In this document: positions 1-64,000 of the stretch, piece after piece
Layout: each line of letters opens with the position of its first letter
Position numbering within the stretch: position 1 is the first letter of the stretch
Virus record (IMG/VR): IMGVR_UViG_3300027710_000023
Source: a virus
Length of the DNA: 64,000 bases
Direction: 5' to 3' (one strand)
The notes under the pieces: generated by a model
What the model was told of the DNA's origin: nothing
Database searches by the model: none
Seen by the model: the letters and a program-made list of their open reading frames with translations, nothing else
Translations under genes and position numbers: made by a program

Positions 1-1203
1 TCTAAATTCTTGCAACAGATGGTGCCAGAAGCTAAGTTTACTGACATTGAGTGGCAGTTTACTAATGCAGAGGGTAAAAGATTTGTAGTTAAAGGGTATG
101 GTGCTAAGACTGGGGTACGGGGTTCCAAATCAATGGGTAAACGTCCACAGTTAGCAGTACTTGATGACTTAGTATCGGATGAGGATGCACGAAGTGCAAC
201 AGTAATATCTAGTATTGAAGATACTGTATATAAAGCTGTTGACTATGCATTACACCCAACTAAACGTAAGATTATCTGGTCTGGTACGCCGTTTAATATG
301 CGTGACCCTTTATATAAGGCTGTTGAGTCAGGAGCGTGGGCTGTTAACGTATATCCTGTGTGTGAGAAGTTTCCATGTGATAGAAAAGACTTTAAAGGTT
401 CTTGGCCTGATCGCTTTGATTACGATTACGTGTTAAAGCAGTACACTAAAGCTGTAAAGTCAGGTAAGGTGGATACATTTAACCAAGAGTTGATGCTACG
501 AATCATGAGTGATGAAGATAGATTAATATTAGATGCAGATATACAGTGGTACTCTAAAGTAGCACTTATGGCTAACAAAGGTGTGTTTAACTATTATATA
601 ACTACTGACTTTGCAACTTCAGAGAAAGAAGCAGCAGACTTAAGTGTTATTTCTGTTTGGGCTGTTAATAGTAGTGGTAGATTCTTTTGGATAGACGGTA
701 TTGCTAAAAGACAGCTTATGGACAAGAACTTAGATGATCTTTTTTCATTGGCTCAAAAATATAAGCCTATGGGCGTTGGTGTTGAAGTATCAGGACAACA
801 AGGTGGTTTTATTCCTTGGATCCAAAAAGAAATGGTAACACGGAATATCTTTTTTACATTGGCTTCAGGAAATAACAATAGTAATCCGGGTATTAAACCA
901 ACAACGAATAAAATGGAACGATTTAACGTAGTTGTGCCGTGGTTTAAACAGAAATTATTTTTCTTTCCTGCTGAAATGAAAAATGATCCAACAATGGTAG
1001 AAGCAATGACAGAACTTGAATTAGCTTCACCTTCTGGATTTAAATCAGCTCATGATGACTTTATTGACACCATTTCTCAGTTAGGGTTGATGCAAGTATG
1101 GTTGCCGTCTGATGAGGTACAGATGAACAAGAATGGTGATACCGATATTTGGGAAATTCAGGAGGAAGAAGTGTCTTATCGTATTGGCTCCTATTTGGGT
1201 TAG
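1..1203 (+). CDS. terminase large subunit, partial (5' end outside window)
   Basis: Frame is open from window position 1. The 397+ aa C-terminal portion is nuclease-domain-like. It sits at the edge of the structural module, as N4 gp68 does. Confidence 0.5.
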   Translation, partial: SKFLQQMVPEAKFTDIEWQFTNAEGKRFVVKGYGAKTGVRGSKSMGKRPQLAVLDDLVSDEDARSATVISSIEDTVYKAVDYALHPTKRKIIWSGTPFNMRDPLYKAVESGAWAVNVYPVCEKFPCDRKDFKGSWPDRFDYDYVLKQYTKAVKSGKVDTFNQELMLRIMSDEDRLILDADIQWYSKVALMANKGVFNYYITTDFATSEKEAADLSVISVWAVNSSGRFFWIDGIAKRQLMDKNLDDLFSLAQKYKPMGVGVEVSGQQGGFIPWIQKEMVTRNIFFTLASGNNNSNPGIKPTTNKMERFNVVVPWFKQKLFFFPAEMKNDPTMVEAMTELELASPSGFKSAHDDFIDTISQLGLMQVWLPSDEVQMNKNGDTDIWEIQEEEVSYRIGSYLG

Positions 1204-1239
1204 TGTATACTTAAGGGGTTGATCAACGAGGTTAGCCCC

Positions 1240-1947
1240 ATGAAAATAAGACGAATAATCGAGCACTTAGAACACGGTGTTTTAAGTAAAATCAATTTAG
1301 GAGGTAACACTTCAATGGGTGTTACTTCTTACAACTATCCCGCACTAATTAGCGCAATTGAACTTGGTTTAATTGAGTTATCCCAGTTATTTGACCTAAA
1401 ACAACGTGAAACCTTCTTAAAGCAAGAAGATCATATTAAGGTTTATGAGCTGGACGTTAAATACGCTGTTACTAATACAACTTCAACAGCAACGTATAAG
1501 TATATCAAAGACAGTGTAGATAATCCTTTTAATGGGGATATTTTACGTATCGAAGCTGTTTATGATGAATTAGGTAATAAGTTATCCTTAAATGATGATA
1601 ATGATCCAGATAGTTTGTATACGCCTAGCCTTACCAGTATACAGGTGCCTAGACCTAATGGACAAAACACTTTATGTATCATATATAGCGCTGGTGTTGT
1701 AGAACTTCGTAAGACAGGAGATAACCTGTTAGAACAAGAAGTATATTTACCTAACTCGTTATTACAAGCATTGACTATGTTTGTAGCAGCACAAGTAGTA
1801 ATGGGTAAAGATTCTTTAGAAGCTAAGAACGAAAGTATGGTGTTTGAGCGCAAGTACAAAGAAGCTGTAGCTACTGCAATGAATTACGGTGTAAAAGCTT
1901 CAGATAACACAAACAATATAAATTTGGAGCGTAAAGGATGGGCATGA
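1240..1947 (+). CDS. hypothetical virion-module protein
   Basis: ORF with ATG at 1240 preceded by a GAGG RBS. The track start at 1219 is TTG. Called from position only. Confidence 0.35.
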   Translation: MKIRRIIEHLEHGVLSKINLGGNTSMGVTSYNYPALISAIELGLIELSQLFDLKQRETFLKQEDHIKVYELDVKYAVTNTTSTATYKYIKDSVDNPFNGDILRIEAVYDELGNKLSLNDDNDPDSLYTPSLTSIQVPRPNGQNTLCIIYSAGVVELRKTGDNLLEQEVYLPNSLLQALTMFVAAQVVMGKDSLEAKNESMVFERKYKEAVATAMNYGVKASDNTNNINLERKGWA

Positions 1948-4034
1948 AACCTTCAATACCAGATGATGGTGCTGTAGATTCCCAGATTGGTACAGCCTAT
2001 GATGTGGTTAAGACAGTTGCAGATAACTTACCTGCTTTATTGGAGTTAGCTGAAGATTTTGATAATTTAGAACAGAACTTCGTACCAAAAACACGTACTA
2101 TTAATGGTAAGGACTTAACTGCTAATATTGTAATTAACTATAGCGATTTAGGTAATATTCCAGCTACTTTGACTGATTACAGTAATGGTATTGCTTCTGC
2201 TGGTACTGGTATCTTTAAAAAGACAGCTGCGGGTGTTTGGTCATTTACCTCATTAGTAGCAGCAGATATTCCTGCTTTGGATGCAGGTAAAATAACAAGT
2301 GGTATATTACCGGTTAGTTTGGGTGGTACTGGTAGAAACGATAACAAGTCATCTGCTTGGATCAGCGCAAGAACTTTTACTATTGGTTCAACAGGTAAAA
2401 GTGTAGATGGTAGTGCGGCAGTTACATGGACATTGGCTGAGATCGGTGCTCAACCGGTAGATGCTACATTAACTGCGATGGCTGGGGTTACTACAGCAGC
2501 TGATCGGTATATTTATTTTACTAATTCAGATGTAGCAGTAGCAGGAACTATTACTACATTTGGTCGATCATTAATTGATGATTTGGATGCTGCTGCTGCA
2601 AGAAGTACTTTAGGTCTTGGTAGTGCTGCAACACAAGCATCCACTGCATTTCAGACAGCAGATGCAACATTAACAGCTATTGCTGGGTTAGTTACAGCAG
2701 CAGATAAAGGTATTTACTCAACTAGTGCAGATACATTTGCTACTTATGACTTGTCTGCATTTGGTCGTAGTGTGAGCGCAACTGCTAACGCAACAGCGTT
2801 AAATACACTATTGGGTGTAAGAACTAAAGCTGATCAAGATATACTTGCAAATATTCTTAGTCGTGCAACTGTAGATTATGATTTTTTTACAGGTATTTAC
2901 AAGAAATACCAAGATAGGTATTTAACTCAGTTACCTTTAAATGATTTGTTTACTTTTAATCGTTCAACAGCTTCTACTGCTGAACATCCATACGGTTTAG
3001 TGACATATGATATTAATGAGCCAGTAATTGCTTATAATCCTGTAAATGGTGATCGACTTGGTTTACGTGTTACTCCACAAAATACTAACCTGCTATTGAA
3101 CTCACAGTTTGTTGGTGCAAATGGAGAAACTGCTGCTACTGGATGGGCAATATTCTCAAACAGTGGAATTACAACAACTGAAGCCAGCTCCCGATATGCA
3201 GGTGCAACAAGAATTAAGCACACTGGCAATTTACAAAGGGAAGCTTATTACAGAGCAGTAACTTTGGCTCCGTTGCAAACGTATGTGTTTAGTGTTTATT
3301 TTGCTGCTGGTACAATTGCTGACGGCAATGTACTGCGCGTTTTAGGTGAAAGCGGCGATACACCTACCGGAGTAACTACACTTGCCGGATCAAGCGTTAC
3401 TGGGCCGGGTGTTTACAGTATAACTTTTACAACTGGTGCCGTTGGTGGGACTTATGGTGTTTATGTGGGGCTGGGTTGCACAGGTAACGCAACGGGTACA
3501 GTGATTCACGAAACGCCTCAATTGGAGCTTAATCTGGTTCCAACCGCATACACCCCGACACCTGTTGGAGCTACACAATCAAGAACAACTGATAATATTG
3601 TTGATAGTTGGGTAAATTTACCTGAATTCACTTTATTGTTTGATATAGCGGATAACGGAACAAATGATTTTACTGTTGTCGGTGGTGCTGGCAACACTTT
3701 TAATGACTGTGTTTATGCGGCTGATACAACATGGAATATTCGTAATAACAATGCAGTTGTGGCTACTTTGAACAGTGGTGTAGTAACGAACCAACGTAAC
3801 TGTATTGCCTTGCGCTGTAAAGCTGGTGACTACGCTTCGTTTCGGAATGGGGTAAAGGTTGCAGCAAGTTCAGCAGCAACTGGGCCTGCGCAAAACATGG
3901 CACGTTTTAAAATTGGTTCCGCACCTTGGGAAACAACTGCCACCAACGCAAATACAACAAACCTGACTTATAAGCGGGTAACTATCATCCCAAGAGCATT
4001 GACTGATGCCGAAGCAATCCTGTTGACTCAGTAA
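1938..4034 (+). CDS. tail fibre / receptor-binding protein
   Basis: N-terminal GILPVSLGGTG tail-fibre motif. Repeated TLTAxAGxxTAADxxIY shaft repeats. C-terminal lectin-like domain ending IPRALTDAE. Confidence 0.7.
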   Translation: MGMKPSIPDDGAVDSQIGTAYDVVKTVADNLPALLELAEDFDNLEQNFVPKTRTINGKDLTANIVINYSDLGNIPATLTDYSNGIASAGTGIFKKTAAGVWSFTSLVAADIPALDAGKITSGILPVSLGGTGRNDNKSSAWISARTFTIGSTGKSVDGSAAVTWTLAEIGAQPVDATLTAMAGVTTAADRYIYFTNSDVAVAGTITTFGRSLIDDLDAAAARSTLGLGSAATQASTAFQTADATLTAIAGLVTAADKGIYSTSADTFATYDLSAFGRSVSATANATALNTLLGVRTKADQDILANILSRATVDYDFFTGIYKKYQDRYLTQLPLNDLFTFNRSTASTAEHPYGLVTYDINEPVIAYNPVNGDRLGLRVTPQNTNLLLNSQFVGANGETAATGWAIFSNSGITTTEASSRYAGATRIKHTGNLQREAYYRAVTLAPLQTYVFSVYFAAGTIADGNVLRVLGESGDTPTGVTTLAGSSVTGPGVYSITFTTGAVGGTYGVYVGLGCTGNATGTVIHETPQLELNLVPTAYTPTPVGATQSRTTDNIVDSWVNLPEFTLLFDIADNGTNDFTVVGGAGNTFNDCVYAADTTWNIRNNNAVVATLNSGVVTNQRNCIALRCKAGDYASFRNGVKVAASSAATGPAQNMARFKIGSAPWETTATNANTTNLTYKRVTIIPRALTDAEAILLTQ

Positions 4035-4043
4035 GGAATTATT

Positions 4044-5426
4044 ATGACGAATATTGTTGCTACTGGCATATCCAGTAAATTAAATGACGCTGCAAAACAA
4101 ACCATTCGAGATAACATTGGTTTCGATGCTGGTGTTTTAAAGTACAATCAATTCATGCAATCATTGAAAAAGAAGGCTACTTTATGGCTAGACTTTGCAA
4201 ACAATGAACATAAAGTGTATGAACAATACGGTTTAACCACAAAGGTTCTTACTGATGCAATTACAACTGCTCGTGCAAGTAATGCAACGTATGATGCTCC
4301 AACAGGTATTGCAACAGCTGCTGCAAATATACCTCGTATTACATATGATCCGTTGACTGGTTTATGTCTTGGTTTAGAAGTAGAAGAAGCAAGAACTAAC
4401 TTATTTCTACATAATAGTGATTTTGCCAATGCAGCATGGTCACAGTCGCCTGATGCAGATGTCAACGTTACATCAAACACAATTACAGCACCGGATGGCA
4501 CATTAACAGCTGATAAGTTTTTTGAAGCAACAACTACAAACACATTTCATGATATTTTTCAAAATATCAGTTATACGGTAGGTTTGAGATATTGTTTCAG
4601 TGTTCATGTAAAAGCAAGCGAACGGAATCGTTTACGTCTTGCTTTTGGTGGAACTGGTGCATTTACTTCAGAACGTTTTGTATCAGTTGATTTGGTTGCA
4701 AAAACTGCCACTGCTGGGGGCACGGGTGCAACAGTAGGTATACAAGAACTGCCTAATGGTTGGTTTCGTGTTTGGGTTTGTGCAACTGCTGACGCGACAG
4801 GATCAACTCCAACTTTTGTACGGTTAAATGACGCATTTTCAGGTTCTATTTATCCGGGTGTTGTAAACAGTGGTTTGTTTTTATGGGGTGCTCAAGTTGA
4901 AGCAGGAGTGTTTCCATCAAGTATTATCCCAACTACAACGACTGCACAAAGCAGAACTGTTGATACTATAAGTAGAACTGTTGCAGCAAACACAGAAGGA
5001 ACTATTATTTGTGTTTGCCAAGGTCCAGCTGGCGTAATTGGAACCAACCAAGCAGCATTTGCATTAACTGATGGAACTGCAAATAACCGAGTTGTTATTC
5101 GTAGAAATAATGCAGATGCAGGCAGTCAACACTTAGTTATCTCAGCAGGAACTAACGTTGCTCAAGTTAACACTGCACCAAAAGCTAACGGACAAAGAAC
5201 TGTTTTTGCATTTAGTTGGAAAGAAAACCAGTTTTTATCAACTGAAGATGGTGTAATTGTTTTAAACGATGTATCTGGTGCAGCTCCAGTTAATTTAACG
5301 CAATTGGGTATTGGTAATTCCGGTCCAGCTTTTGCGGGTGCAGAAAGTATTAACGGAACCATTGAACTAATTGCTATGATTCCACGGGCATTAACAGCAG
5401 CAGAGTTACAGCAGGTGAAATTATGA
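4044..5426 (+). CDS. tail fibre / receptor-binding protein, paralog of the C-terminal two-thirds of the upstream fibre
   Basis: Shares a QSRTxD...IPRALTxAE C-terminal domain and a central beta-rich domain with 1938..4034. AAGGA RBS. Confidence 0.6.
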   Translation: MTNIVATGISSKLNDAAKQTIRDNIGFDAGVLKYNQFMQSLKKKATLWLDFANNEHKVYEQYGLTTKVLTDAITTARASNATYDAPTGIATAAANIPRITYDPLTGLCLGLEVEEARTNLFLHNSDFANAAWSQSPDADVNVTSNTITAPDGTLTADKFFEATTTNTFHDIFQNISYTVGLRYCFSVHVKASERNRLRLAFGGTGAFTSERFVSVDLVAKTATAGGTGATVGIQELPNGWFRVWVCATADATGSTPTFVRLNDAFSGSIYPGVVNSGLFLWGAQVEAGVFPSSIIPTTTTAQSRTVDTISRTVAANTEGTIICVCQGPAGVIGTNQAAFALTDGTANNRVVIRRNNADAGSQHLVISAGTNVAQVNTAPKANGQRTVFAFSWKENQFLSTEDGVIVLNDVSGAAPVNLTQLGIGNSGPAFAGAESINGTIELIAMIPRALTAAELQQVKL

Positions 5427-5731
5427 AACCGATGGTTAAAACAGGTATTGCACACGCAGTTGTATCAGTTGGATTACAACTTATTTTCGCAGCATACTTA
5501 TATTATGTTCACGGCTTTAATGTTGAGCATGGGGTATTAGCAGGCGGTATTGCCGCTTGTACTGGGTATGTATTCCGTGAAATGGCTCAACACGAATACA
5601 AAGGTGGTGGCCCAACTAAAGTATCTGGGACTTATGGTTTATTAAACCATTGGACTTTAGATAGTATTATTGATGTTTTATTTCCAATCATTGCAACAGG
5701 TGGCGTATGGATATTAGTGAAATTGGTTTAA
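5423..5731 (+). CDS. putative holin (three predicted TM helices)
   Basis: 102 aa with three hydrophobic segments. Immediately upstream of the endolysin cassette. AGGTGA RBS. Confidence 0.4.
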   Translation: MKPMVKTGIAHAVVSVGLQLIFAAYLYYVHGFNVEHGVLAGGIAACTGYVFREMAQHEYKGGGPTKVSGTYGLLNHWTLDSIIDVLFPIIATGGVWILVKLV

Positions 5732-5943
5732 TCTACGATATGACAAACCCAGAAGAACCATTAGCGTTAGAAGGGTGGCATGTAAATACATTACAGCCTA
5801 TTGATAGTGCTGAAGAGTTTTTGATTACAGTTAACTCACCGAGTCATGGATTTTTTGGTGTTCCTAACGAAAGTGTGTATCACTACAAATTTAGTTCAAA
5901 AGAACAAGCACAAATGTTTTTAAATACAGAAGAGGTGGTTTAA
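5707..5943 (+). CDS. hypothetical acidic protein in the lysis cassette
   Basis: 78-aa ORF with AGGTGG RBS, overlapping its neighbours. Confidence 0.3.
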   Translation: MDISEIGLIYDMTNPEEPLALEGWHVNTLQPIDSAEEFLITVNSPSHGFFGVPNESVYHYKFSSKEQAQMFLNTEEVV

Positions 5944-6182
5944 TGGATATGTTAATGATGGCTTTGCAGAATAAAGGTATTATGCTTTTATCTGATCTGT
6001 TTTCAGCAGCAATGGGTTTATTAATGCTGTTATGTTGTATGTTAGTTGGTGCAAAATTATTAGGAATTGATATTTATGCTGCAATCGATAAAGTTGAAAA
6101 TCATCCTGTTGCATATGCAATTCTTGTTACTGGGCATTTCCTTGGTGCTGCCTACGTACTCGGTTGCACATTCACTGTATGA
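5943..6182 (+). CDS. putative class II holin/antiholin (two TM helices)
   Basis: 79 aa with two hydrophobic helices. GAGGTGG RBS. Its stop abuts the endolysin start. Confidence 0.4.
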   Translation: MDMLMMALQNKGIMLLSDLFSAAMGLLMLLCCMLVGAKLLGIDIYAAIDKVENHPVAYAILVTGHFLGAAYVLGCTFTV

Positions 6183-6186
6183 TAAG

Positions 6187-6663
6187 ATGATAGCCGCTTC
6201 TGCGGCTACTTATATGCCTGAAGTTGATTGGTTATTATGGAAAGCGCAAGTACATACAGAAAGTGCATTTAACCCAAATGCAAAATCACCTGTAGGAGCG
6301 CAAGGGTTATCTCAAGTAATGCCGGGTACATTTATGCAAATTAGTAAAGAATCCGGTATTAATAATAACCCTTATGACCCACAGACTAATTTAATGGCAG
6401 GTGCGTACTATATGGCTAAAATGCGTCGTATATTCAAATCACCAAGACCTGATATTGAAAGACATAAGTTAGCTGTAGCAAGTTATAACGCAGGAGCAGG
6501 ACACATCATTAAAGCACAAGCTTTAGTTGGTAATCCGCCTGAATGGAAACCAGTAGCAGATGTATTACCTAAAATAACTGGTAAACATGCAAAGGAAACA
6601 CAGAACTATGTTGAAAGAATATATCGAACCTATCAAGTTTATTCTATTGGTTCTACTTATTAG
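6187..6663 (+). CDS. endolysin, SLT-domain lytic transglycosylase
   Basis: HTESAFNP...GAQGLSQVMPGTF...AYYM...SYNAG motifs of soluble lytic transglycosylase. An alternative upstream start at 6115 would add a signal/SAR-like hydrophobic N-terminus. Confidence 0.7.
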   Translation: MIAASAATYMPEVDWLLWKAQVHTESAFNPNAKSPVGAQGLSQVMPGTFMQISKESGINNNPYDPQTNLMAGAYYMAKMRRIFKSPRPDIERHKLAVASYNAGAGHIIKAQALVGNPPEWKPVADVLPKITGKHAKETQNYVERIYRTYQVYSIGSTY

Positions 6664-7117
6664 TGGTTCAGGTTATTTAGGTTATGACTACGCTAATAAT
6701 AAGTGGGAAAAGAAAGAAAGTGAAACTATCGCTACTCAAGCTAAAATGATTAGTGATTTACAAGAAAAGTATCGATTAATTGAGAGTAAGACACAAAATG
6801 AATTTACAAAGATTGACAACAGCGATCAACACAAGATTTTGGCTTTACAAAGTGCCATTGATACTAACGAGTCTGTTATTGATAAGTTGCGCGCAGAAAT
6901 TACCAAATATAAAGGAATGTCCAAAATATCCACGAATACCGGAGTTAACAGAGAATTCGCGGCAACAGCCACTACCGCTGTACTGTATGCCGAATTGTTT
7001 GGACGCGCTAACGAAAGAGCAAGAGACTTGGCTATTGTTGCTACAGACACCAGAAACCGAGGATTAAGCTGCGAAGCTAAATACGATGCTATTTATCAGC
7101 AACAGTTTACCTTTTAA
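6608..7117 (+). CDS. i-spanin (Rz-like)
   Basis: N-terminal TM helix (FILLVLLISG) followed by coiled-coil and charged periplasmic sequence. Directly downstream of the endolysin. Confidence 0.55.
   Translation: MLKEYIEPIKFILLVLLISGSGYLGYDYANNKWEKKESETIATQAKMISDLQEKYRLIESKTQNEFTKIDNSDQHKILALQSAIDTNESVIDKLRAEITKYKGMSKISTNTGVNREFAATATTAVLYAELFGRANERARDLAIVATDTRNRGLSCEAKYDAIYQQQFTF
6798..7067 (+). CDS. o-spanin (Rz1-like lipoprotein) embedded in the +1 frame of the i-spanin
   Basis: Signal peptide with lipobox LISC. Short proline-rich mature part with three further Cys. Lies entirely inside 6608..7117. Confidence 0.55.
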   Translation: MNLQRLTTAINTRFWLYKVPLILTSLLLISCAQKLPNIKECPKYPRIPELTENSRQQPLPLYCMPNCLDALTKEQETWLLLLQTPETED

Positions 7118-7142
7118 ATATCATCATGTTAGATTGAAAAGG

Positions 7143-7172
7143 CTTAGTCATACTAAGCTTTTTTCATTTTAA
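7143..7172 (+). terminator. rho-independent terminator after the spanin genes
   Basis: Stem gcttagt / actaagc with loop cat, followed by ttttttcatttt. Confidence 0.6.
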
Positions 7173-7184
7173 TAAGGATGGGTT

Positions 7185-7517
7185 ATGAAACAAAGTTCGT
7201 ATTCACCGTGCAGATCTGAAAGACTTGGGCCACGTAAATACCGGTTACTGGAAGATTGGATTACGCCTTATGGGGTGATCCCCAAAGGGTTTGTGTGTGA
7301 TGGGGTAACTACTTCAGGATTGCGCTTCCTAGCCTCTCCGGGAGGCTCTCTGTTTGAAGCCGCTGTCGTACACGACTGGTTGTATAAAAACGCTGTACGT
7401 ACTAAGAGCTTTGCGGATAAAGCATTCTATCAAACAGCTCTGGCCTATGGGGTTCATGCTATCCGAGCGGAGATCTGTTATCAGGTTGTTCGGTTGTTTG
7501 GACGGGGCAACTACTGA
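7185..7517 (+). CDS. DUF1353-family protein
   Basis: FVCDGVTTSG...HDWLY motif pattern typical of DUF1353. TAAGGA RBS. The coding DNA is noticeably GC-richer than its flanks. Confidence 0.5.
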   Translation: MKQSSYSPCRSERLGPRKYRLLEDWITPYGVIPKGFVCDGVTTSGLRFLASPGGSLFEAAVVHDWLYKNAVRTKSFADKAFYQTALAYGVHAIRAEICYQVVRLFGRGNY

Positions 7518-7528
7518 GCCAAAATAAG

Positions 7529-7552
7529 TAGCCTTCGGGCTACTTTTTCTTA
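7529..7552 (+). terminator. rho-independent terminator
   Basis: agtagcc ttcg ggctact followed by ttttt. Confidence 0.6.
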
Positions 7553-7619
7553 TCGTGCGATCTGCCTTGTGTTAAAGTTACATAGACTGAAAATCCCATA
7601 AAATACATAAGGACAGGTC

Positions 7620-7841
7620 ATGCAAGTAGATATGAATACAATCTTATTATTTCTGCTGGGTGCATTACAAGCTTGGTTTTGGCAAGATAAAGCTCGTGAC
7701 GCAGCAGAAAGAAAGGAAATGAAAGATTCTATTAAAGTAATGGAACAAATCTTATATAAGATGCAATCGGAATTAGCTGTATCACGATTTGCTTTGTTTA
7801 ACAAAGAAAACCCAACAGGTAATACCAAAAATGAACAGTAA
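7620..7841 (+). CDS. small membrane protein
   Basis: 73 aa with an N-terminal TM helix and a charged helical tail. Its end overlaps the next start by 11 nt. Confidence 0.3.
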   Translation: MQVDMNTILLFLLGALQAWFWQDKARDAAERKEMKDSIKVMEQILYKMQSELAVSRFALFNKENPTGNTKNEQ

Positions 7842-8247
7842 ACCGTATAACGTTTTAATTATTGATGATGATGAGTTTGTAGCAAGATACCTTAAAGGTA
7901 TTTTTGAAGATGAGGGGGATGTAGCACATATTTGTACAAATCCTGATTTAGCCTTGGCATTAGCTAAGCAATACATGCCACAGTTGATAATTATTGATGT
8001 ACATATGACACCAACATCAGGATTTGAAGTAGCACTTCAGATCAGGGCTGATAAAGCTCTTCAGGATGTACCACTAGTATTTATTTCTGGTTCAGATGAT
8101 AAAGATACTGGTTTATTGGCATTTACTGTAGGTGCTACAGCATTTCTTAAGAAACCTATTAATGCAAGACAGTTAATTGAAGAAACAGGTATCATGAAAG
8201 ATATTTGTCAATTATCTCGAATTGCAAGAACAATTACAGGTAAATAA
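7831..8247 (+). CDS. stand-alone CheY-like response-regulator receiver (REC) domain protein
   Basis: VLIIDDDE acidic pocket. IIDVHMTP provides the likely phospho-acceptor Asp. FISGSDD and a conserved Lys in FLKKP. About 138 aa with no output domain. The track start at 7789 is TTG, and ATG at 7831 is preferred. Confidence 0.6.
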   Translation: MNSKPYNVLIIDDDEFVARYLKGIFEDEGDVAHICTNPDLALALAKQYMPQLIIIDVHMTPTSGFEVALQIRADKALQDVPLVFISGSDDKDTGLLAFTVGATAFLKKPINARQLIEETGIMKDICQLSRIARTITGK

Positions 8248-8248
8248 T

Positions 8249-8617
8249 ATGGCAGCAGTTCGCTATGACTTCTGTGTAAAGCAAGGTGCTAAGCATACCT
8301 TTCAATTAGATAAAAAAGATGGTTTTGGTAATCCAAAATCACTTGTCAATTATCTTGGTAAAATCAAGATTAAAAAACGACATTCCGATTTAACTATTAT
8401 TGGTGAAGCGCCTATTACATTTTTAGATGCACCAAATAGTAAAATGGAAATTGTTATTCCAGAAACAATGTTTAATGGCCTACAAATTGTAAATCCTAAT
8501 TCTAGTATTAAAGATACCGCTGTATACGATTTATATTTGTATAAACTTGATGGTACAACAGAAGTGGATATTGATCCTTTACTTGAGGGTGAAATTACTA
8601 TTTCAGCTAAGGTGTAA
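8249..8617 (+). CDS. hypothetical beta-rich protein
   Basis: ATG 2 nt after the upstream stop. 123 aa. Confidence 0.4.
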   Translation: MAAVRYDFCVKQGAKHTFQLDKKDGFGNPKSLVNYLGKIKIKKRHSDLTIIGEAPITFLDAPNSKMEIVIPETMFNGLQIVNPNSSIKDTAVYDLYLYKLDGTTEVDIDPLLEGEITISAKV

Positions 8618-8619
8618 CA

Positions 8620-11460
8620 ATGGAACAGCAGATTATTACAGAAAATACCGTTGAACTGGAAGTTCAAGCAGTTGATCAACCATTAGTCAGTATAACTGAG
8701 TCTATTACAAGTGAAGCAATTCATTTAGATTCAACTGTAGATGTTAAGGTTGTTTCAGAAGAATCTGCTGTTCTTTTAGTTTTAACAGAAGGTGGATCGT
8801 TATATAAGTATGCTGTAGCCAATGGTTATAGTGGTACTGAATTAGAGTGGATGACAGAACTACTTGATAGCAAAGCTTCAGTAGAGTTTGTTGTAACAAC
8901 GATTGCAAATGAACAAGTTGCTTATGCAGCTGCATTACTTGCTTTAAAAACAGAAGTTGGTGATACATACGCAAGTAATATTCATTTATCTGAAGTTTTG
9001 GCTCAAAGGGATTTAGCTAGAGCAATCGATTATCAAAACCTAGAAGCCAAGATAAATACAGATGTGCAAGCAAGTTACACATCTTTAATTGATGTATTAG
9101 CTACTAACAATCTTGCGTACACACAAGCTATAAACACATTAACAGCTGATCTTGGTTTATCTGAATCAAGAATAGATAATGTTGAGATTGCTATTGTAAC
9201 TGAAGGTCAAGCACGAGCTGCGGCTATCAGTAACTTAAGCAGTACACTAAATAATAGAATCACTGCTGAAATAGGTACTGTACAAGAGACAATAGTAACA
9301 AATGAACAAGCTACAGCTACACGGTTTGTAAATTTGTCTACTTCATTCAATAACAGATTTGATGCTGAATTAATTGTTATTAATACAGCAATAAGTACAG
9401 AAACTAATGCAAGAGCTTCTCAAATAGAAACATTACGGGTAGATTTTACATCTGGATTGGAAGCAGTACTTACAGAAGTTAATGAAGTTAGGATTGACAT
9501 TAGTGGTAATACTTCAGCTATATCTAGTTTAAGTGGTATGGTAAATAACCCAACAACAGGGTTAGTAGCATCATTTAATAGAGCTAATCAAGCATATACA
9601 CTTGCTGATAATACAGCAGGTAGTTTGTCTGTTATAGAAGGTAAAGTAAATAATCCTACTACTGGTTTAGCTGCAACATATGCATTTGTACAACAGGTAG
9701 AAATTAATGCTAGTACTAATACAGCTACTGCAATTAATAGTTTACGTAATGAAATTACTGCTCCAAATGCAGCATGGACAGCAAATAATACATTTATTCA
9801 ATCTATTGATTCAAAGGCAGGAAATGCGTTAACTAATGCTGCTAATGCACAAAGTAGAGCAGATACGGCATTTACTAATGCAGGTAATGCACAGACAGCA
9901 GCTAATAATGCTAATGCGGAATTATTGGCTATAGCTTCTGATGCTGTATTAAGTAAAGGTGAAAAACCAGCTGTTATTTTAAATTTAACTAACATATTAA
10001 ATGAACAAGCAGGTATTACAGCAGAAGGTGTACGATATGGTATATCGACTCAACGTACTAATTACACTAATGCTATTAATACACTTAATACGTATCTTAA
10101 TGGGTTGTCTCCTTCGTATAGTGATACTACACAAAATACACCCATAGTTGCTGCAACGTTCAGACAAAGATTTTCTGATGTGTATTCAACAAGACAAATT
10201 TTGTTAGATGCTATTGCAGCAGCAGCTAAAGTTTTAGCAGATAACGCTAAAACAGCAGCGGATAATGCACAAGGTACAGCTAATAACGCTGTTACGTTAG
10301 TAACTGATTTAAGTAATAATTTAGAGAATACAGTAAGTGGATATATTGCAGGCAATTCTTTAATTTTAGAAATACAAGATGATTTAGAAGGAAACATACT
10401 TGCAACTAGTACATTAAGTTCTACTGTTACATCTTTAGATGGTTGGAAAACTAATACGGCTTCTGTGCAGTTACAGACGCACACAAATCAATTAGGTACT
10501 CTTGAATCAAGAGCTTTTATTGGTGTTAGTGCTACCGCAGGCGGTAAGGCTGTTGTTGCTGGTTTAACAGTTAATTCAATTAATTACTCATTAAGTTTTC
10601 AAGGTGATATATTTGAGTTAGTTAATACTAGTGGAGTACAACAACTTTATTATGATACCGCACAAGCACAATGGAATTTTGCAGGTAGTCTTGTAGCAGC
10701 ATCATTTAAAACAGCTACTAGTGGTTATCGAGTAGAAATGGATGGTACATCTAACTTTCCTATTTGGTATGGTCAAGGTACTAAAAATAGCAGTAATGGT
10801 TTGTTTTATACTGATAAAAGCGGTAACGTAGTGATGCAAAACGCCACTATGTATAATGCATCTATACAAGGTAAATTAGTAACAGATAGTGGTACTGGTA
10901 TTCGTACAGAAATTGTAGATGATGGTACTTATTTAATTTGGATCGGTAGTGGTGCTAAAACAGACGCAAATGCTATTTTCTGGATTAAAAGAAATCAAAC
11001 TGGTTTTATCAGTGGTGAGTTTTTCCAAGGTGAAATTATAGAAACTAAGTATGCTACATATAGCAGTACTGCAAATGAGGCTGCTCTAGCAACTATTTAT
11101 AATCATAGTTCTGCTGGTAAAACAATGGAACTTACGGGCAATGGTAACGCACGTATTCAATCAGGGCCGGGTACAGGCGATTTAAGTGCAATTATAATAG
11201 AAGCTACTTGTACTCTGTATAGTGATGGTAATGTAATTGCCAGTAATACTGTACAAGTAAGAGGAATATATAACATAGATTTAAATAGAACAAACTGGTT
11301 TTTGTCTTATCCTCTTACTGGTATAAGAACAGGCCAAGGTGTAGGTATACATACGGCGCAATATCAAGTTACATTTGCTCCTATTAATGGTAGTATCAGT
11401 GGTATGGTTTACTTAATTAAAAACTGTTCAGTTAAAACTTTTGAAAATAAACTGGAATAA
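8620..11460 (+). CDS. large virion structural protein (tail fibre/sheath-like, 946 aa)
   Basis: Long repetitive helical N-terminal region with Asn/Thr/Ser-rich repeats and a beta-rich C-terminus. Sits between the lysis genes and the portal. Confidence 0.5.
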   Translation: MEQQIITENTVELEVQAVDQPLVSITESITSEAIHLDSTVDVKVVSEESAVLLVLTEGGSLYKYAVANGYSGTELEWMTELLDSKASVEFVVTTIANEQVAYAAALLALKTEVGDTYASNIHLSEVLAQRDLARAIDYQNLEAKINTDVQASYTSLIDVLATNNLAYTQAINTLTADLGLSESRIDNVEIAIVTEGQARAAAISNLSSTLNNRITAEIGTVQETIVTNEQATATRFVNLSTSFNNRFDAELIVINTAISTETNARASQIETLRVDFTSGLEAVLTEVNEVRIDISGNTSAISSLSGMVNNPTTGLVASFNRANQAYTLADNTAGSLSVIEGKVNNPTTGLAATYAFVQQVEINASTNTATAINSLRNEITAPNAAWTANNTFIQSIDSKAGNALTNAANAQSRADTAFTNAGNAQTAANNANAELLAIASDAVLSKGEKPAVILNLTNILNEQAGITAEGVRYGISTQRTNYTNAINTLNTYLNGLSPSYSDTTQNTPIVAATFRQRFSDVYSTRQILLDAIAAAAKVLADNAKTAADNAQGTANNAVTLVTDLSNNLENTVSGYIAGNSLILEIQDDLEGNILATSTLSSTVTSLDGWKTNTASVQLQTHTNQLGTLESRAFIGVSATAGGKAVVAGLTVNSINYSLSFQGDIFELVNTSGVQQLYYDTAQAQWNFAGSLVAASFKTATSGYRVEMDGTSNFPIWYGQGTKNSSNGLFYTDKSGNVVMQNATMYNASIQGKLVTDSGTGIRTEIVDDGTYLIWIGSGAKTDANAIFWIKRNQTGFISGEFFQGEIIETKYATYSSTANEAALATIYNHSSAGKTMELTGNGNARIQSGPGTGDLSAIIIEATCTLYSDGNVIASNTVQVRGIYNIDLNRTNWFLSYPLTGIRTGQGVGIHTAQYQVTFAPINGSISGMVYLIKNCSVKTFENKLE

Positions 11461-11466
11461 AATAAA

Positions 11467-13644
11467 ATGACAGATAATGTATTAGCAATTAAAGACGATG
11501 AGTTTGAGAAATTAGGTGTACCTGAAGATAAACCTAAGTCACATAAATTTACTGACTGGAAAAAAGAACCTAGTGTTGAAGACTTACGGCGTGATATTAC
11601 TGATTCAGCAGTAGAACATAAAAACCATGTAGCTGATGTAACTAATTGGCTGGATGCTTTATTTATTCGTGGTAAACACCAACCAGCTAAAAGTAAAACA
11701 CATAGTAGTGTACAACCTAAAATTATTCGTAGACAGGCTGAATGGCGTTACGCTTCATTAGTAGAACCATTCTTAAGTACAGATGATTTATTTAATATTG
11801 ATCCTGTTGCTCATGATGACACGAAAGCAGCAGAACAGAATCAATTATTATTAAACAATCAAATTAACACAAGAATGAACAAAACTAAGTTCATTGGTGA
11901 TTATATTCGTACAGCTGTAAACGAAGGTACTGTTGTTTGTAAAGTATCTTGGGTTTATGAAGAACAAGAAATAGAAATTGATGTACCTAACTATGTTGTG
12001 CAGATGGATGAGTCTGAAAGCACAGCACAGATTATCCAATCACTTATTAATGAATATAAGATGGATAGTGAAGTATTTAATGCTAATACGTCACCTGAAT
12101 GGATTGAAGCTGTAAAATTAAGTATGGCTACCGGCACTGTACATGCTCCTATTGAAGATGGTACTAAAAAAGCTAAACAGATGGTTAGTAAACGTAATCA
12201 TCCTTGGGTTGAGGTATTAGGGTATGAAGAGGTTATTGTTGATCCAACATGCAAAGGTGATGTCGATAAAGCTAACTTTGTTATCCACGTATTTGATACA
12301 TCAATGGGTGAATTAAAGAAAGCAGGTATTTATCACAATTTAGATCTTATTGACGTGAGTGCATCTGAATCTGTTGGTTCAAGTGACTTTGAAAACACTC
12401 GTAATACCACATTCCAGTTTTCTGATAAGACACGTAAGAAATTACGCGCACATGAGTACTGGGGTTACTACGATGTAGAAGGTGATGGTGTTTTGGTGCC
12501 TATCGTAGCTACTTTTGTTGGTTCAGTGATGGTACGGTTAGAAAAGAACCCATACCCAGATCAAAAGCTTCCTTTTATATTGGTTCAGTATTTACCAGTA
12601 GTAGGCGGTGTATATGGTGAAGCTGATGCAACATTAATGGAAGAGAACCAACGTATTATTGGTGCTGTTACTCGTGGTGCTATTGATTTGCTTGCGAGAT
12701 CAGCAAATGGACAAATTGGTTATCGTAAAGATGCTTTAGATTATTTAAATAGACGTAAGTTGGTTAATGGTGAAGATTATGAATTTAATCCTAACGTTAA
12801 CCCAGAACAAGCATTTCACATGCACAAGTTCCCAGAGATTCCTAATTCAGCATTAACTTTATTGGGTATGCAGAATCAAGAAGTGGAATCTATGACTGGT
12901 GTGAAATCATTCAATACAGGGATGACAGGAGCGTCACTGGGAAGCACTGCGATTGGTGTACGCTCTGCTATGGATGCTACGGCCAAACGTGATATGGACA
13001 TTCTGAGGCGTCTTGCTAAAGGTGTTGAAGATATTGGCCGGAAGATGATCAGCATGAATGCTGTGTTTTTGGATGAAGTAGAAGTCATTCGGATCACTAA
13101 TAAATCATTTGTGCCTATTCGTCGTGATGATTTGTTAGGAAATTTCGATTTAAGGTTGACTATTAGTACTGCTGAGGCTGATAATCAAAAAGCCGAGGAA
13201 CTGGCTTTTATGCTTCAGACTCTAGGTAATTCTGTAGATTTCAATATCAGTAAAATGCTACTGGCTGATATTGCCAAATTACGTAAAATGCCATCACTGG
13301 CTAAACGTATCGAAGAATATACCCCTGAGCCTGATCCATTAGCTGTTCAAGAGCAACAATTGAAAGTACAGTTGTTACAGGCACAAATTCAAGAATCTGA
13401 AGCTAAAGCTCAACATTGGTTAAGTGGTGTAGATAAAAACGTTACTGGTGCTCAACTGGACAACGCTAAAGCACGTAAGACTAATAGTGAAGCAGATAAA
13501 GCTGATTTGGACTTTATTCAAGAAGAAACTGGTACTAATCATGCCAGAGCACTTGAACAGACTAAAGCACAAGCTGAAGGTAATATTGAGTTAGAAGCTG
13601 TAAAAGCTTTATTAAATCCACCAAAAGATAAACAATCTGCGTAA
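11467..13644 (+). CDS. portal protein (N4 gp59-like)
   Basis: 725 aa with a coiled-coil C-terminus. Synteny: upstream of the scaffold and major capsid genes. Confidence 0.55.
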   Translation: MTDNVLAIKDDEFEKLGVPEDKPKSHKFTDWKKEPSVEDLRRDITDSAVEHKNHVADVTNWLDALFIRGKHQPAKSKTHSSVQPKIIRRQAEWRYASLVEPFLSTDDLFNIDPVAHDDTKAAEQNQLLLNNQINTRMNKTKFIGDYIRTAVNEGTVVCKVSWVYEEQEIEIDVPNYVVQMDESESTAQIIQSLINEYKMDSEVFNANTSPEWIEAVKLSMATGTVHAPIEDGTKKAKQMVSKRNHPWVEVLGYEEVIVDPTCKGDVDKANFVIHVFDTSMGELKKAGIYHNLDLIDVSASESVGSSDFENTRNTTFQFSDKTRKKLRAHEYWGYYDVEGDGVLVPIVATFVGSVMVRLEKNPYPDQKLPFILVQYLPVVGGVYGEADATLMEENQRIIGAVTRGAIDLLARSANGQIGYRKDALDYLNRRKLVNGEDYEFNPNVNPEQAFHMHKFPEIPNSALTLLGMQNQEVESMTGVKSFNTGMTGASLGSTAIGVRSAMDATAKRDMDILRRLAKGVEDIGRKMISMNAVFLDEVEVIRITNKSFVPIRRDDLLGNFDLRLTISTAEADNQKAEELAFMLQTLGNSVDFNISKMLLADIAKLRKMPSLAKRIEEYTPEPDPLAVQEQQLKVQLLQAQIQESEAKAQHWLSGVDKNVTGAQLDNAKARKTNSEADKADLDFIQEETGTNHARALEQTKAQAEGNIELEAVKALLNPPKDKQSA

Positions 13645-13670
13645 GCAGGACACACAAAAGGTAAGTTAAA

Positions 13671-14018
13671 ATGTCTCAACAAGATTTAGAACAAATTGCA
13701 GTAGATTTAAAAGATGCAGAAAAGATGGTTAAAATCGGTGAAGCTTTACACCGTTTATACCAAAATGAAGACTTTAAAAATATTGTACTGGAACAATACT
13801 TTAAAGAAGAACCTGCACGCTGTGTTGTGATGTTAGGTCGTTTACAGCATGATCCTAAAGCATGTGAACGTATTCATAATGACTTAACAGCTATTGGTCT
13901 GTTCCAAGGTTTCTTACAAACAGTAAACCAAGGTTATCATGAAGCATTGCGTTCAATTAGTTCATTGAATGAAGCACAAGTTGCTATTGAACAAGAAATG
14001 CAAGAACAAGGTCAATAA
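13671..14018 (+). CDS. hypothetical head-module protein
   Basis: 115-aa ORF with RBS, lying between the portal and the scaffold. Confidence 0.4.
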   Translation: MSQQDLEQIAVDLKDAEKMVKIGEALHRLYQNEDFKNIVLEQYFKEEPARCVVMLGRLQHDPKACERIHNDLTAIGLFQGFLQTVNQGYHEALRSISSLNEAQVAIEQEMQEQGQ

Positions 14019-14034
14019 TCAATAGGTTTAAAAA

Positions 14035-14062
14035 GAAGCAGGCTTAATGCCTGCTTTTTATT
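14035..14062 (+). terminator. rho-independent terminator
   Basis: agcaggc ttaat gcctgct followed by ttttatt. Confidence 0.5.
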
Positions 14063-14074
14063 CGGAGAAATAAA

Positions 14075-15244
14075 ATGAGTAATAAAAATCCTTTATCAAT
14101 GTCAGATGATGACTTTTTAAAATTAAGTTCTGATGATTTTGAAAATGATGTTATTGAACAGGAAGAAGAAGAGGAAGAAGTAGAAACTGAAGAGTCTACT
14201 GAAGAAGAAGATCAGGAAGACGATACAAGTATTGAGTCTGAAGAAACAGAGGAAGAAACCGATGCTGATTCCGAAGAAGAAGAACAAGAAGAAGAAATTG
14301 ATCAAGATGAGGAAACAACTGAAGTAGAAGAAGATAAGTCAGCAGATAAAACAAATAAAACTACAAAAGCTGTTGAAACTAAAACTACAGAAGATAAGTC
14401 TACTACTGAGATCGATTATAAAGCAGCATATGAAAAGTTAACTGCACCATTTAAAGCTAATGGTTCAGAGCTTAAAGTAGACAATATTGATGACGCTATT
14501 ACCTTAATGCAGAAAGGTGCAAACTATAATGCAAAAATGGTAAGTATAAAGCCTCATTTAAAAATGTTGCGTATGCTTGAAAATCATGGATTATTGGACG
14601 AAACTAAATTAGCGCACTTGATTGACTTATCAAAACATGATAAAAATGCAATCGCAAAGTTAGTGGCAGATGCTAAGATCAATCCACTGGATATTGATGT
14701 AGAGCAGGCCGGTGATTATGTAGAGGGTAACTACAGTGTAACTGATACTGAAATGCGGTTTAATGAGGTAACTGCCGAACTGAAAGGCAAACCATCATAT
14801 GACCGAACTGTTAAGATCATCACTACGGAGTTTGACCCAACAAGTAAAAGGATGATTTCTGAAAACCCTGACGTCTTATTAGTTATAAATTCACAAGTAG
14901 AATCCGGAGTCTACGACATCGTGAAGGCAGAAGTTAATAAGCAACGTATGCTGGGTAAACTGAAGTCAGACTTATCTGATTTGGAAGCTTATGATTTAGT
15001 TGGTACGCAATTACATAATTCTGGTGCATTGGCCAAGTTTTATTCTCCTGAAGAAGACAAACAGCAAAAAGCTCCAGCAGCAAGTAATAAACCACCAATT
15101 AAAAAACAAAGTACACAAAATTCTTTAAATGATCGTAAAAAAGCAGTAGCCCCTGTAACTGGTGCTACCAAGAAAACAAATGCGGATTCTGACTTTAACC
15201 CATTAGCAATGTCAGATGAAGAATTCCTAAAACAGTTTGGTTAA
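14075..15244 (+). CDS. putative scaffolding protein
   Basis: Extremely acidic Glu/Asp-rich low-complexity N-terminus with a helical remainder. Immediately upstream of the capsid gene. GGAG RBS. Confidence 0.5.
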   Translation: MSNKNPLSMSDDDFLKLSSDDFENDVIEQEEEEEEVETEESTEEEDQEDDTSIESEETEEETDADSEEEEQEEEIDQDEETTEVEEDKSADKTNKTTKAVETKTTEDKSTTEIDYKAAYEKLTAPFKANGSELKVDNIDDAITLMQKGANYNAKMVSIKPHLKMLRMLENHGLLDETKLAHLIDLSKHDKNAIAKLVADAKINPLDIDVEQAGDYVEGNYSVTDTEMRFNEVTAELKGKPSYDRTVKIITTEFDPTSKRMISENPDVLLVINSQVESGVYDIVKAEVNKQRMLGKLKSDLSDLEAYDLVGTQLHNSGALAKFYSPEEDKQQKAPAASNKPPIKKQSTQNSLNDRKKAVAPVTGATKKTNADSDFNPLAMSDEEFLKQFG

Positions 15245-15255
15245 GGTGTTAAATC

Positions 15256-16692
15256 ATGACTATGAAATATGGTAACGGTAGTAACTCTACCATTGGCGTA
15301 CAGAATAAGACGAACTACTTCATTAAGAAGGCTCTTATTGAAGCCAAAAAACAAATGTTCTTCTCTCGTTTGGCAGATGTCACATCTATGCCTAAACACA
15401 TGGGTAAAACAATTAAACGCTTCCATTATCTGCCATTACTGGATGATGCGAACATTAACGACCAAGGTTTGGATGCTGCTGGTTTATCTACTGGTTTTGA
15501 AGCAACTATTGTTATTACCCCACCAGATACCCCAACTAACGGTACAGCAATGGGGCCATATGTATCTGATTACGTTGTTGGTAACGCTACAACTAACGCA
15601 ACAGATGCATTAAATAACGCTAAAGTGTTGGCTTTCAACTTACTGAAATATAAGTACAACATTGCTGGTGTTGATTACGCAGCTGCTCGTCCTAATGCTG
15701 TTACAGCAGGTTTTACTATTAATGACACAATTACTGCTGTAAACGGTCATGGTAACTTGTATGGCTCTTCTAAAGATCCGGGCTACATTACTGCACGTTT
15801 ACCGACTCTGACTGAGAACGGTGGTCGTGTAAACAAAGTTGGTTTCAAACGTATTGAAATTGAAGGTACTTTACGTAAGTTTGGTTTTTTCTCTGAATAT
15901 ACTCAAGAATCATTGGATTTTGATAACGATGATATGCTGGAAGAGCATGTAACCCGTGAAATGATCAATGGTGCTAACGAAATCAATGAAGACCTGATTC
16001 AGATGGATCTGTTAGCTGCTGCTGGTGTTCGTCGTTACGGTGGTAGTGCTGTAAACCGTGCAGGTGTAACTGGTGAAGGTACTCCAGCTCAAGCGTCTTT
16101 AGTTAGCTATTCTGGCTTAAGTCGTCTGTCTGTAGAACTGGATATGAACCGTTGCCCTAAATCAACGAAAATGATCACTGGTTCTACAATGAATGATACT
16201 AAAGTTGTTCCGGCAGCTCGTTTCATTCACATTGGCCCAGAACTGGTGCCTACACTGCGTGAACTGGTAGACCCGTTCAACCAACCGGCATTTATCCCAG
16301 TTGAGAAATACGGTGCTGCTACTACTCCAGTAGAAGGCGAAGTAGGTGCAATTGCTGACTTCCGTGTAGTTGTTGTTGAAGAAATGATGAACTATCCGGG
16401 TGCTGGTGCTAACGTAGCTACTAACGGTGGTGTATATCGTAACACTAACGGTAAGTACGATGTATTCCCAATGTTGGTTGTAGGTTCTGAAGCATTTACT
16501 ACAGTTGGTTTCCAAACTGATGGTAAATCTACTAAGTTCACTATTTACCACAAAAAACCGGGCTTAGAAACTGCTGACCGTGTAAGTGATCCATTTGGTG
16601 AATTAGGCTTCATGTCTATCAAATGGTACTATGGTTCAATGGTACTGCGTCCAGAACGTATCGCTGTATACTTCACTGTTGCCAAATGGTAA
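15256..16692 (+). CDS. major capsid protein
   Basis: 478 aa with biased Gly/Ala/Val/Thr composition and highly optimised codons. Followed by the strongest terminator in the window. Synteny. Confidence 0.65.
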   Translation: MTMKYGNGSNSTIGVQNKTNYFIKKALIEAKKQMFFSRLADVTSMPKHMGKTIKRFHYLPLLDDANINDQGLDAAGLSTGFEATIVITPPDTPTNGTAMGPYVSDYVVGNATTNATDALNNAKVLAFNLLKYKYNIAGVDYAAARPNAVTAGFTINDTITAVNGHGNLYGSSKDPGYITARLPTLTENGGRVNKVGFKRIEIEGTLRKFGFFSEYTQESLDFDNDDMLEEHVTREMINGANEINEDLIQMDLLAAAGVRRYGGSAVNRAGVTGEGTPAQASLVSYSGLSRLSVELDMNRCPKSTKMITGSTMNDTKVVPAARFIHIGPELVPTLRELVDPFNQPAFIPVEKYGAATTPVEGEVGAIADFRVVVVEEMMNYPGAGANVATNGGVYRNTNGKYDVFPMLVVGSEAFTTVGFQTDGKSTKFTIYHKKPGLETADRVSDPFGELGFMSIKWYYGSMVLRPERIAVYFTVAKW

Positions 16693-16710
16693 TAAGTGAT
16701 TTACTCTTAA

Positions 16711-16738
16711 GCCCATCCCAGTGATGGGCTTTTTTCTC
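16711..16738 (+). terminator. rho-independent terminator after the capsid gene
   Basis: gcccatc ccagt gatgggc followed by tttttt. Confidence 0.7.
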
Positions 16739-16759
16739 TAAACAAAGGTAACATCAAAA

Positions 16760-17326
16760 ATGACCGAAACAACAACAACACCAACTGAGTTGGAAATTTT
16801 GAAACAACGTGCTGATCAAATGGGTATTACTTACCATCCTTCAATTGGTGTAGATGCTTTACGTGATAAAGTGAATGCTAAATTGAATGGTACACCTGAA
16901 CCAACACAAAATATTACAGTTAATATTAATAGCGAATTTGTACCTTCTGCTGCTGCATTAAAGATGGCTGAAGATCAACGAATTAACTACATCCGTAAGA
17001 ATGCACTTCGTTTGGTTCGTGTACGTATCTCTTGTATGAATCCAAACAAGAAAGAATGGGATAATGAGTTGTTCTCTGTACAGAATGACATCTTAGCTGC
17101 AAAACGTGTAGTTCCATTCAACGTTGATTGGCATGTTGAACAATGTATCTTAGATATGATCCAAGATCGTGTATGTACTGCTTATAAAGAACGTAAAGAC
17201 CAGTATGGGCGTAAACACACAGACCCATACCAAATTAAAGAATACGCTGTAACTATTCTTCCTCCTTTGACTGAAGAAGAGTTAGATGATCTTCGTCAAC
17301 AACAAGCTATGCGTGGTGGCGTGTAA
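16760..17326 (+). CDS. hypothetical virion protein
   Basis: 188-aa ORF downstream of the capsid gene. Confidence 0.4.
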   Translation: MTETTTTPTELEILKQRADQMGITYHPSIGVDALRDKVNAKLNGTPEPTQNITVNINSEFVPSAAALKMAEDQRINYIRKNALRLVRVRISCMNPNKKEWDNELFSVQNDILAAKRVVPFNVDWHVEQCILDMIQDRVCTAYKERKDQYGRKHTDPYQIKEYAVTILPPLTEEELDDLRQQQAMRGGV

Positions 17327-17328
17327 TT

Positions 17329-18174
17329 ATGACTATTCCTACTATTTCAATTACCGATATTACAACTAATCCTGATCATGGTGCAGGAACAGGTGTATTT
17401 GACATTCTTTATGACAAAGTAAAAAAGGAAGTAACAGGAGAGTTTACTACCGGTAAATTGAAAGGTAGTGAGTATGCAGAAGTGGTATTAGGTAGCTTAA
17501 CTGCTACCTTAAACCAATCTATGCAGTTTTTGTTTACTCGTGATGAGTTAAATTACAAATTACAGATTTTAGATTTAGAAAAACAACAACAAGCAGTTGT
17601 TCTTGAAAAATTAAAATTAGAGAAAGATATTCTAGTTTTAAACAAAGATATTTTGGAAAAAAACAAATTAGAGCTGGATGCTAAAATTGATTTAATGAAT
17701 CTGGAAAAAACCACTGTCGCTAAACAACAAGCATTGTTGGATAAACAAGTAGCTACAGAAAACCAGAAAGTATTAAACATGGCTCAAGAGTTACTGTTAA
17801 TTACAGCGCAAAAAGATTTAGCTGTACAACAGAAAGCTAATTTAGTTATTGATGGTCAGAAATTAACACAGGAAGTTACATTAATAAGTAAAAACGCTTT
17901 ACTTGTAGAAGAACAAGTTAACTTGTCTCAAAAGAACAGAGATAAGATTACTTCTGAAATTGCATTACTGACAGCTAAAGTAACTACAGAAAATGCACAA
18001 ACTACAGGTACTGTTGGTGGTTTAATTGGTAAACAAGTTGAATTGTATGAAGCACAGCGCTTAGGGTTTGCAGAAGATGCATCCATTAAACGTGAAAAGA
18101 TTAAAGCAGATGTTTGGTCTGTGGCTCGAACAACTGATCCAGATGCTACACCAATTCCACCACAATGGCAGTAA
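17329..18174 (+). CDS. coiled-coil virion protein
   Basis: Central 200 aa are heptad-rich (LEKxKLE repeats). Confidence 0.4.
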   Translation: MTIPTISITDITTNPDHGAGTGVFDILYDKVKKEVTGEFTTGKLKGSEYAEVVLGSLTATLNQSMQFLFTRDELNYKLQILDLEKQQQAVVLEKLKLEKDILVLNKDILEKNKLELDAKIDLMNLEKTTVAKQQALLDKQVATENQKVLNMAQELLLITAQKDLAVQQKANLVIDGQKLTQEVTLISKNALLVEEQVNLSQKNRDKITSEIALLTAKVTTENAQTTGTVGGLIGKQVELYEAQRLGFAEDASIKREKIKADVWSVARTTDPDATPIPPQWQ

Positions 18175-18221
18175 ACAAACATAATTACGGAGAAGGGAGC
18201 TAAAGGCTCCCTTATTACATT

Positions 18222-20297
18222 ATGGGTATATTCTCTAAAAAGAAAAAAGTAACTGTAGGTGTAAGTGCAGTAAAAGTAATTGATAAGGTAACAAACCCAT
18301 ATCAACAAGTAGTGTTATCATCTGTGTTCGGTAAAAGTGATTTTAATCAAGTATTACAGAAAGAAGCCAGAAATAACTTCTATAGTAAAGCACAGAACTA
18401 TTACCGCTATGGTAAAAATAAATACGTTAACGGTTTACCTGAAGGTTTTAAAAACTATTGTAATATTGACTTAATTGATCTTGGTGCGGTACTTGGACGT
18501 ATATTTGCACAAAGTGTAACAGTAGTTGAAGTTAAGGTAGGTTTTGCTGATCGTACTACATTTGCATATCGTACATTACAAGATATTTATGGTTATGATC
18601 CAACTTCATTACAATTAAGTAAACCTCCAATTGTATATCCTTTAAACACTAAAGTAACTGTAAAAACAATTACTATTAATACTGTAAATACCATTACTGT
18701 GGCTGTTGATATACAAAAGGCTCCTTTACTTCCTACAGATCCTATTCCGCCTTTGGAAAGTACAACATATACATTACCATTTACAGTTAATGAAGAAAAT
18801 ACGTACTTATCTGTTAAATACAAACTAGTAAAAGACATATTGCCTGAAGCAATACGCTATTGGTATTACGACATTAACTCTAATGCATATCCAGAGTTAG
18901 ATACTGTTTTACGTGATGGTTACACAAGTCCATTTTATCCATTGGTTCCAATTAGACAAAACAAAGTAAATGTAAGTACTTTAAATAATCAACTCAAAAC
19001 AGATGTAAGCAAAATGCTTGAGTTGTTGGGTTTGACATTAGATAACTTAACTAGTGCTATTATGAGTACTGAGGATGGTAATAATCCTGAAAATATAGAT
19101 GAGTGTTTTGTTGGGTTTTTTGCCAACTTACATAACCCATCTGAAGCTACAAGGAATTATTTGTGGGAATTGTTTAAAGACTTACATAGCAAACAACAAG
19201 TAACTAAAACTGTATTTAATGACTGGTATGTAAACAAAGGCAGTAGAGATACACCACAAGAAGCTTTGACAATTAAAGAAGCTGATTTCAATATACGTTT
19301 GTTATGGAACTACATAGATAAAACTACCAGCACAAGTAGTAGTAATTCTGTTGGTTCAATTACTATTAATATAACTACTGCTCCTAGATTTATATTAAAT
19401 GATTTTGATTTTGAAGAAAGTGCACTTACAATAGTTAAACAAGTTACAAGCACTCAAATAGAAACAATAACAGTACATGGTTTAGAACATATAGTAGATG
19501 TTTATGAAGGTGAGTTATATAGCACAACTTTAGCTGATTTATCTGATGATGATAGAAAGACTGGATTTTATATACCATTACAAAAAGATATTGTTAAAAA
19601 GATTCCTTTTTTAATGAAAGATCAGCTAGTACAAGATTGTCTACACATAATTGTGTATGCTGTACAGATTACTTACATTAAGTGGTATCAAAGAGGATTC
19701 TTTAAAACACTGATAACTATTGCAGCAATAGTAATAGCTATATACTTTGGTGATTGGGGTAGCATCTTATCTACCGGATTATCATGGACTACTGCTGTAT
19801 CTGTAGCTACATCGATTATAGTTAACATGATTTACTTAGAGGGAGCTAGGTTATTTGTAAATATGGTTGGTGGTGAGTTAGCTGCAATATTTGCAGTAGC
19901 TTTAGCAATATACAGTTTTGTTAATCCACAACTAAAGATGTTTGGTGCTAACCTAGCAACTGATTTTTTAAACTTATCTACTGCTACAATACAAGCAAGT
20001 AATGAGTTGTTTTTAGATGAATACAACAAGATTGTTTCTGATTTAACTGATTTAACTAAATCAATTAAAGAAAAGAAAGAAGAAATTAAAGAAGCATATG
20101 ACATGCTAGGTTCAGCGGATATTAACTACTTTGATATACGTAAAGGTGGTGGTTACTTTAATCCTAATGAAACAGCATCTGAGTTTTTTGAACGAACTGT
20201 TTATAACAAAAATCCGGGAGTACAGGTGTATGATCAGATTTTCTATTTCTATGAAAACGCGCTAAAATCAAGTTTAGCAACTGGATGGAGTAATTAA
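18222..20297 (+). CDS. virion protein with a C-terminal transmembrane-helix cluster (candidate ejection/channel protein)
   Basis: 691 aa. Residues around 480-560 form three to four strongly hydrophobic helices (LITIAAIVIAIYF..., AVSVATSIIVNMIYL..., LAAIFAVALAIYSFV). Confidence 0.45.
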   Translation: MGIFSKKKKVTVGVSAVKVIDKVTNPYQQVVLSSVFGKSDFNQVLQKEARNNFYSKAQNYYRYGKNKYVNGLPEGFKNYCNIDLIDLGAVLGRIFAQSVTVVEVKVGFADRTTFAYRTLQDIYGYDPTSLQLSKPPIVYPLNTKVTVKTITINTVNTITVAVDIQKAPLLPTDPIPPLESTTYTLPFTVNEENTYLSVKYKLVKDILPEAIRYWYYDINSNAYPELDTVLRDGYTSPFYPLVPIRQNKVNVSTLNNQLKTDVSKMLELLGLTLDNLTSAIMSTEDGNNPENIDECFVGFFANLHNPSEATRNYLWELFKDLHSKQQVTKTVFNDWYVNKGSRDTPQEALTIKEADFNIRLLWNYIDKTTSTSSSNSVGSITINITTAPRFILNDFDFEESALTIVKQVTSTQIETITVHGLEHIVDVYEGELYSTTLADLSDDDRKTGFYIPLQKDIVKKIPFLMKDQLVQDCLHIIVYAVQITYIKWYQRGFFKTLITIAAIVIAIYFGDWGSILSTGLSWTTAVSVATSIIVNMIYLEGARLFVNMVGGELAAIFAVALAIYSFVNPQLKMFGANLATDFLNLSTATIQASNELFLDEYNKIVSDLTDLTKSIKEKKEEIKEAYDMLGSADINYFDIRKGGGYFNPNETASEFFERTVYNKNPGVQVYDQIFYFYENALKSSLATGWSN

Positions 20298-20300
20298 AAA

Positions 20301-20705
20301 ATGGCTTATGATGGTACAAATATTAGTTCTATTTTAGGTTGGGACCTAAATAAGTTTGGGGGTATTGGTGGTGCATCTTCTGTAGGTGCGCAGGGATCGC
20401 CTGGACTGTCCACAGATCTGCTTAGCCGAGAATCTATGTTTGGGCAAGGTGGTTGGGCTATGCCTGCTGCTCAAATCGGTGCTGGTGCGTTACAGAGCTT
20501 TCTGGGCCTCAAGCAGATGAAGCTGGCAAAGGATATGTTCCGGCAACAGTCTGAATATGCCGCTACTGATCTGGCTAACCAAGCTAAGTCAGTGAATGAA
20601 CGTCTTGAGACACGCCAGAATCGACGCTTAAAGGAAGGTACTAGCACAGTACCTGTCAGTGAGTTCATGAGCAAATACGCTGTTTCAGGCAAGGCAGGTG
20701 GATAA
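20301..20705 (+). CDS. hypothetical internal virion protein
   Basis: 134 aa with GGAG RBS. The 3' two-thirds lie in a GC-richer patch. Confidence 0.4.
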   Translation: MAYDGTNISSILGWDLNKFGGIGGASSVGAQGSPGLSTDLLSRESMFGQGGWAMPAAQIGAGALQSFLGLKQMKLAKDMFRQQSEYAATDLANQAKSVNERLETRQNRRLKEGTSTVPVSEFMSKYAVSGKAGG

Positions 20706-22270
20706 TGGCTGAGGTTATCACATGGCGGCAAATGGCTGGCCCAAACTTCTCAGGTGCTGCGGCTGCAATGGATGCTGCCGGTGATCGCCTGAAGCAAGGT
20801 ACAGACCTGTTTACTCAGTTTGCAGGTGATCAAACTAAACAATATCAGCAACAGAAAGCAAAGCTCAAAGCAGATAATACTGCTCGTGCTTTGACTGAAA
20901 TTGCTGCTATGCGTGATTTAGGGCAGTTAGATGCAGCTGCACCTGCTTTAACGTTTGAATCTCTTAAAGGTAAGTGGGGTGAAGACATTGATGCAGGAGC
21001 TGTTGCACAAGCAGGTATTAATCAACGTGGTGTTATTCAACAGAACCAATTAAATGATATTAAATTTAATGAGTCTAAGTTATTAGCTGAAGAAGCACCT
21101 ATTGTCGGTGAAGCCAAAGAAGCTATGGCAGCAGCTGTTGCATCTGGTGATAAAGCTAAGATGGCTGAAATAGAAGCATTCTATACACCTAAGTTACGTG
21201 ATGCATCATTTCTTGGTAAAGCTCGTCAAGATTTTGATGAACAACAATTTAATCGTAATTTACAGCAAAATCAGGAAACAAGAGCACAAAAAACATTTGA
21301 TCAAGCTAGTAGTGACAGACAAGCTGAAGTAGATGCTTTTAATTTAGTTAAAGATATTAGCACAGGTAAAATGAATACTGCTGATGCAGCTGCTCGTATA
21401 CGGACACCTGAAGGTTTACAAGCATTTACAACTGCTATTACACAATCAGAAGCGTTTAACGCTTTACCTAAAGATAAACAATTAGAAATAGATTTAGATA
21501 ATAATAATCGTGTTTTAGCAAACACTAAGAAAAGTGAAGAAGCTAAAATGTTATTACAAAGGATTAAAGAAGAACATCCTCAAGAAGATCCTTCAGTAAT
21601 GGCCTACAGAAGTTCTATAGGTGGGGAAAGACAAAAGTTAATTAATACGTTAGGTACTTCTACAGCAGTTTTAGCAAATAAAGTCCGTGAACTAGGCATT
21701 CAAGGTGCTGATTGGGGATTTGAAATTACTGAAAAAGAAGCTGATAGTGTTGATGATTATGTAAGAAATAAACTTAAAGAACGTGGTGTTGATATGGATG
21801 AAGTTGATCCTATTGCAATGGATGCAGCATTATCTAATTTACAAAAAAATAGCGAAGGTAAGTTAGATGAATCAGCTTTGGATCAAAGTATTAATAACAT
21901 CAAAAAATTTAGTGAAAAGCTTCAAACATACAAAGATAACACTAAGCAGTACAAAACACTGGAAAAAGATATACTAACTGAAGAAAGAGATATGAATAAC
22001 GTAGCTTCACAAATAGCTGCAAAAAAATTAAGACTTGCTGAACTAAACAACAAAATAGATGTTGCTCAACAAAACTTAGGAACACTTGATTTTAATGGTG
22101 GACAAAAAGGATATGATGAAGCAAGAAAAGGAAAAGAGTTTATTAATTGGGAAAATGAATTAATGCAAACAATTGATGACATTTCTAAATTAGAGGCATC
22201 TTTACCGAAAAAATTAGATTATTTATCTCTTGCTGAAAAACATGGTTATGGTACAAGTAAGAAAAAATAA
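20705..22270 (+). CDS. internal virion protein, coiled-coil rich
   Basis: 521 aa. Its ATG overlaps the upstream stop (ATAATGG). Lies directly upstream of the giant polymerase gene, like the ejected proteins of N4-like phages. Confidence 0.4.
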   Translation: MAEVITWRQMAGPNFSGAAAAMDAAGDRLKQGTDLFTQFAGDQTKQYQQQKAKLKADNTARALTEIAAMRDLGQLDAAAPALTFESLKGKWGEDIDAGAVAQAGINQRGVIQQNQLNDIKFNESKLLAEEAPIVGEAKEAMAAAVASGDKAKMAEIEAFYTPKLRDASFLGKARQDFDEQQFNRNLQQNQETRAQKTFDQASSDRQAEVDAFNLVKDISTGKMNTADAAARIRTPEGLQAFTTAITQSEAFNALPKDKQLEIDLDNNNRVLANTKKSEEAKMLLQRIKEEHPQEDPSVMAYRSSIGGERQKLINTLGTSTAVLANKVRELGIQGADWGFEITEKEADSVDDYVRNKLKERGVDMDEVDPIAMDAALSNLQKNSEGKLDESALDQSINNIKKFSEKLQTYKDNTKQYKTLEKDILTEERDMNNVASQIAAKKLRLAELNNKIDVAQQNLGTLDFNGGQKGYDEARKGKEFINWENELMQTIDDISKLEASLPKKLDYLSLAEKHGYGTSKKK

Positions 22271-22349
22271 TTGACACTTCATAAAAACAAAGCTAATTTG
22301 TAATTACTGCGACGGCAGTATTGCTCGACATAGGATCTCCCAATTTCAG

Positions 22350-22381
22350 GCACCACTATGGTTTTAGTGGTGCTTTTTTTA
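22350..22381 (+). terminator. rho-independent terminator upstream of the giant gene
   Basis: gcaccact atggtttt agtggtgc followed by ttttttt. Confidence 0.6.
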
Positions 22382-22407
22382 TTGTTGTTTTATACTGGAT
22401 TTATCTG

Positions 22408-22417
22408 CCCAGCTGGG
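22408..22417. promoter_or_regulatory. perfect 10-bp palindrome cccagctggg about 20 bp upstream of the giant gene start, with a tatact -10-like hexamer at 22391
   Basis: Seen directly. Sits between the terminator and the AGGTGA RBS. Confidence 0.3.
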
Positions 22418-22436
22418 TAACATCGCAGGTGAAACA

Positions 22437-25400
22437 ATGGAAAACAACACTCCTCAAACCGGAGAAGAGTTGCGCCAACTGTTATTGACAGAAGGTAATA
22501 CTCCTACCCGTGAATCAAAAGTTGTTATTGGTTCTCAAACCAAACAACAACAACTTCAAAACACTACTAACAAACAAATCAGTGTTAGTAACGCCTCCAC
22601 TAATAAACAAATTAAATTAAAACAAGAAACTGATCCTACTGTACCAGTTAATACGGATTTAGTTTCTTATGTTGATTTTGCAAAGTCTTTTCCTGAAGGA
22701 ACATCATTAATAGATATTGATGTTGAATACTTACGTAATCAACGTGCTACTAATGAAAGAAAACAAGCTGAAATTAATCAAAACTATGAACGTAAACGTG
22801 ATCGTAGTGTTAGTGAGATTGCTTCAGATACTGGACTAAGTTTAGCTAAGAATGCTTCTTTAATTGGTGAAGCGGCTTTAGGCTTTGCTGATTTAGCTGG
22901 TTCTGGTGCTACAGATAACTTTGGTAATAAATTAAACCGAGCTATGGGTGCTGTGCTTGGTAAAGACACTGCTATTCCTAAAGCAGAAGATTTAGACAAA
23001 CAAATGTCTACCAAAGTACAAGCTCAACAAAAAAATATTCAAGATCGTGTTGCTGCTGTTAAGAGAGCAAATGAGACTGCTACAGCTGCTTTAGGTGATA
23101 AAGCTACTTGGTGGGATACAGCTAGTTCTGTTGGTTCAGAATTGAGTGAGAACTTAGTAGCATTAGTTGATAACCCATCTGCTTTAGCTGATGTTGCTCT
23201 TTCATCCGCTTTAGCTTTTACAGTACCTGCTGCTGTGTCAAAAGGTTTAACAAAAGCTGCAATTAAGAATGCTAAGCCTGAAGATATTGCTGAACTGATT
23301 GCTTCAGGCAAATTAGATAAGTTAGGTGAAGCCGGTGCAGTGATTGGTACTGCTGGACTGGAAGGTTTCTCACAAGCTTATTCTGAGAAAGAAAAAGTAC
23401 TGGAAACTGATCCAAGTGCATTACGTGAAACTTCTCCTAAGTTCAGAGAGTTAGAAGATAAGTATGGTACAGATAAAGCAAAACAAATGATTGCTGATTC
23501 TGTATTTCAATCTAACTTAGGATTAACTGCTGTATTAGCTGGTGTAGCAAGTAAAGTTACTGGTGCTGCTAAACTAGAGAAAGATTTATTTGTTGGTTCA
23601 GATACTTTAACTGCAATTGGCAAAGAAGCATTAGAAGAATCATTACAGTCAGCATCTAGTAATACAGTAGCTAACTTAACTGAAAAGACTTATGTAGATA
23701 AGAACCAGACATTAACAGAGAACTTAGGTTCAGCTGTTGCTACTGGATTAGCTGGTGCTGTAGTAAGTACCGCTGCTCTAAGTGGTACTGCTAATGCTGG
23801 TTCTGTATTAGCTGATAAAGTTGATAAGGGTTTAGCCAAAGTACAAGACCAAGCTACTAAGTTAGCTAATGCTCAACAAATTAATACTGAAGTAATGGAA
23901 GCAGCTACAACAGGTAACTTTGATAAATTAACTTCTAATACTAATTTTAGTATGGAAGAAAAAATCAATATGTTACTTAGTGATGATGTTATAGGTAAAG
24001 TACCAGTAGAACAGCAAGCTAAGATTGCTGAATTTGCTGGAAATTACTATGCTTCATTAGAAGCAGAAGATAAAGATAAATTATCTACTGAACAACAAGA
24101 GTTATCTCAGACAACTGAGTTAGTTAAAAATAAAATAGTTAAAGATCAGATTGATCCTATTATTGGTGATTTAGAAAATATTGATGATGAGAAAGAAGGA
24201 ACTATTGTTCGTGCTTTAGGCTCTTCACCTAATTCATTTACACAAGATCAATTAATTCAATTGGCTCCAGTAGTTTCTGAAAGTACTCGTAGTATTGTTG
24301 ATGCTCAAATAGAAGCTAATAAAGCTATTGAAGAAGTGGAAGCTATTCCACGTAAAGCAACACAACAAGTTAATCAGGATGTAATTAAAGGTGGTAAAGG
24401 CTTTTTAGGTTTAAATGATTATCGTAGACGCTTTGAAGCAGCTATTGGCACAGGTAATGTAGAAGCTGCAACTAAAGCAGCAGATATGTTAGCTAACCTT
24501 GCTACATTGCAAGCTGGTAAAGCAGCTGACATGACAGCATTGATGAAACTTCATAATAGTGAAGGTAATTCACAAAGATACCAAGAAGCCACTAAGAACT
24601 ACCAAACTAAATACAATTTGAAACCAACCGATTCTATTCATCGTGGTTCAGATAAATCAGGTATGGTCAGCCTCGTTGTAAGCGAAGCTAAGGCATTAAA
24701 CAAAGCTCATAAGGTGATGGCAGCGGTATTGGGCCACCAGTCTGGTAAGCCAGTACAGGCGCTTAAAGCACCTAAAGCTACTGTGATCCCTGAAGCTGTA
24801 AAAGAGCCTGTAGCGGTTGCTAAGCCACAGCCGGGCATTCCTATGGGTGAACCAAAAGAAGCTTCTGTAGCTACTCCGGTGCCTGCTCCTGTTGAGGAAG
24901 CTAAGCCAGTTGCCAGCAGCGAAGCTGCGACAGCAACGGAGGCGAAAGCTGACGAAACAACAGAACCAGTAAAGAAAGAATTATCTGAGGCTGAAGAGTA
25001 CGCAGATAGTTTTAGTAATGAAACTAAACCAGAAAAACCAACTACACCGCCTATTCATATTAGTATGAAAGAACGTGAAGATAGACAAAGAGAAGTCAAT
25101 AAAAAGAAAAAACGTTTACAGAAGAAGTTAGAACAGAAAGAAGAAGCACTTAAGAAAGCAGAAGAACGTAAAAATGAAATACGTGATCTGGTTAACAAAG
25201 ATGTAGTACAACCAGTTAATGAAGCTATTAAAGCTACTGGTAATTATGGTAATAAAACAAAATTACGTGATTCATTAGTTAAATTTGGTAATGATGTATT
25301 TACTGCATTAAAAACCAAAGGTATTGCTGAAGCGCGTAAACGTGTAGGTAATTATGCTCGTGGTGCCAAGGATGCATTAAATCGTACTGTTGATATGATA

Positions 25401-28400
25401 GAAACAGATTCTGATTATGTAGCTGGAGCTAATGCAGTTAAAAAAGTATTTGCTTTCAAAGCTAACAAATCAATAATCACTAATAAGATTTATGATAATG
25501 GTATTGCTCGTTTCTTTAATACAGTAGATAAAAATACTTTGTTTAATACTACAGGTAATTTAATTGAAGCTATTCAAGAACGTTCAGATGAGTTTGGTGT
25601 ACAAAGTAACTCAAGCCAAGAAGTATTAGATAATTTTGTAGATTTCCATAAAAAATTTAAAGCAAGTGTAGAGAAGTTATTTAAAGCTCCTTATACAGAA
25701 AAAGCAATGGTTGTTAATAATAACTTTATGGGTTATTTCACTAATGCTGAAGGTAAGTTAGATGATGCTATGGTTACTGCTATGGCAGGTGTAGCTTATA
25801 ACTATATGACCGAATCTGCTTCTGACTTAATAGATAACGACGATGATGCTATTCGTAATATCTTAAACATGGAAGATGAAGAAGAAGTATCACCACAAAT
25901 ACGTAATGCTATGCGTTATGTAGGTATTACTTTAAATGTAGTAGCTGAATCAATGGGTGATCAGTTAGTTAGTTCTATTGGTTTAAAATATAAAACCAAT
26001 ATCTCTGAAGCAGAAGAAGCAACAATGAGTGCTTCATTAGGTACGTTTATTGTATCTATGCTTGAAGATGCTGGCTTAATGAAATTAACAAGCTATGGTC
26101 GTGATGCTTATTTAGAAATGGGTTTTGATGAAGCTACTATAGATAAATTCTTACCTGAAAAGTTAAGTGGTTATTTACAAGTACATTATATCCGCCCAGT
26201 AACACAAATGTGGACAGCTACTGATGAAGCTACAGGTAAGTCATTTGAGTATGAAGATTTGATTGAATCTGTTGTTAAGTCAAAAGATTTGTTACGTGCT
26301 GAGAAAGATGATCCTGATAATATGATTGAAGGTTTTAAACCAGTTATTAATAACATCTTTGACATTGAGCCATTAGATAAAGAACCTTTACTTGTTCAAC
26401 CTAAAGAACAAGGTAAGAAAGTTAAACGTAGTCGTCAATCTCAATCAGTAAAACAGAACCAAGCTATTAATAAGATGAGTCAAGAACCTTGGCAATTAGC
26501 TGATACTTTTGAATCATATAACAAGTTATCTGTTGAAGCTAAACAAGCTATTGCAGGCTTTGCTACTGAAGAAGAGATTGCTCATGCTCATGTGAGTAAA
26601 CGTGAAACTATGGCAGCAAATAACAAGAGTATCACTCGTGTTATTAAAAAGTTTGATGACTTTGTTAAGAATGCTGATGGTAAAGATTTCTACTTACCTG
26701 TAGAGGTATGGAAGAACTTACGTATGGGTTATAAGAGCAGTACTATTAATCCACAGACTAATAAAATGATTCGTCGTTTAATTGGTTTGAAGAATGGTAA
26801 TAAGACTGTTGATTTAACTAATGATGCTCATATTAAGACTTTCCGTATGGCATTAATGGAAGCATTCGATATTAAACTGAAATGGGAAAACATTCAGAAT
26901 GATGATGCTTTAAATGCTAAGTTAACTATCCCAGAAGTTAAAGCAGCTGTTGATATGCTTGTTGCTGGTAATATGAGTGAACAGGTATTAGTTAATGCTG
27001 TGAAGAAGCTTGGTACTAATTATCATGCTTATCATGGTTTGATTGCTTATGCTAAATCAGTAAACAACAAAGTGTTTGAAACAGATCTGTTATTTGAATC
27101 AGATGGTGTCGCTAACGGTGTAGCAATTAGTTTATGGCAGTTTGCTGGTGCAAGAACTAAAGAACAGTTTAAACAAGCAATGCAACGTACAGGTGTGTAT
27201 GAAAATAATGAATATGGCTCATATTTAGAATACCAAGCACAACAAGGTAACATGGATTCATACCAAGTACTTGCTAGTCGATGGGGTGCTGCCGTAAATG
27301 AGTTAAAAGGCTATATCAGTAAATCTGATATTGAGTACACTACTTTGTTTGCTAAGTTTAAAACTGAGAAAGGTACAGCTAAGAAATTAGGTTATTTAAT
27401 TAATTTCTTTGGTTCAAATGAGAAAGCTTTAGAAGGTGTAAATGCAATTACATCTTTAGTAGGTGATTTGACTAATACATTAGGTGAAGTTGAAAAGCTT
27501 GGTCGTGATATGGCTAAGTCTCCTACAATGACATCTATTTATAATGCCGGCTTAGATTCTATTTTAGATAAAGTATCTGATGGTATTATTGAAAGAATGT
27601 ACGATCAATTAGAAAATGATGTTAATAAAGGAACTAATAACAAAGAACGTATCGTTAAAGCTTTAAACGTATTGTTTAATGCTAACTTTGATATGGATAG
27701 TCCATTAGAATGGCAACTGTCAAATATTAAAGATAAATACACAATTACTACAATGGAAGGTAAGCAAATTAAAGTAACTGCTGAAGAAGGCTTAAAGCAT
27801 GTTATTGCTATGGTGTATGGCCCTACATTAGATAATGCTATGTATTCTGTGTATGGTAGATTGCTTGATAATCGTCAAACAGCAAACCAAGCTATTACTT
27901 ATGCTTTCCGTGTGTTTAAAGAAATTTATGACATTGAAGAGAAAAATAAGTTAGCTGAGCTGGGTGTTAGTAGTTTATCTAAAGATCAACGTGATGAATT
28001 AATTAATCAACTCAAACCATACTGGCCTGTACTTGCTACTCCTACTTCTAAAGATAACAGTGAAGGTATTCTGTTATTTAAAGAGAAGAAGCGCAAAGGT
28101 TATAAAACTGATGCAAAAGCTAAAGCATTTGCTGTAGTACAAGAGTACGCAGGTAAAATTGGTAGTAACGGTAATAAGCAACGTACTGTCAACGCTAGTG
28201 CTATTGCTTTAGAAGAACCGGGTGCTAGTGGTATTCCTACTGCTGTTCAGATGTTGGATGCTCATACTATGTTTGGTGCATTGTCTGAAGTAGTTGGCTT
28301 GAACGTACATGATGCTATTGGCTCAACTATTGCAGATGCTGATAATAATACCACAGCAATAAACAAAGCTTATAACCAAATGGTTATGGGTAATTATAAC

Positions 28401-31400
28401 ATTGAGACTTCTGTAGAGTTAATGTTAGATAATGCAATTAAAGCAGCACAAGCATATGGTATTGAAGATAAATTAAACAGAATGACAGATAGATATGATC
28501 AAACACTTAATCCAACTGAAGTAAAAGATCAGATTGAATTAAATATTGAAATGTCTAATAAGTTACGTTCATCTTTAAAAGTTAGTACCATATCTCAATA
28601 TGATAAACCTAATGGTGCTTATTTAACTGGTAATAGTGTTATTGATACTGATGAAGTAGTTGTTGAAGAAGTTGTACAAGATGTGTTTAAGGAAATGAAA
28701 GATTTGTTAGGTTCTCAGGATGTAACTAAAGGAACTGAAGACTTTTCACAAGCACAGACTTATAACGCAACTGTTGATAACTCAATGGATATTTTTAATC
28801 AACTGGAAACATTAGGTAGTGTAGAAGACAATACAGAACATAAAGAACACTTACGTTCTGTTTTATCAGAAATGATTAATAAAGTATTACAACCTACGTT
28901 AGTTGTGTTAGGTACTGTAGATGAAGCTACTCGTGGTAGATTCATGCAGGATGTTAATGGTAAACGCCAAATTGAAATTGCTACAAGTGTTGGTGATTTT
29001 GAGTACGGTTTATCTGCACAAGAAGTTTATGTACATGAAATGATCCATAACATTATTGGACATGCTTTATCATCAGGTGCTGTAGAAGTAAAACGTATTA
29101 CTGCTATGTTCAACGCAGTAAAAGATTTAGTGGATAGTGGTGACATTACTTATAAAGATTTTTTATCTTTGGATCAAGCTGGTAATACTATCAGTAATCC
29201 AACACAAGAACAGATTGATGATGCTACAGATAGATTAAATTATATCTTTAATAACACAACGGTACGTGTACGTAAGATTACTGATCCCGCTACAGGAATT
29301 GTTACTACTACTAAGACAAATAGTGCGTTAGAAGAGTTTGTTGCCTTTGGTACTACTAATGCTGCCTTTATGAAAGCATTAAATAAACCAAATGTACTTA
29401 TGGCTCTTAAAACTAAATTAAGACCAGAACACAGTAAAACTAAATCAAATACATGGTTAATCCAGAAATTTGACAGCATAGTTAATGCATTACTGGACAT
29501 GATTCAGTTTGCTATGGATAAGCTGACTGACCGGGTGTTGAACATTGCCGGGAAGAAAGTAGATGCTCAGTTGGCAACGCTTGTATCGGCTCTGGCTGGC
29601 GTTCAGGTGAAACATCAAAGCAAAGTGATGCAAGGTATAGATGCGGTGTTAGCGTTCAGCACAGCCTCAACCGCTAAGCTTAAAGCATGGGTAGTAGCAC
29701 CGATTGTTGCAGCTGCTAATAGCTCACGATTCAAAAACAGCAAGAATACTGTTGTTCGTGTGACTACTAAGGCAATTGCTGTTGCTGGTAACAGTAAAGC
29801 AGGTACTTGGGCTAAAGCGTTACGTCAAACACGTAGTCGTTTAAATATGACCCAAGATAACTTTGCTTTGTCGTTAGCTCAGGAAATTGCAGGTGTTACA
29901 TCTAAAAATAAACACTGGCATAAGTTATTACGTTTATCTAATAAACATATTGACCAATTACGTAAGCATGTAGCAACTACTGTTAAGAATACTCTTAATG
30001 AGCAGTACAGCTACACTTTAAATAAAGAAGAGAAAGCTGCTATTACTAAAGCAGTATTAAAAACTGATTTAACTGCGTTACTGGAATATGGTTACACTTA
30101 TGATGAAATCTATGATTTATTAAAAGATGAATCCAAGTTAACTAAAGTAATTGAAGATAAACAAGCTTTAATTAAGAAAACGTATACTCAAGGTGTTGGT
30201 CGTTGGGTATTAGACCAAAGTACTGGTTTATCTAATAAGATGATCACTGGAACTGAGATTCGTGGTAATCAAGGATTGAATGCTTATCAAATTGCTAACG
30301 GCTTTGGTAATCCAATTATCAAGAAACGTATGCAAGATAATAAGGTAGACAACAACCAATTAGAAAAAGATGTTGATGAATTAGTTACTTTAATGGCTCT
30401 GAACTTAGTTGATTCTAAAGTTAAAGCTAACGTGGTATCTATTTTTGATAAAGAAGTAGCTTCTGGTAAAACACTAAACAACAATGGTTTGAGTTTTACT
30501 ATGGAACATCACCGTAACTACAAAGTAGATTCACGTAATGAAAACTTTGATGGTAATCCAGCATTGATGCGTAAAGGGTATGTCAAAGAAATTACTGATC
30601 CTAATATTGCAGTACAAGTAGTTGACGTAACTGATTTTGTTAAAATTGCAGAGTTAGTTAAAGCAGGATACAAACCAACTCAACAATATATCTATGGTGA
30701 TGTGCGTGATCCTAATGGATCAAAAATGGAGATATACCGTAACACTGCTGCTAAGTTAGCAACTAACTCTGCTGGTATTGTATCCCTGACTTCTAAACAA
30801 AGCATGGGTACAGATATACTGGATGGTTTTGTTAACAAAGATACTATGAGTACTAATATTGGTTTGGATGCTTATTTAAATATCCAAGCAATTAATAAAG
30901 ATATGGAAATTGCAAGTAACGTAGGTATGACTGCATCAGGTAATACTAAGACTGTATTGTTAACACCTGTATTTAACTTAGATGGTGATGTAGTAAATTA
31001 CCGGTATGAAATGTCAGATGCTAATAAAGAAAAGTTGTTAAAAAGACACAATTCTTTTGATGACATTTTATCTGGTATGACTGCACAAATTAAAGATAAA
31101 GCTAATACTAAAACAATTAACAGTGTTGTAGTTGAGACTTTAAAGCAAGAGTTTGATGCAGAGTTTGTTAAGTCACCTAAAGAGTTTGTGTTAGTTGGTA
31201 TTAACAGTACTGATCCAGCAATGAAAGAGTTATGGTTTACTCTTCCAGAAGAAATGCGTATTGAAGCTACTAAGTTATTTGGTACTAAGGGATTATATGT
31301 TAAGAAGAAAGACTTACGTTTAATCTTTGGTTTCCGTAAGTTTACTGTGGGTGAGTGGGCTGAGAAGCTACAGGAACAAAGTAAAGTACAGAACAAGATG

Positions 31401-32357
31401 CTTAACTACGCAGCAAGACATGTACTTGAGTTGTTACAGAAACCTTTAGTACATCAAGGTGAAGAAGTATGGCAAGAAATTGTACGTATGGCTAAAGATA
31501 CTATTGTTGTTAAGACAGGTGCTACTTTAGTTGGTAACGTTATCTCTAACTTTGCAGTACTGATGACTGAAGGTGTTTCTTTCAGTGATATTCTTAAGTA
31601 CCACTCTATTGCATGGAAAGGTGCTAATAAATACCAGAAAGATAAAAACAAGTTGGATAGTTTGAAGTTGGAATTGGAAAACAAAAATAATCTGTCTGTT
31701 ACTGAAGCTGCCAAGATGAAACGTGAGATTGCTTTACTGGAAAACAGTATTAGCACAAACCCAGTTTATTCATTGGTTCAAGAAGGTATTTATCAGACGA
31801 TTGTTGAAGATGTGGACATGGATGAGGATACATTCAGTTATCAGAGTAAATTGGAAAAGGTAACTTATCCACTTACATCTAAAATACCTGATGTTATCAA
31901 AGACATGAGTAAGATTCTGTTTGTAACACATGATACGCAACTTTATAAAGCAATGCGTAATGCTACACAGATTAGTGACTTTGTTGCTCGGTTTACGTTG
32001 CATCAACACAACTTAACCAAACAAAAAATGAGTGAGGAAGATTCTATCAATAATATTGTAGAAACATTTGTTAACTATGACTTACCAACACATAAGAGTA
32101 TTCAGTATCTGAATGACATGGGTTTAGTTATGTTTAGTAAGTTCTTTATACGTATTCAGAAAGTTATCCTAAGACAGTTAACAGAAAGAACTGGTAACGT
32201 GTTGTCATTGTTCTTAGTGCAACAAATCTTAGGAATAAACATTGCTGATATATTTGATGGTGCAGTTGTGATGCCAAATACGATTGAAGCTAAGTTTGCT
32301 GATCCATTGGATCATGTAGACACTTTATTTGGGATTCACCTTTTTAACAACATCTGA
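22437..32357 (+). CDS. virion-encapsidated RNA polymerase (N4 vRNAP-like giant protein, 3306 aa)
   Basis: Single 9.9-kb ORF. The central region carries T7-like RNAP motif-C-like VHDAIGS and LFESDGVANG. Size and position match the N4 gp50 class. Confidence 0.7.
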   Translation: MENNTPQTGEELRQLLLTEGNTPTRESKVVIGSQTKQQQLQNTTNKQISVSNASTNKQIKLKQETDPTVPVNTDLVSYVDFAKSFPEGTSLIDIDVEYLRNQRATNERKQAEINQNYERKRDRSVSEIASDTGLSLAKNASLIGEAALGFADLAGSGATDNFGNKLNRAMGAVLGKDTAIPKAEDLDKQMSTKVQAQQKNIQDRVAAVKRANETATAALGDKATWWDTASSVGSELSENLVALVDNPSALADVALSSALAFTVPAAVSKGLTKAAIKNAKPEDIAELIASGKLDKLGEAGAVIGTAGLEGFSQAYSEKEKVLETDPSALRETSPKFRELEDKYGTDKAKQMIADSVFQSNLGLTAVLAGVASKVTGAAKLEKDLFVGSDTLTAIGKEALEESLQSASSNTVANLTEKTYVDKNQTLTENLGSAVATGLAGAVVSTAALSGTANAGSVLADKVDKGLAKVQDQATKLANAQQINTEVMEAATTGNFDKLTSNTNFSMEEKINMLLSDDVIGKVPVEQQAKIAEFAGNYYASLEAEDKDKLSTEQQELSQTTELVKNKIVKDQIDPIIGDLENIDDEKEGTIVRALGSSPNSFTQDQLIQLAPVVSESTRSIVDAQIEANKAIEEVEAIPRKATQQVNQDVIKGGKGFLGLNDYRRRFEAAIGTGNVEAATKAADMLANLATLQAGKAADMTALMKLHNSEGNSQRYQEATKNYQTKYNLKPTDSIHRGSDKSGMVSLVVSEAKALNKAHKVMAAVLGHQSGKPVQALKAPKATVIPEAVKEPVAVAKPQPGIPMGEPKEASVATPVPAPVEEAKPVASSEAATATEAKADETTEPVKKELSEAEEYADSFSNETKPEKPTTPPIHISMKEREDRQREVNKKKKRLQKKLEQKEEALKKAEERKNEIRDLVNKDVVQPVNEAIKATGNYGNKTKLRDSLVKFGNDVFTALKTKGIAEARKRVGNYARGAKDALNRTVDMIETDSDYVAGANAVKKVFAFKANKSIITNKIYDNGIARFFNTVDKNTLFNTTGNLIEAIQERSDEFGVQSNSSQEVLDNFVDFHKKFKASVEKLFKAPYTEKAMVVNNNFMGYFTNAEGKLDDAMVTAMAGVAYNYMTESASDLIDNDDDAIRNILNMEDEEEVSPQIRNAMRYVGITLNVVAESMGDQLVSSIGLKYKTNISEAEEATMSASLGTFIVSMLEDAGLMKLTSYGRDAYLEMGFDEATIDKFLPEKLSGYLQVHYIRPVTQMWTATDEATGKSFEYEDLIESVVKSKDLLRAEKDDPDNMIEGFKPVINNIFDIEPLDKEPLLVQPKEQGKKVKRSRQSQSVKQNQAINKMSQEPWQLADTFESYNKLSVEAKQAIAGFATEEEIAHAHVSKRETMAANNKSITRVIKKFDDFVKNADGKDFYLPVEVWKNLRMGYKSSTINPQTNKMIRRLIGLKNGNKTVDLTNDAHIKTFRMALMEAFDIKLKWENIQNDDALNAKLTIPEVKAAVDMLVAGNMSEQVLVNAVKKLGTNYHAYHGLIAYAKSVNNKVFETDLLFESDGVANGVAISLWQFAGARTKEQFKQAMQRTGVYENNEYGSYLEYQAQQGNMDSYQVLASRWGAAVNELKGYISKSDIEYTTLFAKFKTEKGTAKKLGYLINFFGSNEKALEGVNAITSLVGDLTNTLGEVEKLGRDMAKSPTMTSIYNAGLDSILDKVSDGIIERMYDQLENDVNKGTNNKERIVKALNVLFNANFDMDSPLEWQLSNIKDKYTITTMEGKQIKVTAEEGLKHVIAMVYGPTLDNAMYSVYGRLLDNRQTANQAITYAFRVFKEIYDIEEKNKLAELGVSSLSKDQRDELINQLKPYWPVLATPTSKDNSEGILLFKEKKRKGYKTDAKAKAFAVVQEYAGKIGSNGNKQRTVNASAIALEEPGASGIPTAVQMLDAHTMFGALSEVVGLNVHDAIGSTIADADNNTTAINKAYNQMVMGNYNIETSVELMLDNAIKAAQAYGIEDKLNRMTDRYDQTLNPTEVKDQIELNIEMSNKLRSSLKVSTISQYDKPNGAYLTGNSVIDTDEVVVEEVVQDVFKEMKDLLGSQDVTKGTEDFSQAQTYNATVDNSMDIFNQLETLGSVEDNTEHKEHLRSVLSEMINKVLQPTLVVLGTVDEATRGRFMQDVNGKRQIEIATSVGDFEYGLSAQEVYVHEMIHNIIGHALSSGAVEVKRITAMFNAVKDLVDSGDITYKDFLSLDQAGNTISNPTQEQIDDATDRLNYIFNNTTVRVRKITDPATGIVTTTKTNSALEEFVAFGTTNAAFMKALNKPNVLMALKTKLRPEHSKTKSNTWLIQKFDSIVNALLDMIQFAMDKLTDRVLNIAGKKVDAQLATLVSALAGVQVKHQSKVMQGIDAVLAFSTASTAKLKAWVVAPIVAAANSSRFKNSKNTVVRVTTKAIAVAGNSKAGTWAKALRQTRSRLNMTQDNFALSLAQEIAGVTSKNKHWHKLLRLSNKHIDQLRKHVATTVKNTLNEQYSYTLNKEEKAAITKAVLKTDLTALLEYGYTYDEIYDLLKDESKLTKVIEDKQALIKKTYTQGVGRWVLDQSTGLSNKMITGTEIRGNQGLNAYQIANGFGNPIIKKRMQDNKVDNNQLEKDVDELVTLMALNLVDSKVKANVVSIFDKEVASGKTLNNNGLSFTMEHHRNYKVDSRNENFDGNPALMRKGYVKEITDPNIAVQVVDVTDFVKIAELVKAGYKPTQQYIYGDVRDPNGSKMEIYRNTAAKLATNSAGIVSLTSKQSMGTDILDGFVNKDTMSTNIGLDAYLNIQAINKDMEIASNVGMTASGNTKTVLLTPVFNLDGDVVNYRYEMSDANKEKLLKRHNSFDDILSGMTAQIKDKANTKTINSVVVETLKQEFDAEFVKSPKEFVLVGINSTDPAMKELWFTLPEEMRIEATKLFGTKGLYVKKKDLRLIFGFRKFTVGEWAEKLQEQSKVQNKMLNYAARHVLELLQKPLVHQGEEVWQEIVRMAKDTIVVKTGATLVGNVISNFAVLMTEGVSFSDILKYHSIAWKGANKYQKDKNKLDSLKLELENKNNLSVTEAAKMKREIALLENSISTNPVYSLVQEGIYQTIVEDVDMDEDTFSYQSKLEKVTYPLTSKIPDVIKDMSKILFVTHDTQLYKAMRNATQISDFVARFTLHQHNLTKQKMSEEDSINNIVETFVNYDLPTHKSIQYLNDMGLVMFSKFFIRIQKVILRQLTERTGNVLSLFLVQQILGINIADIFDGAVVMPNTIEAKFADPLDHVDTLFGIHLFNNI

Positions 32358-32525
32358 TTTGTATTCGATGTACTGGGTTACAAGGAAGTAACCTATTAAG
32401 AAGATAGTTATTGCTACACCAATGTAAGCAGCAACCCATATAGCAGCAAGTATAGCGGCTATCAGTAAAACGATAGCCACTCCACCAAAAATACCAAGAA
32501 TTATCTTCCTGATAGTTTTAATCAT
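32325..32525 (-). CDS. small hydrophobic membrane protein
   Basis: 66 aa, almost entirely TM helix. Its ATG overlaps the upstream stop (ATGA). Overlaps the 3' end of the giant gene on the opposite strand. Confidence 0.3.
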   Translation of the reverse strand: MIKTIRKIILGIFGGVAIVLLIAAILAAIWVAAYIGVAITIFLIGYFLVTQYIEYKSDVVKKVNPK

Positions 32526-32869
32526 TGTTGTGGTACTAACCGAGCAATACGTAAACCTAATGCTTGGCGATACTCACGCATAGCCTGGATTTGGTTTTGT
32601 AATTGACGATGATCAATAGAATCTCGGTCTAAGTTAACTACATAAGCGTTTGCTTTAATAATACGCTCTTCTAGTTCAGACATTTCATCTAACATACGTT
32701 GTTGCCAATCTTCAAGAACAACTGGTGATTCTTGATCACCAACATCATCAGATTGAGTAACTTGCATAGTTACAGTTTCTTCTGCACCTTCAAGAGCAGG
32801 ATCAACAGTAACTACTGTAGTTGGTTCAGTTTTGTTTACTGTGTCAACTTGTTTAGTTTCTTCAGGCAT
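32522..32869 (-). CDS. hypothetical acidic protein
   Basis: 115 aa with an acidic N-terminus and a helical C-terminus. Confidence 0.4.
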   Translation of the reverse strand: MPEETKQVDTVNKTEPTTVVTVDPALEGAEETVTMQVTQSDDVGDQESPVVLEDWQQRMLDEMSELEERIIKANAYVVNLDRDSIDHRQLQNQIQAMREYRQALGLRIARLVPQQ

Positions 32870-32896
32870 TACTTGTACTCCAACAAATTAAAGATA

Positions 32897-32930
32897 CAAA
32901 AAAGCCGCAATTAAGCGGCTTCTTCGTTTA
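32897..32930. terminator. terminator hairpin (serves the minus strand; T-rich on both sides)
   Basis: agccgc aatta agcggct flanked by aaaaaa upstream and ttcgtttattt downstream. Confidence 0.5.
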
Positions 32931-32938
32931 TTTGCTTA

Positions 32939-33208
32939 TTAAGCAAATGCGTCTTCTGGTTCTACTTTAGCAGCAGCAGGAGCTTCTACAGCAGCTTCAG
33001 TAGCTTCAGCTGAGTCAGTTGCTTCTGATTCAACTTCATCGGCTTCCAGAGCTTCACCGATAACGATTTCAGCAGTCAGGCCATTACCTTTACGACCTTT
33101 GGTGAATACGACTTGAGCAGTTTGAACTGCATCACCACCAACACCCAGACCAGCAACATAACCAACCAGAGCAGCTTGAATTTCAGTTTGTTTCAGAGTA
33201 ATACGCAT
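32939..33208 (-). CDS. hypothetical small protein with an acidic Ala/Glu-rich tail
   Basis: 89-aa ORF. Confidence 0.4.
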   Translation of the reverse strand: MRITLKQTEIQAALVGYVAGLGVGGDAVQTAQVVFTKGRKGNGLTAEIVIGEALEADEVESEATDSAEATEAAVEAPAAAKVEPEDAFA

Positions 33209-33219
33209 GATGTTTTCCT

Positions 33220-33777
33220 TTATTTACTTAAGAGTATTGTTTTGAACTCATCGGTAGATATACCAGCTTTGATTGCTGCCATTGCATCTGCCATGTGTTC
33301 GTTGTTGTCGATAAGTATATTATCGCCGTTGGATGTACGAGTCAACCATTTTAATTGAGAATTTTGAGAAAAAGCCCAATTAATCATTTCTCGCTTGGTA
33401 GCTTTCTTGTTATCGGTAGCTGCAAGCTTTACCTCTATCGGTGTAACCTGAATAAGTGGTTTACCAATAGAAGCAAGAAGACCAATACAAATTCCATAAG
33501 AAGCCATTGCACGAGCTGTTTGACTACCTACAGGAATCTCTACACAAACAATGTCAAATCTGTCTACAAATTTAGTTAAGGCTTTGAAGTGATCACGAGC
33601 CAAATCTAAATCTATGCTGTTTTGACGCACTGTTTTTTTCTTTGAGGGTTTGGCAGGACTGTTTAACGCTATCGACGTATATACCAGTTCCTGCGTGTCT
33701 AAATCGAATGTGGCAGCGGCATAACCAAAGTTATTCATGCTTGGGTCAATACCTAAGATCTTTAGTGTACGGGCCAT
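33220..33777 (-). CDS. RuvC-like Holliday-junction resolvase
   Basis: ILGIDPS...FGYA N-terminal motif. VCVEIPVGSQ. HMADAMAAI. Spacing of these acidic residues is typical of the RuvC/RNase H fold. Confidence 0.6.
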   Translation of the reverse strand: MARTLKILGIDPSMNNFGYAAATFDLDTQELVYTSIALNSPAKPSKKKTVRQNSIDLDLARDHFKALTKFVDRFDIVCVEIPVGSQTARAMASYGICIGLLASIGKPLIQVTPIEVKLAATDNKKATKREMINWAFSQNSQLKWLTRTSNGDNILIDNNEHMADAMAAIKAGISTDEFKTILLSK

Positions 33778-33789
33778 ACGTCACCATAA

Positions 33790-33814
33790 ATAAAAAAGCC
33801 CCAATAAAGGGGCT
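33790..33814 (-). terminator. rho-independent terminator after the SSB gene
   Basis: On the minus strand, agcccc tttatt ggggct followed by tttttt. Confidence 0.6.
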
Positions 33815-33832
33815 AGGATTGACTAGGATCGA

Positions 33833-34579
33833 TTAATCACCAAACAGGTCTTCAGCAGGTTCAGTAGCACCACCAGCAGCAGGTAAGACTGCTTTAGTGG
33901 CTTTACCGTTCTTACGAAGTTCCTTAGATTCCTTCGATTCTTTGTCAATTACCTTGTCTTTGTTCTTTTCTAACCATTTACCAGCAAAAGAAGCTTCTGA
34001 GTTACCTAACATCTCAGTTACTGTCTTTTTGGTAGCAGCATCAAAGAACTTTGTGATTTCGTTCTGTTCACGGGTTTCACCGGTAGGGAAATACTTACCA
34101 CCGTTACCTTTCTCAGACTTATCTACAATTTGTTGTTCTACAGCAATACCAACTTCAGCATTGTGCAGTTCAACAAAACAATCTACAGCAGTTGGTACTT
34201 CTTTCTGTTGGGTAGAATCCCACAGAGATAAAGTACGTTTTTCTGTAGTTAATTCGCGATAACTGTTTTTACTAGTTACTAATTTAACTAAAGCGTTAAA
34301 CATCATGACAGAAGGCATTGCTTTCTTTTCTGATGTTTTTTTGTCAATGTAAAAGTCTTCTTTCTTAGCATTAGTAATGTAAGAAGTTTGACGAATGTTT
34401 TTACCTTCGATATTTGCACTAATGTTTACAGCAATGGCACCAGAAGCAGATGCAGATAACCATACTGCTTCTAATTTACCAACATAGATGTTAGTAGGGA
34501 ATAAAGAACGACCACCTAAGACATCTTTGTCTTCTGTTTTAACTGATGCATCTGATTGAATGGTATTTAATAAACTCAT
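33833..34579 (-). CDS. single-stranded DNA-binding protein
   Basis: 248 aa with an acidic C-terminal tail EPAEDLFGD typical of SSB interaction tails. Position matches N4 gp45. Confidence 0.5.
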   Translation of the reverse strand: MSLLNTIQSDASVKTEDKDVLGGRSLFPTNIYVGKLEAVWLSASASGAIAVNISANIEGKNIRQTSYITNAKKEDFYIDKKTSEKKAMPSVMMFNALVKLVTSKNSYRELTTEKRTLSLWDSTQQKEVPTAVDCFVELHNAEVGIAVEQQIVDKSEKGNGGKYFPTGETREQNEITKFFDAATKKTVTEMLGNSEASFAGKWLEKNKDKVIDKESKESKELRKNGKATKAVLPAAGGATEPAEDLFGD

Positions 34580-34605
34580 GGTAATATTCTCTTATTGGTT
34601 CAAAA

Positions 34606-35343
34606 TTATTGTGCAGCAGAAGTATCTGCGTAGTATGAATCTAAACGATCCAGTACAATTTGTAAATCGTTATCAATGTAGGTTTCTTTACGATCCCACA
34701 TAGCTAAAGGAGAGCGAATACGTTCACCTACACTGTTTTTGGTTAAACGTGTTTGGTAAACATACTTAAAGCCATCAATTTCTTCATCTTCAGTGATTTT
34801 GAGATTATCATTCTCATAACCCACTAAGTTACGTAAAGGTACTTTTTTAGTACCTAATACAGTAGTAAATGAAGCTTCAACACCGTTGTTCATGATAGAG
34901 CCTTTGAGTTTTACATAAGTCTCTAAGATTTGCTCAAGCTCATTCATAACATCTACTGTGTGGGCTAAGAAGATTACTTTCTTAGTTGATTTAGCTACTT
35001 TATCTTGCATCAAGTTACTGATGAAGAATTGTGCGTAATCACCCCAAGCTTTTTGTGTGTTATTACTGTTAAGTACATATTGAGATTCATACATACCCAT
35101 AAGGAATGTCAAAGTATCAATAATAATGGTATGTACTTCTGGTTTAGTTTCTGCTTTATCAAAACCAGTAAGTACTTGCATTGGATCAGTAATAGTAATA
35201 CAACGAAATAAAGGTTTAAATGGTAATGCTTTATTGTTTTCACAGTTAAAGTACCATACACCTTGCGGATCACGTAAGTTACGTAACGACATTGATTTAC
35301 CGGTAGCAGACTTACCTGCAATCAATACAATTTTATAGTTCAT
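34606..35343 (-). CDS. AAA_24 / Sak4-like RecA-fold ATPase
   Basis: Walker A IAGKSATGKS. Walker B IIIDTLT. Length is about 245 aa. Confidence 0.5.
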   Translation of the reverse strand: MNYKIVLIAGKSATGKSMSLRNLRDPQGVWYFNCENNKALPFKPLFRCITITDPMQVLTGFDKAETKPEVHTIIIDTLTFLMGMYESQYVLNSNNTQKAWGDYAQFFISNLMQDKVAKSTKKVIFLAHTVDVMNELEQILETYVKLKGSIMNNGVEASFTTVLGTKKVPLRNLVGYENDNLKITEDEEIDGFKYVYQTRLTKNSVGERIRSPLAMWDRKETYIDNDLQIVLDRLDSYYADTSAAQ

Positions 35344-35351
35344 GGATTATC

Positions 35352-37517
35352 CTATGGGTTATCACGTTTAGCTAATGCTTTACGTACAGAAACAAAAATA
35401 GTACGAGCTATCTCAGTTACATCAAGTTTATCTTGGATTTTTTCATTTAATGACAGAATACCGTTCTCAACTTTCTGTTGAGATAAACCTGCTTCAACTA
35501 ACATGTAACCATACTTGATTAATTGGTTACTACGATTACCTTCACCAGTGTTATTGATAAACCAACGTTCTAAGTTAGTAAAGTTTGTTTGACCTTCTAA
35601 CTTGTTACGACGTTCATCGTTCTTAGCTGTTTTAGGAATAAACGGCAATACATCAAACATTTTACCATCGTTGTGATAAACAATACCGTTAGCATTAGTC
35701 ATCCACTTTCTTGCACGTTGAGCAGTCTGTTCATCCGATTCAAATGGCAACCATTGGAATACGTTTGACATAAACTCTTTGTACTCAACATCTGTAAGCT
35801 TAAGTACATGGCTCATTGGGAAAATGATACGATAGCGGTCAATACCGTTGTTGTTTTCGTTATGTCGTTTAGTTGTGTAAAGTAAGTAGGTGTATTCCTT
35901 AAATAACTCTTGGAATGTCTTAATGGCAAAGCCTTTATCAACATCAAGAATCAGTAAGTTAAAACCTTGGATTGCATTGTTTTCTTGACGATGTTCATCA
36001 ATAAATGCATGATTTGTAAAATGCAAATCAGGTTTCAGTACAAACTTCTGTAATTGATCGAAACGAACAGTAACTGGTTTATAGTCTTTAGCAAAGTCAT
36101 TACTATAAGACAATGTGACTTTATCAATGGTGGTTTCTTTTAGAGATTCCCCACGAATAAACTCAATACCATCTAAGTAACTACGTTTGATAATGATGTT
36201 ATTTTTGTAACCATATGCAGTAGCAAGACTCATTAATTCCTGTTTCTGCGCAGCGGAGCCGCGATAGTATGGTAAGTCATCTACTAAATCAGCTTGAGTT
36301 AAATCTTGCTCACATGAAGCAATATAACGAGCTAACTTAACATAAGGACGATCACGAGACATCATTTGTTCAAATGCTTTACCTGACTCTTCTGCAAGCT
36401 TAATAGCTGCATACAAGTGGTCTTCTGTAATCTCTGGAGCACCATCAATAAACGCATATGCACCAGCAAGCTTAAGTGCTTTAAAATAACGGTGATTGAT
36501 TTCTGCTTTACGGATTTCATCATGTTCAGGTAAGGTTTCTGCTAACTCTTCACATCTTAACTTATATTCGATATAAGCTAAGGTAACATTCTGGTCTACC
36601 AATAATGTTTTGTTAAAGTTCATGATGTCAGCTAAATCAAGTAACTGTACAGATAAGTCAGTTAGGAACTGATCATTACCGGGGTCAGTCATCATAGCTA
36701 AGATTTCTTGAGCAGTTTTCTTACCTGTCTTTTTGTTATCACGAGTATAACCAAAGAAACAGCGACGACCAAAGCCAGTATCTAACATTGTAACTAATTC
36801 AGCTTCTACTTTACCGCCATCGAATAATTTAGATGGAGTACCATATAACATCATGTTAGTTGGTGTACGACCATCAATTTCTTCTGCACGAGTGTTCTCA
36901 GCAGTATTTTTGGTAAGTTTTTGTTTAATACGACCTACATCGTACAATTCAAGAAATGTATTTAATACATCTACGTTACCAAGTAAGTTAGAACCGATTT
37001 CATCAATTTCAAGATTAACTGAACCAGCTGTAGCCATTAATAGCTTATGACGCATCTGTTTGATAGCAGCAGGTGTACCACTGTCAAAACTGAATACCAT
37101 AGTACCAGCGTTCTCGTATTCTTTCTCTACTTTGATGATTTCTGTATCAGGATCAGATAATCCTTTCTTATTGGCTCGCTTTGCAGCTAAATTACGTAAA
37201 CTGGTTTCACAGATTAACGGTAAAGTTTCTTCTAAGAATCTTTCACGAAATAGAGAGATAACTTGTTCTTCCATTACGTTAGTACTTAAACCTTTACCAT
37301 AACCTGATGTGGCAAGGTTAATTGCGTACATATTGACAGGAATTTTACCTCTGTCTTTAGTAGCAATATCACAGCGCATAAATGATGCAATTTTAGACCA
37401 GTAATAGCCAACCAGTATTCTGAAGAACAATGGATTACTATTTTGAGTCTTTTGACATAAGATTTGCGCTAGTTGTTCACTTACTGGGTGATGTGCAACC
37501 GTACTTAAATCTTTCAT
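35352..37517 (-). CDS. primase-like replication protein (N4 gp43-sized)
   Basis: 721 aa. The C-terminal half contains an hhhDhD motif LLILDVDKG resembling AEP primase motif I. Position in the replication module. Confidence 0.4.
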   Translation of the reverse strand: MKDLSTVAHHPVSEQLAQILCQKTQNSNPLFFRILVGYYWSKIASFMRCDIATKDRGKIPVNMYAINLATSGYGKGLSTNVMEEQVISLFRERFLEETLPLICETSLRNLAAKRANKKGLSDPDTEIIKVEKEYENAGTMVFSFDSGTPAAIKQMRHKLLMATAGSVNLEIDEIGSNLLGNVDVLNTFLELYDVGRIKQKLTKNTAENTRAEEIDGRTPTNMMLYGTPSKLFDGGKVEAELVTMLDTGFGRRCFFGYTRDNKKTGKKTAQEILAMMTDPGNDQFLTDLSVQLLDLADIMNFNKTLLVDQNVTLAYIEYKLRCEELAETLPEHDEIRKAEINHRYFKALKLAGAYAFIDGAPEITEDHLYAAIKLAEESGKAFEQMMSRDRPYVKLARYIASCEQDLTQADLVDDLPYYRGSAAQKQELMSLATAYGYKNNIIIKRSYLDGIEFIRGESLKETTIDKVTLSYSNDFAKDYKPVTVRFDQLQKFVLKPDLHFTNHAFIDEHRQENNAIQGFNLLILDVDKGFAIKTFQELFKEYTYLLYTTKRHNENNNGIDRYRIIFPMSHVLKLTDVEYKEFMSNVFQWLPFESDEQTAQRARKWMTNANGIVYHNDGKMFDVLPFIPKTAKNDERRNKLEGQTNFTNLERWFINNTGEGNRSNQLIKYGYMLVEAGLSQQKVENGILSLNEKIQDKLDVTEIARTIFVSVRKALAKRDNP

Positions 37518-37637
37518 ATTGGGATTACTCTTAGTACTCTGAGTGTTGATATGTTTTGTACTTGGCTCAAAAACCTATGAGCCAAGGGGTGATATTTAAT
37601 CACTATAAGGGTACTTAGGCCAAGGGTTTTTTAAGGT

Positions 37638-38633
37638 TTATACCTCTAGTGATCCATCGAATATGAGGCGGTCTTTTTGCTTGCATTCTGAGAACGCAGA
37701 GCAGTATAGACAGGCTTTGACCTTACCCTTGACCTCATCTACTACCCCTACATGTCCGTCCTCAGCAAGCTTCGCATAGGCGTCTTGGTAGTTGTCAAAA
37801 TTCTTGGTAGAGCGTGTTTTCTTTTCCGGGTTTTTGTAATACTTGAATACCGGTTCACTACGCCAAAGTTCTTCTTCAGTACATTCAGGTAATGCTTCTT
37901 CTGGAGCTTCCCAAAGTTCTTCTAATAAATCTAACTTGGTAGTAATGAAGCTTTGTGTGTGATTTAAAGATAATAATGGTATTTTTTGAGAATACAGTTG
38001 TGATGGTGGATAATCAGGTTGAAACGATTGAGCTGCACTAAAATCAGTAAAGACAAAGTGAATTAACATTGTATCTTTAGTGAATGTAGGAATAGGTTGT
38101 CCAGCATCAATCCAACGATACATACTACCTTGTAATGCGTAATCATCTGTCTTACGTGCTTTAATATACGTATATACAGATGTTGACTTAAGGTCTTGTA
38201 CTTCACCATCAAACAAGATGTCATATTGACCTGTTACAGTCCAGCCATTAACCTGACGTTCTTTGCGTTGCTCAAAGTAAAGAGGAATGCAATCTTCATC
38301 ACTTGGATCAGGATTAATCTTTACTTTAGCAATAACACGATCAGGATAACCTAATGACTTGAGTGTTGTAGGTAATGTTGATGATTTCCATGCATTTTCA
38401 AGTGCAAGGTGTAATGCATGACCAATTTGTGATTTAGCTAATGAAGCAACATCAGTTGGTACTTCGGTTTTAACAACACGACTGGATAAAATAATCTGTC
38501 GTACTGGTTTTAATAAAGTAGTAACACTAATTGTTTTTGGGCCAACAGGTGCAGAGTAATCACGATGTGCTAACCATACAGCTAATACGGTATGTATTCC
38601 TGTTTGGTTAGTATAAATAGTATTGTTTGACAT
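37638..38633 (-). CDS. PD-(D/E)XK nuclease with Cas4-like Cys cluster
   Basis: YDILFDGEVQDLKS (D...E.K motif). C-terminal CLYCSAFSEC (Cx2Cx5C). Confidence 0.5.
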   Translation of the reverse strand: MSNNTIYTNQTGIHTVLAVWLAHRDYSAPVGPKTISVTTLLKPVRQIILSSRVVKTEVPTDVASLAKSQIGHALHLALENAWKSSTLPTTLKSLGYPDRVIAKVKINPDPSDEDCIPLYFEQRKERQVNGWTVTGQYDILFDGEVQDLKSTSVYTYIKARKTDDYALQGSMYRWIDAGQPIPTFTKDTMLIHFVFTDFSAAQSFQPDYPPSQLYSQKIPLLSLNHTQSFITTKLDLLEELWEAPEEALPECTEEELWRSEPVFKYYKNPEKKTRSTKNFDNYQDAYAKLAEDGHVGVVDEVKGKVKACLYCSAFSECKQKDRLIFDGSLEV

Positions 38634-38671
38634 AGGTTTCTCCTTAAAGTCACACTGTTCGCCGTAGGCGA

Positions 38672-39157
38672 TTACAAATCAGGGGTATTTGTTTCTTCTA
38701 TTGCAGTTTGAATAATTTTTTGCATTTTTTCAGTAATGAATTTACGACAATGCTTAATGATAGCAGTTGTTTGATCACTAAAGAAGTTTTCTAAACGAAT
38801 GTTAATTTCTGCTTTAAATTGATTTAAAGCTTCTTCTTCCATTTCAGCAAATAGTTCTTTAGCAGTACTTCTAATTTGTTGATTAATAAGTTGTGTAACA
38901 TAATCTTTAATGTTTTCTCTAGCTTTATCAGATAAACCGCATGTGGTGTAAGCACTACCGGAAGTTTGATTTTTTAAAACATCAATAAATTGTTTTTTAA
39001 TAAATTGTTCATGTACATATGCTTCTAAATCAGCTGTAGGAGCCATACGATCTACAATTTGATTAATAGCATATTGCTTAATTTCTAAAAATGCTTCTGT
39101 TCCCGGTGGAAACAATCTTTCTAAAGCAGCGCCGTTTAATACTAATCTTGCGTCCAT
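38672..39157 (-). CDS. hypothetical protein
   Basis: 161-aa ORF. Confidence 0.4.
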   Translation of the reverse strand: MDARLVLNGAALERLFPPGTEAFLEIKQYAINQIVDRMAPTADLEAYVHEQFIKKQFIDVLKNQTSGSAYTTCGLSDKARENIKDYVTQLINQQIRSTAKELFAEMEEEALNQFKAEINIRLENFFSDQTTAIIKHCRKFITEKMQKIIQTAIEETNTPDL

Positions 39158-39233
39158 AAATCACCAATAAAACAATCCCCTGAAGCTCCGCAAGCGAGCA
39201 GCGCAGCGAGAGCGGTAAGGGGATTGTTGTTTA

Positions 39234-39725
39234 TTAAAATACAAGAGAATTGATTTCTTCTAATGCATCTAATGCTTTTTGTACATCACCCAGCATTACT
39301 TGATCTTTAGCATAAGTAATACGAGCATTTAATTTTGTAATACGTTCAGAGATTTCTTTTAAAACAACACGAGTACCAAAACAAGTTTTAGCTACTGTAT
39401 GTGTATCAAGTTCTTCTTGTTCAGAAGTTAAATAATTACGATCACGTACAACATCTAACATAAAAGTGGGTTTATTTAGTAAAATACGTGCAGTAGTTCC
39501 ATCAAAATAAACATTTAATCCAATTTGTTTATTGTAATTGCTTTTATTTAATTTAATTAACTCGGGATTAGTTGAAATGATTGCAATTGCTTCTTCGTAT
39601 GTAATTGAGTAATGCCGGTTATGAGCTTCAACCAATAAATCATTTTCAGCCAGAATAGCTAAAGTTTTTTGTTTATGTAAATCTTCTAAACGTTTAAGTG
39701 TATACCTACGTTGAGTGATATTCAT
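39234..39725 (-). CDS. hypothetical protein
   Basis: 163-aa ORF. Confidence 0.4.
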   Translation of the reverse strand: MNITQRRYTLKRLEDLHKQKTLAILAENDLLVEAHNRHYSITYEEAIAIISTNPELIKLNKSNYNKQIGLNVYFDGTTARILLNKPTFMLDVVRDRNYLTSEQEELDTHTVAKTCFGTRVVLKEISERITKLNARITYAKDQVMLGDVQKALDALEEINSLVF

Positions 39726-39772
39726 ATTTGTTTACCTGTTAAAAAAGCCCAGATTAACTGGGCTTATTAAAT

Positions 39773-40045
39773 TTAATCAGAGGGTTGAGCTACAGCTCTT
39801 ACTAATGCCATTGTACCTGTCTGAATATCTGTTTTAGCAATAGCTGCCCAACGAAGAGGTGTTGTACGTAAAAGATGTTCAGTTGTTTCTGGTGTGGCGT
39901 TAACACCTTGGTTTTGTAAATACAAAATTACTTCTTCATGTAAAGCTAACATTTCACGTTGTTTTTCTTTGATTCGGTTCATTAAATCAATTTCAACTTG
40001 AGTCAGTTCACGATAACCTTTAATATAACGATGTTGGTTTTCCAT
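39773..40045 (-). CDS. hypothetical protein
   Basis: 90-aa ORF. Confidence 0.35.
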   Translation of the reverse strand: MENQHRYIKGYRELTQVEIDLMNRIKEKQREMLALHEEVILYLQNQGVNATPETTEHLLRTTPLRWAAIAKTDIQTGTMALVRAVAQPSD

Positions 40046-40054
40046 AAGTATTCC

Positions 40055-40984
40055 TTAAAATTTAGCTTTATCGTGATTAGGAATCAATTGACGATTCTGA
40101 ATCCAACCACAGAAGTTACCAGACCATAAATCACAATTGCGATCCATATGTGTTACACCTTCCGGCCAATTACTTGTTTCTGTGAAAGAACCGATAAATT
40201 TAGGAATAGGTGTAGCTTGATGTTCTGATGGAGAAGCATGTACTTTTTTACCAGTAAACAACTTATCAATTACTGTTTCTGTCTTTTCATCTGAGTAATC
40301 TTCTTTACGGAAAGAAGTTTGAGCACAAATCGACATACTAAGTTCAATTGCTTCTTTAACTGTAAGTACTGCATCTGTTTCAGGATGGCGGTAGATAATT
40401 TCAGCTGTATCAGGATCAACTTCACGTTTGATGAATGGTACGTGCCACTCACCTTCAGCCAACTGTAAGTATTTATTGTTGGTTCGAGCTTCCAACATTA
40501 ACTTAGCTAACTGTTCAATTTCAGGTTGAGCAGCTACGTCTACACGTAACCAATCCCAGTTTTCCCACTCAGTTGATGTAAGTACAACACGAATGTTTTG
40601 AAATGGTTCTAAATAACGTGCAGCATGTTGTTTATGTACATTTAAGCCACCATCTTTAGATGGTAAACCTAATTGTAACACACCTTGTTTAACAGCTTTC
40701 CACATTGCAGATTTAACAAAGTTAATTTCTTCTAATTCATCAACATCAGTAATTAAATCACCTGACATACCGGGTTGATTACTTGTCCACATAAATACAG
40801 CTGGGTTATCTTCAATTTGTTGAATAGCTGCTTTAATTGGTACAGCTCGTGAACTTGAAGAGTTTTTACTAAATACTCGATGAGTAAGTAGCTGTGCGTG
40901 AATACTGCGTGGGTATTCTAGTACTAACGTGCAAATCTTTACATCATTAGCAATAGAACCTTGGATAAATTCAACTTTAATCAT
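40055..40984 (-). CDS. thyX: flavin-dependent thymidylate synthase
   Basis: ThyX signature LTHRVFSKNSSSSRAVP (RHRxxSxNxxSxR pattern). 309 aa. Confidence 0.7.
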   Translation of the reverse strand: MIKVEFIQGSIANDVKICTLVLEYPRSIHAQLLTHRVFSKNSSSSRAVPIKAAIQQIEDNPAVFMWTSNQPGMSGDLITDVDELEEINFVKSAMWKAVKQGVLQLGLPSKDGGLNVHKQHAARYLEPFQNIRVVLTSTEWENWDWLRVDVAAQPEIEQLAKLMLEARTNNKYLQLAEGEWHVPFIKREVDPDTAEIIYRHPETDAVLTVKEAIELSMSICAQTSFRKEDYSDEKTETVIDKLFTGKKVHASPSEHQATPIPKFIGSFTETSNWPEGVTHMDRNCDLWSGNFCGWIQNRQLIPNHDKAKF

Positions 40985-43599
40985 TTAAACTTTTTCCCAT
41001 GTTCTGACATAAGTGTTTTTAAGGTTTGATGGTCTGCATGTGGAGGTAATGCTAATTTGTGCTCCCATGACGGGTAGAACAACTCAACATCACCACCTAT
41101 CTTGACTTCATCATGTTCAATCTCAGGTAAGCCTTGCCAAGCCATATGATGCGGTAAGCGATCATTATGGTATTGCACCACATCTATATTACTACGCAAC
41201 AGGAAGTACTGAGCGTCGTGTATATGACATGATGGGAGTATCTGAGTGCGGTATGGTGAATGCCAATACTCGGTCTGGTATGATACAGCAGCCCTGTTAT
41301 TGAGCAAGCCATAGCTCTGCCCAAGCGCGTTACCAGCGGTTCTACCTTCGGCCTTAGCTTCGTATGGCATAGTAGACGAACCCCAGATGCATTGAGCAAT
41401 GAGGGGTGTACGCACCTTCATACCAAAAGCTACTGTTACATAACCATCAATAGAAGCTTGTTGTAACTTATCTTGAACCCACTTATCAGATACTTCGTAC
41501 ATGATATGGTAGTTAGCTTCAATAGATTTAGCTAATTCTTTAGGTAATCCACAGTTGTTCATTAAACCAAAACAAGTACCACCATAAGTAAGCAGAAAAG
41601 TAGGTTCTTTACTGTCTTGACGATACTTCTTGTATTCTGGATGATCAGCAATGCTATTAATTGAATCAACAGAGTTAGGATCAATATCTGGCATTTTTTC
41701 TGAGTAATAATAATAAGCACGTAAACAGTGACCATCATAACCATCAGTATATACTTTTAGTTTATTTGGATCTTTAGTTGTCAGTGCTGATATACGATCT
41801 TCCAGTGAAGCAAAGTCAGCACCAGAAAATATCCATCCCGGTGGAGCTTTGAAGCAAGACTTAATTAACTTGGCATAGATTGAACCAGTAGAAGGAATAT
41901 TCTGTAAATTTGGTTCAGAACTACTCAAACGACCTGATACAGTACCACCTAAATTAAAGTTACCGTGTATCCACCACCAACCATCTTCATGTTGAATACT
42001 CTTAGTTAAGAAAGCATTCAAGAAGTTATCAAGAATGATTGATACATCAGCCAATGCTATTAGTTTTTCAAATAACAGCTTATCGTTAGGAGACTTAGCT
42101 AAATGGATCAGTTTCTTGAGGGTATCGTTACCTGTTGCTGGTTGTCCACCATCTGTCTTGTCGATAACAGCATAGCCGAGCTGTGTGTATATAAGACGTT
42201 GTAACTGAGTGCTAGAATTGGGATTAAAAGTAACATAATCAAAATAACTAAGCGGTTCTGATTTTTTCTTCCACGCTTCATTACATGAAACGTATTCTTC
42301 ATATCTGAGCATTTCTTGAAAGGAAAGCACAGAATTGAGATTAAAAATATCAATAAGAATGTTATTTCTAATTGTGTTAAGTTCATTGTTTACTTCCCGT
42401 ACCTTTTCAATATCTAAAGGCATTCCTACCAATTCCATCTGTATAATTACACGGACAGATGGTAAGAACACACTGTAGTAAGGTCTAGCTTGTTGTTCTT
42501 CCTGAAGTATGGGATACCACTTATCATACAAGTAGAAAGTGGATAAACCATCGATTAAGTTGTAATTGAGTATTTTTTCAGATGGATGTACAGAAATATC
42601 TGTTACATCAATACCGTAGTTACCAGCAAACTCAAATGCAGCAGCTTTAAGAGATAACTCGTTTTTAACTGTATTATTGGTGCAGAGATAATAAATAAGT
42701 TTAGTATCTTGCATGTTACGTGTAAGTGTTTCAATACCATGAATCATTTCCTCATATGCATTGAATTTACCTTCCATGAATAACCAGAAGACAAGTACTT
42801 TAATATCGTAACAAGAGTTGTGATAAACAGGAATACCCCGGTATTTTAAGAAGAATTGTTTAAGAATGTTTCTTCTTTTTAAATTAGGAATTAATCTGTG
42901 ATATTTACCGTCAATTGGACTATCGTAGTCAGCTAGGTCAACAGTAAAGGCCATGCCTTCGTGTTTATCCCAACAGAATGTAATAGTTGCAATACCTGAT
43001 TCATAAAAGCGTAATGAGTAAGCTTCTATGTCTATTGCTAATACTTTAGCAGATTTAAGTAACTCTTTAAGTTTAGCGATGATTTGTTCATCTGAAGTAG
43101 GATAATAAGCTACTTTGATGATGTCATGAAAAATAGGTGTATTTTGGTAATGACCTATGATTGCTTGTAAAGAGTAATCTAGTTTTTCTTGAAGTAATGG
43201 ATTGTAGTACAGTGCTTGATATGACACACCGAATACAACCTTGATATGTTCATAAGACGGTACGGAACAGTTATGTACATAGCCATACTCATGTTTAACA
43301 TTTTTTAGTCCAGCTAACTCTTTAAAGTAAGCTGAATCAGCAACGTATAATATTTCAATACCTAATCTAGCCAGTTTAGGAACCAACTCATTTAAGTATT
43401 CGCGGATTAACGTAATTGGTGCTTTACCAGCACTGTTGTACGCAAGAGAGACACCAATGCAATCAGCTTTTTCTAACACCTTGGAGAGTGGATCAATATA
43501 TGCTGACTGCATTGGATTTACTTGTAATGCTTCACGTTTCATCAGAAACGCTGCCTTATATTGCTTTGAAGGATTCGTATCAAATAAAATGTGATGCAT
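40981..43599 (-). CDS. DNA polymerase, family A
   Basis: RLSSSEPNLQNIP (motif A region of Pol I). GADFASLEDRISA (DYSQIELR equivalent). IHDAQYF (motif C). 872 aa. Confidence 0.8.
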   Translation of the reverse strand: MHHILFDTNPSKQYKAAFLMKREALQVNPMQSAYIDPLSKVLEKADCIGVSLAYNSAGKAPITLIREYLNELVPKLARLGIEILYVADSAYFKELAGLKNVKHEYGYVHNCSVPSYEHIKVVFGVSYQALYYNPLLQEKLDYSLQAIIGHYQNTPIFHDIIKVAYYPTSDEQIIAKLKELLKSAKVLAIDIEAYSLRFYESGIATITFCWDKHEGMAFTVDLADYDSPIDGKYHRLIPNLKRRNILKQFFLKYRGIPVYHNSCYDIKVLVFWLFMEGKFNAYEEMIHGIETLTRNMQDTKLIYYLCTNNTVKNELSLKAAAFEFAGNYGIDVTDISVHPSEKILNYNLIDGLSTFYLYDKWYPILQEEQQARPYYSVFLPSVRVIIQMELVGMPLDIEKVREVNNELNTIRNNILIDIFNLNSVLSFQEMLRYEEYVSCNEAWKKKSEPLSYFDYVTFNPNSSTQLQRLIYTQLGYAVIDKTDGGQPATGNDTLKKLIHLAKSPNDKLLFEKLIALADVSIILDNFLNAFLTKSIQHEDGWWWIHGNFNLGGTVSGRLSSSEPNLQNIPSTGSIYAKLIKSCFKAPPGWIFSGADFASLEDRISALTTKDPNKLKVYTDGYDGHCLRAYYYYSEKMPDIDPNSVDSINSIADHPEYKKYRQDSKEPTFLLTYGGTCFGLMNNCGLPKELAKSIEANYHIMYEVSDKWVQDKLQQASIDGYVTVAFGMKVRTPLIAQCIWGSSTMPYEAKAEGRTAGNALGQSYGLLNNRAAVSYQTEYWHSPYRTQILPSCHIHDAQYFLLRSNIDVVQYHNDRLPHHMAWQGLPEIEHDEVKIGGDVELFYPSWEHKLALPPHADHQTLKTLMSEHGKKFK

Positions 43600-43604
43600 G
43601 ATGA

Positions 43605-44135
43605 TTAAAAGTCCAATAGTACGTGTTTAAACAAAGCTTCATGTATAGCAAACAAATACTGAGAATGTTTGGTTTTAAAAGCTTCAATCTCTTCTGGTAG
43701 TAGTGTCTGAGGCTTAGTTAATAACTCACTTGCAAAAGATACTTGCGTTAAAGCTTCTGCTGGAATTAACTGTTTTAAGTCTGCTACTGTATTTGCAAAA
43801 GCACAAGCATTTACAATGATAGACTTAATACGAGCTGAAGCTAATTCATATGGCTCAAATAAAGCTAAAAACGCAGGCATACGACTATGTAGAGATTTGT
43901 GTAATGGATGTGCTTTAGCCCACGCAGTAGACTCAATATCTTCTAGTGATCTGTATTCTTTCCCTCGGTAAATAAACCGAATAGGTGTATTTTCAGGGAT
44001 TAAACACAATTCTTTCTGATCATTAAGTAGCGGGTATAGTAAAAGATTAATTTGTTGGATCTGAGGCTTCAACAAATAACCATTTACTATTGAAAACAGA
44101 CTAAGTTTACTTTTTTGATCAAATGGTAGTGCCAT
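43605..44135 (-). CDS. hypothetical protein
   Basis: ATG at 44135 placed 1 nt after the helicase stop. The track ORF extends further upstream but overlaps the helicase. Confidence 0.4.
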   Translation of the reverse strand: MALPFDQKSKLSLFSIVNGYLLKPQIQQINLLLYPLLNDQKELCLIPENTPIRFIYRGKEYRSLEDIESTAWAKAHPLHKSLHSRMPAFLALFEPYELASARIKSIIVNACAFANTVADLKQLIPAEALTQVSFASELLTKPQTLLPEEIEAFKTKHSQYLFAIHEALFKHVLLDF

Positions 44136-44136
44136 T

Positions 44137-45417
44137 TTAAGCTCCACGTATATATAAAGTATCTGTAGGTCTTGTACAAACAGTATATGCCATACGTGCA
44201 AACATAGTCTTATCTGAGCAGGTACGGAAGTCAGCCATATCAATTAATACATTTTTAAATGTACTTCCTTGAGCTTTATGTCCTGTCATTGAATTTGTTT
44301 GACGTAAATCAGCATAACGATTTTTAATAGTAAAATAATCAGAATACTGACGATCACGATATAACTTACCAAGAATTGTACGTAATTGTTCTGGATATTT
44401 AAAACAGTAAGTAATTACTTCTGTGTTATCATTATTAAATAAAGACTTTAATGTTACACGATAAATTGGGTATTGTACACCTTGAATTTCATCAGCAGTT
44501 TCTGAACAGTTAATAACTCTTACGTAATTATTATTACCAAACAATACTTTTTGACCATCTTTAGCTAAAATTGGGCCGTTAGTTACTAAGATTTCTTTTG
44601 GTTGAAACAAATCACTATCGTAGAATTTCTTACGAATGTAACTACCATATTCAACACATTTCTTATTAGTAAAAGTAATAACTTTAGCATCTAAGAAGTT
44701 TTGATCCACTGAATGAAATAAATTATCAATAGTTGATTTAGTTTGTTTACCATCAAGCAATACAATAGTGTCAGCTGGTTTAATGATAGGTGCTTCACCT
44801 GTGTAAATCATTTGTCTGAATTGTTCACCCAACATAGTGATTGGGTTATCTGCTGCTGCACGGCAGTATTCAACAAGGGTAATGGAGTACTTAGTTGAGA
44901 TAAGTAAACCTGTTGGTTCATTAGAATCTACTGCAAGAATTTGATCTGGATCACCAATACGAACAATTTTACATGTGTTCATATCAATAGACGATTGAAT
45001 AAAATCTTCAAGTTCTTGATTAATCATTGAAGCTTCGTCAATAAATACAATTGAGTTGTAAATTTTATTGAATGCTTTGTTTGATTGACGTAATTCTGTT
45101 TTACCTGTGTGATAGTTGTCTTTTACCGTTAATGACAGTAATGAATGAATTGTTGTTACGGGTATGTGTGTTGAGTACGATAACCGTTCTGCTGCTTGGT
45201 TAGTAGTAGCAGTTACGAATACGGTGTAAGGAGAGTGGCTATCGTTAATAGTCATCATGAATTCATCATGATGTTTAATTAAATTGAGCATTTCAGCTGC
45301 AATAAATGTTTTACCTTTACCTGAACCACCGCTCAAAACAAAGTTTGGTTCTGTTGGGTCAGAAAGAAATTGATAAAACAGATCAAGAGCTTGTTGTTGT
45401 GAAGGTGTGTAGTTCAT
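44137..45417 (-). CDS. Dda/RecD-like SF1 DNA helicase
   Basis: Walker A SGGSGKGKT. FIDEASM motif II typical of RecD/Dda helicases. Confidence 0.65.
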   Translation of the reverse strand: MNYTPSQQQALDLFYQFLSDPTEPNFVLSGGSGKGKTFIAAEMLNLIKHHDEFMMTINDSHSPYTVFVTATTNQAAERLSYSTHIPVTTIHSLLSLTVKDNYHTGKTELRQSNKAFNKIYNSIVFIDEASMINQELEDFIQSSIDMNTCKIVRIGDPDQILAVDSNEPTGLLISTKYSITLVEYCRAAADNPITMLGEQFRQMIYTGEAPIIKPADTIVLLDGKQTKSTIDNLFHSVDQNFLDAKVITFTNKKCVEYGSYIRKKFYDSDLFQPKEILVTNGPILAKDGQKVLFGNNNYVRVINCSETADEIQGVQYPIYRVTLKSLFNNDNTEVITYCFKYPEQLRTILGKLYRDRQYSDYFTIKNRYADLRQTNSMTGHKAQGSTFKNVLIDMADFRTCSDKTMFARMAYTVCTRPTDTLYIRGA

Positions 45418-45600
45418 ATAAAACCTATGGATAAAACTGAAAGATTTGAATTAATAAGTGACAAGCATCATATTGCGTATCTTGGGGTACACTACAAACT
45501 GGTTCTTTGTTTTTGTTAAACTGTAGATGAGGGCACTGTTTACAGCTAGAGACAGAAACATTGCTGTTAACTGTCTCTTGTTGTTCACATGGGTAAATAA

Positions 45601-46797
45601 TTAACTCCTTGTGTCAATATGAATCAGAGTACCAAAGTTTACTTTGGCATACTTGTTATCGGCACATAACCACACTGTTTCAAATGGTGTTGGTTGAGCA
45701 ATAGCACGACAATCAAGATCTGAATACACTACTAACAATCTTGGATTAAGTTTTCTTGTTCTTTCAAACAAATCTTCTAAACATGTACCACCAAGACCTT
45801 CAAACTCTAATGAACGAACATCATCACCTTGTTCAAAGGTTTTGGTCATTCGTACTTTAGTATCAAAGGACATAATGGTAATTTTTTCTGGTTTGATGTA
45901 ATCCTGCACATATTGGATATGTCCAATAAAAGATGCACATTGTTCATCAGTCATTGAGCCAGAAGTATCAAAACCAAAGATTACTTCACCATATGACTCT
46001 GAATAGAGTGATGGCAACATAAAGTCTGGTAAAAAGCGTCTATTGAAGCGACTATAGGAATAGTCTTCTTTAGCGTAGCTTGACAGAATGTTTTGGAAGA
46101 TTGTTTCCCAGCACAAAGGAGGGTTTGTAATGGCTTCCAGCTCATGTTTTAAAGAGTCTGGTATATGAGCACCATGCCCTGTCATACGCGCTGCTGTAGC
46201 CGCTTTGACGAGGTTTGAGTTGATAGTGGCATCAACGGTAGCATCTGGAAGTGGCTTGCCTTCAGGGTCTTTGGGCTTGCTAAAATCAGGCTGTCCTGAT
46301 CCTAATCCAGTACCCGGCCCAGCTGCATTACCTGCTGATGGGTTTGGTTTCTGCATATGTTGTTGGAATAAATCAGCATAAATAGCTTCTTTTTCCCAAT
46401 TAGCATATTTAGGATCACAACACCAAGTATCTGGTATTTCATATGGACAAGTGTTAGTTGTCTTACTCACATATTTTTTAAGCATGTGGTTATTGTAGTG
46501 ATCACATGCTTCATTCCAAATATCTGGGATTTTGTTTCCTACACGTAGCATATCTTTAAATGCTACATGCCAAGCTTCATGTGCTAATGCACTAACTCTT
46601 GCTTTAGGGGTTAAGCTCATATAAAAACTGGGATTAATAAATAAATTAATCCCATCTGTAGCTAATGTTGGAATTTCATCAGTCCAGTGCAGTTTTAAAG
46701 AAAATAGCATAGTAGCAATGAAAATACTTCCATTGTCTTTAATTAAACCATACTTAGCTTTATCATGAGCTAGTCGGACTTCATCAGAAATTTCCAT
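45601..46797 (-). CDS. vWA-domain protein with N-terminal HExxH metallopeptidase-like domain
   Basis: HEAWH zinc-binding motif. C-terminal MIDAS motif FDTSGSM. Confidence 0.6.
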   Translation of the reverse strand: MEISDEVRLAHDKAKYGLIKDNGSIFIATMLFSLKLHWTDEIPTLATDGINLFINPSFYMSLTPKARVSALAHEAWHVAFKDMLRVGNKIPDIWNEACDHYNNHMLKKYVSKTTNTCPYEIPDTWCCDPKYANWEKEAIYADLFQQHMQKPNPSAGNAAGPGTGLGSGQPDFSKPKDPEGKPLPDATVDATINSNLVKAATAARMTGHGAHIPDSLKHELEAITNPPLCWETIFQNILSSYAKEDYSYSRFNRRFLPDFMLPSLYSESYGEVIFGFDTSGSMTDEQCASFIGHIQYVQDYIKPEKITIMSFDTKVRMTKTFEQGDDVRSLEFEGLGGTCLEDLFERTRKLNPRLLVVYSDLDCRAIAQPTPFETVWLCADNKYAKVNFGTLIHIDTRS

Positions 46798-46799
46798 AA

Positions 46800-47921
46800 T
46801 TAGTCTCGTAAGTTATTAACGTTTCGTGTAATCCAACTAGATACAGCAGGATTTGCTGTAAGTGATGGTTTAGATTTATAGAACATACGTACTGCAATGA
46901 TTTGATTTTCAAGAGGCAGACGAGAGAGATATTTCATTAATGGATCAACGTTAGTATCATCAATCTTTTCACCAATCAACGAAGCCATAGCAAATACCGC
47001 TGATGGTTCATGTGGTACAGGTACTGTCATTGGTGACGCAATAATTGATGTTAATGGTACTAATTGACCATAGATTTGACAGAATGAAATAAACTCTAAT
47101 GCTGGGCCTTCACTAACACAACCAGCAATTAAGTATTGATGTTCGTGTCCAATAGATACAGCTTTATTCTTTTTAGTTTGGTACTTTTCAATACCTTTAA
47201 CGGTTTGACTTACAAATTCCCAAGTACGTTCACAAGGGAAAGTATGGTCATTATGATTTGGATTAAATTTGTTTAACAGTTCTGGACGGGATTGAATAAA
47301 GGCAATTACACGATAATCAAAACCAGAATTAGCTGCATGATTAACCCAAGCAGTATGATCAGTAGTAACAGTAAAATGCTGCATACGTGATTGTAGTGCT
47401 GTAGACATACGCTGTACGATAGCGTTATCTGTTTCTTTGTTACCTAAACCAATCTGAAATACATTACGATGTAGTTTACGTTGACCTACTTCTTTCTCTA
47501 ACAAGATCTTGTAAGCGGCGGCTTGAACCGCTTTAGAAGCAGATGTAATCTCATCATAAATGATCATCCAACCATTATAACGTACAGCTGGTTTAACAAC
47601 TTGTGTTTTACCTGCTACTACTTTAGTAACTTCAGCTTCTTTGATTGGTAACTCATCACCTTCTAATGGAAACGTATCCATTGGTACATATGAGGCTTTA
47701 CCATTAGTAATTTGAGGGAAGCCATTTAAATCTGTTGGATCGCATTGAGCCAAACGAATATCAATAACTTTTAAGTTAAGATCTGCTGCTAATTGACGAG
47801 CAATAGAAGTTTTGCCAATGCCCGGTGATGAACGGACAATAGGTACTGTTTTTGAATAAAAAGCAATTTCTAGCGCTTCTTTTAAAGCACCAAGAGGAAG
47901 TTCAATCATAAATCTCTCCAA
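46800..47921 (-). CDS. MoxR-like AAA ATPase
   Basis: Walker A SPGIGKTS. hhhDE Walker B MIIYDEI. Paired with the downstream vWA gene. Confidence 0.6.
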   Translation of the reverse strand: MERFMIELPLGALKEALEIAFYSKTVPIVRSSPGIGKTSIARQLAADLNLKVIDIRLAQCDPTDLNGFPQITNGKASYVPMDTFPLEGDELPIKEAEVTKVVAGKTQVVKPAVRYNGWMIIYDEITSASKAVQAAAYKILLEKEVGQRKLHRNVFQIGLGNKETDNAIVQRMSTALQSRMQHFTVTTDHTAWVNHAANSGFDYRVIAFIQSRPELLNKFNPNHNDHTFPCERTWEFVSQTVKGIEKYQTKKNKAVSIGHEHQYLIAGCVSEGPALEFISFCQIYGQLVPLTSIIASPMTVPVPHEPSAVFAMASLIGEKIDDTNVDPLMKYLSRLPLENQIIAVRMFYKSKPSLTANPAVSSWITRNVNNLRD

Positions 47922-47936
47922 GATGTATTGTTTTGT

Positions 47937-48149
47937 TTAAAATGGGTTGTGTGGAATTAATTCAGGATGTTTTTCATAAATAGCTTTGAGTTCTGATTCT
48001 AACTCTAAAAGCTCTTTACTTTTGTTTACGAAATAACGCTCACCTAACTTTCTTGCAGCGTATAAGAAAAACTTATCTCTACTGAATCCAGTTTTGACAT
48101 ATTGAGCTAACTCATCAATAGTCATGTTGTCAATCATGGTTTGGTTCAT
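47937..48149 (-). CDS. hypothetical protein
   Basis: 70-aa ORF with ATGA overlap. Confidence 0.35.
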   Translation of the reverse strand: MNQTMIDNMTIDELAQYVKTGFSRDKFFLYAARKLGERYFVNKSKELLELESELKAIYEKHPELIPHNPF

Positions 48150-48625
48150 TTAAATACTCCTTTCTTTTTACCTTTAGAATAGTTGTATTGAAATGTGGAA
48201 TGAGACATCCCATGTAATGCACACGCTTCCCGTTGAGACATGTTTTTTGTAGACATAGTTTTTAAGACGTTAGAAACTAATTTAAAACTAGCTTCTTCTC
48301 TTTGAATATTATTTACTTGTTGATTATACAAATAAAACATTCTTTGTAAGTAAGGTACAGATATACCTGCTGTTTTAGCAGCAACATCAAAAGGATTACC
48401 TTGTTTTAATATAGTAAATGCAAGTTCCAGCTTAACAGTAAGTTTAAAAGGCTGACTTACTTTTTTATTTTGTTTTGTTTTTTTAGATAATATAATTTTG
48501 TGTTTTCTACAGCAATAGTAGAATTGTTGTAGGGAAACACCATACAAAACAGCTAGATCTTTAGCATCTTTTTCAAGTAATTGCTTAAGTAGGGTTTCTT
48601 TTGACACTTCTGGCATTCTGTTCAT
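48146..48625 (-). CDS. putative DNA-binding protein with three tandem helix-turn-helix repeats
   Basis: Three about 45-aa repeats, each containing an HTH-like segment (LAVLYGVSLQQFYY, VAAKTAGISVPYLQRMF, EACALHGMSHSTFQYNY). Confidence 0.4.
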   Translation of the reverse strand: MNRMPEVSKETLLKQLLEKDAKDLAVLYGVSLQQFYYCCRKHKIILSKKTKQNKKVSQPFKLTVKLELAFTILKQGNPFDVAAKTAGISVPYLQRMFYLYNQQVNNIQREEASFKLVSNVLKTMSTKNMSQREACALHGMSHSTFQYNYSKGKKKGVFK

Positions 48626-48634
48626 ACAGTTACC

Positions 48635-48850
48635 TTACGGATTGCGCTCAAACACTTTAATTTTATCTTCAGCTGCTAATAATAAATTAAGTGCAGCCAT
48701 ATTTTTACCACGAAAGTCTTTTTTAAGTTTTGCTAACTTTTGTGAAGTATCAAAACCAACTCGATGTAAAACAGAGTAAATAGCATCTCTATTTTTACAA
48801 GCATTGATTTCTTTAACTAAAGTAGATAAATCTGTTGTTTTAATAGGCAT
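48635..48850 (-). CDS. hypothetical protein
   Basis: 71-aa ORF. Confidence 0.35.
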   Translation of the reverse strand: MPIKTTDLSTLVKEINACKNRDAIYSVLHRVGFDTSQKLAKLKKDFRGKNMAALNLLLAAEDKIKVFERNP

Positions 48851-49148
48851 CGATTAGTTCCTGTATTTCTGTAATTGCTTTGTTTAATTTAGTGTAGCAC
48901 TTCATGAATACATCTAAATCTTTGGTCATTAAACCAATAGAGTCAATGTAATACGTACTTGATGTTGTGCAGTAGTATGCTATTGCTCTTAAATTACCAA
49001 AAGGTACTTTACCTGCACATTCTGTAGATATATAGATTCTGTACATACCCATGTTAGGAATTAAGTATGTGTTGACCAATCCCCAATCTACTAGCGTAAC
49101 TTTGAGTTCTTGTGTTTTTGTAGGAATGTCAATAATTTTTACTGGCAT
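48840..49148 (-). CDS. hypothetical protein
   Basis: 102 aa. First gene of the minus-strand operon, next to a divergent promoter region. Confidence 0.35.
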   Translation of the reverse strand: MPVKIIDIPTKTQELKVTLVDWGLVNTYLIPNMGMYRIYISTECAGKVPFGNLRAIAYYCTTSSTYYIDSIGLMTKDLDVFMKCYTKLNKAITEIQELIDAY

Positions 49149-49235
49149 TTGGGATTTTTCCTTTATTCAGTGGTACACTTTTATCAATTGCAGATGGCGG
49201 AGCCATCCTAACTAATTATTATTTGGAGCATTGAT

Positions 49236-49895
49236 ATGACTAAAGTAGAATATTTAGAATCTCAACGTGGTCAAAGCTACACTTTCATAGTTAATAATCA
49301 ACCAACAGTTGATACTATTGGTTCAATTACAGCAGAACATGTTCAAGAGATGACTACTATTCTTGCAGAAGGTTTAAGACTGGAAGTAGATAGTTATGTT
49401 GCTACAGAAGAGACTAAACAACTTTATAGCGCAGTAAAAGTAGCATTAAGTCCTGAACATATTTACAGTCCAGATTTTAAGATCAATTTTAGTTTACCTA
49501 ATATCTGGGGAACATTTCAGCTTGCAGTACAAGCAGGTATTATTTTACAAAGTTCTGCTGATAAACTAGTTAATCTTGCTACATATAAGAAAAATGTATT
49601 AAAAGTAACAAGACAAGATTGTATTGATTATTTTAGTTTAGATTGGGTAAACCCAACACCAATTAATATTGGCTCAAGTCGTCAAATTGAAATTAAATTA
49701 AATCAACAAAGTGTTGAAAGCACCTACTTAATTTTTGAAATGTCTAGAGATGGTGTTAATTGGGTTCCTGCTGGTAGTGTACACGGGCTTTACAAGTCTG
49801 GGGTATACTTAGGTAGTATTCCACCTTATGGTAGCTCACGTTTCATCCGGTGGCGTGGAGAATACGATTTAGATGTGACCATAGAAGGTATCTAA
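49236..49895 (+). CDS. hypothetical protein (first gene of the plus-strand island)
   Basis: 219 aa with GGAG RBS. Confidence 0.4.
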   Translation: MTKVEYLESQRGQSYTFIVNNQPTVDTIGSITAEHVQEMTTILAEGLRLEVDSYVATEETKQLYSAVKVALSPEHIYSPDFKINFSLPNIWGTFQLAVQAGIILQSSADKLVNLATYKKNVLKVTRQDCIDYFSLDWVNPTPINIGSSRQIEIKLNQQSVESTYLIFEMSRDGVNWVPAGSVHGLYKSGVYLGSIPPYGSSRFIRWRGEYDLDVTIEGI

Positions 49896-49896
49896 T

Positions 49897-51444
49897 ATGA
49901 CTTGGGCGCTAAAGTTCAATCCCGAAGGTAACGCTGGTAATGATGTTGTTACACTAGGTACTGCGCTAGTTCCGGGAATAGGTGTTGGTACTTCAAATTG
50001 GGCTATCGAATTTCGTATGAAGTTAGATGCTCTGCCTGCGTCTGGTAACTGGTATATTCTTGGTTCCGGCTCTGCATCACAAAATGCAGGTTTTGTTATA
50101 CGTTCTGCGTCTGGATCTGGTGTATTAGCTTTAGTTAGTGCAGGTACACATATCTCAGCAGCAGACTCTCCTGTTGGATTTTTAATAGCTGATGGGGAGT
50201 TTCATACATATCGAATTGTACGTGTTGCTGGCACATCTATTAGTTTTTACAGAGATGGCGCTACAATACAGTTAAATAAATCATGGGCTACTACAAGTAA
50301 CTTTACACTTAGTCTTAACCGTTTTGGTCGAGGTAGTATCAGCGGTACTGGTGGTGTTACTCCAATGGAGTTGGAGTGGTTTGACGCTACCGAATTTGAT
50401 ACTACCAATGGTCAGCGATGGGAATCAGATTTAGCAAATGGTTCTGGTACTGTTTGGCCTACAGTTAGTGGTAATAACCAAGGTACATTGGTTAACTTTA
50501 CTGCTGGTGCTGAATGGGTATTTTATGGTAGTACACCTGAGTTTACTGCTGTTGTAAGTGCAACATATGGATCATATACAGCTACAGTTGCAGCAGATAG
50601 CACAAGACCAACCAATTCACTATCTATTGCTGCACAGTATGCAAGTTATATTGCAGCAGTAAACAGTACCAATACAAAACCAGTTAAGACAATTAGTATT
50701 AATACACAATACCCAGCTTATACAGTATCTGTAAATGCTACAGGTGGTGTACCTGCTTATAATGTGAGTATTAATTCTAATTACCCTATTTATGTAGGTA
50801 GTGTTGTAGGAACAAATACTAAACCTGTTAAAACAAGTCAGATAAGTGCTACATACGCTACGTATACAGCAAATGCTACTTGTAGTAACACAAAACCAAT
50901 TAAAACAATAAGTATTAGTAGTCAGTATCCTGTTTTTAGTGTTAGTGTTGTAGCCACAAAACAGGCTAGTGGGCATACAGCTAGTATATTAGCAACATAC
51001 CCTAATTACACTGGTTCAGTTAATAGTACAAACACTAAACCAATTAAAACAGTAATAGTAACAGGAATATATCCTAGTTATATAGTAAATGTAGTTGGTA
51101 CAAATAACAAACCTGTTAAAACAGTTATTGTATCTACTACTTATAGTAGTTATACAGCAAGTGTAGTTGCTAACGTTGTTAGAAATAATGTTATATCTAT
51201 AAATAGTACTTATCCAAGATATACAGCTAATGTTGTATGTGGACAAGAAATACCAGATAAAACATTAACTATTAATTCAACATATCCAAAGTATATTGGT
51301 ATAGTTGTATTAGGTGATTTTGTGAATATGCCTTACCGTGGTGGTAAGGGAGCACATTTGGTTATCTCATCTGGTTCCAGAGAGATTAAAATTAAAGACA
51401 AAAGTCGTAATGTTAAATGGAGAGTAGAAAATGCCCGGTTATAA
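49897..51444 (+). CDS. lectin-like (concanavalin A/LamG-like) protein with about ten tandem 22-aa repeats
   Basis: The N-terminal about 200 aa are beta-sandwich-like (WAIEFRMKLDA...FHTYRIVRV...FYRDGA). Residues about 221-460 are degenerate repeats of the form YxxYTAxVxxTNTKPVKTxxI. Confidence 0.5.
   Translation: MTWALKFNPEGNAGNDVVTLGTALVPGIGVGTSNWAIEFRMKLDALPASGNWYILGSGSASQNAGFVIRSASGSGVLALVSAGTHISAADSPVGFLIADGEFHTYRIVRVAGTSISFYRDGATIQLNKSWATTSNFTLSLNRFGRGSISGTGGVTPMELEWFDATEFDTTNGQRWESDLANGSGTVWPTVSGNNQGTLVNFTAGAEWVFYGSTPEFTAVVSATYGSYTATVAADSTRPTNSLSIAAQYASYIAAVNSTNTKPVKTISINTQYPAYTVSVNATGGVPAYNVSINSNYPIYVGSVVGTNTKPVKTSQISATYATYTANATCSNTKPIKTISISSQYPVFSVSVVATKQASGHTASILATYPNYTGSVNSTNTKPIKTVIVTGIYPSYIVNVVGTNNKPVKTVIVSTTYSSYTASVVANVVRNNVISINSTYPRYTANVVCGQEIPDKTLTINSTYPKYIGIVVLGDFVNMPYRGGKGAHLVISSGSREIKIKDKSRNVKWRVENARL
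50557..51277 (+). repeat. degenerate tandem repeat array, about 66-bp unit, about 10 copies, coding
   Basis: Repeated aaaccagttaagacaat / acaaaaccaattaaaacaat cores seen in the DNA. Matches the protein repeats. Confidence 0.5.
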
Positions 51445-51781
51445 CTTAGCAATGCGTAATGCTGTTAATGATGCAATTGCAGCACAAGTAGGCGGTGGTA
51501 CTAACACATTAGAAGTACTTACAGCAGCTAACGCTGTATTGGCAACACATAGTAATATTCCATCATTTCCGGCATCAGTTAATGGTAGTACTACTTTGAC
51601 TACTGTTGCAGATGATGTAATTGATGCAAACGGCACTGCAACTAAAGTACGTGTTACTAAAGGTGGTTCAGTAAATGAATATGGCCCCGGTGAAGTAACG
51701 TTTGGTGATCCTGCTTATGTTGTTGGTGGTGTGTCAAAAGTAACTAGTATTACTATTGCATTCCCTAGTGGTGGATTATGA
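51431..51781 (+). CDS. hypothetical beta-rich protein
   Basis: 116-aa ORF overlapping its neighbours by 14 and 4 nt. Confidence 0.4.
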   Translation: MPGYNLAMRNAVNDAIAAQVGGGTNTLEVLTAANAVLATHSNIPSFPASVNGSTTLTTVADDVIDANGTATKVRVTKGGSVNEYGPGEVTFGDPAYVVGGVSKVTSITIAFPSGGL

Positions 51782-52104
51782 GTTGTAATACAGCTGTTAT
51801 TCGTCCTTATCAATGGGATAAACCCATTAAGCAAGGTAAAGTTGATCTATATTCTATTGATTTAACTGATTGGCTTGGAGAAGATGAATTAGGAACAGTT
51901 GTAGCAACATCAACAAATAATTTAGTAACTATTGTTGGTTCAGGAAAAGCAGCAAACGAGGCAGGGCAAGCTAACAAGTGTGCTACTGTCACTGTAGCAG
52001 GTATAACGCCCGGACTTGATGAGATACGCTTTAGCGTAGCCACAGCAAGCACTGGGCGTACAGACGGGATGTCAATACAACTGATTGTATCCAAGTATCC
52101 ATAA
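51778..52104 (+). CDS. hypothetical beta-rich protein
   Basis: 108-aa ORF, the last in the plus-strand island. Confidence 0.4.
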   Translation: MSCNTAVIRPYQWDKPIKQGKVDLYSIDLTDWLGEDELGTVVATSTNNLVTIVGSGKAANEAGQANKCATVTVAGITPGLDEIRFSVATASTGRTDGMSIQLIVSKYP

Positions 52105-52129
52105 GCCCCTTACGGGGCTTACTTTATTT
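52103..52129 (+). terminator. rho-independent terminator at the convergent junction
   Basis: aagcccc ttac ggggctt followed by actttattt. Confidence 0.55.
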
Positions 52130-53002
52130 CACTTCAATAAAAGGCAATGGGCCGGAATTACCGGTGTAAACTGGTAACTTACCATCCCACTTATCAATAG
52201 CATTTAATTGAACAACTGATGGGTTTTCACGAATAGCTTTACCTTTTAAGGCAATTGCTTCGGCTTCGGCACTTGCTAAAGTTAATTTAGCGTCTGCTTC
52301 GCCTTTTGCTTGTTCACGAGCTTTATCAGCTTCAGCTTTAACTTGTGCTACTTCATTTTCACGTTGTAGTGTTTTTTGTGTAGCGGTAATTTTAGCATTG
52401 ATTGCTTCAGTAACTTGTTGTGGTACACCGATATCACCAAGTAAAAATACTTGTTCTACATTAATACCAGCTGGTTTAAGTTTAGCTGTAACAATGTCAT
52501 TTACATCTTTAAGTAACTGTACTTTACCTTCACCATAGATGTATTCTACTTTGTATTTAGCAGCAGCTGCAATAAATGCATCTTGTACGATACGACGTAC
52601 ATAGCTGTCACTAATTTCTACAATACCTTTACGAAATTTCTGAAAGATGTCACTTACTTTAGTTGGATCAACTGCAAAAGCAATACCGACATCAGCCCAT
52701 ACTTTCATGCCTTCAGATGTTTGAAAGCGGATAGCTTCGTCTGTAGAACTATCTGCACAGCCTTTACCTTCAACTGGTGTAGCTGTCCATTGACAGTTTT
52801 GAGTAAAAGTAGGAAATACATACAGTTCTTCATTAACACCGATCCAGTAACGTCCCGGAGTTAATTCTTGTGTAGATACACCTTTTTCTGAACCAAGTAA
52901 GTTAACTTTAATACCTACATGGCCTGATTCTACACGACTACAAGCAGTAGCAGCTAAAGCAATTACACCTAGAAGTACAGCACGTAACAATTTATTCTTC
53001 AT
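52124..53002 (-). CDS. SPFH/band-7 (stomatin/HflC-like) lipoprotein
   Basis: N-terminal MKNKLLRAVLLGVIALAATAC signal with lipobox-like TAC. SPFH body with C-terminal Ala/Glu/Lys-rich coiled coil. Confidence 0.6.
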   Translation of the reverse strand: MKNKLLRAVLLGVIALAATACSRVESGHVGIKVNLLGSEKGVSTQELTPGRYWIGVNEELYVFPTFTQNCQWTATPVEGKGCADSSTDEAIRFQTSEGMKVWADVGIAFAVDPTKVSDIFQKFRKGIVEISDSYVRRIVQDAFIAAAAKYKVEYIYGEGKVQLLKDVNDIVTAKLKPAGINVEQVFLLGDIGVPQQVTEAINAKITATQKTLQRENEVAQVKAEADKAREQAKGEADAKLTLASAEAEAIALKGKAIRENPSVVQLNAIDKWDGKLPVYTGNSGPLPFIEVK

Positions 53003-53210
53003 GGTTTTTCTCTTCTGTTGATGGATCAATTATTTTTGGAAACATTACTTTTACTGCAATGTGAATTAAACACAGACAGTAAGCAATCATTAATACAAAT
53101 CCTGAAAGTACCATAATGGTATCTTTTTCAGAAATTAAGTAGGGTAAAACTACACCAAACATAGCAATGGTTGATATAGCAATTAGTAAAGCTAAATATA
53201 CATATTTCAT
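52992..53210 (-). CDS. small two-TM membrane protein
   Basis: 72-aa hydrophobic ORF. Overlaps the SPFH start by 11 nt. Confidence 0.35.
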   Translation of the reverse strand: MKYVYLALLIAISTIAMFGVVLPYLISEKDTIMVLSGFVLMIAYCLCLIHIAVKVMFPKIIDPSTEEKNHEE

Positions 53211-53827
53211 TAATCACCCCAAGGTAAGTTAGAAGTTATTGTTGTTGATCCATTTGTATTAAGTTTAATTGAACCTGATTTAATTTGTTCATTCCAGATA
53301 TTCATATCTCTGTTATAGAGATCTTCTCTTAAGAAATCATCATAAGTTCTTTCAGTATCTAATACAAAGGTAGTTAGTTTGGTTTTAATACCGCTAAAAA
53401 CCTTATAAGTTATTAATCCCCATGCAGTGAGCATAGTTAAAATACTTAATGCCGGTATAATACCAGATGTTAAAAGAAGTGTTCCTGTTAATCCTGTAAT
53501 AGCGATTAAAGAAAACAATGTATAAAACACAACAGTTAAAAATATTTTTAAAGTCATGTCTTCTACAGGATCTTGTTTATTTGGTATATGGGTTACTATG
53601 TTCTTTCGAGATAAGTGTTCAATGAATTTACGTATACGTTTATTGTTATCTGTATCAGAATCAATACGTAAACGAGTCATGTACTTGTTTACTGTTTCTA
53701 CGCAGTTAGGGCACATTACTTTGACTGTATTGGTTTGATATGTTTCAACAATAACAGATACATCGTTTTTAGGTATATGTTCTTTACAACAGTCACATGT
53801 TACAAGTGATTTAATCATATGCACCAA
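53210..53827 (-). CDS. zinc-ribbon protein with C-terminal TM helices
   Basis: CDCCKEH...CPNC in the N-terminus. Two hydrophobic helices near the C-terminus. Confidence 0.4.
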   Translation of the reverse strand: MVHMIKSLVTCDCCKEHIPKNDVSVIVETYQTNTVKVMCPNCVETVNKYMTRLRIDSDTDNNKRIRKFIEHLSRKNIVTHIPNKQDPVEDMTLKIFLTVVFYTLFSLIAITGLTGTLLLTSGIIPALSILTMLTAWGLITYKVFSGIKTKLTTFVLDTERTYDDFLREDLYNRDMNIWNEQIKSGSIKLNTNGSTTITSNLPWGD

Positions 53828-54510
53828 CTAGGTTTAATTATACCGTAAATATCATACAATCGCTGATCCCAAGGTACAGGCATATTATAAGGAAATGTAC
53901 TAAGATAAGGTCTAGCCATAAATCCAGATAAATAACTTTCTTGTATGTTTAAACGAGCATGTATAAATGATAAATAGGCTATTTGTACTGTTGGATCTGT
54001 ATAAGTGTAATTTCCGTAGCAATTTACTGATTTGTGTAAAGACATATTACAGAAGAAACTTTCAAACTGTTGAAAATGTTTAAACAGATCATCAGTCCAA
54101 TAACAATAAAACAATTCAATAAATGAACATATTTTATCTACTAGTGCTGATACGGGAGTTTGCATGGATTTTTGTAATCCCATATCTTGATTAAGTTCTT
54201 CAATTAACTTAGTTAATTCTTCACTGAGTGTTAAAAGCTCCCCGTATTTAGATGTACTGTCATCAAATGAATCAATTCTTTCTTCAGCTCTTTTTAAGAA
54301 ATAAGAATATTTAGTTTCTAAAGTTGGATCGCCAAGCAAGTCACCAACTTCTTTTAAATTTTTTAAAATATCAGAAGAACTGATTTTGTCTAAGTGGTGA
54401 TATAAAGCTTCATTATTACTAGCAACTTCTTTTTTTAAATTAACTAAGCTAGTCAATGTAACATCGATAAGATAACAGATTTCAGGTACTGTTCTTGAAG
54501 AATTAAGCAT
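53815..54510 (-). CDS. hypothetical protein
   Basis: 231-aa ORF. Confidence 0.4.
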   Translation of the reverse strand: MLNSSRTVPEICYLIDVTLTSLVNLKKEVASNNEALYHHLDKISSSDILKNLKEVGDLLGDPTLETKYSYFLKRAEERIDSFDDSTSKYGELLTLSEELTKLIEELNQDMGLQKSMQTPVSALVDKICSFIELFYCYWTDDLFKHFQQFESFFCNMSLHKSVNCYGNYTYTDPTVQIAYLSFIHARLNIQESYLSGFMARPYLSTFPYNMPVPWDQRLYDIYGIIKPSWCI

Positions 54511-54704
54511 TAATCATCTCCCGATAAAACCCATACAACAATACACATACAAGCAAATGCTAACCAAGGTTCATTAATGTAAAACCAATAAATAATATTT
54601 AACATTCCAAAAGTAGCTACTTTGAATTTCATTCTGCACCGCCTTGCTGTTTGGCTTCTAAATAATCCTGAACGGAGCATTCCGGGTTGCTTGAATAGAT
54701 ACAT
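54510..54704 (-). CDS. small membrane protein
   Basis: 64-aa ORF with one TM helix. Overlaps its neighbour. Confidence 0.3.
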   Translation of the reverse strand: MYLFKQPGMLRSGLFRSQTARRCRMKFKVATFGMLNIIYWFYINEPWLAFACMCIVVWVLSGDD

Positions 54705-54880
54705 TCAATTTCTTTGCAGGTTTTTGAATGTGTTGACAGACCTAATTCATCCATTTCGCGTACAAATTGGCGAATCATTTCTAAGTACCATTCTTCGCGT
54801 TGGCTGTGGTGTTCATTGACTTTGGTAAGTAAATCAATTTTAGCCTGCATTTTACGAACTAATGCTTTAGTGTCCATCAC
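54629..54880 (-). CDS. hypothetical protein
   Basis: 83 aa, helical. Ends QQGGAE. Confidence 0.35.
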   Translation of the reverse strand: MMDTKALVRKMQAKIDLLTKVNEHHSQREEWYLEMIRQFVREMDELGLSTHSKTCKEIECIYSSNPECSVQDYLEAKQQGGAE

Positions 54881-55230
54881 GCACCGCCTTGCCGGATGCG
54901 CTCGGCATATCTGTCAGCGTCGGAAAATACCATGCCTTCTTCGCTCTTTAGTCCCATCCACGACAGACACGCCGCCACGTAACCAGCCCGCCCAGCCTCA
55001 ACGCGCACCTGCGCAAGACAGGCGGCTGGTGTTGGCAGTTCTTTTTCGAAATTTAAAAGAAACGCTGGAATGTTAAGTTCATCAACTCCGCGTATTTGCA
55101 AGTCGAGCTTGTAGCCGTGAATAAGCATGTTTTTTAACACCTCAACCTGCGCGGCCAGTTCTTCATACGTTGGTTTAGTCATTTTATTGCTCCAATGTTT
55201 TAATAAAATCAAAATACTCTTTAGAAGCAC
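54877..55230 (-). CDS. hypothetical protein with GC-rich 3' half
   Basis: 117 aa, ending RQGGA. The coding DNA from about 54880 to 55080 is conspicuously GC-rich. Confidence 0.35.
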   Translation of the reverse strand: MLLKSILILLKHWSNKMTKPTYEELAAQVEVLKNMLIHGYKLDLQIRGVDELNIPAFLLNFEKELPTPAACLAQVRVEAGRAGYVAACLSWMGLKSEEGMVFSDADRYAERIRQGGA

Positions 55231-55528
55231 GAACTACGTTAGATGCAGTTAAGGATTTAGCGTATTCAGGATTAACTAAATTAAAGTAATAGCGCATTAC
55301 ACATAATGCTTGATGATCTTTTTCATATGATGTACATCCACAATAAGTACAATCAATAGCTATTAGATTAATCCGAGGTTCATCATTACTATATAAAAAA
55401 CGTACTCTTTTTGTTTTTACTAATATAGAAAAAGAGTGTACTTTTCCACAAATACCACAAGTATGTATGACAATATTGTCTGTATTAGGCTTGGGATTGT
55501 TGTTGGAGTCTGAGTTGACTGTTTTCAC
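55184..55528 (-). CDS. zinc-ribbon protein
   Basis: HTCGICGK...CTYCGC (two CxxC pairs). Confidence 0.35.
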   Translation of the reverse strand: MKTVNSDSNNNPKPNTDNIVIHTCGICGKVHSFSILVKTKRVRFLYSNDEPRINLIAIDCTYCGCTSYEKDHQALCVMRYYFNLVNPEYAKSLTASNVVRASKEYFDFIKTLEQ

Positions 55529-55682
55529 TTTCTAACTCCGCAATACGTTTAGCTAAAGTAGCATTGCTAATTTGAGCATCAGCAACTTCTTTTAACTTTA
55601 ATACAAAGTCAGTATTAGGATGTTCGTTGTAAACATTAACTAAACGACCAGCAATCCAATGTAAAAAATCTTTATTTGTCAT
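55485..55682 (-). CDS. hypothetical small helical protein
   Basis: 65-aa ORF. Confidence 0.3.
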   Translation of the reverse strand: MTNKDFLHWIAGRLVNVYNEHPNTDFVLKLKEVADAQISNATLAKRIAELESENSQLRLQQQSQA

Positions 55683-56107
55683 TAGATGCCTCTTATTGTT
55701 TTACCTGATGCTCTACCACCAGCTGTATAAGCAAGACTGTCAACGTAATCATCTTTAATATAATAAAAATTTGAATTGGTGTTTTCATCAATACCAAGTA
55801 AAGTTTTTACAGTTTCAACGTATGAATCAAACGTTTTGCGTACATCTACAGGATCATTAGCTTTATGTGGGTATTTATTAAGAGTTAGCCATCTTGACTT
55901 AAGTTGCCACTTAACAAGTACACCTTTAGTACCACACTTTGTACAAGTATGCACATATTTACCTAACTGTGGCCCAAAATAAGGTTGTGTTACAGTAGGT
56001 ACGTAAATTGCATCGTTGTAATTACAATGACGACAATTATGTAACACATACAGTAGATTACTGGGGTGTTGTGAAACACGTTTATAAATATAAGATTCTT
56101 TACGCAT
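55682..56107 (-). CDS. zinc-ribbon protein
   Basis: CRHCNY...CTKCGTKG (two CxxC pairs). Confidence 0.4.
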   Translation of the reverse strand: MRKESYIYKRVSQHPSNLLYVLHNCRHCNYNDAIYVPTVTQPYFGPQLGKYVHTCTKCGTKGVLVKWQLKSRWLTLNKYPHKANDPVDVRKTFDSYVETVKTLLGIDENTNSNFYYIKDDYVDSLAYTAGGRASGKTIRGI

Positions 56108-56375
56108 GTTATGTCCTTAAAATTGAATTGGTGGAGTGAAGCCCTCTACACAACAGTAGGAACCACTTCTGTTATGTAAACATCACTCCACCGAAAAAGA
56201 ATTGTTGGTTGTGGATACCACTAACCAAGTTAAACTCTAGCTTGCAGCTACTTAAGTACTTATTTTTCTTATTGGCTCATGTGTACTGTCTAACTCTTTA
56301 ACAATATAAATAGAAGCCCCCTAAACATTGTTTGGGAGAACATTAATTGAAAAATTATGTCTAGGAGACTTTTAT

Positions 56376-56585
56376 TTATTCTGTTAGTAACTCTTTAAGT
56401 CGTAACTGTCTTAATTTTCTAGTTCTACATCTACTTCTACAGTAAATATGATTCTTGTTACGGGATAAAAACCATTCTTGACATATAGGACATTGTGTAA
56501 GCGTTGAACCACAATAAATACACTTACCATTGTGTGTAACGTGTTTCTGTGACATTTCCTTTTTACCTTGGCTCAATTGATCCAA
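56376..56585 (-). CDS. zinc-ribbon protein
   Basis: CIYCGS...CPIC followed by HIYCRSRCR. 69 aa, basic. Confidence 0.45.
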   Translation of the reverse strand: MDQLSQGKKEMSQKHVTHNGKCIYCGSTLTQCPICQEWFLSRNKNHIYCRSRCRTRKLRQLRLKELLTE

Positions 56586-56601
56586 ATAAATTATAGGTTA
56601 T

Positions 56602-56619
56602 TGGCGCTTTAGTGGCGCT
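56602..56619. promoter_or_regulatory. 7-bp direct repeat tggcgct x2 (11-bp periodicity) in the divergent promoter region
   Basis: tggcgctttagtggcgct, about 20 bp upstream of the GGAG RBS of 56638..57354. Confidence 0.3.
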
Positions 56620-56637
56620 CTAACCGGAGAAAAGAAA

Positions 56638-57354
56638 ATGGCTACATTTAATGAAGACGTAATCACCCGTGGGTTTGCAGGCGGTTCTGACGGCTTTGGT
56701 GGTGGTATGGGTGGTGGTTTGTTACTTGGTTTATTGCTCGGTCGAGTAGGTTTATTTGGCAATCAAAACGGTGAAGGCTGCGTTACAAATGAAACTATCA
56801 ACCAACAAACGCTTGGCGATATTAAAGCTGCGATCCCGCTGTCAGAAGCACAGGTTCAGCTTGCTTTAGCTGGCGCACAGGCTTCTTTGTCTAGCCAAGC
56901 AACCCAAGATACCCAGTATTTAAGTAATCAAACACAGGCTTTGGCAATTGCTCAAATGCAATTAGCTGCCGGGCTTTCTCGTGAAATTACTGCTGTAGAT
57001 ACTAATGTTGATCGTCAATCTACTGCTATTCAACAAGCAGTATTTAGTGATGGTGAACGTACAAGACAATTAATTACCAATAATCGCATTAGTGATCTTG
57101 AACAACAATTAACTGTTGCACAGCTTGGTAGTGCTGAACAGCGTGCAATTAACCGTGAAATTACCAATACTAATACAATTACTATTGGTATGAATCAACA
57201 ACAAGCTCAACAGCAACAACAACTACAAGCTTTACAATGGCAATTACAAGCATTGTTTGGTCAAGTAGCTCAAGCAACTAACAGTAATGTTATTGTTGGC
57301 TCAACCGGTGTACGTACTGATCAAGCAGCTAATCCTACTAATGTAAGGGCATAA
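56638..57354 (+). CDS. Gly-rich / Gln-rich low-complexity protein (reverse-oriented in the early region)
   Basis: Strong RBS (GGAGaaaagaaaATG). N-terminal GGSDGFGGGMGGGLLLGLLLGRVGLFG. Long Q/A-rich helical region with QQQAQQQQQLQALQWQLQALFGQ. Confidence 0.5.
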   Translation: MATFNEDVITRGFAGGSDGFGGGMGGGLLLGLLLGRVGLFGNQNGEGCVTNETINQQTLGDIKAAIPLSEAQVQLALAGAQASLSSQATQDTQYLSNQTQALAIAQMQLAAGLSREITAVDTNVDRQSTAIQQAVFSDGERTRQLITNNRISDLEQQLTVAQLGSAEQRAINREITNTNTITIGMNQQQAQQQQQLQALQWQLQALFGQVAQATNSNVIVGSTGVRTDQAANPTNVRA

Positions 57355-57355
57355 T

Positions 57356-57523
57356 ATGCTAGTTGATTTCAAATCAGATGGTACAATGGTTATTGTTCCA
57401 GAATGTGTTACGGAACTAATGGCATTGAAGTACTGGATGTACGAATTTCAAAAACATGGAGTTAAAATGCTTGAAGTAATGATTGAAACACACACAGAAG
57501 TAGTTCCAGAAGTTTTACGTTAA
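57356..57523 (+). CDS. small 55-aa ORF co-oriented and likely translationally coupled with 56638..57354
   Basis: ATG 2 nt after the upstream stop. TAAGGG RBS. Not in the supplied ORF track (below its length cut-off). Confidence 0.3.
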   Translation: MLVDFKSDGTMVIVPECVTELMALKYWMYEFQKHGVKMLEVMIETHTEVVPEVLR

Positions 57524-57723
57524 TCTGTATGAACTACACAGTAAAAAGAGGTGCCGTTAACTCTGGCATCTCTTCCACCAAAGTAAGGATCGTAATATTT
57601 ATCAATTACATCTTGAACTGTAGTACCAACAGAGCAGTTACCCCATATTTTCTCATGAGCATAACCTGATTCACGTTTAGTAACTATCATTTCTGGTTCT
57701 GGTTTAAATACATCACTTGTCAT
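57520..57723 (-). CDS. hypothetical protein
   Basis: 67-aa ORF. Confidence 0.35.
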   Translation of the reverse strand: MTSDVFKPEPEMIVTKRESGYAHEKIWGNCSVGTTVQDVIDKYYDPYFGGRDARVNGTSFYCVVHTD

Positions 57724-57955
57724 ATTAATTCCTTAGATGGGTGCTATACACGACCGTGACAACTGCCGGAGACTCCGTTAGCCCTAAAGGTCATAGTGTA
57801 TAGCGATTTATAGGGTCAAAACCAAAGAACCATAGTTAGGTGTTATTTGTGTTTAACTTAACTTCCGATTCTAATCTGGTACTTGCTACGAGAGCTTAAC
57901 TGTCACAACACAGTCTTACAATAGCGTTTTCCCTTCAGCCAGTCGCCTTATGGAT

Positions 57956-58258
57956 TCATTTTATATCAGTTAATTGATTCAACTGTTTTACAGCAACTAA
58001 AGCTGTATTAAGCAAAACAATTTGCTCTTTAATACGTTCTTCAACAGTTGGAAATGGATAATCAAGTGCTTTGTATTCTAAATAGTTATTAGATACATCG
58101 TAATAACTTTGGATCATTTCAACAGGTACTGTCATGATATTACCAAAGTCACTAAGTACAATAAAATGACCATTACCTGTTTCATTAATAATAATAGCAT
58201 TAGTGTGTGCTTGACTATTATTAGTACAAAGTATTGTACCTACGGCATATTTACTCAT
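57956..58258 (-). CDS. hypothetical protein
   Basis: 100-aa ORF. Confidence 0.35.
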   Translation of the reverse strand: MSKYAVGTILCTNNSQAHTNAIIINETGNGHFIVLSDFGNIMTVPVEMIQSYYDVSNNYLEYKALDYPFPTVEERIKEQIVLLNTALVAVKQLNQLTDIK

Positions 58259-58761
58259 TTTATTTTACCTGCTTCATAATCACGTAACCACTTTTTACTT
58301 TTAGTCCAACGTTGAAGTTTACCTTTACGTTTAGAGTTTTTTTGTTGTTCTTCTAAAATATAATCAAATATTCTTCTTTTAGCATACATCTTAATACGAG
58401 GACTATTTGCTGTCTTAAGTTCAAGCTTAAACCAATTTAATGTTCTTCTTCGTTTAACATACTCAGATTTAGTTAATTTAGGTTGATTACTTTCTTTATA
58501 AAAGTTTTGCCAACTGTAAGATCTTTTTTCTTCCCATTCATTAAGAATAACATCAAGTGTGGTATTCTTATGGTAAGCATAGTGAGTAGCACGAGCAATT
58601 ACCCATTGAAATTTGGTTTTTGCTTGTTTCTTTTCTCTTTCAACGTAGTAAGTGTTTTTATCACCTTTGTAACGTTGTAACTTTTGTAAGTCTTTTTCAT
58701 ATGTAGCTTTTAAGGACTTATAACCAAAAGACTGACATACTGTTTTCCAATCTATTTTCAT
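58255..58761 (-). CDS. highly basic Lys/Arg-rich protein (putative nucleic-acid binding)
   Basis: 168 aa with a very high K/R content. ATGA overlap with its neighbour. Confidence 0.4.
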   Translation of the reverse strand: MKIDWKTVCQSFGYKSLKATYEKDLQKLQRYKGDKNTYYVEREKKQAKTKFQWVIARATHYAYHKNTTLDVILNEWEEKRSYSWQNFYKESNQPKLTKSEYVKRRRTLNWFKLELKTANSPRIKMYAKRRIFDYILEEQQKNSKRKGKLQRWTKSKKWLRDYEAGKIK

Positions 58762-58773
58762 AAGTCCTCTTAT

Positions 58774-59097
58774 TTATTTCTCTGGTTTAACTAAGATTAC
58801 TTCAGCAATACCAATAAAACCGTCATTACCAAAAGTACTTTTATGTTTATTAATGACTTTTTTAGTTTGTGGGAAATTTGATACCATATATTTTTGATTA
58901 GGGTATTCGTAAGCATAAACAAAACCTAATGATTTTGGTTTAGCTTGTTTAAAAAGCCTATTGATATCTTCATTAATTGTGTATATACGGTTTTGTTCTT
59001 TAACATGATTTAATTCATAGTTAAGAGCTTTAATTTCTTTAAAACAATATAAATTAAACAATACAGATACAACTAATGCAATTGCAATAGGTTCCAT
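58774..59097 (-). CDS. small protein with N-terminal signal/TM helix
   Basis: 107 aa. Hydrophobic N-terminus MEPIAIALVVSVLFNLY. Confidence 0.35.
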   Translation of the reverse strand: MEPIAIALVVSVLFNLYCFKEIKALNYELNHVKEQNRIYTINEDINRLFKQAKPKSLGFVYAYEYPNQKYMVSNFPQTKKVINKHKSTFGNDGFIGIAEVILVKPEK

Positions 59098-59289
59098 AAC
59101 AAATTCCTTAATGTTGAATTAGTGCCAACTAAATATCTAACTAGTAATACCAATTAGTATTTTGCGCTATGCCTCGTCGTTGTGGCCCCGACCCTCCTTA
59201 CGTGTAGCACCCACGCTATAGCCTACCCCTTAACTATAGATAACTCTGTTTACGACAGTAAGATGTCAGCTAGGGCGTTGAACTGGTAC

Positions 59290-59499
59290 TTAATTTATTG
59301 GTTCAATTTCATTAGGTGTACAGTAGTAAAACTTTTCATTTTTAAAGATCCAATTAGATAAAGTTAATTTTACTTGTACACGTAAACAAGTTAATGGATC
59401 ATATGCACTATCAATGTATGTAGTTCTATTACCCATGTATTCAAAACCAGTGATATAACCCTCACCATGAGGTACTTTTACTTTATCACCTAATTGCAT
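59290..59499 (-). CDS. hypothetical protein
   Basis: 69-aa ORF. Confidence 0.3.
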   Translation of the reverse strand: MQLGDKVKVPHGEGYITGFEYMGNRTTYIDSAYDPLTCLRVQVKLTLSNWIFKNEKFYYCTPNEIEPIN

Positions 59500-59501
59500 A
59501 A

Positions 59502-60218
59502 CTATTCCTTTGGTAATTGTAGAAGACCTGCTTTATAAAGCATTTTGGCTAAATTAGCAATATTACTATTATCATTAATTTGCCATTCATGAATAACAAT
59601 ACAGGCTTTATTAACTAACAAAGATTTTTGTTTCTCTTCTTCTTTTGTTTTTAAGTAATCACTAATAACTTTTTCTAAGTGAATATTGTTTTCACTTAAA
59701 ATAAAATCAAACTCTTCTTCTGTTAAGTTAGAAACAAGATCAAGTAATTTTTTTAAGTTTGTTTTTATACTTTTTTTAGAATGTTGATTCGGATTACCGA
59801 GATAACTAACATCTCTAGGTTGATACTTCGGATCAATAATTTTAAAAGAAGTAACACCTTCCCAATTAAGTTGATGAAACCAACATTCAGCAGATGTAAA
59901 ACCATCCCACCATTCAATTTTAATTTTTGGTTTAATATTTGGTTTTGTACCATTGTAATTATAGCGAATACCCCAACGATAACCGTCGATATAACCTAAT
60001 TCTTTAGCAGTAAATTCAAAGATGTTACGATCACAGACTAAACTAAAGTATTCTTTGTCATAAGCAGTACTACCAAAGACAAAATCATTTATTTGGTAAT
60101 CTTCTACAGATTTAGTACAAATTAATAAAACTTCTTTCTCTGAGGTGTGTATGGTTACATTAGACCATAAACCCTTATGTTCATGTACAGCTAATTCAAT
60201 TAATTCTTGTGTTGTCAT
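59502..60218 (-). CDS. hypothetical protein
   Basis: 238 aa. AAGGA RBS upstream of the ATG. Confidence 0.4.
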   Translation of the reverse strand: MTTQELIELAVHEHKGLWSNVTIHTSEKEVLLICTKSVEDYQINDFVFGSTAYDKEYFSLVCDRNIFEFTAKELGYIDGYRWGIRYNYNGTKPNIKPKIKIEWWDGFTSAECWFHQLNWEGVTSFKIIDPKYQPRDVSYLGNPNQHSKKSIKTNLKKLLDLVSNLTEEEFDFILSENNIHLEKVISDYLKTKEEEKQKSLLVNKACIVIHEWQINDNSNIANLAKMLYKAGLLQLPKE

Positions 60219-60228
60219 TTATGGATTC

Positions 60229-60262
60229 CTTAAAAACAAAAAGGAACCATAAAGGTTCCATA
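60229..60262 (-). terminator. rho-independent terminator (minus strand) just upstream of the 59502..60218 start
   Basis: On the minus strand, ggaacc ttta tggttcc followed by tttttgttttt. Confidence 0.5.
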
Positions 60263-61043
60263 ATAGGCAATGAGCTGGCTATCTCTGCGATAGCACCAAA
60301 CCGGAAAGGCTTCGGGTTTGCTTAACAGCATGACCTGCGCATTCAGCTCATTGGTTTGATGCTTTAAACTCGCTTACAGGCCACCAAGGCTCAGGCGAAT
60401 CGAACGCTTCCCGTCCACGCATCTAAAACACCAAACCAATAAACTAAAGTTGCTGGTTACGTTATCCAGCGTTAATAATGAAGTAGCATTATTAACCGTA
60501 CTGATTCAATCGTCTTAGAGGTTGACAACCATCAGTTGCAGACATTATTACCGCTTATCAACGTCCTTTACTGTCAGCAAAGGCTTCAGCTTCCCGTTAC
60601 AAGGCGTGGATTACCATCATCTGCTGGGACACCATCTTTATCGCGCATGGCGATGTTACACATGAAGCACCTTGATACTTCTGTCTGATGTTTACATCAC
60701 CACTTATCTCTAGGCATGAGAACAAGTACACAATGATTTAAGATGTAAACACCAGACAGAAATACCTAAAAACCTAGTATAAGTATTTCTGGGTTATTTA
60801 AACCAGTAACCAAGGTTGAGTTTTTTAACAAGCTGTATGTACACCAAAACAGTTAATTTCATAATGGACTTACTACTTACGATGCCAGTAGTAGGCTAAA
60901 TCAGTCGATGTTGTTTCATTTGCTAATATTCCTGGGTTTTAATAAAATTAGTCTAAACAACCTTCATTGTAGCTGACATTACTGCCACCGCCACCAACAC
61001 AAGTTAATCCCAATATTCTTCACACATTACACCCCCTATAGTG

Positions 61044-61071
61044 TTAAAAAAGACCGGTATTTCTACCGGTC
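61044..61071 (-). terminator. rho-independent terminator (minus strand) after 61151..61678
   Basis: gaccggta gaaa taccggtc followed by tttttt on the minus strand. Confidence 0.6.
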
Positions 61072-61150
61072 AAAACAAGGACACATCAACAGCGTCAGTT
61101 CCCTGACCCCTGCACTATATATGTAGGGCTATAAGCTGTCCAGAATTGAT

Positions 61151-61678
61151 TTACAGCGATTGTTTATTGCCCCGTGCTCTTGGCCTGCGTGGCTTACGAG
61201 CAACGGTTACACGGCCATCAGACACTGTTACAGTGCCTTGTGATTTTGAGTCAGCCACAGGATCTGTCTGAGGCTTATCAGCTTCTTTGGCACCAGTAGC
61301 AAATAACAGTTGTTCAGATAAAGTATTAACTTTAGTTACTAACTGTGTATTATCTTCAATATACACGTTAATTCTGGTTTGAAGAATGTCATTTGCTTTT
61401 TGATTAGCATCAGCCATATTTTTGTAATGGTTTACTTCATTACGTGAATCTTCAAGACGATTTAACGTTGATTGATGTATATCACTGTTATCTCTGATCA
61501 TTTGATTAAGAGATTTAACTCTGTCGTTGTACTCTTTATAAAGAGAGTTAGTAGTCTCTTTACTGTTTTCTAACTCGATAATTAAATCAAGCTTAGTACG
61601 TTTTTCTTTTTCAATTAGTAAAGCTAAACTAATTGTCAATACTGACAATAAAGCAATCATCATATATTCAAACATCAT
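61151..61678 (-). CDS. membrane-anchored coiled-coil protein with basic C-terminus
   Basis: N-terminal TM helix. Heptad-rich middle. RKPRRPRARGNK tail. Confidence 0.4.
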   Translation of the reverse strand: MMFEYMMIALLSVLTISLALLIEKEKRTKLDLIIELENSKETTNSLYKEYNDRVKSLNQMIRDNSDIHQSTLNRLEDSRNEVNHYKNMADANQKANDILQTRINVYIEDNTQLVTKVNTLSEQLLFATGAKEADKPQTDPVADSKSQGTVTVSDGRVTVARKPRRPRARGNKQSL

Positions 61679-62025
61679 TCCACTCCTACGTATGGTAAAT
61701 CTAAATCAATTAACTGATTGATTTGATCTAAGGTTAATACACAGTACTTTGTTGTGATTTCTTTAGCTGTTGCTTCAGTAAAGTCTTCAATAAACGAAGG
61801 TACATTTGCTACAGGAACCAACATACTTAAAGTAATTGGTTTACCATCTAAACTATGAGTAGTTGCATTAACTACTTCAAAATCATCTTTTACAATGCCT
61901 GTAGCTTGTATTAATAGTTGTCTTACTAATGGTGTTGTAGCACCAGAGTCAACTAAATTAATATTAGCCATGAAGCCTTTACAAAAGACAATCTTATTCA
62001 AGATTTGTGTCATTTTATTCTCCAA
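61675..62025 (-). CDS. hypothetical protein
   Basis: 116-aa ORF with ATGA overlap. Confidence 0.4.
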   Translation of the reverse strand: MENKMTQILNKIVFCKGFMANINLVDSGATTPLVRQLLIQATGIVKDDFEVVNATTHSLDGKPITLSMLVPVANVPSFIEDFTEATAKEITTKYCVLTLDQINQLIDLDLPYVGVE

Positions 62026-62044
62026 TTACAAGCGCCGGAGGTGC

Positions 62045-62719
62045 TTATTTGTTTTTACGTACAATACGATCATCAGTGTTATTTGCATTAACTGATTCAC
62101 GTAAGTAGTGTCGATGACCAAAAAACTTAATCTTTTCTGCATCACGTAATGAAGTGTTACCAGATTTCTCTAAACCAAGAGTACGAGCAGCAGCTGTACG
62201 CCAAATAGCTTTAAAAGCATTGGCTTCAGCATATGTCATATTTAAAGATTCCATAATATCACCACACTCTGCAATATATGGAACTTGTGTCTCAGTTATA
62301 GGATGAGTAACACCAACACGGTAGTAATCACAAGCAAAACCAGATTGTTCTGGTACTGGTTCGATTCTTGGATCAATATTAAAATGTGTTTTCATACCTG
62401 AACCAGTAAGGTAAAGACTAGTGTCTTCTTTTTTAGGTGATTCAGTACCAACAACAAAAGGATATTCTTTTACTTTTGGTTCAGTAACTTCACGTAAATT
62501 CAATGCTTCAACAATACTTAGTAATAACTTATTAGTAATATTACTACTGTGTTTCCATTTGTCGTTACCAACTAAATACAAAGCATAGTCGTGTTCAGAT
62601 TCTGAAGATAACTTATAAGTTACTTCAGGTTGTGGTATAACCACATAACCTAATTCATGTAAATAATCTACATCATCTACATTAATAGTGTACATTGTAC
62701 TTTTTTCAAAAGGTTTCAT
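62045..62719 (-). CDS. hypothetical protein
   Basis: 224-aa ORF. Confidence 0.4.
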   Translation of the reverse strand: MKPFEKSTMYTINVDDVDYLHELGYVVIPQPEVTYKLSSESEHDYALYLVGNDKWKHSSNITNKLLLSIVEALNLREVTEPKVKEYPFVVGTESPKKEDTSLYLTGSGMKTHFNIDPRIEPVPEQSGFACDYYRVGVTHPITETQVPYIAECGDIMESLNMTYAEANAFKAIWRTAAARTLGLEKSGNTSLRDAEKIKFFGHRHYLRESVNANNTDDRIVRKNK

Positions 62720-62723
62720 TAAT

Positions 62724-63065
62724 TTACTCCTGAAATACTAATATTTCATCCTGTGCAACAGGATGTGTGGATAAAGCAATTAAATCATTAGTTGAAAACA
62801 ATAAAACTGTATGCTGAAAATAAGTTATGTTTTCAACAAGTTTTCTAATTCTGTTGTTAATATCTACACATATTACTAAACCCGCATGTTCATATACAGG
62901 AACCAATAACATATCAGAATCAATATCACCTAAATAGTATATTGGTATTCTAGTATGTGAATTTAGGTTATTGCCTGTAACAGTATACGTTTTTCTCCCT
63001 GTATTAACAGGGAGCAACAAGTAATTATTTTTGCACAGTGGAGTAGGCACTTGTAAGGTAATCAT
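62724..63065 (-). CDS. hypothetical protein
   Basis: 113-aa ORF. Confidence 0.35.
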   Translation of the reverse strand: MITLQVPTPLCKNNYLLLPVNTGRKTYTVTGNNLNSHTRIPIYYLGDIDSDMLLVPVYEHAGLVICVDINNRIRKLVENITYFQHTVLLFSTNDLIALSTHPVAQDEILVFQE

Positions 63066-63720
63066 ACACTAATCCATATACATTAGATGTATTAGCCATA
63101 TCCAAGTTATCAATGAAGTTCATTAAGAAGTAGTTATCTTCTTTATCACCTTCAGCATCAGATTCCCAGATCTTTTGATAAGTACCTTGCTTATAGCCGT
63201 TATTTGCACGGAAAGCATTTAATGCATTCTTTGCAATATAACCTTTGTACAGATCTTCCCATGACAGTTCAGCTTGCTCACACAAGCTAGCAAAACACAT
63301 AAACATAGGTGTAGGTTGCTCAGTTACCATATAATAAAGCATACTGTAATTTGCTGCGGCAAATTTAGGTTTTTCTTCTGTTTCACCAGCATAACTCATT
63401 GCTTTAACAATGCTTTGAGCTAACTTGTCTAAATCTAATTCTTTGTCTTTTTCAATTACAAAAGAAGTAAGAAAATGGTAAATATCAATAAGTTCTAAAC
63501 GAACATTATTCATATCTGGTGTTTGTTTCTTCCACCATTTATAACCATAAGATTCCATCATTTCAGCAGATTCACATAGTACTGCTGTTTCCCAGTCTTG
63601 TCCTGCTGTTTTCCAATCAGGATTAACTTGTGTGTTGAATTGATCTTGTAATACCAACAGTTCTTTAACTTGTTGGATCGTTACTTGTGTTGCATTCTTC
63701 ATTGTGTTGATCAGGGACAT
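63025..63720 (-). CDS. all-alpha NTP pyrophosphohydrolase-like protein (dimeric dUTPase/MazG-like)
   Basis: WETAVLCESAEMMESYGYKWWKK and ELIDIYHF motifs resemble dimeric-dUTPase/MazG-type metal-binding helices. Confidence 0.35.
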   Translation of the reverse strand: MSLINTMKNATQVTIQQVKELLVLQDQFNTQVNPDWKTAGQDWETAVLCESAEMMESYGYKWWKKQTPDMNNVRLELIDIYHFLTSFVIEKDKELDLDKLAQSIVKAMSYAGETEEKPKFAAANYSMLYYMVTEQPTPMFMCFASLCEQAELSWEDLYKGYIAKNALNAFRANNGYKQGTYQKIWESDAEGDKEDNYFLMNFIDNLDMANTSNVYGLVYDYLTSAYSTVQK

Positions 63721-64000
63721 TCCAAGCTCCTAAAGCTTCAAATACACGAGCAATATGCTCTTCTGTTAAATCCACATCTACTATAGTTGTGAACCATCCT
63801 GCGGTGATAAACCGCTCTTTATTAAACGTTTTCAACATTTCTTGATGACGTTCATTGAACTTAGCAGCAAGATCATTCTGTAAACAACGAGTACCAATGT
63901 ATTCAACTTTTAAATCCATGTAACCACGGCTAGAGTCCTTATTTTTCATACCAAATACACCATAGTGCATTAAGTAATGGAACGGTAACTCTCTTAGATC
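63665..64000 (-). CDS. hypothetical protein, probably truncated by the window end
   Basis: Reading frame is open to the window edge. Overlaps the previous gene by 56 nt. Confidence 0.3.
   Translation of the reverse strand, partial: DLRELPFHYLMHYGVFGMKNKDSSRGYMDLKVEYIGTRCLQNDLAAKFNERHQEMLKTFNKERFITAGWFTTIVDVDLTEEHIARVFEALGAWNVPDQHNEECNTSNDPTS

What the first reader, a model, noticed from the sequence alone, without database searches (positions are those of the whole stretch)
56586..57523. Reverse-oriented two-gene cassette (Gly/Gln-rich 238-aa protein plus coupled 55-aa ORF) inside the minus-strand early region
The cassette has its own strong RBS and a direct-repeat element (tggcgct x2, one helical turn apart) in the upstream divergent region. 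The large product has a Gly-rich hydrophobic N-terminus (GGSDGFGGGMGGGLLLGLLLGRVGLFG) and a long Gln/Ala-rich helical region ending in a poly-Q tract. That composition is reminiscent of glycine-rich translocation or membrane-inserting domains of bacteriocins. The 55-aa ORF starts 2 nt after its stop. The arrangement resembles toxin/immunity or effector/chaperone pairs. The function is unknown.
Basis: partly seen in the sequence, partly recalled or inferred. Interest (0 to 1): 0.65.

Follow-up and report, generated by a model that had tools for sequence, protein, structure and literature searches.

The report
Portable three-gene coiled-coil rod cassette
The two reverse-oriented genes are real and belong to a self-contained three-gene cassette (small zinc-ribbon protein, long rod-shaped coiled-coil protein, small partner) found in unrelated freshwater phages; its protein family matches nothing known and its function has not been tested.

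Summary
ORFs 56638..57354 (238 aa) and 57356..57523 (55 aa) are intact, translationally coupled and under purifying selection (dN/dS 0.18 and 0.32). The window is an N4-like podophage.

A divergent 59-aa zinc-ribbon gene (56376..56555, minus) lies across a length-conserved 82-92 nt control region. That region holds the TGGCGCT repeat, which is a tandem 11-mer that folds into a hairpin ending at the RBS.

The same trio occurs in a 49-kb myovirus (KLER1-1) that otherwise shares only an endolysin with this phage. It also occurs in ~45-kb and ~75-kb metagenomic phages, almost always antisense to its neighbours. It is absent from 185,579 bacterial genomes.

The 238-aa protein is predicted as one ~160-residue helix behind a short Gly/Leu hydrophobic segment. 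It is extremely Lys-poor (0.4% against a genome median of 7.4%). It has no Pfam, NCBIfam, PADLOC or PDB match.

Distant relatives (385 clusters) often sit beside collagen-like or tail-fibre genes. My best guess, at low confidence, is a portable accessory fibre-like rod with its chaperone. An envelope-anchored exclusion protein is nearly as likely. The bacteriocin/immunity reading is not supported.

The parts
56307..56378 (-). Strong hairpin immediately 3' of the zinc-ribbon ORF. It is the probable left boundary of the cassette and looks terminator-like.
   Evidence: RNA fold of the minus strand: -22 kcal/mol, z = -4.07, 0 of 200 shuffles as stable. The consensus terminator scan did not call it.
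56376..56555 (-). Divergent zinc-ribbon gene of 59 aa starting MSQKHV. The Cys pattern is CxxC-x6-CxxC-x13-CxxxC, followed by a basic tail (CRSRCRTRKLR). It is a probable nucleic-acid-binding regulator of the cassette.
   Evidence: The open reading frame runs up to a TTG at 56585, but homologues start at MSQ(K/R)HV. It is conserved divergently upstream of the large gene in 17 analysed loci. dN/dS is 0.14. It has no family hit.
56556..56637 (.). Divergent control region of 82 nt. It contains a TATAAT hexamer on the minus strand (56590-56595), the tandem 11-mer/hairpin (56598-56619, stem extending over 56596-56625), and the GGAG RBS (56626-56629).
   Evidence: Its length is 82-92 nt in 8 of 9 relatives compared. 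TATA(A/G)T is conserved when read on the minus strand. A short GC-rich dyad sits at the same place in most relatives. Covariation support is weak.
56638..57354 (+). The 238-aa rod protein. It has a conserved N-terminus (MATFNEDI), a Gly/Leu hydrophobic segment with GxxxGxxxG (residues ~23-41), one predicted helix (51-214), a Q tract (186-204) and a conserved C-terminal tail (ATNSxVxVGSTG...ANPTNVxA).
   Evidence: AlphaFold2 gives helix 51-214 with pLDDT 85-97 over residues 70-200. 120 homologues are 61-87% identical. 385 clusters at 50% identity match the profile. dN/dS is 0.18. Lys is 0.4%.
57356..57523 (+). The 55-aa acidic partner, translationally coupled. It is predicted as a beta-hairpin plus helix and carries a conserved ALKYW..E...HG.K.LE motif.
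   Evidence: Its start is 1 nt after the stop of the large gene. It is conserved downstream of the large gene in every close relative. AlphaFold2 pLDDT is 79. dN/dS is 0.32. It has no fold or family match.

Best explanation
The region is a self-contained three-gene cassette carried by unrelated virulent freshwater phages. Its layout is: a zinc-ribbon protein transcribed leftwards, a short control region with a dyad/hairpin, then rightwards the 238-aa protein and a co-translated 55-aa partner. In most relatives a terminator follows.

Shown:
- All three genes are conserved together and evolve under purifying selection.
- The cassette sits at different places, and mostly antisense, in phages that share almost nothing else.
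- The large protein is predicted to be a single ~160-residue (~24 nm) helix.
- Its composition is extreme (Q+N 22%, Lys 0.4%).

Inferred:
- The helix forms a parallel, probably trimeric, coiled-coil rod.
- The short Gly/Leu segment near the N-terminus is an anchoring or packing element rather than a classical membrane helix.
- The strongly conserved C-terminal tail is the docking or assembly end.
- The 55-aa protein is a dedicated assembly partner or chaperone, like the small genes that follow phage fibre genes.
- The zinc-ribbon protein acts on the dyad/hairpin so that host RNA polymerase or ribosomes express the cassette independently of the resident phage's own programme.

Most likely role: an accessory fibre-type structural rod, exposed on the virion or outside the cell, that can be plugged into different phages. 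It is not an enzyme or a toxin.
For: Rod shape: AF2 predicts one helix, 51-214, at high confidence. Conserved large hydrophobic residues lie on one face with ~3.6-residue periodicity. An R-h-x-x-h-E motif (R150-E155), described from memory as a trimerisation motif, is present in the sequence.

Fibre-like composition: this is the most Lys-poor and most Q/N-rich of the 41 large ORFs. The next most Lys-poor ORFs include the tail fibre and a tail protein of the same phage.

No signal peptide was seen by eye in the sequence, and the hydrophobic segment is weak (sum of Hessa values +4 to +8 kcal/mol; KD 1.0-1.46). This argues against export by Sec and fits assembly in the cytoplasm.

Neighbours of distant relatives: in 45 of 92 loci the next one to four genes are small proteins with collagen repeats, BclA_C-like domains or T4 gp9/10_N-like domains. 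Others lie after tail-fibre genes (phiPLPE gp36-gp38) or beside virion genes (L047).

A small co-translated downstream gene that changes between subfamilies is the usual arrangement for fibre-plus-chaperone pairs (established knowledge).

Strong conservation is more typical of structural proteins than of accessory ones: 60-85% identity across genomes of 36-59% GC.

In the N4-like genomes the cassette points the same way as the late structural genes.
Against: A virion fibre must dock on a virion protein. Yet both ends of this protein are conserved between an N4-like podovirus and a P2-tailed myovirus that share only an endolysin besides the cassette.

In most genomes the cassette lies in early or replication regions (window, L106, L107, KLER1-1) or antisense inside the structural operon (L002, L004). 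It also carries its own regulator and terminator, which is more typical of host-directed accessory genes.

The GenBank annotations of phiPLPE and KLER1-1 do not flag the homologue as a virion component. This is weak evidence, because coverage of those analyses is unknown.

The collagen, BclA_C and gp9/10 matches of the neighbours are below Pfam's curated cut-offs. They concern a different subfamily, which lacks the zinc-ribbon and the 55-aa partner.

The oligomeric state was not computed.
Confidence: 0.33

Rival explanations
1. Host-envelope-directed accessory module. The Gly-zipper segment anchors an oligomeric rod in the inner membrane, with the rod either spanning the periplasm or lying in the cytoplasm. 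The rod would block entry of competing phages (superinfection exclusion) or modulate envelope integrity or lysis timing. The 55-aa protein keeps it inactive or soluble, and the zinc-ribbon sets its level.
For: It is an autonomous, mostly antisense unit with its own regulator and terminator, inserted at different sites in unrelated phages.

It is located in early or replication regions in the N4-like phages and KLER1-1.

A GxxxGxxxG hydrophobic segment is conserved family-wide and is duplicated in some members.

Conservation of both termini across phage types suggests a conserved host target.

The rod length of ~24 nm is similar to the width of the periplasm (inference).

A remnant in Sucellus shows that the cassette is dispensable.
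Against: The hydrophobic stretch is only 9-11 residues long, interrupted by a conserved Arg, and scores well above zero on the Hessa scale.

No signal peptide or lipobox was seen by eye in the sequence.

The extreme Lys depletion and fibre-like composition are not explained.

The fibre-like neighbours of distant relatives are not explained.

There is no PADLOC hit.

The phage already has an SLT endolysin and a DUF2514 i-spanin, and KLER1-1 has annotated i- and o-spanins, so the protein is not the spanin.
Confidence: 0.28
2. A pilot- or conduit-like protein. Many copies would form an alpha-helical tube with a Gly-rich membrane-inserting end and an N/Q/R-rich wall, as the phiX174 H protein does. 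The tube would carry nucleic acid or protein across the envelope, or act as a decoy for such conduits.
For: The architecture parallels H. In H, residues 151-271 form a decameric tube 170 A long, with 18 of its 23 inward-facing residues being N, Q or R (PMC7354561).

Here 31% of the helix is N/Q/R, and 32 such positions are conserved in at least 90% of sequences.

The top BFVD match is a microvirus DNA pilot protein, but it is far from significant (E = 7.2, probability 0.06).
Against: There is no sequence or significant fold similarity.

The conserved N/Q/R residues do not fall on one helical face.

Tailed phages already have tails, tape-measure proteins or ejection proteins for this job.

The protein's presence in the virion is unknown.
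Confidence: 0.08
3. One reading: a toxin or bacteriocin-like membrane-inserting effector with a downstream immunity protein.
For: There is a Gly-rich hydrophobic segment, and a tightly coupled small downstream ORF is conserved in the subfamily.
Against: No toxin or immunity domain is found in Pfam, NCBIfam, PADLOC or PDB.

Only one hit was found in 185,579 bacterial and archaeal genomes, and that hit is a 44-kb phage-like contig.

The carriers appear to be virulent phages.

The small partner is not conserved across the superfamily.

The large protein is a long polar helix without any recognisable killing domain.
Confidence: 0.05

Closest known systems
Trimeric coiled-coil virion fibres (T4 fibritin, P22 tail needle gp26, reovirus sigma1)
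   Same: All are elongated rods built on a long uninterrupted alpha-helical coiled coil, with a short special segment at one end. In reovirus sigma1 that segment is a hydrophobic N-terminal anchor (from memory). They are Ser/Thr/Gln/Ala-rich and are often accompanied by a dedicated folding element or chaperone.
   Different: No sequence or fold match was found. The cassette has its own regulator and is usually outside, or antisense to, the structural operon. Here the C-terminus, not the N-terminus, is the most conserved end. Virion association has not been shown.
Microviridae DNA pilot protein H (phiX174; PDB 4JPP)
   Same: Both have a Gly-rich hydrophobic N-terminal segment (for H, from memory) followed by a very long helix rich in Gln, Asn and Arg (PMC7354561). 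The length is sufficient to cross a Gram-negative envelope.
   Different: No homology is detectable. The only hint is a non-significant BFVD hit (E = 7.2). The carriers are tailed dsDNA phages. The conserved polar residues are not confined to one face.
Phage morons and lytic-phase exclusion genes (e.g. T5 llp, T4 imm/sp, P22 sieA)
   Same: These are independent transcription units with their own promoter and terminator. They are often antisense to their neighbours, dispensable, and exchanged between phages.
   Different: The GC content of the cassette matches each resident genome. There is no lipobox, signal peptide or clear transmembrane helix. The carriers are not prophages. The protein is far more conserved than typical morons.
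Small zinc-finger phage regulators (P2 Ogr/P4 Delta late activators; Mu Com translational activator)
   Same: The divergent 59-aa Cys-rich protein with a basic tail sits next to a dyad/hairpin that lies just upstream of the RBS of the gene it would control. Com binds a hairpin 5' of the mom start, and Ogr binds a dyad upstream of late promoters (both from memory).
   Different: There is no Pfam hit to Ogr_Delta or any other family. The Cys spacing differs. The gene is divergent rather than in the same operon. Binding has not been tested.

Membership tests
Colicin/pyocin-type bacteriocin with immunity gene | A recognisable cytotoxic (pore-forming or nuclease) or translocation domain | tested here: not met
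   No Pfam, NCBIfam or PDB sequence hit for the window protein or for distant relatives.
Colicin/pyocin-type bacteriocin with immunity gene | Encoded in bacterial chromosomes or plasmids | tested here: not met
   One hit in 185,579 species genomes, on a 44-kb phage-like MAG contig. The scan used peptide patterns of the close subfamily only.
Colicin/pyocin-type bacteriocin with immunity gene | A cognate immunity gene always linked to the toxin | tested here: inconclusive
   The 55-aa ORF is always linked within the close subfamily. In other subfamilies it is replaced by unrelated small genes (hhalign probabilities of 2% or less).
Two-component spanin (i-spanin/o-spanin) | An N-terminal transmembrane helix plus a periplasmic coiled coil, paired with a lipoprotein partner bearing a lipobox, within the lysis cassette | tested here: not met
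   The hydrophobic segment is weak. The 55-aa partner shows no signal peptide or lipobox in its sequence. The phage has an SLT endolysin and a DUF2514 i-spanin at 6067-7117. KLER1-1 has annotated i- and o-spanins elsewhere in its genome.
Microviridae pilot protein H | Sequence or fold homology to H | tested here: not met
   The PDB profile searches do not recover 4JPP. The BFVD hit to a microvirus pilot protein has E = 7.2.
Microviridae pilot protein H | A long helix whose lumen face is lined with N/Q/R | tested here: inconclusive
   31% of the helix is N/Q/R and 32 such positions are conserved, but they show no single-face clustering (resultant 0.07-0.4).
Microviridae pilot protein H | Packaged in the virion and forms a decameric tube | not testable with these tools
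   Only a monomer prediction was available.
Phage trimeric coiled-coil fibre | A long continuous amphipathic helix with heptad-like periodicity | tested here: met
   AF2 helix 51-214. Hydrophobic periodicity is ~3.6, and conserved hydrophobic residues lie on one face.
Phage trimeric coiled-coil fibre | Part of the virion | not testable with these tools
   The annotations of phiPLPE and KLER1-1 do not flag it as a virion protein. This is not decisive.
Phage trimeric coiled-coil fibre | Homology to a known fibre family | tested here: not met
   No Pfam or PDB hit. The related PHROG families (8119, 9288) are 'unknown function'. The 'putative tail-fiber' label of phiPLPE gp38 is an unverified annotation.
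Moron (autonomous accessory unit) | Own promoter and terminator, inserted between resident genes | tested here: met
   Terminator hairpins follow the small ORF in L001, L002, L004, L106 and L107. A divergent control region is present. The orientation is antisense to the neighbours. The window copy itself lacks a canonical terminator.
Moron (autonomous accessory unit) | Base composition different from the resident genome | tested here: not met
   The GC content of the module tracks that of its flanks in 10 loci (0.36-0.59).
Ogr/Delta or Com zinc-finger regulators | Family HMM match | tested here: not met
   Only weak, unrelated zinc-finger hits.
Ogr/Delta or Com zinc-finger regulators | A small Cys4-type zinc-binding protein next to a dyad/hairpin target | tested here: inconclusive
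   The Cys pattern and basic tail are conserved. A dyad is present at the same place in most relatives, but its covariation is weak.

The most novel reading that the evidence does not exclude
The cassette may encode a lineage-independent, self-regulated envelope-spanning alpha-helical rod or tube, functionally analogous to the phiX174 H pilot protein. Tailed phages of unrelated morphotypes would exchange it, and it would act at the host envelope to gate or block macromolecule passage, for example as a new kind of superinfection exclusion. A variant of the same idea is a 'plug-in' fibre able to dock on virions of unrelated phages.
Probability: 0.12. Interest if true: 0.85.

Novelty: new variant of a known kind. 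Interest (0 to 1): 0.55.

Why it matters
This is a large, strongly conserved protein superfamily: 385 clusters at 50% identity and 212 IMG/VR loci. It has no annotation in any library searched. It is present in only four of 50,697 deposited phage genomes, and three of those phages (KLER1-1, phiPLPE, At2) are cultured and carry an intact copy, so it can be tested directly.

The cassette keeps 60-85% protein identity while sitting in genomes of 36-59% GC that otherwise share almost no genes. That implies a strong, general constraint, either a conserved host target or a demanding self-assembly.

If it is an accessory fibre, it would be a rare case of a structural add-on that works across phage morphotypes. 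If it acts on the envelope, it would be a new exclusion or envelope module of virulent aquatic phages.

The near-total avoidance of lysine, with one invariant Lys in an AT-rich genome, is unexplained in itself.

Tried and rejected
Nucleotide search against deposited phages found nothing.

Family searches gave no usable hits. This covers Pfam, PHROGs, NCBIfam and PADLOC on all three proteins and on ten distant relatives. Two PHROG families of unknown function (8119, 9288) match distant relatives.

PDB profile searches with the close and the distant alignments returned only noise: laccase, EscO, stathmin and the DnaJ Gly-rich region.

Fold searches were uninformative. The 55-aa model had no match below E = 2.7. 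The 238-aa model had four matches, all above E = 7. A single long helix is a poor fold query in any case.

Searches for homologues of the 55-aa and zinc-ribbon proteins returned only 8 and 2 hits, because such short ORFs are rarely called.

Profile-profile comparison of the 55-aa partner with the small neighbours of other subfamilies found no relation.

RNAalifold on the control region gave only 3 pairs at about zero energy, so the hairpin rests on position and on the individual folds.

Rfam found nothing. The consensus promoter/terminator scan found nothing in the cassette.

The spanin idea was rejected because the phage and KLER1-1 have their own spanins. A lysogenic-conversion moron was rejected because the family is absent from bacterial genomes.

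Literature searches for KLER1-1, phiPLPE gp38, At2, and glycine-zipper phage proteins found no description of this family.

The exact-sequence look-up of the window's own protein found no contig on record.
Full report
**What is in the window.** The window is an N4-like podophage.
- A 3306-aa ORF (22437..32357) matches the virion RNA polymerase family phrog_2206 at E = 0.
- Terminase, portal, major head protein, tail fibre and tail proteins lie on the plus strand from 10 to 22270.
- From 33 kb onward almost everything is on the minus strand.

- ORF 56638..57354 encodes 238 aa from an ATG, with GGAG 8 nt upstream.
- ORF 57356..57523 encodes 55 aa and starts one base after the TAA of the first.

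**The repeat.**
- The heptamer TGGCGCT occurs at 56602 and 56613, and only once more in the 64 kb.
- It is part of a head-to-tail 11-mer, TTATTGGCGCT/TTAGTGGCGCT.
- Because GGCGCU is nearly self-complementary, the two copies fold into an 11-bp hairpin that ends at the RBS (-14.3 kcal/mol, z = -2.7).
- The corresponding dyad pattern is expected 0.05 times in the window and occurs once.

**A third gene.** Directly upstream and divergent is a small ORF (56376..56585 as listed). Comparison with relatives shows that it starts at the ATG at 56555.
- It encodes a 59-aa protein, MSQKHVTHNGKCIYCGSTLTQCPICQEWFLSRNKNHIYCRSRCRTRKLRQLRLKELLTE.
- It has six conserved Cys and a basic tail.
- The distance between the two divergent start codons is 82-92 nt in eight of nine relatives compared.
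- A conserved TATA(A/G)T reads best as a -10 hexamer on the minus strand. In the window it is a perfect TATAAT at 56590-56595.
- A short GC-rich dyad with a ~5-nt loop sits between this hexamer and the RBS of the large gene in most relatives. Its sequence varies: GUGC/GCAC, AGCGC/GCGCU, CCGCGC/GUGCGG. Formal covariation support is weak.
- A strong hairpin follows the zinc-ribbon ORF (-22 kcal/mol, z = -4.1).
- Terminator hairpins follow the small ORF in relatives L001, L002, L004, L106 and L107.
- In the window a convergent gene overlaps the stop instead, and no terminator is called.

**The genes are real.**
- The 238-aa protein has more than 418 homologues of nearly constant length (237-250 aa) in metagenomes.
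- 120 of them are 61-87% identical to it and share many invariant positions.
- Against relative L106, dN/dS is 0.18 (large gene), 0.32 (55-aa gene) and 0.14 (zinc-ribbon gene).
- No close relative has a disrupted copy.
- One distant cultured phage, Dickeya phage Sucellus, keeps only a 121-aa N-terminal remnant next to an unannotated zinc-ribbon ORF.

**The cassette moves as a unit.**
- Among 50,697 deposited phage genomes only four carry a relative:
  - Pararheinheimera phage KLER1-1 (gp73/74/75)
  - Iodobacter phage phiPLPE (gp37/38/39)
  - Acinetobacter phage At2
  - the Sucellus remnant
- KLER1-1 is a 49-kb myovirus with P2-type baseplate genes.
- A tblastn of every window ORF against its whole genome finds only the three cassette proteins and the endolysin.
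- The same trio is found in ~45-kb metagenomic phages. There it sits antisense between capsid and head-tail genes.
- It is also found in other ~75-kb contigs, which are probably also N4-like. There it forms a plus-strand island at different places within minus-strand early or replication genes.
- Module GC follows that of each resident genome, 0.36 to 0.59. The transfers are therefore old, and the 60-85% protein identity reflects constraint, not recency.
- A scan of one genome per 185,579 bacterial and archaeal species found a single hit, on a 44-kb phage-like MAG contig from a lake. This is a phage family, not a prophage or bacterial one.

**The large protein.**
- AlphaFold2 with 120 sequences predicts a short helix at 26-36 and one uninterrupted helix at 51-214. 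pLDDT is 85-97 over residues 70-200. Both tails are low-confidence. A helix of 164 residues is about 24 nm long.
- Conserved large hydrophobic residues fall on one face with ~3.6-residue periodicity. This is what a coiled coil needs.
- The hydrophobic segment (GGMGGGLLLGLLLGRVGLF) contains GxxxGxxxG. It has only 9-11 consecutive apolar residues and a conserved Arg.
- A simple sum of Hessa values gives +4 to +8 kcal/mol. The 19-residue Kyte-Doolittle mean is 1.0-1.46, across the query and 19 sampled homologues. It is therefore not a confident transmembrane helix.
- Composition is extreme. Q+N is 22% and Lys is 0.4%, a single invariant K63. The median Lys among the 41 large ORFs of this AT-rich genome is 7.4%.
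- The next most Lys-poor proteins include the tail fibre and a tail protein.
- The median number of Lys in 120 homologues is one.

**The superfamily.**
- A profile search of 1.8 billion representatives finds 385 clusters.
- Many have variable N-terminal extensions: charged His-rich helices, a ~90-aa beta-rich domain, or low-complexity regions.
- The core is constant: a Gly/Leu segment, DIKAAVPLAEAQVQLALAG, DGEKTRALITSN, a Q-rich stretch, and the C-terminal ATN..G...Q.ANPTNV tail.
- The C-terminus is thus the most conserved end and the N-terminus the most variable.
- IMG/VR holds 212 loci.
- In 92 analysed loci the only universal gene is the rod protein. Partners differ by subfamily.
  - 17 loci have the divergent zinc-ribbon. 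The downstream partner is the ALKYW-type 55-aa protein in some and a ~97-aa KFARYVQ-type protein in others.
  - phiPLPE has a different small basic protein upstream.
- In 45 loci the next one to four genes encode small proteins with collagen repeats, a BclA_C-like domain or a T4 gp9/10_N-like domain. These matches are below Pfam's curated cut-offs.
- The small partners of different subfamilies are not detectably related.

**What it is not.**
- There is no hit in Pfam, NCBIfam, PADLOC, Rfam or PDB.
- It is not the spanin. The phage has an SLT endolysin and a DUF2514 i-spanin at 6067-7117, and KLER1-1 has annotated spanins.
- It is not a bacteriocin/immunity pair by any testable criterion (membership table).

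**Interpretation.** Two models fit about equally well.

The fibre model treats it as an accessory trimeric coiled-coil rod plus chaperone. It explains:
- the rod shape
- the fibre-like, Lys-poor composition
- the lack of export signals
- the small variable downstream partner
- the fibre-like neighbours in distant subfamilies
- the strong conservation

It does not easily explain:
- how one protein with conserved ends could dock on unrelated virions
- why the cassette carries its own regulator and usually lies outside, or antisense to, structural operons

The envelope model treats it as a Gly-zipper-anchored rod acting in exclusion or lysis control. It explains the autonomy, the varying positions and the cross-lineage conservation. 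It does not explain the weak hydrophobic segment, the composition or the fibre-like neighbours.

A third model is architecturally attractive but thin. It is an analogy to the phiX174 H pilot protein, whose decameric helical tube is lined by N/Q/R (PMC7354561). The only hint is a non-significant BFVD match, and the conserved N/Q/R residues do not share one face.

I rank the models as follows: fibre 0.33, envelope 0.28, conduit 0.08, toxin/immunity 0.05. The remainder goes to roles not considered.

The role of the zinc-ribbon protein as regulator of the dyad/hairpin is an inference from position and conservation only.

**Verdict.** This is a real, conserved, portable three-gene cassette encoding an uncharacterised rod-protein superfamily of environmental phages. 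The function is open, and it can be tested directly in three cultured phages that carry an intact copy.

Noticed in passing
window 49236..49895 and 49897..51444 (+): A second plus-strand, translationally coupled gene pair (219 aa and 515 aa) sits inside the minus-strand block. It has no Pfam or PHROG hit. Its Lys content is rather low for this genome (4.6% and 4.1% against a median of 7.4%).
   Followed up: partly
L001 5995..6753 (OM654378.1 about 42254-43012): KLER1-1 gp74 is annotated from an internal ATG (42299). The conserved N-terminus MATFNEDIV... lies upstream in the same frame, so the deposited protein is about 13 residues too short.
   Followed up: yes
L007 4516..4689 (-) and L008 about 4700-5100 (-): Unannotated zinc-ribbon ORFs lie divergently upstream of the rod gene in Acinetobacter phage At2 and upstream of the truncated remnant in Dickeya phage Sucellus. 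Gene callers also missed this ORF in most metagenomic contigs.
   Followed up: yes
window 6067..6663 (+) and L105 23756..24331: The SLT-type endolysin is 55% identical to KLER1-1 gp34. It is the only non-cassette protein the two phages share, which suggests a related host (Rheinheimera/Pararheinheimera-like).
   Followed up: partly
L088 2325..4445; also L028, L042, L069: In ~66-100-kb IMG/VR contigs (L028, L042, L069; L088 is from a 27-kb contig), arrays of three to four small paralogous genes follow the rod-gene homologue. They carry collagen GPP repeats, a BclA_C-like domain or a T4 gp9/10_N-like domain, and are followed by a conserved ~71-aa ORF. The arrays lie amid ribonucleotide reductase, dUTPase, PhoH and Dps-like genes.
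   Followed up: partly
window 56598..56762 (-): A 54-aa Pro-rich ORF lies antisense to the Gly-rich coding stretch. It is a mirror artefact (GGN read as NCC) and not a gene.
   Followed up: yes
window 56568..56585: A palindrome, TTGGCTCAATTGATCCAA (centre CAATTG), lies in the control region between the zinc-ribbon start and the TATAAT hexamer. Its conservation in relatives was not checked.
   Followed up: no
window residue K63 of 56638..57354 (with E70, N123, N149, N215, N232, N235): There is a single invariant lysine in an otherwise lysine-free protein, alongside invariant Glu and Asn residues. An intermolecular isopeptide cross-link is a speculative explanation.
   Followed up: no

Follow-up and report, generated by a model that had tools for sequence, protein, structure and literature searches.

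Extent, boundaries and strand of the locus

The dense 70-kb genome of this lytic, N4-like phage raises the question of what is encoded in, or acts from, a 932-nt stretch (positions 60219–61150) without any open reading frame (ORF) of at least 60 aa on either strand. In the window, i.e., the whole 64-kb stretch of viral DNA analyzed here, this is the longest such gap (runner-up: 268 nt), as had been claimed in an original prediction made from the letters alone. Nearly all the sequence features listed in that prediction were recovered where it had placed them, including a partial GC enrichment (0.40–0.46 over 60200–60700 vs. ~0.25–0.33 in the flanking genes) and minus-strand terminators bounding the gap on both sides. 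The terminator scan returned 6 terminator-like sites per 2.6 kb, compared to 0.9 expected, and the two bounding minus-strand sites both consisted of a GC-rich hairpin followed by a U-tract, as is characteristic of intrinsic terminators: 8 bp and U6 at 61071–61052 (t1), and 6 bp and UUUUUGUUUU at 60259–60243 (t2). Both terminators were kept in relatives. The locus is read on the minus strand, a direction shared with the flanking middle genes. Its assignment to the early part of the genome had to be corrected: the gene for the T7-like (RNAPII-type) RNA polymerase of the phage is located ~3.7 kb upstream of it, which by N4 gene order puts the locus in the middle-gene region and not at the extreme early end.

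That small protein genes are concealed in the gap is scarcely credible. Short ORFs of 33–50 aa exist, and one of them, on the plus strand at 60536–60688, is 85% identical to an ORF of the relative L005; however, this ORF begins with TTG, is oriented antisense to its flanking genes and is disrupted in L008, no small ORF remains intact throughout the three full-length relatives, and substitutions in the locus track base-pairing rather than codon positions.

Folding of the minus strand gave −302 kcal/mol (z = −6.5) and that of the plus strand −244 kcal/mol. Both the 10-bp perfect inverted repeat caatgagctg/cagctcattg (I12; 60268–60277 with 60344–60353) and the perfect hairpin with a 10-bp stem and a 6-nt loop at 60471–60496 (I10) had been pointed out correctly, and longer repeats that had gone unmentioned exist as well, e.g., a 23-nt pair at 60676–60698 and 60742–60764. 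The letters of a TTGACA hexamer (60522), followed 18 nt later by TATTAC, are likewise present. As a promoter this pair was rejected, since it failed the promoter scan, is not conserved in relatives and sits within an RNA helix (H6) with compensatory substitutions. The best minus-strand match of the promoter scan, agreeing at 10 of 12 positions and unique in the window, was TGGACA-17 nt-TATAGT. The features of the locus are collected in Table 1; the gap is a minus-strand RNA locus rather than an origin or a cluster of promoters.

Table 1. Features of the minus-strand RNA locus, in the direction of reading (positions of the window).
Feature	Position	Strand	Basis or remarks
Sigma-70-like promoter match TGGACA-17 nt-TATAGT	61114..61142	−	Predicted; immediately follows the stop of the upstream 175-aa gene
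Small conserved leader or candidate sRNA	61041..61112	−	Hairpin GUCAG-GGAA-CUGAC, then terminator t1
Strong intrinsic terminator t1	Stem 61071–61052 + U6	−	Terminator scan
Variable segment	60823..61040	−	Mostly common to window and L011; absent from L005, L006, L008
Conserved core of structured ncRNA, ~20 helices	60238..60822	−	RNAalifold on window, L005, L008, L011
Helix H1	60758–60790	−	Inverted repeats I1, I9; MFE fold
Helix H2	60683–60757	−	16-bp stem; alternative pairing of AGGUAUUUCU extends to ~25 bp
H5 domain	60538..60624	−	6-bp closing helix around four short hairpins; tRNA-sized multi-way junction
Three consecutive hairpins H6, H7, H8	60452..60536	−	Consensus structure
H6	60500–60536	−	Holds TTGACA; 5 compensatory pairs
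H7	60471–60496	−	The perfect 10-bp hairpin; 2 compensatory pairs
H8	60452–60470	−	Invariant
Long-stem unit, 26–28-bp duplex around cargo	60342..60448	−	Covariance model R1
Long stem, 5' strand UAGUUUAUUGGUUUGGUG...	60448–60422	−	
Cargo, irregular hairpin with T-loop-like heptaloop GCG-UUCGAUU-CGC (60395–60403)	60367..60421	−	Not a tRNA
Long stem, 3' strand ...CAUCAAACCAAUGAGCUG	60366–60342	−	
tRNA-sized cloverleaf	60268..60353	−	Four-way junction fold, −35.2 kcal/mol, z = −3.9
Cloverleaf closing stem, CAAUGAGCUG with CAGCUCAUUG	60353–60344 with 60277–60268	−	
Cloverleaf arms, three	60325–60338, 60297–60320, 60278–60294	−	
Intrinsic terminator t2, GGAACC-UUUAU-GGUUCC + U-tract	60233..60259	−	In all relatives, one G-U change

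Conservation and covariation in N4-like relatives

Relatives were found via the downstream protein (78, 63, 61, and 46% identity). A comparison with related phages, as the original prediction had proposed, showed that N4-like relatives retain the region at the same genomic position, with covarying helices. RNAalifold on the window, L005, L008, and L011 predicted 160 pairs, 21 of them with compensatory changes. In an edited structure of 149 pairs, 98% of cells paired vs. 33–42% when partners were slid, and 21 pairs were double-changed vs. 0–5 when slid, a result reached by 0 of 500 shuffles; these values refer to an alignment of only four sequences, from which the tested structure was itself derived. 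The core of the RNA measures ~590 nt, or ~800 nt with its lineage-specific 5' extension, and terminates at t2, which places the RNA end 15–20 nt ahead of the start codon of a 238-aa gene. Beyond the changes listed in Table 1, helix H2 showed three compensatory pairs and the H5 domain one, with 94–100% of cells pairing in the latter, and a hairpin at ~60869–60895 in the variable segment showed one compensatory A-U to G-C change against L011 (two sequences read directly). A long-range closing helix proposed by RNAalifold (60801–60817 with 60299–60318) was dropped, as the local cloverleaf arm covaries against L013.

Conservation of primary sequence was uneven along the locus. The 110-nt 5' element (promoter-like box, hairpin and t1) was 96–99% identical at the nucleotide level among the window, L005, and L008, whereas the gene adjoining it upstream was only 62–64% identical in these relatives; its leader or candidate sRNA folded at −24.9 kcal/mol (z = −3.0). 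For the core, nucleotide identity was 75–88%, compared to 59–95% for the flanking genes. The initial view that the RNA exceeds its flanking genes in conservation was thus contradicted by measurement for the core, and holds for the 5' element only. The part upstream of the 3'-terminal cassette described below is specific to the N4-like clade. The region had no match by megablast or blastn among 50,697 cultured-phage records (INPHARED), back-translated IMG/VR searches with two flanking proteins found nothing, and searches anchored on the dUTPase and on a 168-aa protein returned distant phages only, whose equivalent gaps hold ordinary tRNAs. Of the readings offered by the original prediction, that of one or more small RNAs stood as regards a conserved, covarying, strand-specific and terminator-bounded RNA locus, but not as regards scale, because the locus is larger and more organized, with a ~590-nt core plus a 5' element.

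A modular cassette with exchangeable cargo

One copy of a modular cassette makes up the 3' third of the core, its final ~185 nt (60268–60448). Searches with an invariant 17-mer and with a gapped leader/trailer pattern recovered the cassette in ~20 non-redundant phage contigs of 33–56% GC, and a BLAST query of cultured phages with the consensus unit gave one weak match, which turned out to be a genuine copy in Alishewanella phage Slicko01 (L066). The conserved base of the cassette duplex, which is 22–28 bp long, is formed by a leader CAGUUUAUUGG... and a trailer ...CCAAUGAGCUG; the 5' strand reads [C/U]AGUUUAUUG[G/C] in all units, and the site AATGAGCTGAATGCGCA is invariant. In the window, where the 5' leader carries UAGUUUAUUG, CAGUUUAUUGG of the leader and CCAAUGAGCUGAA of the trailer pair in a stem of at least 20 bp around variable cargo. 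Covariance model R1 scored 60342–60446 at 61.6 bits (E ~1e-12) on the minus strand vs. 28.2 bits on the plus strand, and a search of the window with R1 for a second unit gave none, so that it holds exactly one. Every cassette unit folds to a 20–28-bp stem, and the distal sequence differs from unit to unit. Across 22 units the stem had double changes in 13 of 22 pairs and 88% of cells paired, vs. 33–53% when slid (reached by 0 of 500 shuffles). Helix H2, upstream, and the cassette stem have only the 8-mer UGGUGUUU in common.

The unit with the cargo of the window differed at ~3 positions over ~105 nt from a unit in an unrelated contig (L059), whereas the close relatives L005, L008, and L011 carried cargo different from that of the window. 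Judged by such sequence comparisons, the cassette has been exchanged horizontally between lineages. It can occur as 2–3 tandem copies, and the ORF-free regions around it span 540–1600 nt, those of 750–1600 nt in other phages each ending in a terminator. One of ~25 copies, in L011, has an HNH endonuclease ORF inside the cloverleaf. A group I intron, considered because of this insertion, was rejected, as the region gave no Intron_gpI match; group I introns were detected elsewhere in L019, L013, and L059. Cassette neighborhoods had no protein families in common within 5 kb, and as no conserved protein partner occurs at that distance, no particular target is suggested for a mimic.

The cloverleaf, its two conformers and the link to tRNA

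The inverted repeat I12 had been read as a nested repeat enclosing two small hairpins. The repeat itself was borne out, but the enclosed part is a tRNA-shaped cloverleaf belonging to the widespread cassette. The cloverleaf is closed by an invariant UGAGCUG/CAGCUCA stem, and all three of its arms are compensatory against L013 (5 pairs in total; 96% of cells paired vs. 20–45% slid). A CAGCUCA-like 3' strand was found 22–136 nt past the central strand in 22 of 23 units, with an exact match in 19; in the window, the CAGCUCA strand lies 64 nt downstream of the trailer, is preceded by a hairpin and gives 10 bp of perfect pairing. Because the closing stem never varies, covariation cannot confirm it. 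The long stem uses the 5' strand of this closing stem as its own 3' strand, which makes the two pairings mutually exclusive. Since the trailer is common to both, the RNA can switch between a full long stem and a closed cloverleaf, two conformers that are nearly equal in energy, being 1.2 kcal/mol apart in the window and lying within a range of −1.2 to +5 kcal/mol.

The tRNA and Rfam scans that had been suggested for this region yielded neither a tRNA gene nor an Rfam family: ARAGORN found 0 tRNA or tmRNA genes in the whole window, and the Rfam tRNA model (RF00005) had no match in 60000–61400 at E up to 10. Unlike an ordinary tRNA, the copy in the window lacks an anticodon arm and a D-loop as well as a correctly placed canonical T-arm; no tRNA adjoins it. 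The cassette as a family is tRNA-related and associated with tRNA genes. Its cloverleaf has the size and topology of a tRNA, although, compared to ordinary phage tRNA genes, the conserved parts are the flanks and not the tRNA body. Two of ~25 cargos were called tRNAs: that of Slicko01 scored as tRNA-Phe by ARAGORN and by Rfam (34 bits vs. a gathering score of 29), and that of L063 as tRNA-Ser by ARAGORN alone. Canonical T-arms stand beside the 3' strand in L019, L022, and L056 and within the cloverleaf of L064. Genuine tRNAs immediately precede the cassette in L019, L059, and L056 and immediately follow it in L072 and L070, and a real tRNA-Arg takes the place of the cloverleaf in L072. Because the cassette is tRNA-related, an earlier remark on a T-loop-like motif proved a useful lead: the motif is present as GTTCGATTC (minus strand, 60403–60395) and caps the cargo hairpin, its heptaloop sitting at the tip of a rod-like hairpin.

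Comparison with known RNAs

Rfam scans of the window and 25 related loci, with gathering and permissive E thresholds, gave chance-level matches only in the region (SraG, sroB, RyhB-like terminator matches and miRNA models), and a literature search with the motif string returned only CTGF primer sequences. Among the tRNA-adjacent large structured phage RNAs that are known (GOLLD, ROOL, T4 species 1/2), there is none, to our knowledge, with an established function. A published catalogue comprises ~10,000 candidate phage RNAs (PMC10690425).

GOLLD is a large RNA of phages and prophages that occurs near tRNA islands, can hold a tRNA in its linker and is of unknown function (PMC12286853); it was considered here for the analogy of the tRNA in the linker. 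The GOLLD model (RF02032, gathering score 150 bits) had no match in the window or the cassette loci at the gathering score or at E up to 10, while in a positive control with the same tool the GOLLD RNA of Ccr34, which has a tRNA-Gly inside it, scored 165 bits; reciprocally, R1 found nothing in a true GOLLD locus. Membership of the GOLLD family was rejected by these reciprocal model tests together with the positive control. GOLLD has a variable and a conserved part, as here, but conserves a ~400-nt 3' core, whereas the present conserved element is a ~200-nt cassette of which 2–3 tandem copies are possible. The Rfam ROOL model likewise had no match in the window and cassette loci, and no motif in common was seen. 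ROOL is similar in being large, ornate, phage-associated, often near tRNAs and of unknown function (PMC12286853). In kind, not in family, the RNA resembles GOLLD and ROOL: it is a large structured phage RNA that can stand beside tRNA islands (L019, L059, L056, L070, and L072) and can contain a tRNA (cargo of L066).

The T4 RNAs rnaC (species 1) and rnaD (species 2) are comparable as tRNA-sized, stable non-coding RNAs of unknown function. They are located at the end of the phage tRNA cluster, on the same strand, in a cluster that includes the homing endonuclease gene segB, and rnaC has a canonical T-arm beside its 3' end. Species 1 is also a textbook example of an RNA cleaved by RNase III. They show no sequence or model similarity to the present RNA, however: R1 did not exceed 10 bits there, the T4 region lacks the AAUGAGCUG/CAGCUCA signature, and the RNA of the window is 5–6 times longer and adjoins no tRNA. 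YrlA, a tRNA mimic with phage-encoded examples, whose module ends pair into a long stem tipped by a tRNA-like domain, a T-arm (PMC4201824), was considered for its combination of long stem and T-arm. Its long stem replaces the anticodon stem, whereas the cassette stem prolongs the acceptor stem; the 5' strand carries the motif GNCGAAN0-1G for Rsr binding in YrlA, but CAGUUUAUUGG in the cassette. YrlA was rejected on the missing GNCGAA motif, the different topology and the absence of a candidate for Rsr (Ro60/TROVE), near which a YrlA would be encoded within ~4 kb on the same strand, from 20 nearby proteins of the window, in which Pfam and PHROG scans found no TROVE domain. There was no Rfam YrlA match. 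The N4-like Pseudomonas phage LUZ7 also has intergenic ncRNAs, namely a hotspot with several overlapping, probably processed ncRNAs of <250 nt (PMC9163698), but this hotspot is elsewhere in the genome (orf69/70, late phase), and the region of the window is dissimilar to all INPHARED phages.

Alternative explanations

A rather unlikely alternative is that the whole ~0.6–0.8-kb RNA acts as a single large, ornate RNA of the GOLLD/ROOL kind, e.g., as an RNA-only multimer in which a free leader or 3' strand makes intermolecular contacts, and is not cut into mimics. Its size, many helices, phage origin and tRNA-island position are the published hallmarks of these RNAs, and GOLLD can enclose a tRNA in its linker (PMC12286853), as that of Ccr34 does. 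Each conformer leaves one of two equivalent strands unpaired, which could thus pair in trans, and the 750–1600-nt ORF-free, terminator-ended regions around the cassette in other phages would fit as well. The negative GOLLD and ROOL searches at E up to 10 and the failure of R1 to find anything in a GOLLD locus speak against it; moreover, what precedes the cassette is confined to the N4-like clade, so there is no large core common across phages, and multimerization is pure conjecture. The unlikely proposition of a region functionless for the phage, be it what is left of a decaying array of tRNA genes or a selfish cassette that homing endonucleases have spread, would account for the real tRNAs at or near the equivalent place in relatives and other phages, for a window that has no tRNA and whose cargo resembles a degenerate tRNA piece, for the swapping of cargo between lineages, for a core identity about equal to that of the neighboring genes, and for the HNH gene inside one cassette copy, the T4 tRNA cluster likewise holding the homing endonuclease SegB. 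Under neutral decay, however, neither 98% pairing through 21 compensatory changes nor a stem that pairs across unrelated phages despite sequence turnover would be expected; a dense lytic genome with all other gaps at 268 nt or less retains 932 nt here, and the HNH gene is confined to a single copy.

A role as a cis-acting leader, in which the bistable cassette and t2 (with t1 upstream) would form an attenuator of the operon of the 238-aa gene, perhaps sensing a tRNA or a protein, is decidedly improbable. One invariant strand with two exclusive pairings of near-equal energy, intrinsic terminators directly upstream of the next gene, and the position of the cassette directly before a conserved gene in L013, L019, and L059, with no terminator between, are what such a device might look like. 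Yet both conformers leave the t2 hairpin free, without overlap or competition; the cassette can be repeated in tandem, the genes or tRNAs that follow it are unrelated, and a 600–800-nt leader with ~20 conserved helices far exceeds known attenuators. Two kinds of element acting as DNA had also been proposed originally, an origin of replication and a group of hairpin promoters used by the virion RNA polymerase; the many inverted repeats over so long a non-coding part of an N4-like genome could be cited for them, but the chance is very slight. The early promoters of N4 are DNA hairpins at the early genome end, with 5–7-bp stems, 3-nt loops and conserved flanks. The stems here, of 10–28 bp with loops of 5–11 nt or larger, are unlike these, the locus is past the RNAPII-type gene, and the TTGACA box is not conserved. 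Helices covary as RNA on one strand, being kept via G-U pairs that would be A-C mismatches on the opposite strand, and scores and energies are strand-asymmetric (61.6 vs. 28.2 bits with R1). The origin reading failed in addition on a GC skew that falls steadily with no inflection, on direct repeats that are weak and two-copy with no iterons, and on a GC-enriched rather than AT-rich composition; the same cassette, furthermore, occurs in unrelated phage lineages with no flanking genes in common.

Proposed fate of the transcript and implications

Strand, terminators, conservation and covariation of the helices, and membership of the cassette family are established by the comparisons above, as is the association of the cassette with tRNA genes, and there is evidence that lineages have exchanged it. 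As the best explanation of the whole we favor, at a probability of roughly 0.6, an ncRNA locus with a tRNA-derived, exchanged cassette, processed to RNAs that would act as tRNA mimics, a function that we infer. The 110-nt 5' element may be the source of a ~60-nt small RNA, or may serve as a leader. In the cassette, the leader/trailer duplex carries interchangeable cargo and, in at least one phage, extends the acceptor stem of a tRNA, while the trailer doubles as the 5' acceptor-like strand of the UGAGCUG/CAGCUCA-closed cloverleaf. The primary transcript would be cut by tRNA- and dsRNA-processing enzymes of the host, presumably by RNase III at duplexes of at least 22 bp and by RNase P at the cloverleaf, cleavages that are assumed because of the length of the stem and its shape. 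The predicted products would be stable, tRNA-sized RNAs, resembling the T4 species 1/2 RNAs and bacterial YrlA, and could act as decoys or scaffolds for tRNA-recognizing factors of host or phage.

A more far-reaching version of this processing model, possible but doubtful, is that the cassette represents a mobile class of phage RNA, a bistable 'tRNA holder' in which a tRNA or tRNA-like cargo on a conserved duplex of RNase III length is fused to an acceptor-sharing pseudo-tRNA cloverleaf, and which is exchanged among many lineages with occasional help from homing endonucleases. Its use might then be that of a decoy against tRNA-targeting immunity (anticodon nucleases, tRNA-cleaving toxins), or of a module from which large RNAs assemble themselves, in analogy to GOLLD and ROOL but with no relationship to them.

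The locus adds an RNA family that is undetected by Rfam 15 and whose logic can be read: conserved flanks with swappable cargo, one strand in two competing helices, tandem copies, and exchange between unrelated phages. Each of these cassette features is a direct experimental handle. 'tRNA-free' phages like this one may carry tRNA-derived RNAs that standard annotation has overlooked.

Genomic setting

The phage is a novel N4-like podovirus of approximately 33% GC, with a virion RNA polymerase of 3306 aa, structural proteins less than 46% identical to known Schitoviridae counterparts, and minus-strand genes throughout 32.5-64 kb. A 99.99%-identical contig running beyond the window end carries, on the gene strand and approximately 3.7 kb upstream of the locus, a gene for a T7-like RNA polymerase (Pfam RNA_pol). 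By N4 gene order, this places the locus in the middle-gene region, downstream of that polymerase and not at the extreme early end, which corrects its earlier assignment to the early part of the genome. Among the replication genes, a free-standing HNH endonuclease ORF was found. In relatives, a tRNA-Met follows the RNA locus at a distance of approximately 3.6 kb; at the equivalent place in the window (~57520) two ORFs abut, and ARAGORN detected no tRNA or tmRNA gene anywhere in the window.

Table. Coordinates of features in the window and in the phage contigs compared (L numbers)
Feature	Contig	Location	Strand	Basis or detail
Virion RNA polymerase ORF	window	22437-32357		
HNH endonuclease ORF	window	45601-46797	minus	398 aa; PHROG 1314, E = 2e-107
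ORF-free region	window	60219-61150		no ORF ≥60 aa
Conserved 5' block	window	61041-61150	minus	
Promoter-like sigma-70-type box TGGACA-17-TATAGT	window	in 61041-61150	minus	scan match
5-bp hairpin, then strong terminator t1	window	in 61041-61150	minus	scan and fold
Terminator t1	window	61071-61052	minus	intrinsic
Terminator t2	window	60259-60243	minus	intrinsic
Structured core	window	60238-60822		
Second three-strand arrangement	window	60683-60790		
Helix H2	window	60683-60757		
Helix H6	window	60500-60536		
Helix H7	window	60471-60496		perfect 10-bp hairpin
Cassette unit	window	60342-60446	minus	covariance model R1
Cloverleaf	window	60268-60353		predicted fold
tRNA-Met	L005	9665-9740		
tRNA-Met	L008	6143-6220		
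HNH endonuclease gene	L011	648-1247		199 aa; PHROG 953, E = 1e-77
Cassette unit	L059	5903-6009		
Second unit, then tRNA-Arg(UCU)	L072	1070-1264		mutated trailer AAUGAACUG
tRNA-like fragment	L004	~6860-6900		truncated
Permuted tmRNA	L073 (Ccr34)	2268-2586		Rfam, 71 bits
Intron_gpI	L019	3549-3769, 5702-5950		Rfam
Intron_gpI	L013	6493-6713		Rfam
Intron_gpI	L059	239-471, 765-990		Rfam

A conserved structured RNA

The ORF-free region was confirmed as the longest non-coding stretch (932 nt; runner-up gap 268 nt), GC-rich as described (0.40-0.46 vs. 0.25-0.33 in adjacent genes) and flanked on both sides by minus-strand terminators, with six terminator-like sites in the 2.6 kb scanned vs. 0.9 expected. 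Its minimum free energy was -302 kcal/mol on the minus strand (z = -6.5) and -244 kcal/mol on the plus strand. The inverted repeats noted originally were borne out, and longer ones are also present: the nested repeat enclosing two hairpins is the tRNA-shaped cloverleaf of the cassette discussed below, and the perfect hairpin is helix H7, which changes in relatives from GUUAAUAAUG/CAUUAUUAAC to GUCAAUGGUG/CACUAUUGAC. The TTGACA hexamer noted originally sits inside helix H6, where five pairs show compensatory changes, and is thus not conserved as a promoter box. The tRNA and Rfam searches recommended with the original prediction yielded no tRNA, tmRNA or Rfam family in the region, even at E values up to 10, and BLAST detected no similar DNA among 50,697 deposited phage genomes.

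Homologues of the downstream 238-aa protein (78, 63, 61 and 46% identity) lie on syntenic contigs, all of which have kept the non-coding region. Comparison of three full-length relatives showed every small ORF to be broken in at least one of them. RNAalifold, applied to four full-length sequences, predicted a structure of 160 pairs with compensatory changes in 21, and 98% of cells were paired in the cleaned 149-pair version. With partners slid by 1 to 3 columns, 33-42% were paired, with 0-5 compensatory pairs; none of 500 shuffles matched the observed pairing. Because there are only four sequences and the structure was derived from them, the slid control is fairer than the shuffles, and it is clear-cut. 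At the nucleotide level the core is 75-88% identical, much like the flanking genes (59-95%). What stands out is the 110-nt block directly past the upstream stop codon, 96-99% identical in relatives vs. 62-64% for the adjoining gene. This block is unique within the window and looks like a candidate small RNA of ~60 nt or a leader/attenuator.

A widespread cassette

Public collections were scanned with the clade-invariant 17-mer AATGAGCTGAATGCGCA and a gapped leader/trailer pattern, chance matches being filtered out by profile and covariance-model searches. Approximately 20 non-redundant phage contigs (33-56% GC) carry the cassette; one cultured carrier, Alishewanella phage Slicko01, was found separately (blastn, consensus unit). 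Common to all copies are the leader (C/U)AGUUUAUUG(G/C) and the trailer (C/G)AAUGAGCUGAA, whose pairing extends to a 20-28-bp stem around an apical "cargo" of 30-130 nt. The distal stem sequence differs wholly from copy to copy while pairing is retained. In the alignment of 22 units by covariance model R1, 13 of 22 pairs showed double changes and 88% of cells were paired vs. 33-53% when slid (0/500 shuffles equalled the observed value). With R1 the window yielded a single unit, whose minus-strand score is 61.6 bits vs. 28.2 on the plus strand. Two or three units occur in tandem in L012, L022, L056, L068 and L072. The ORF-free regions holding units span 540-1600 nt, several being closed by a same-strand terminator, and no neighbouring protein family is shared across the cassette loci.

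The cassette shows signs of mobility. The window unit, cargo and T-loop included, shows ~3 differences in ~105 nt from that of L059, an unrelated lineage in which the unit directly follows tRNA-Met and tRNA-Arg; the close N4-like relatives L005, L008 and L011 have the same stem and a different cargo. Three or more types of cloverleaf interior can be told apart, and their distribution does not track phage relatedness. In L011, the most distant N4-like relative, an HNH endonuclease gene inserted 3 nt past the invariant 17-mer replaces the cloverleaf interior, recalling SegB of the T4 tRNA cluster; it may be a homing endonuclease aimed at the conserved cassette site. Several group I introns (37-97 bits) were also observed in genes near the cassette in the lineage that carries it beside tRNAs.

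Relation to tRNA

ARAGORN called a tRNA-Phe(GAA) inside the Slicko01 unit and a tRNA-Ser inside the L063 unit, the former above the Rfam tRNA threshold (34 bits vs. 29). Since the Slicko01 cargo scores as a tRNA, the distal part of its long stem is a tRNA acceptor stem, lengthened by ~14 bp through leader/trailer pairing. A canonical T-arm immediately precedes the 3' strand in the cargos of L019, L022 and L056 (unit 3); those of L024 and L005 are plain hairpins. Genuine tRNA genes adjoin the cassette on its upstream side in L019/L025, L059 and L056 and on its downstream side in L070 and L072.

In 22 of 23 units a CAGCUCA-like strand (19 exact matches), each with a hairpin before it, follows the trailer by 22-136 nt, or 644 nt with the inserted ORF, and is predicted to pair with the trailer UGAGCUG as a 7-bp acceptor-like stem. 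In the window this stem closes a predicted 86-nt four-way junction with the size and topology of a tRNA cloverleaf; its three arms all covary relative to the L013 lineage (5 compensatory pairs). The last arm in L064 is a canonical T-arm, GCAGGUUCGAAUCCUGC; the first is D-arm-like in many copies (GCGC-AAGUGGUGAUU-GCGC); and in L072 a genuine tRNA-Arg with encoded CCA takes the place of the cloverleaf, this tRNA-Arg(UCU) starting one nucleotide after the second unit. Neither cargo nor cloverleaf of the window gave a tRNA call (ARAGORN; Rfam at E up to 10). L004 contains, in the gap on the upstream side of its homologue of the 168-aa window protein, a tRNA-like fragment with an anticodon-loop-like CUCUAAU (CUA, an amber-reading triplet) that drew no ARAGORN or Rfam call.

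Alternative pairings of the trailer

Two partners are possible for the invariant trailer strand AAUGAGCUG: the leader, in a pairing that includes two G-U pairs and stacks on the long stem, or downstream CAGCUCAUU, Watson-Crick throughout. The leader covaries with the G/C identity of the adjacent base (17 units GC, 5 CG), which supports the former pairing, and universal presence around interiors of 22 to 644 nt supports the latter. Because either forced fold costs little energy (difference -1.2 to +5 kcal/mol across 18 units; for the window unit, 1.2 kcal/mol), we read the modelled cassette as having built-in bistability, which may act as a switch or may be settled by long-stem cleavage. A second, cassette-like three-strand arrangement was observed in the core: AGGUAUUUCU can pair with upstream AGAAAUACUU as hairpin H1 or with downstream AGAAGUAUC, lengthening H2 to ~25 bp. 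The 8-mer UGGUGUUU is common to H2 and the cassette stem.

Interpretation

Of the readings first proposed, the RNA locus stands; an origin or promoter cluster does not, as the skew does not change, iterons are lacking and pairing is strand-specific at the RNA level. The region is a structured RNA gene with a probability of roughly 0.9, and its membership of the cassette family and relation to tRNA are also probable, if slightly less firmly held. How it functions is more doubtful. Minus-strand transcription would start either at the conserved box (61142-61114), a candidate promoter, with partial read-through of t1, or at a candidate, unrecognised middle promoter close to the beginning of the conserved core (~60830). 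RNase III cuts duplexes as long as the perfect-to-G-U ones seen here (H2, ~25 bp; unit stem, 26-28 bp), and the cloverleaf has the shape recognised by RNase P; long-stem cleavage would free the trailer and let the cloverleaf close. This would yield stable RNAs of tRNA size, mimicking tRNA without decoding, one guess being decoys for tRNA-targeting host factors. This processing and mimicry scheme is the likeliest mechanism, though held only tentatively; its main rival is a scaffold in a larger assembly, the role proposed for GOLLD and ROOL (PMC12286853).

The region has no Rfam match to GOLLD or ROOL, whereas a true GOLLD (Caulobacter phage Ccr34) scores 165 bits with the same tool; an R1 search of the Ccr34 GOLLD locus, which encloses a tRNA-Gly, was empty. 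A permuted tmRNA lies ~500 nt from that GOLLD, with no annotation over it in the GenBank record stretch examined. The cassette also differs from YrlA (PMC4201824) in topology and in having no 5' GNCGAA motif; Pfam and PHROG scans of 20 nearby window proteins gave no Rsr (TROVE) neighbour. It shows no similarity to T4 rnaC/rnaD. Probably processed intergenic small RNAs of LUZ7 are the sole precedent for N4-like phages (PMC9163698).

The cassette is not represented in Rfam 15, and the unnamed candidates of PMC10690425 may already include it. Phage RNAs that are associated with tRNAs and lack a known function are an established kind; the architecture here is a novel variation on it. The finding is real and goes further than structured intergenic sequence of a generic sort: a conserved gene for a non-coding RNA contains one copy of a mobile RNA cassette that is derived from tRNA and widely distributed.
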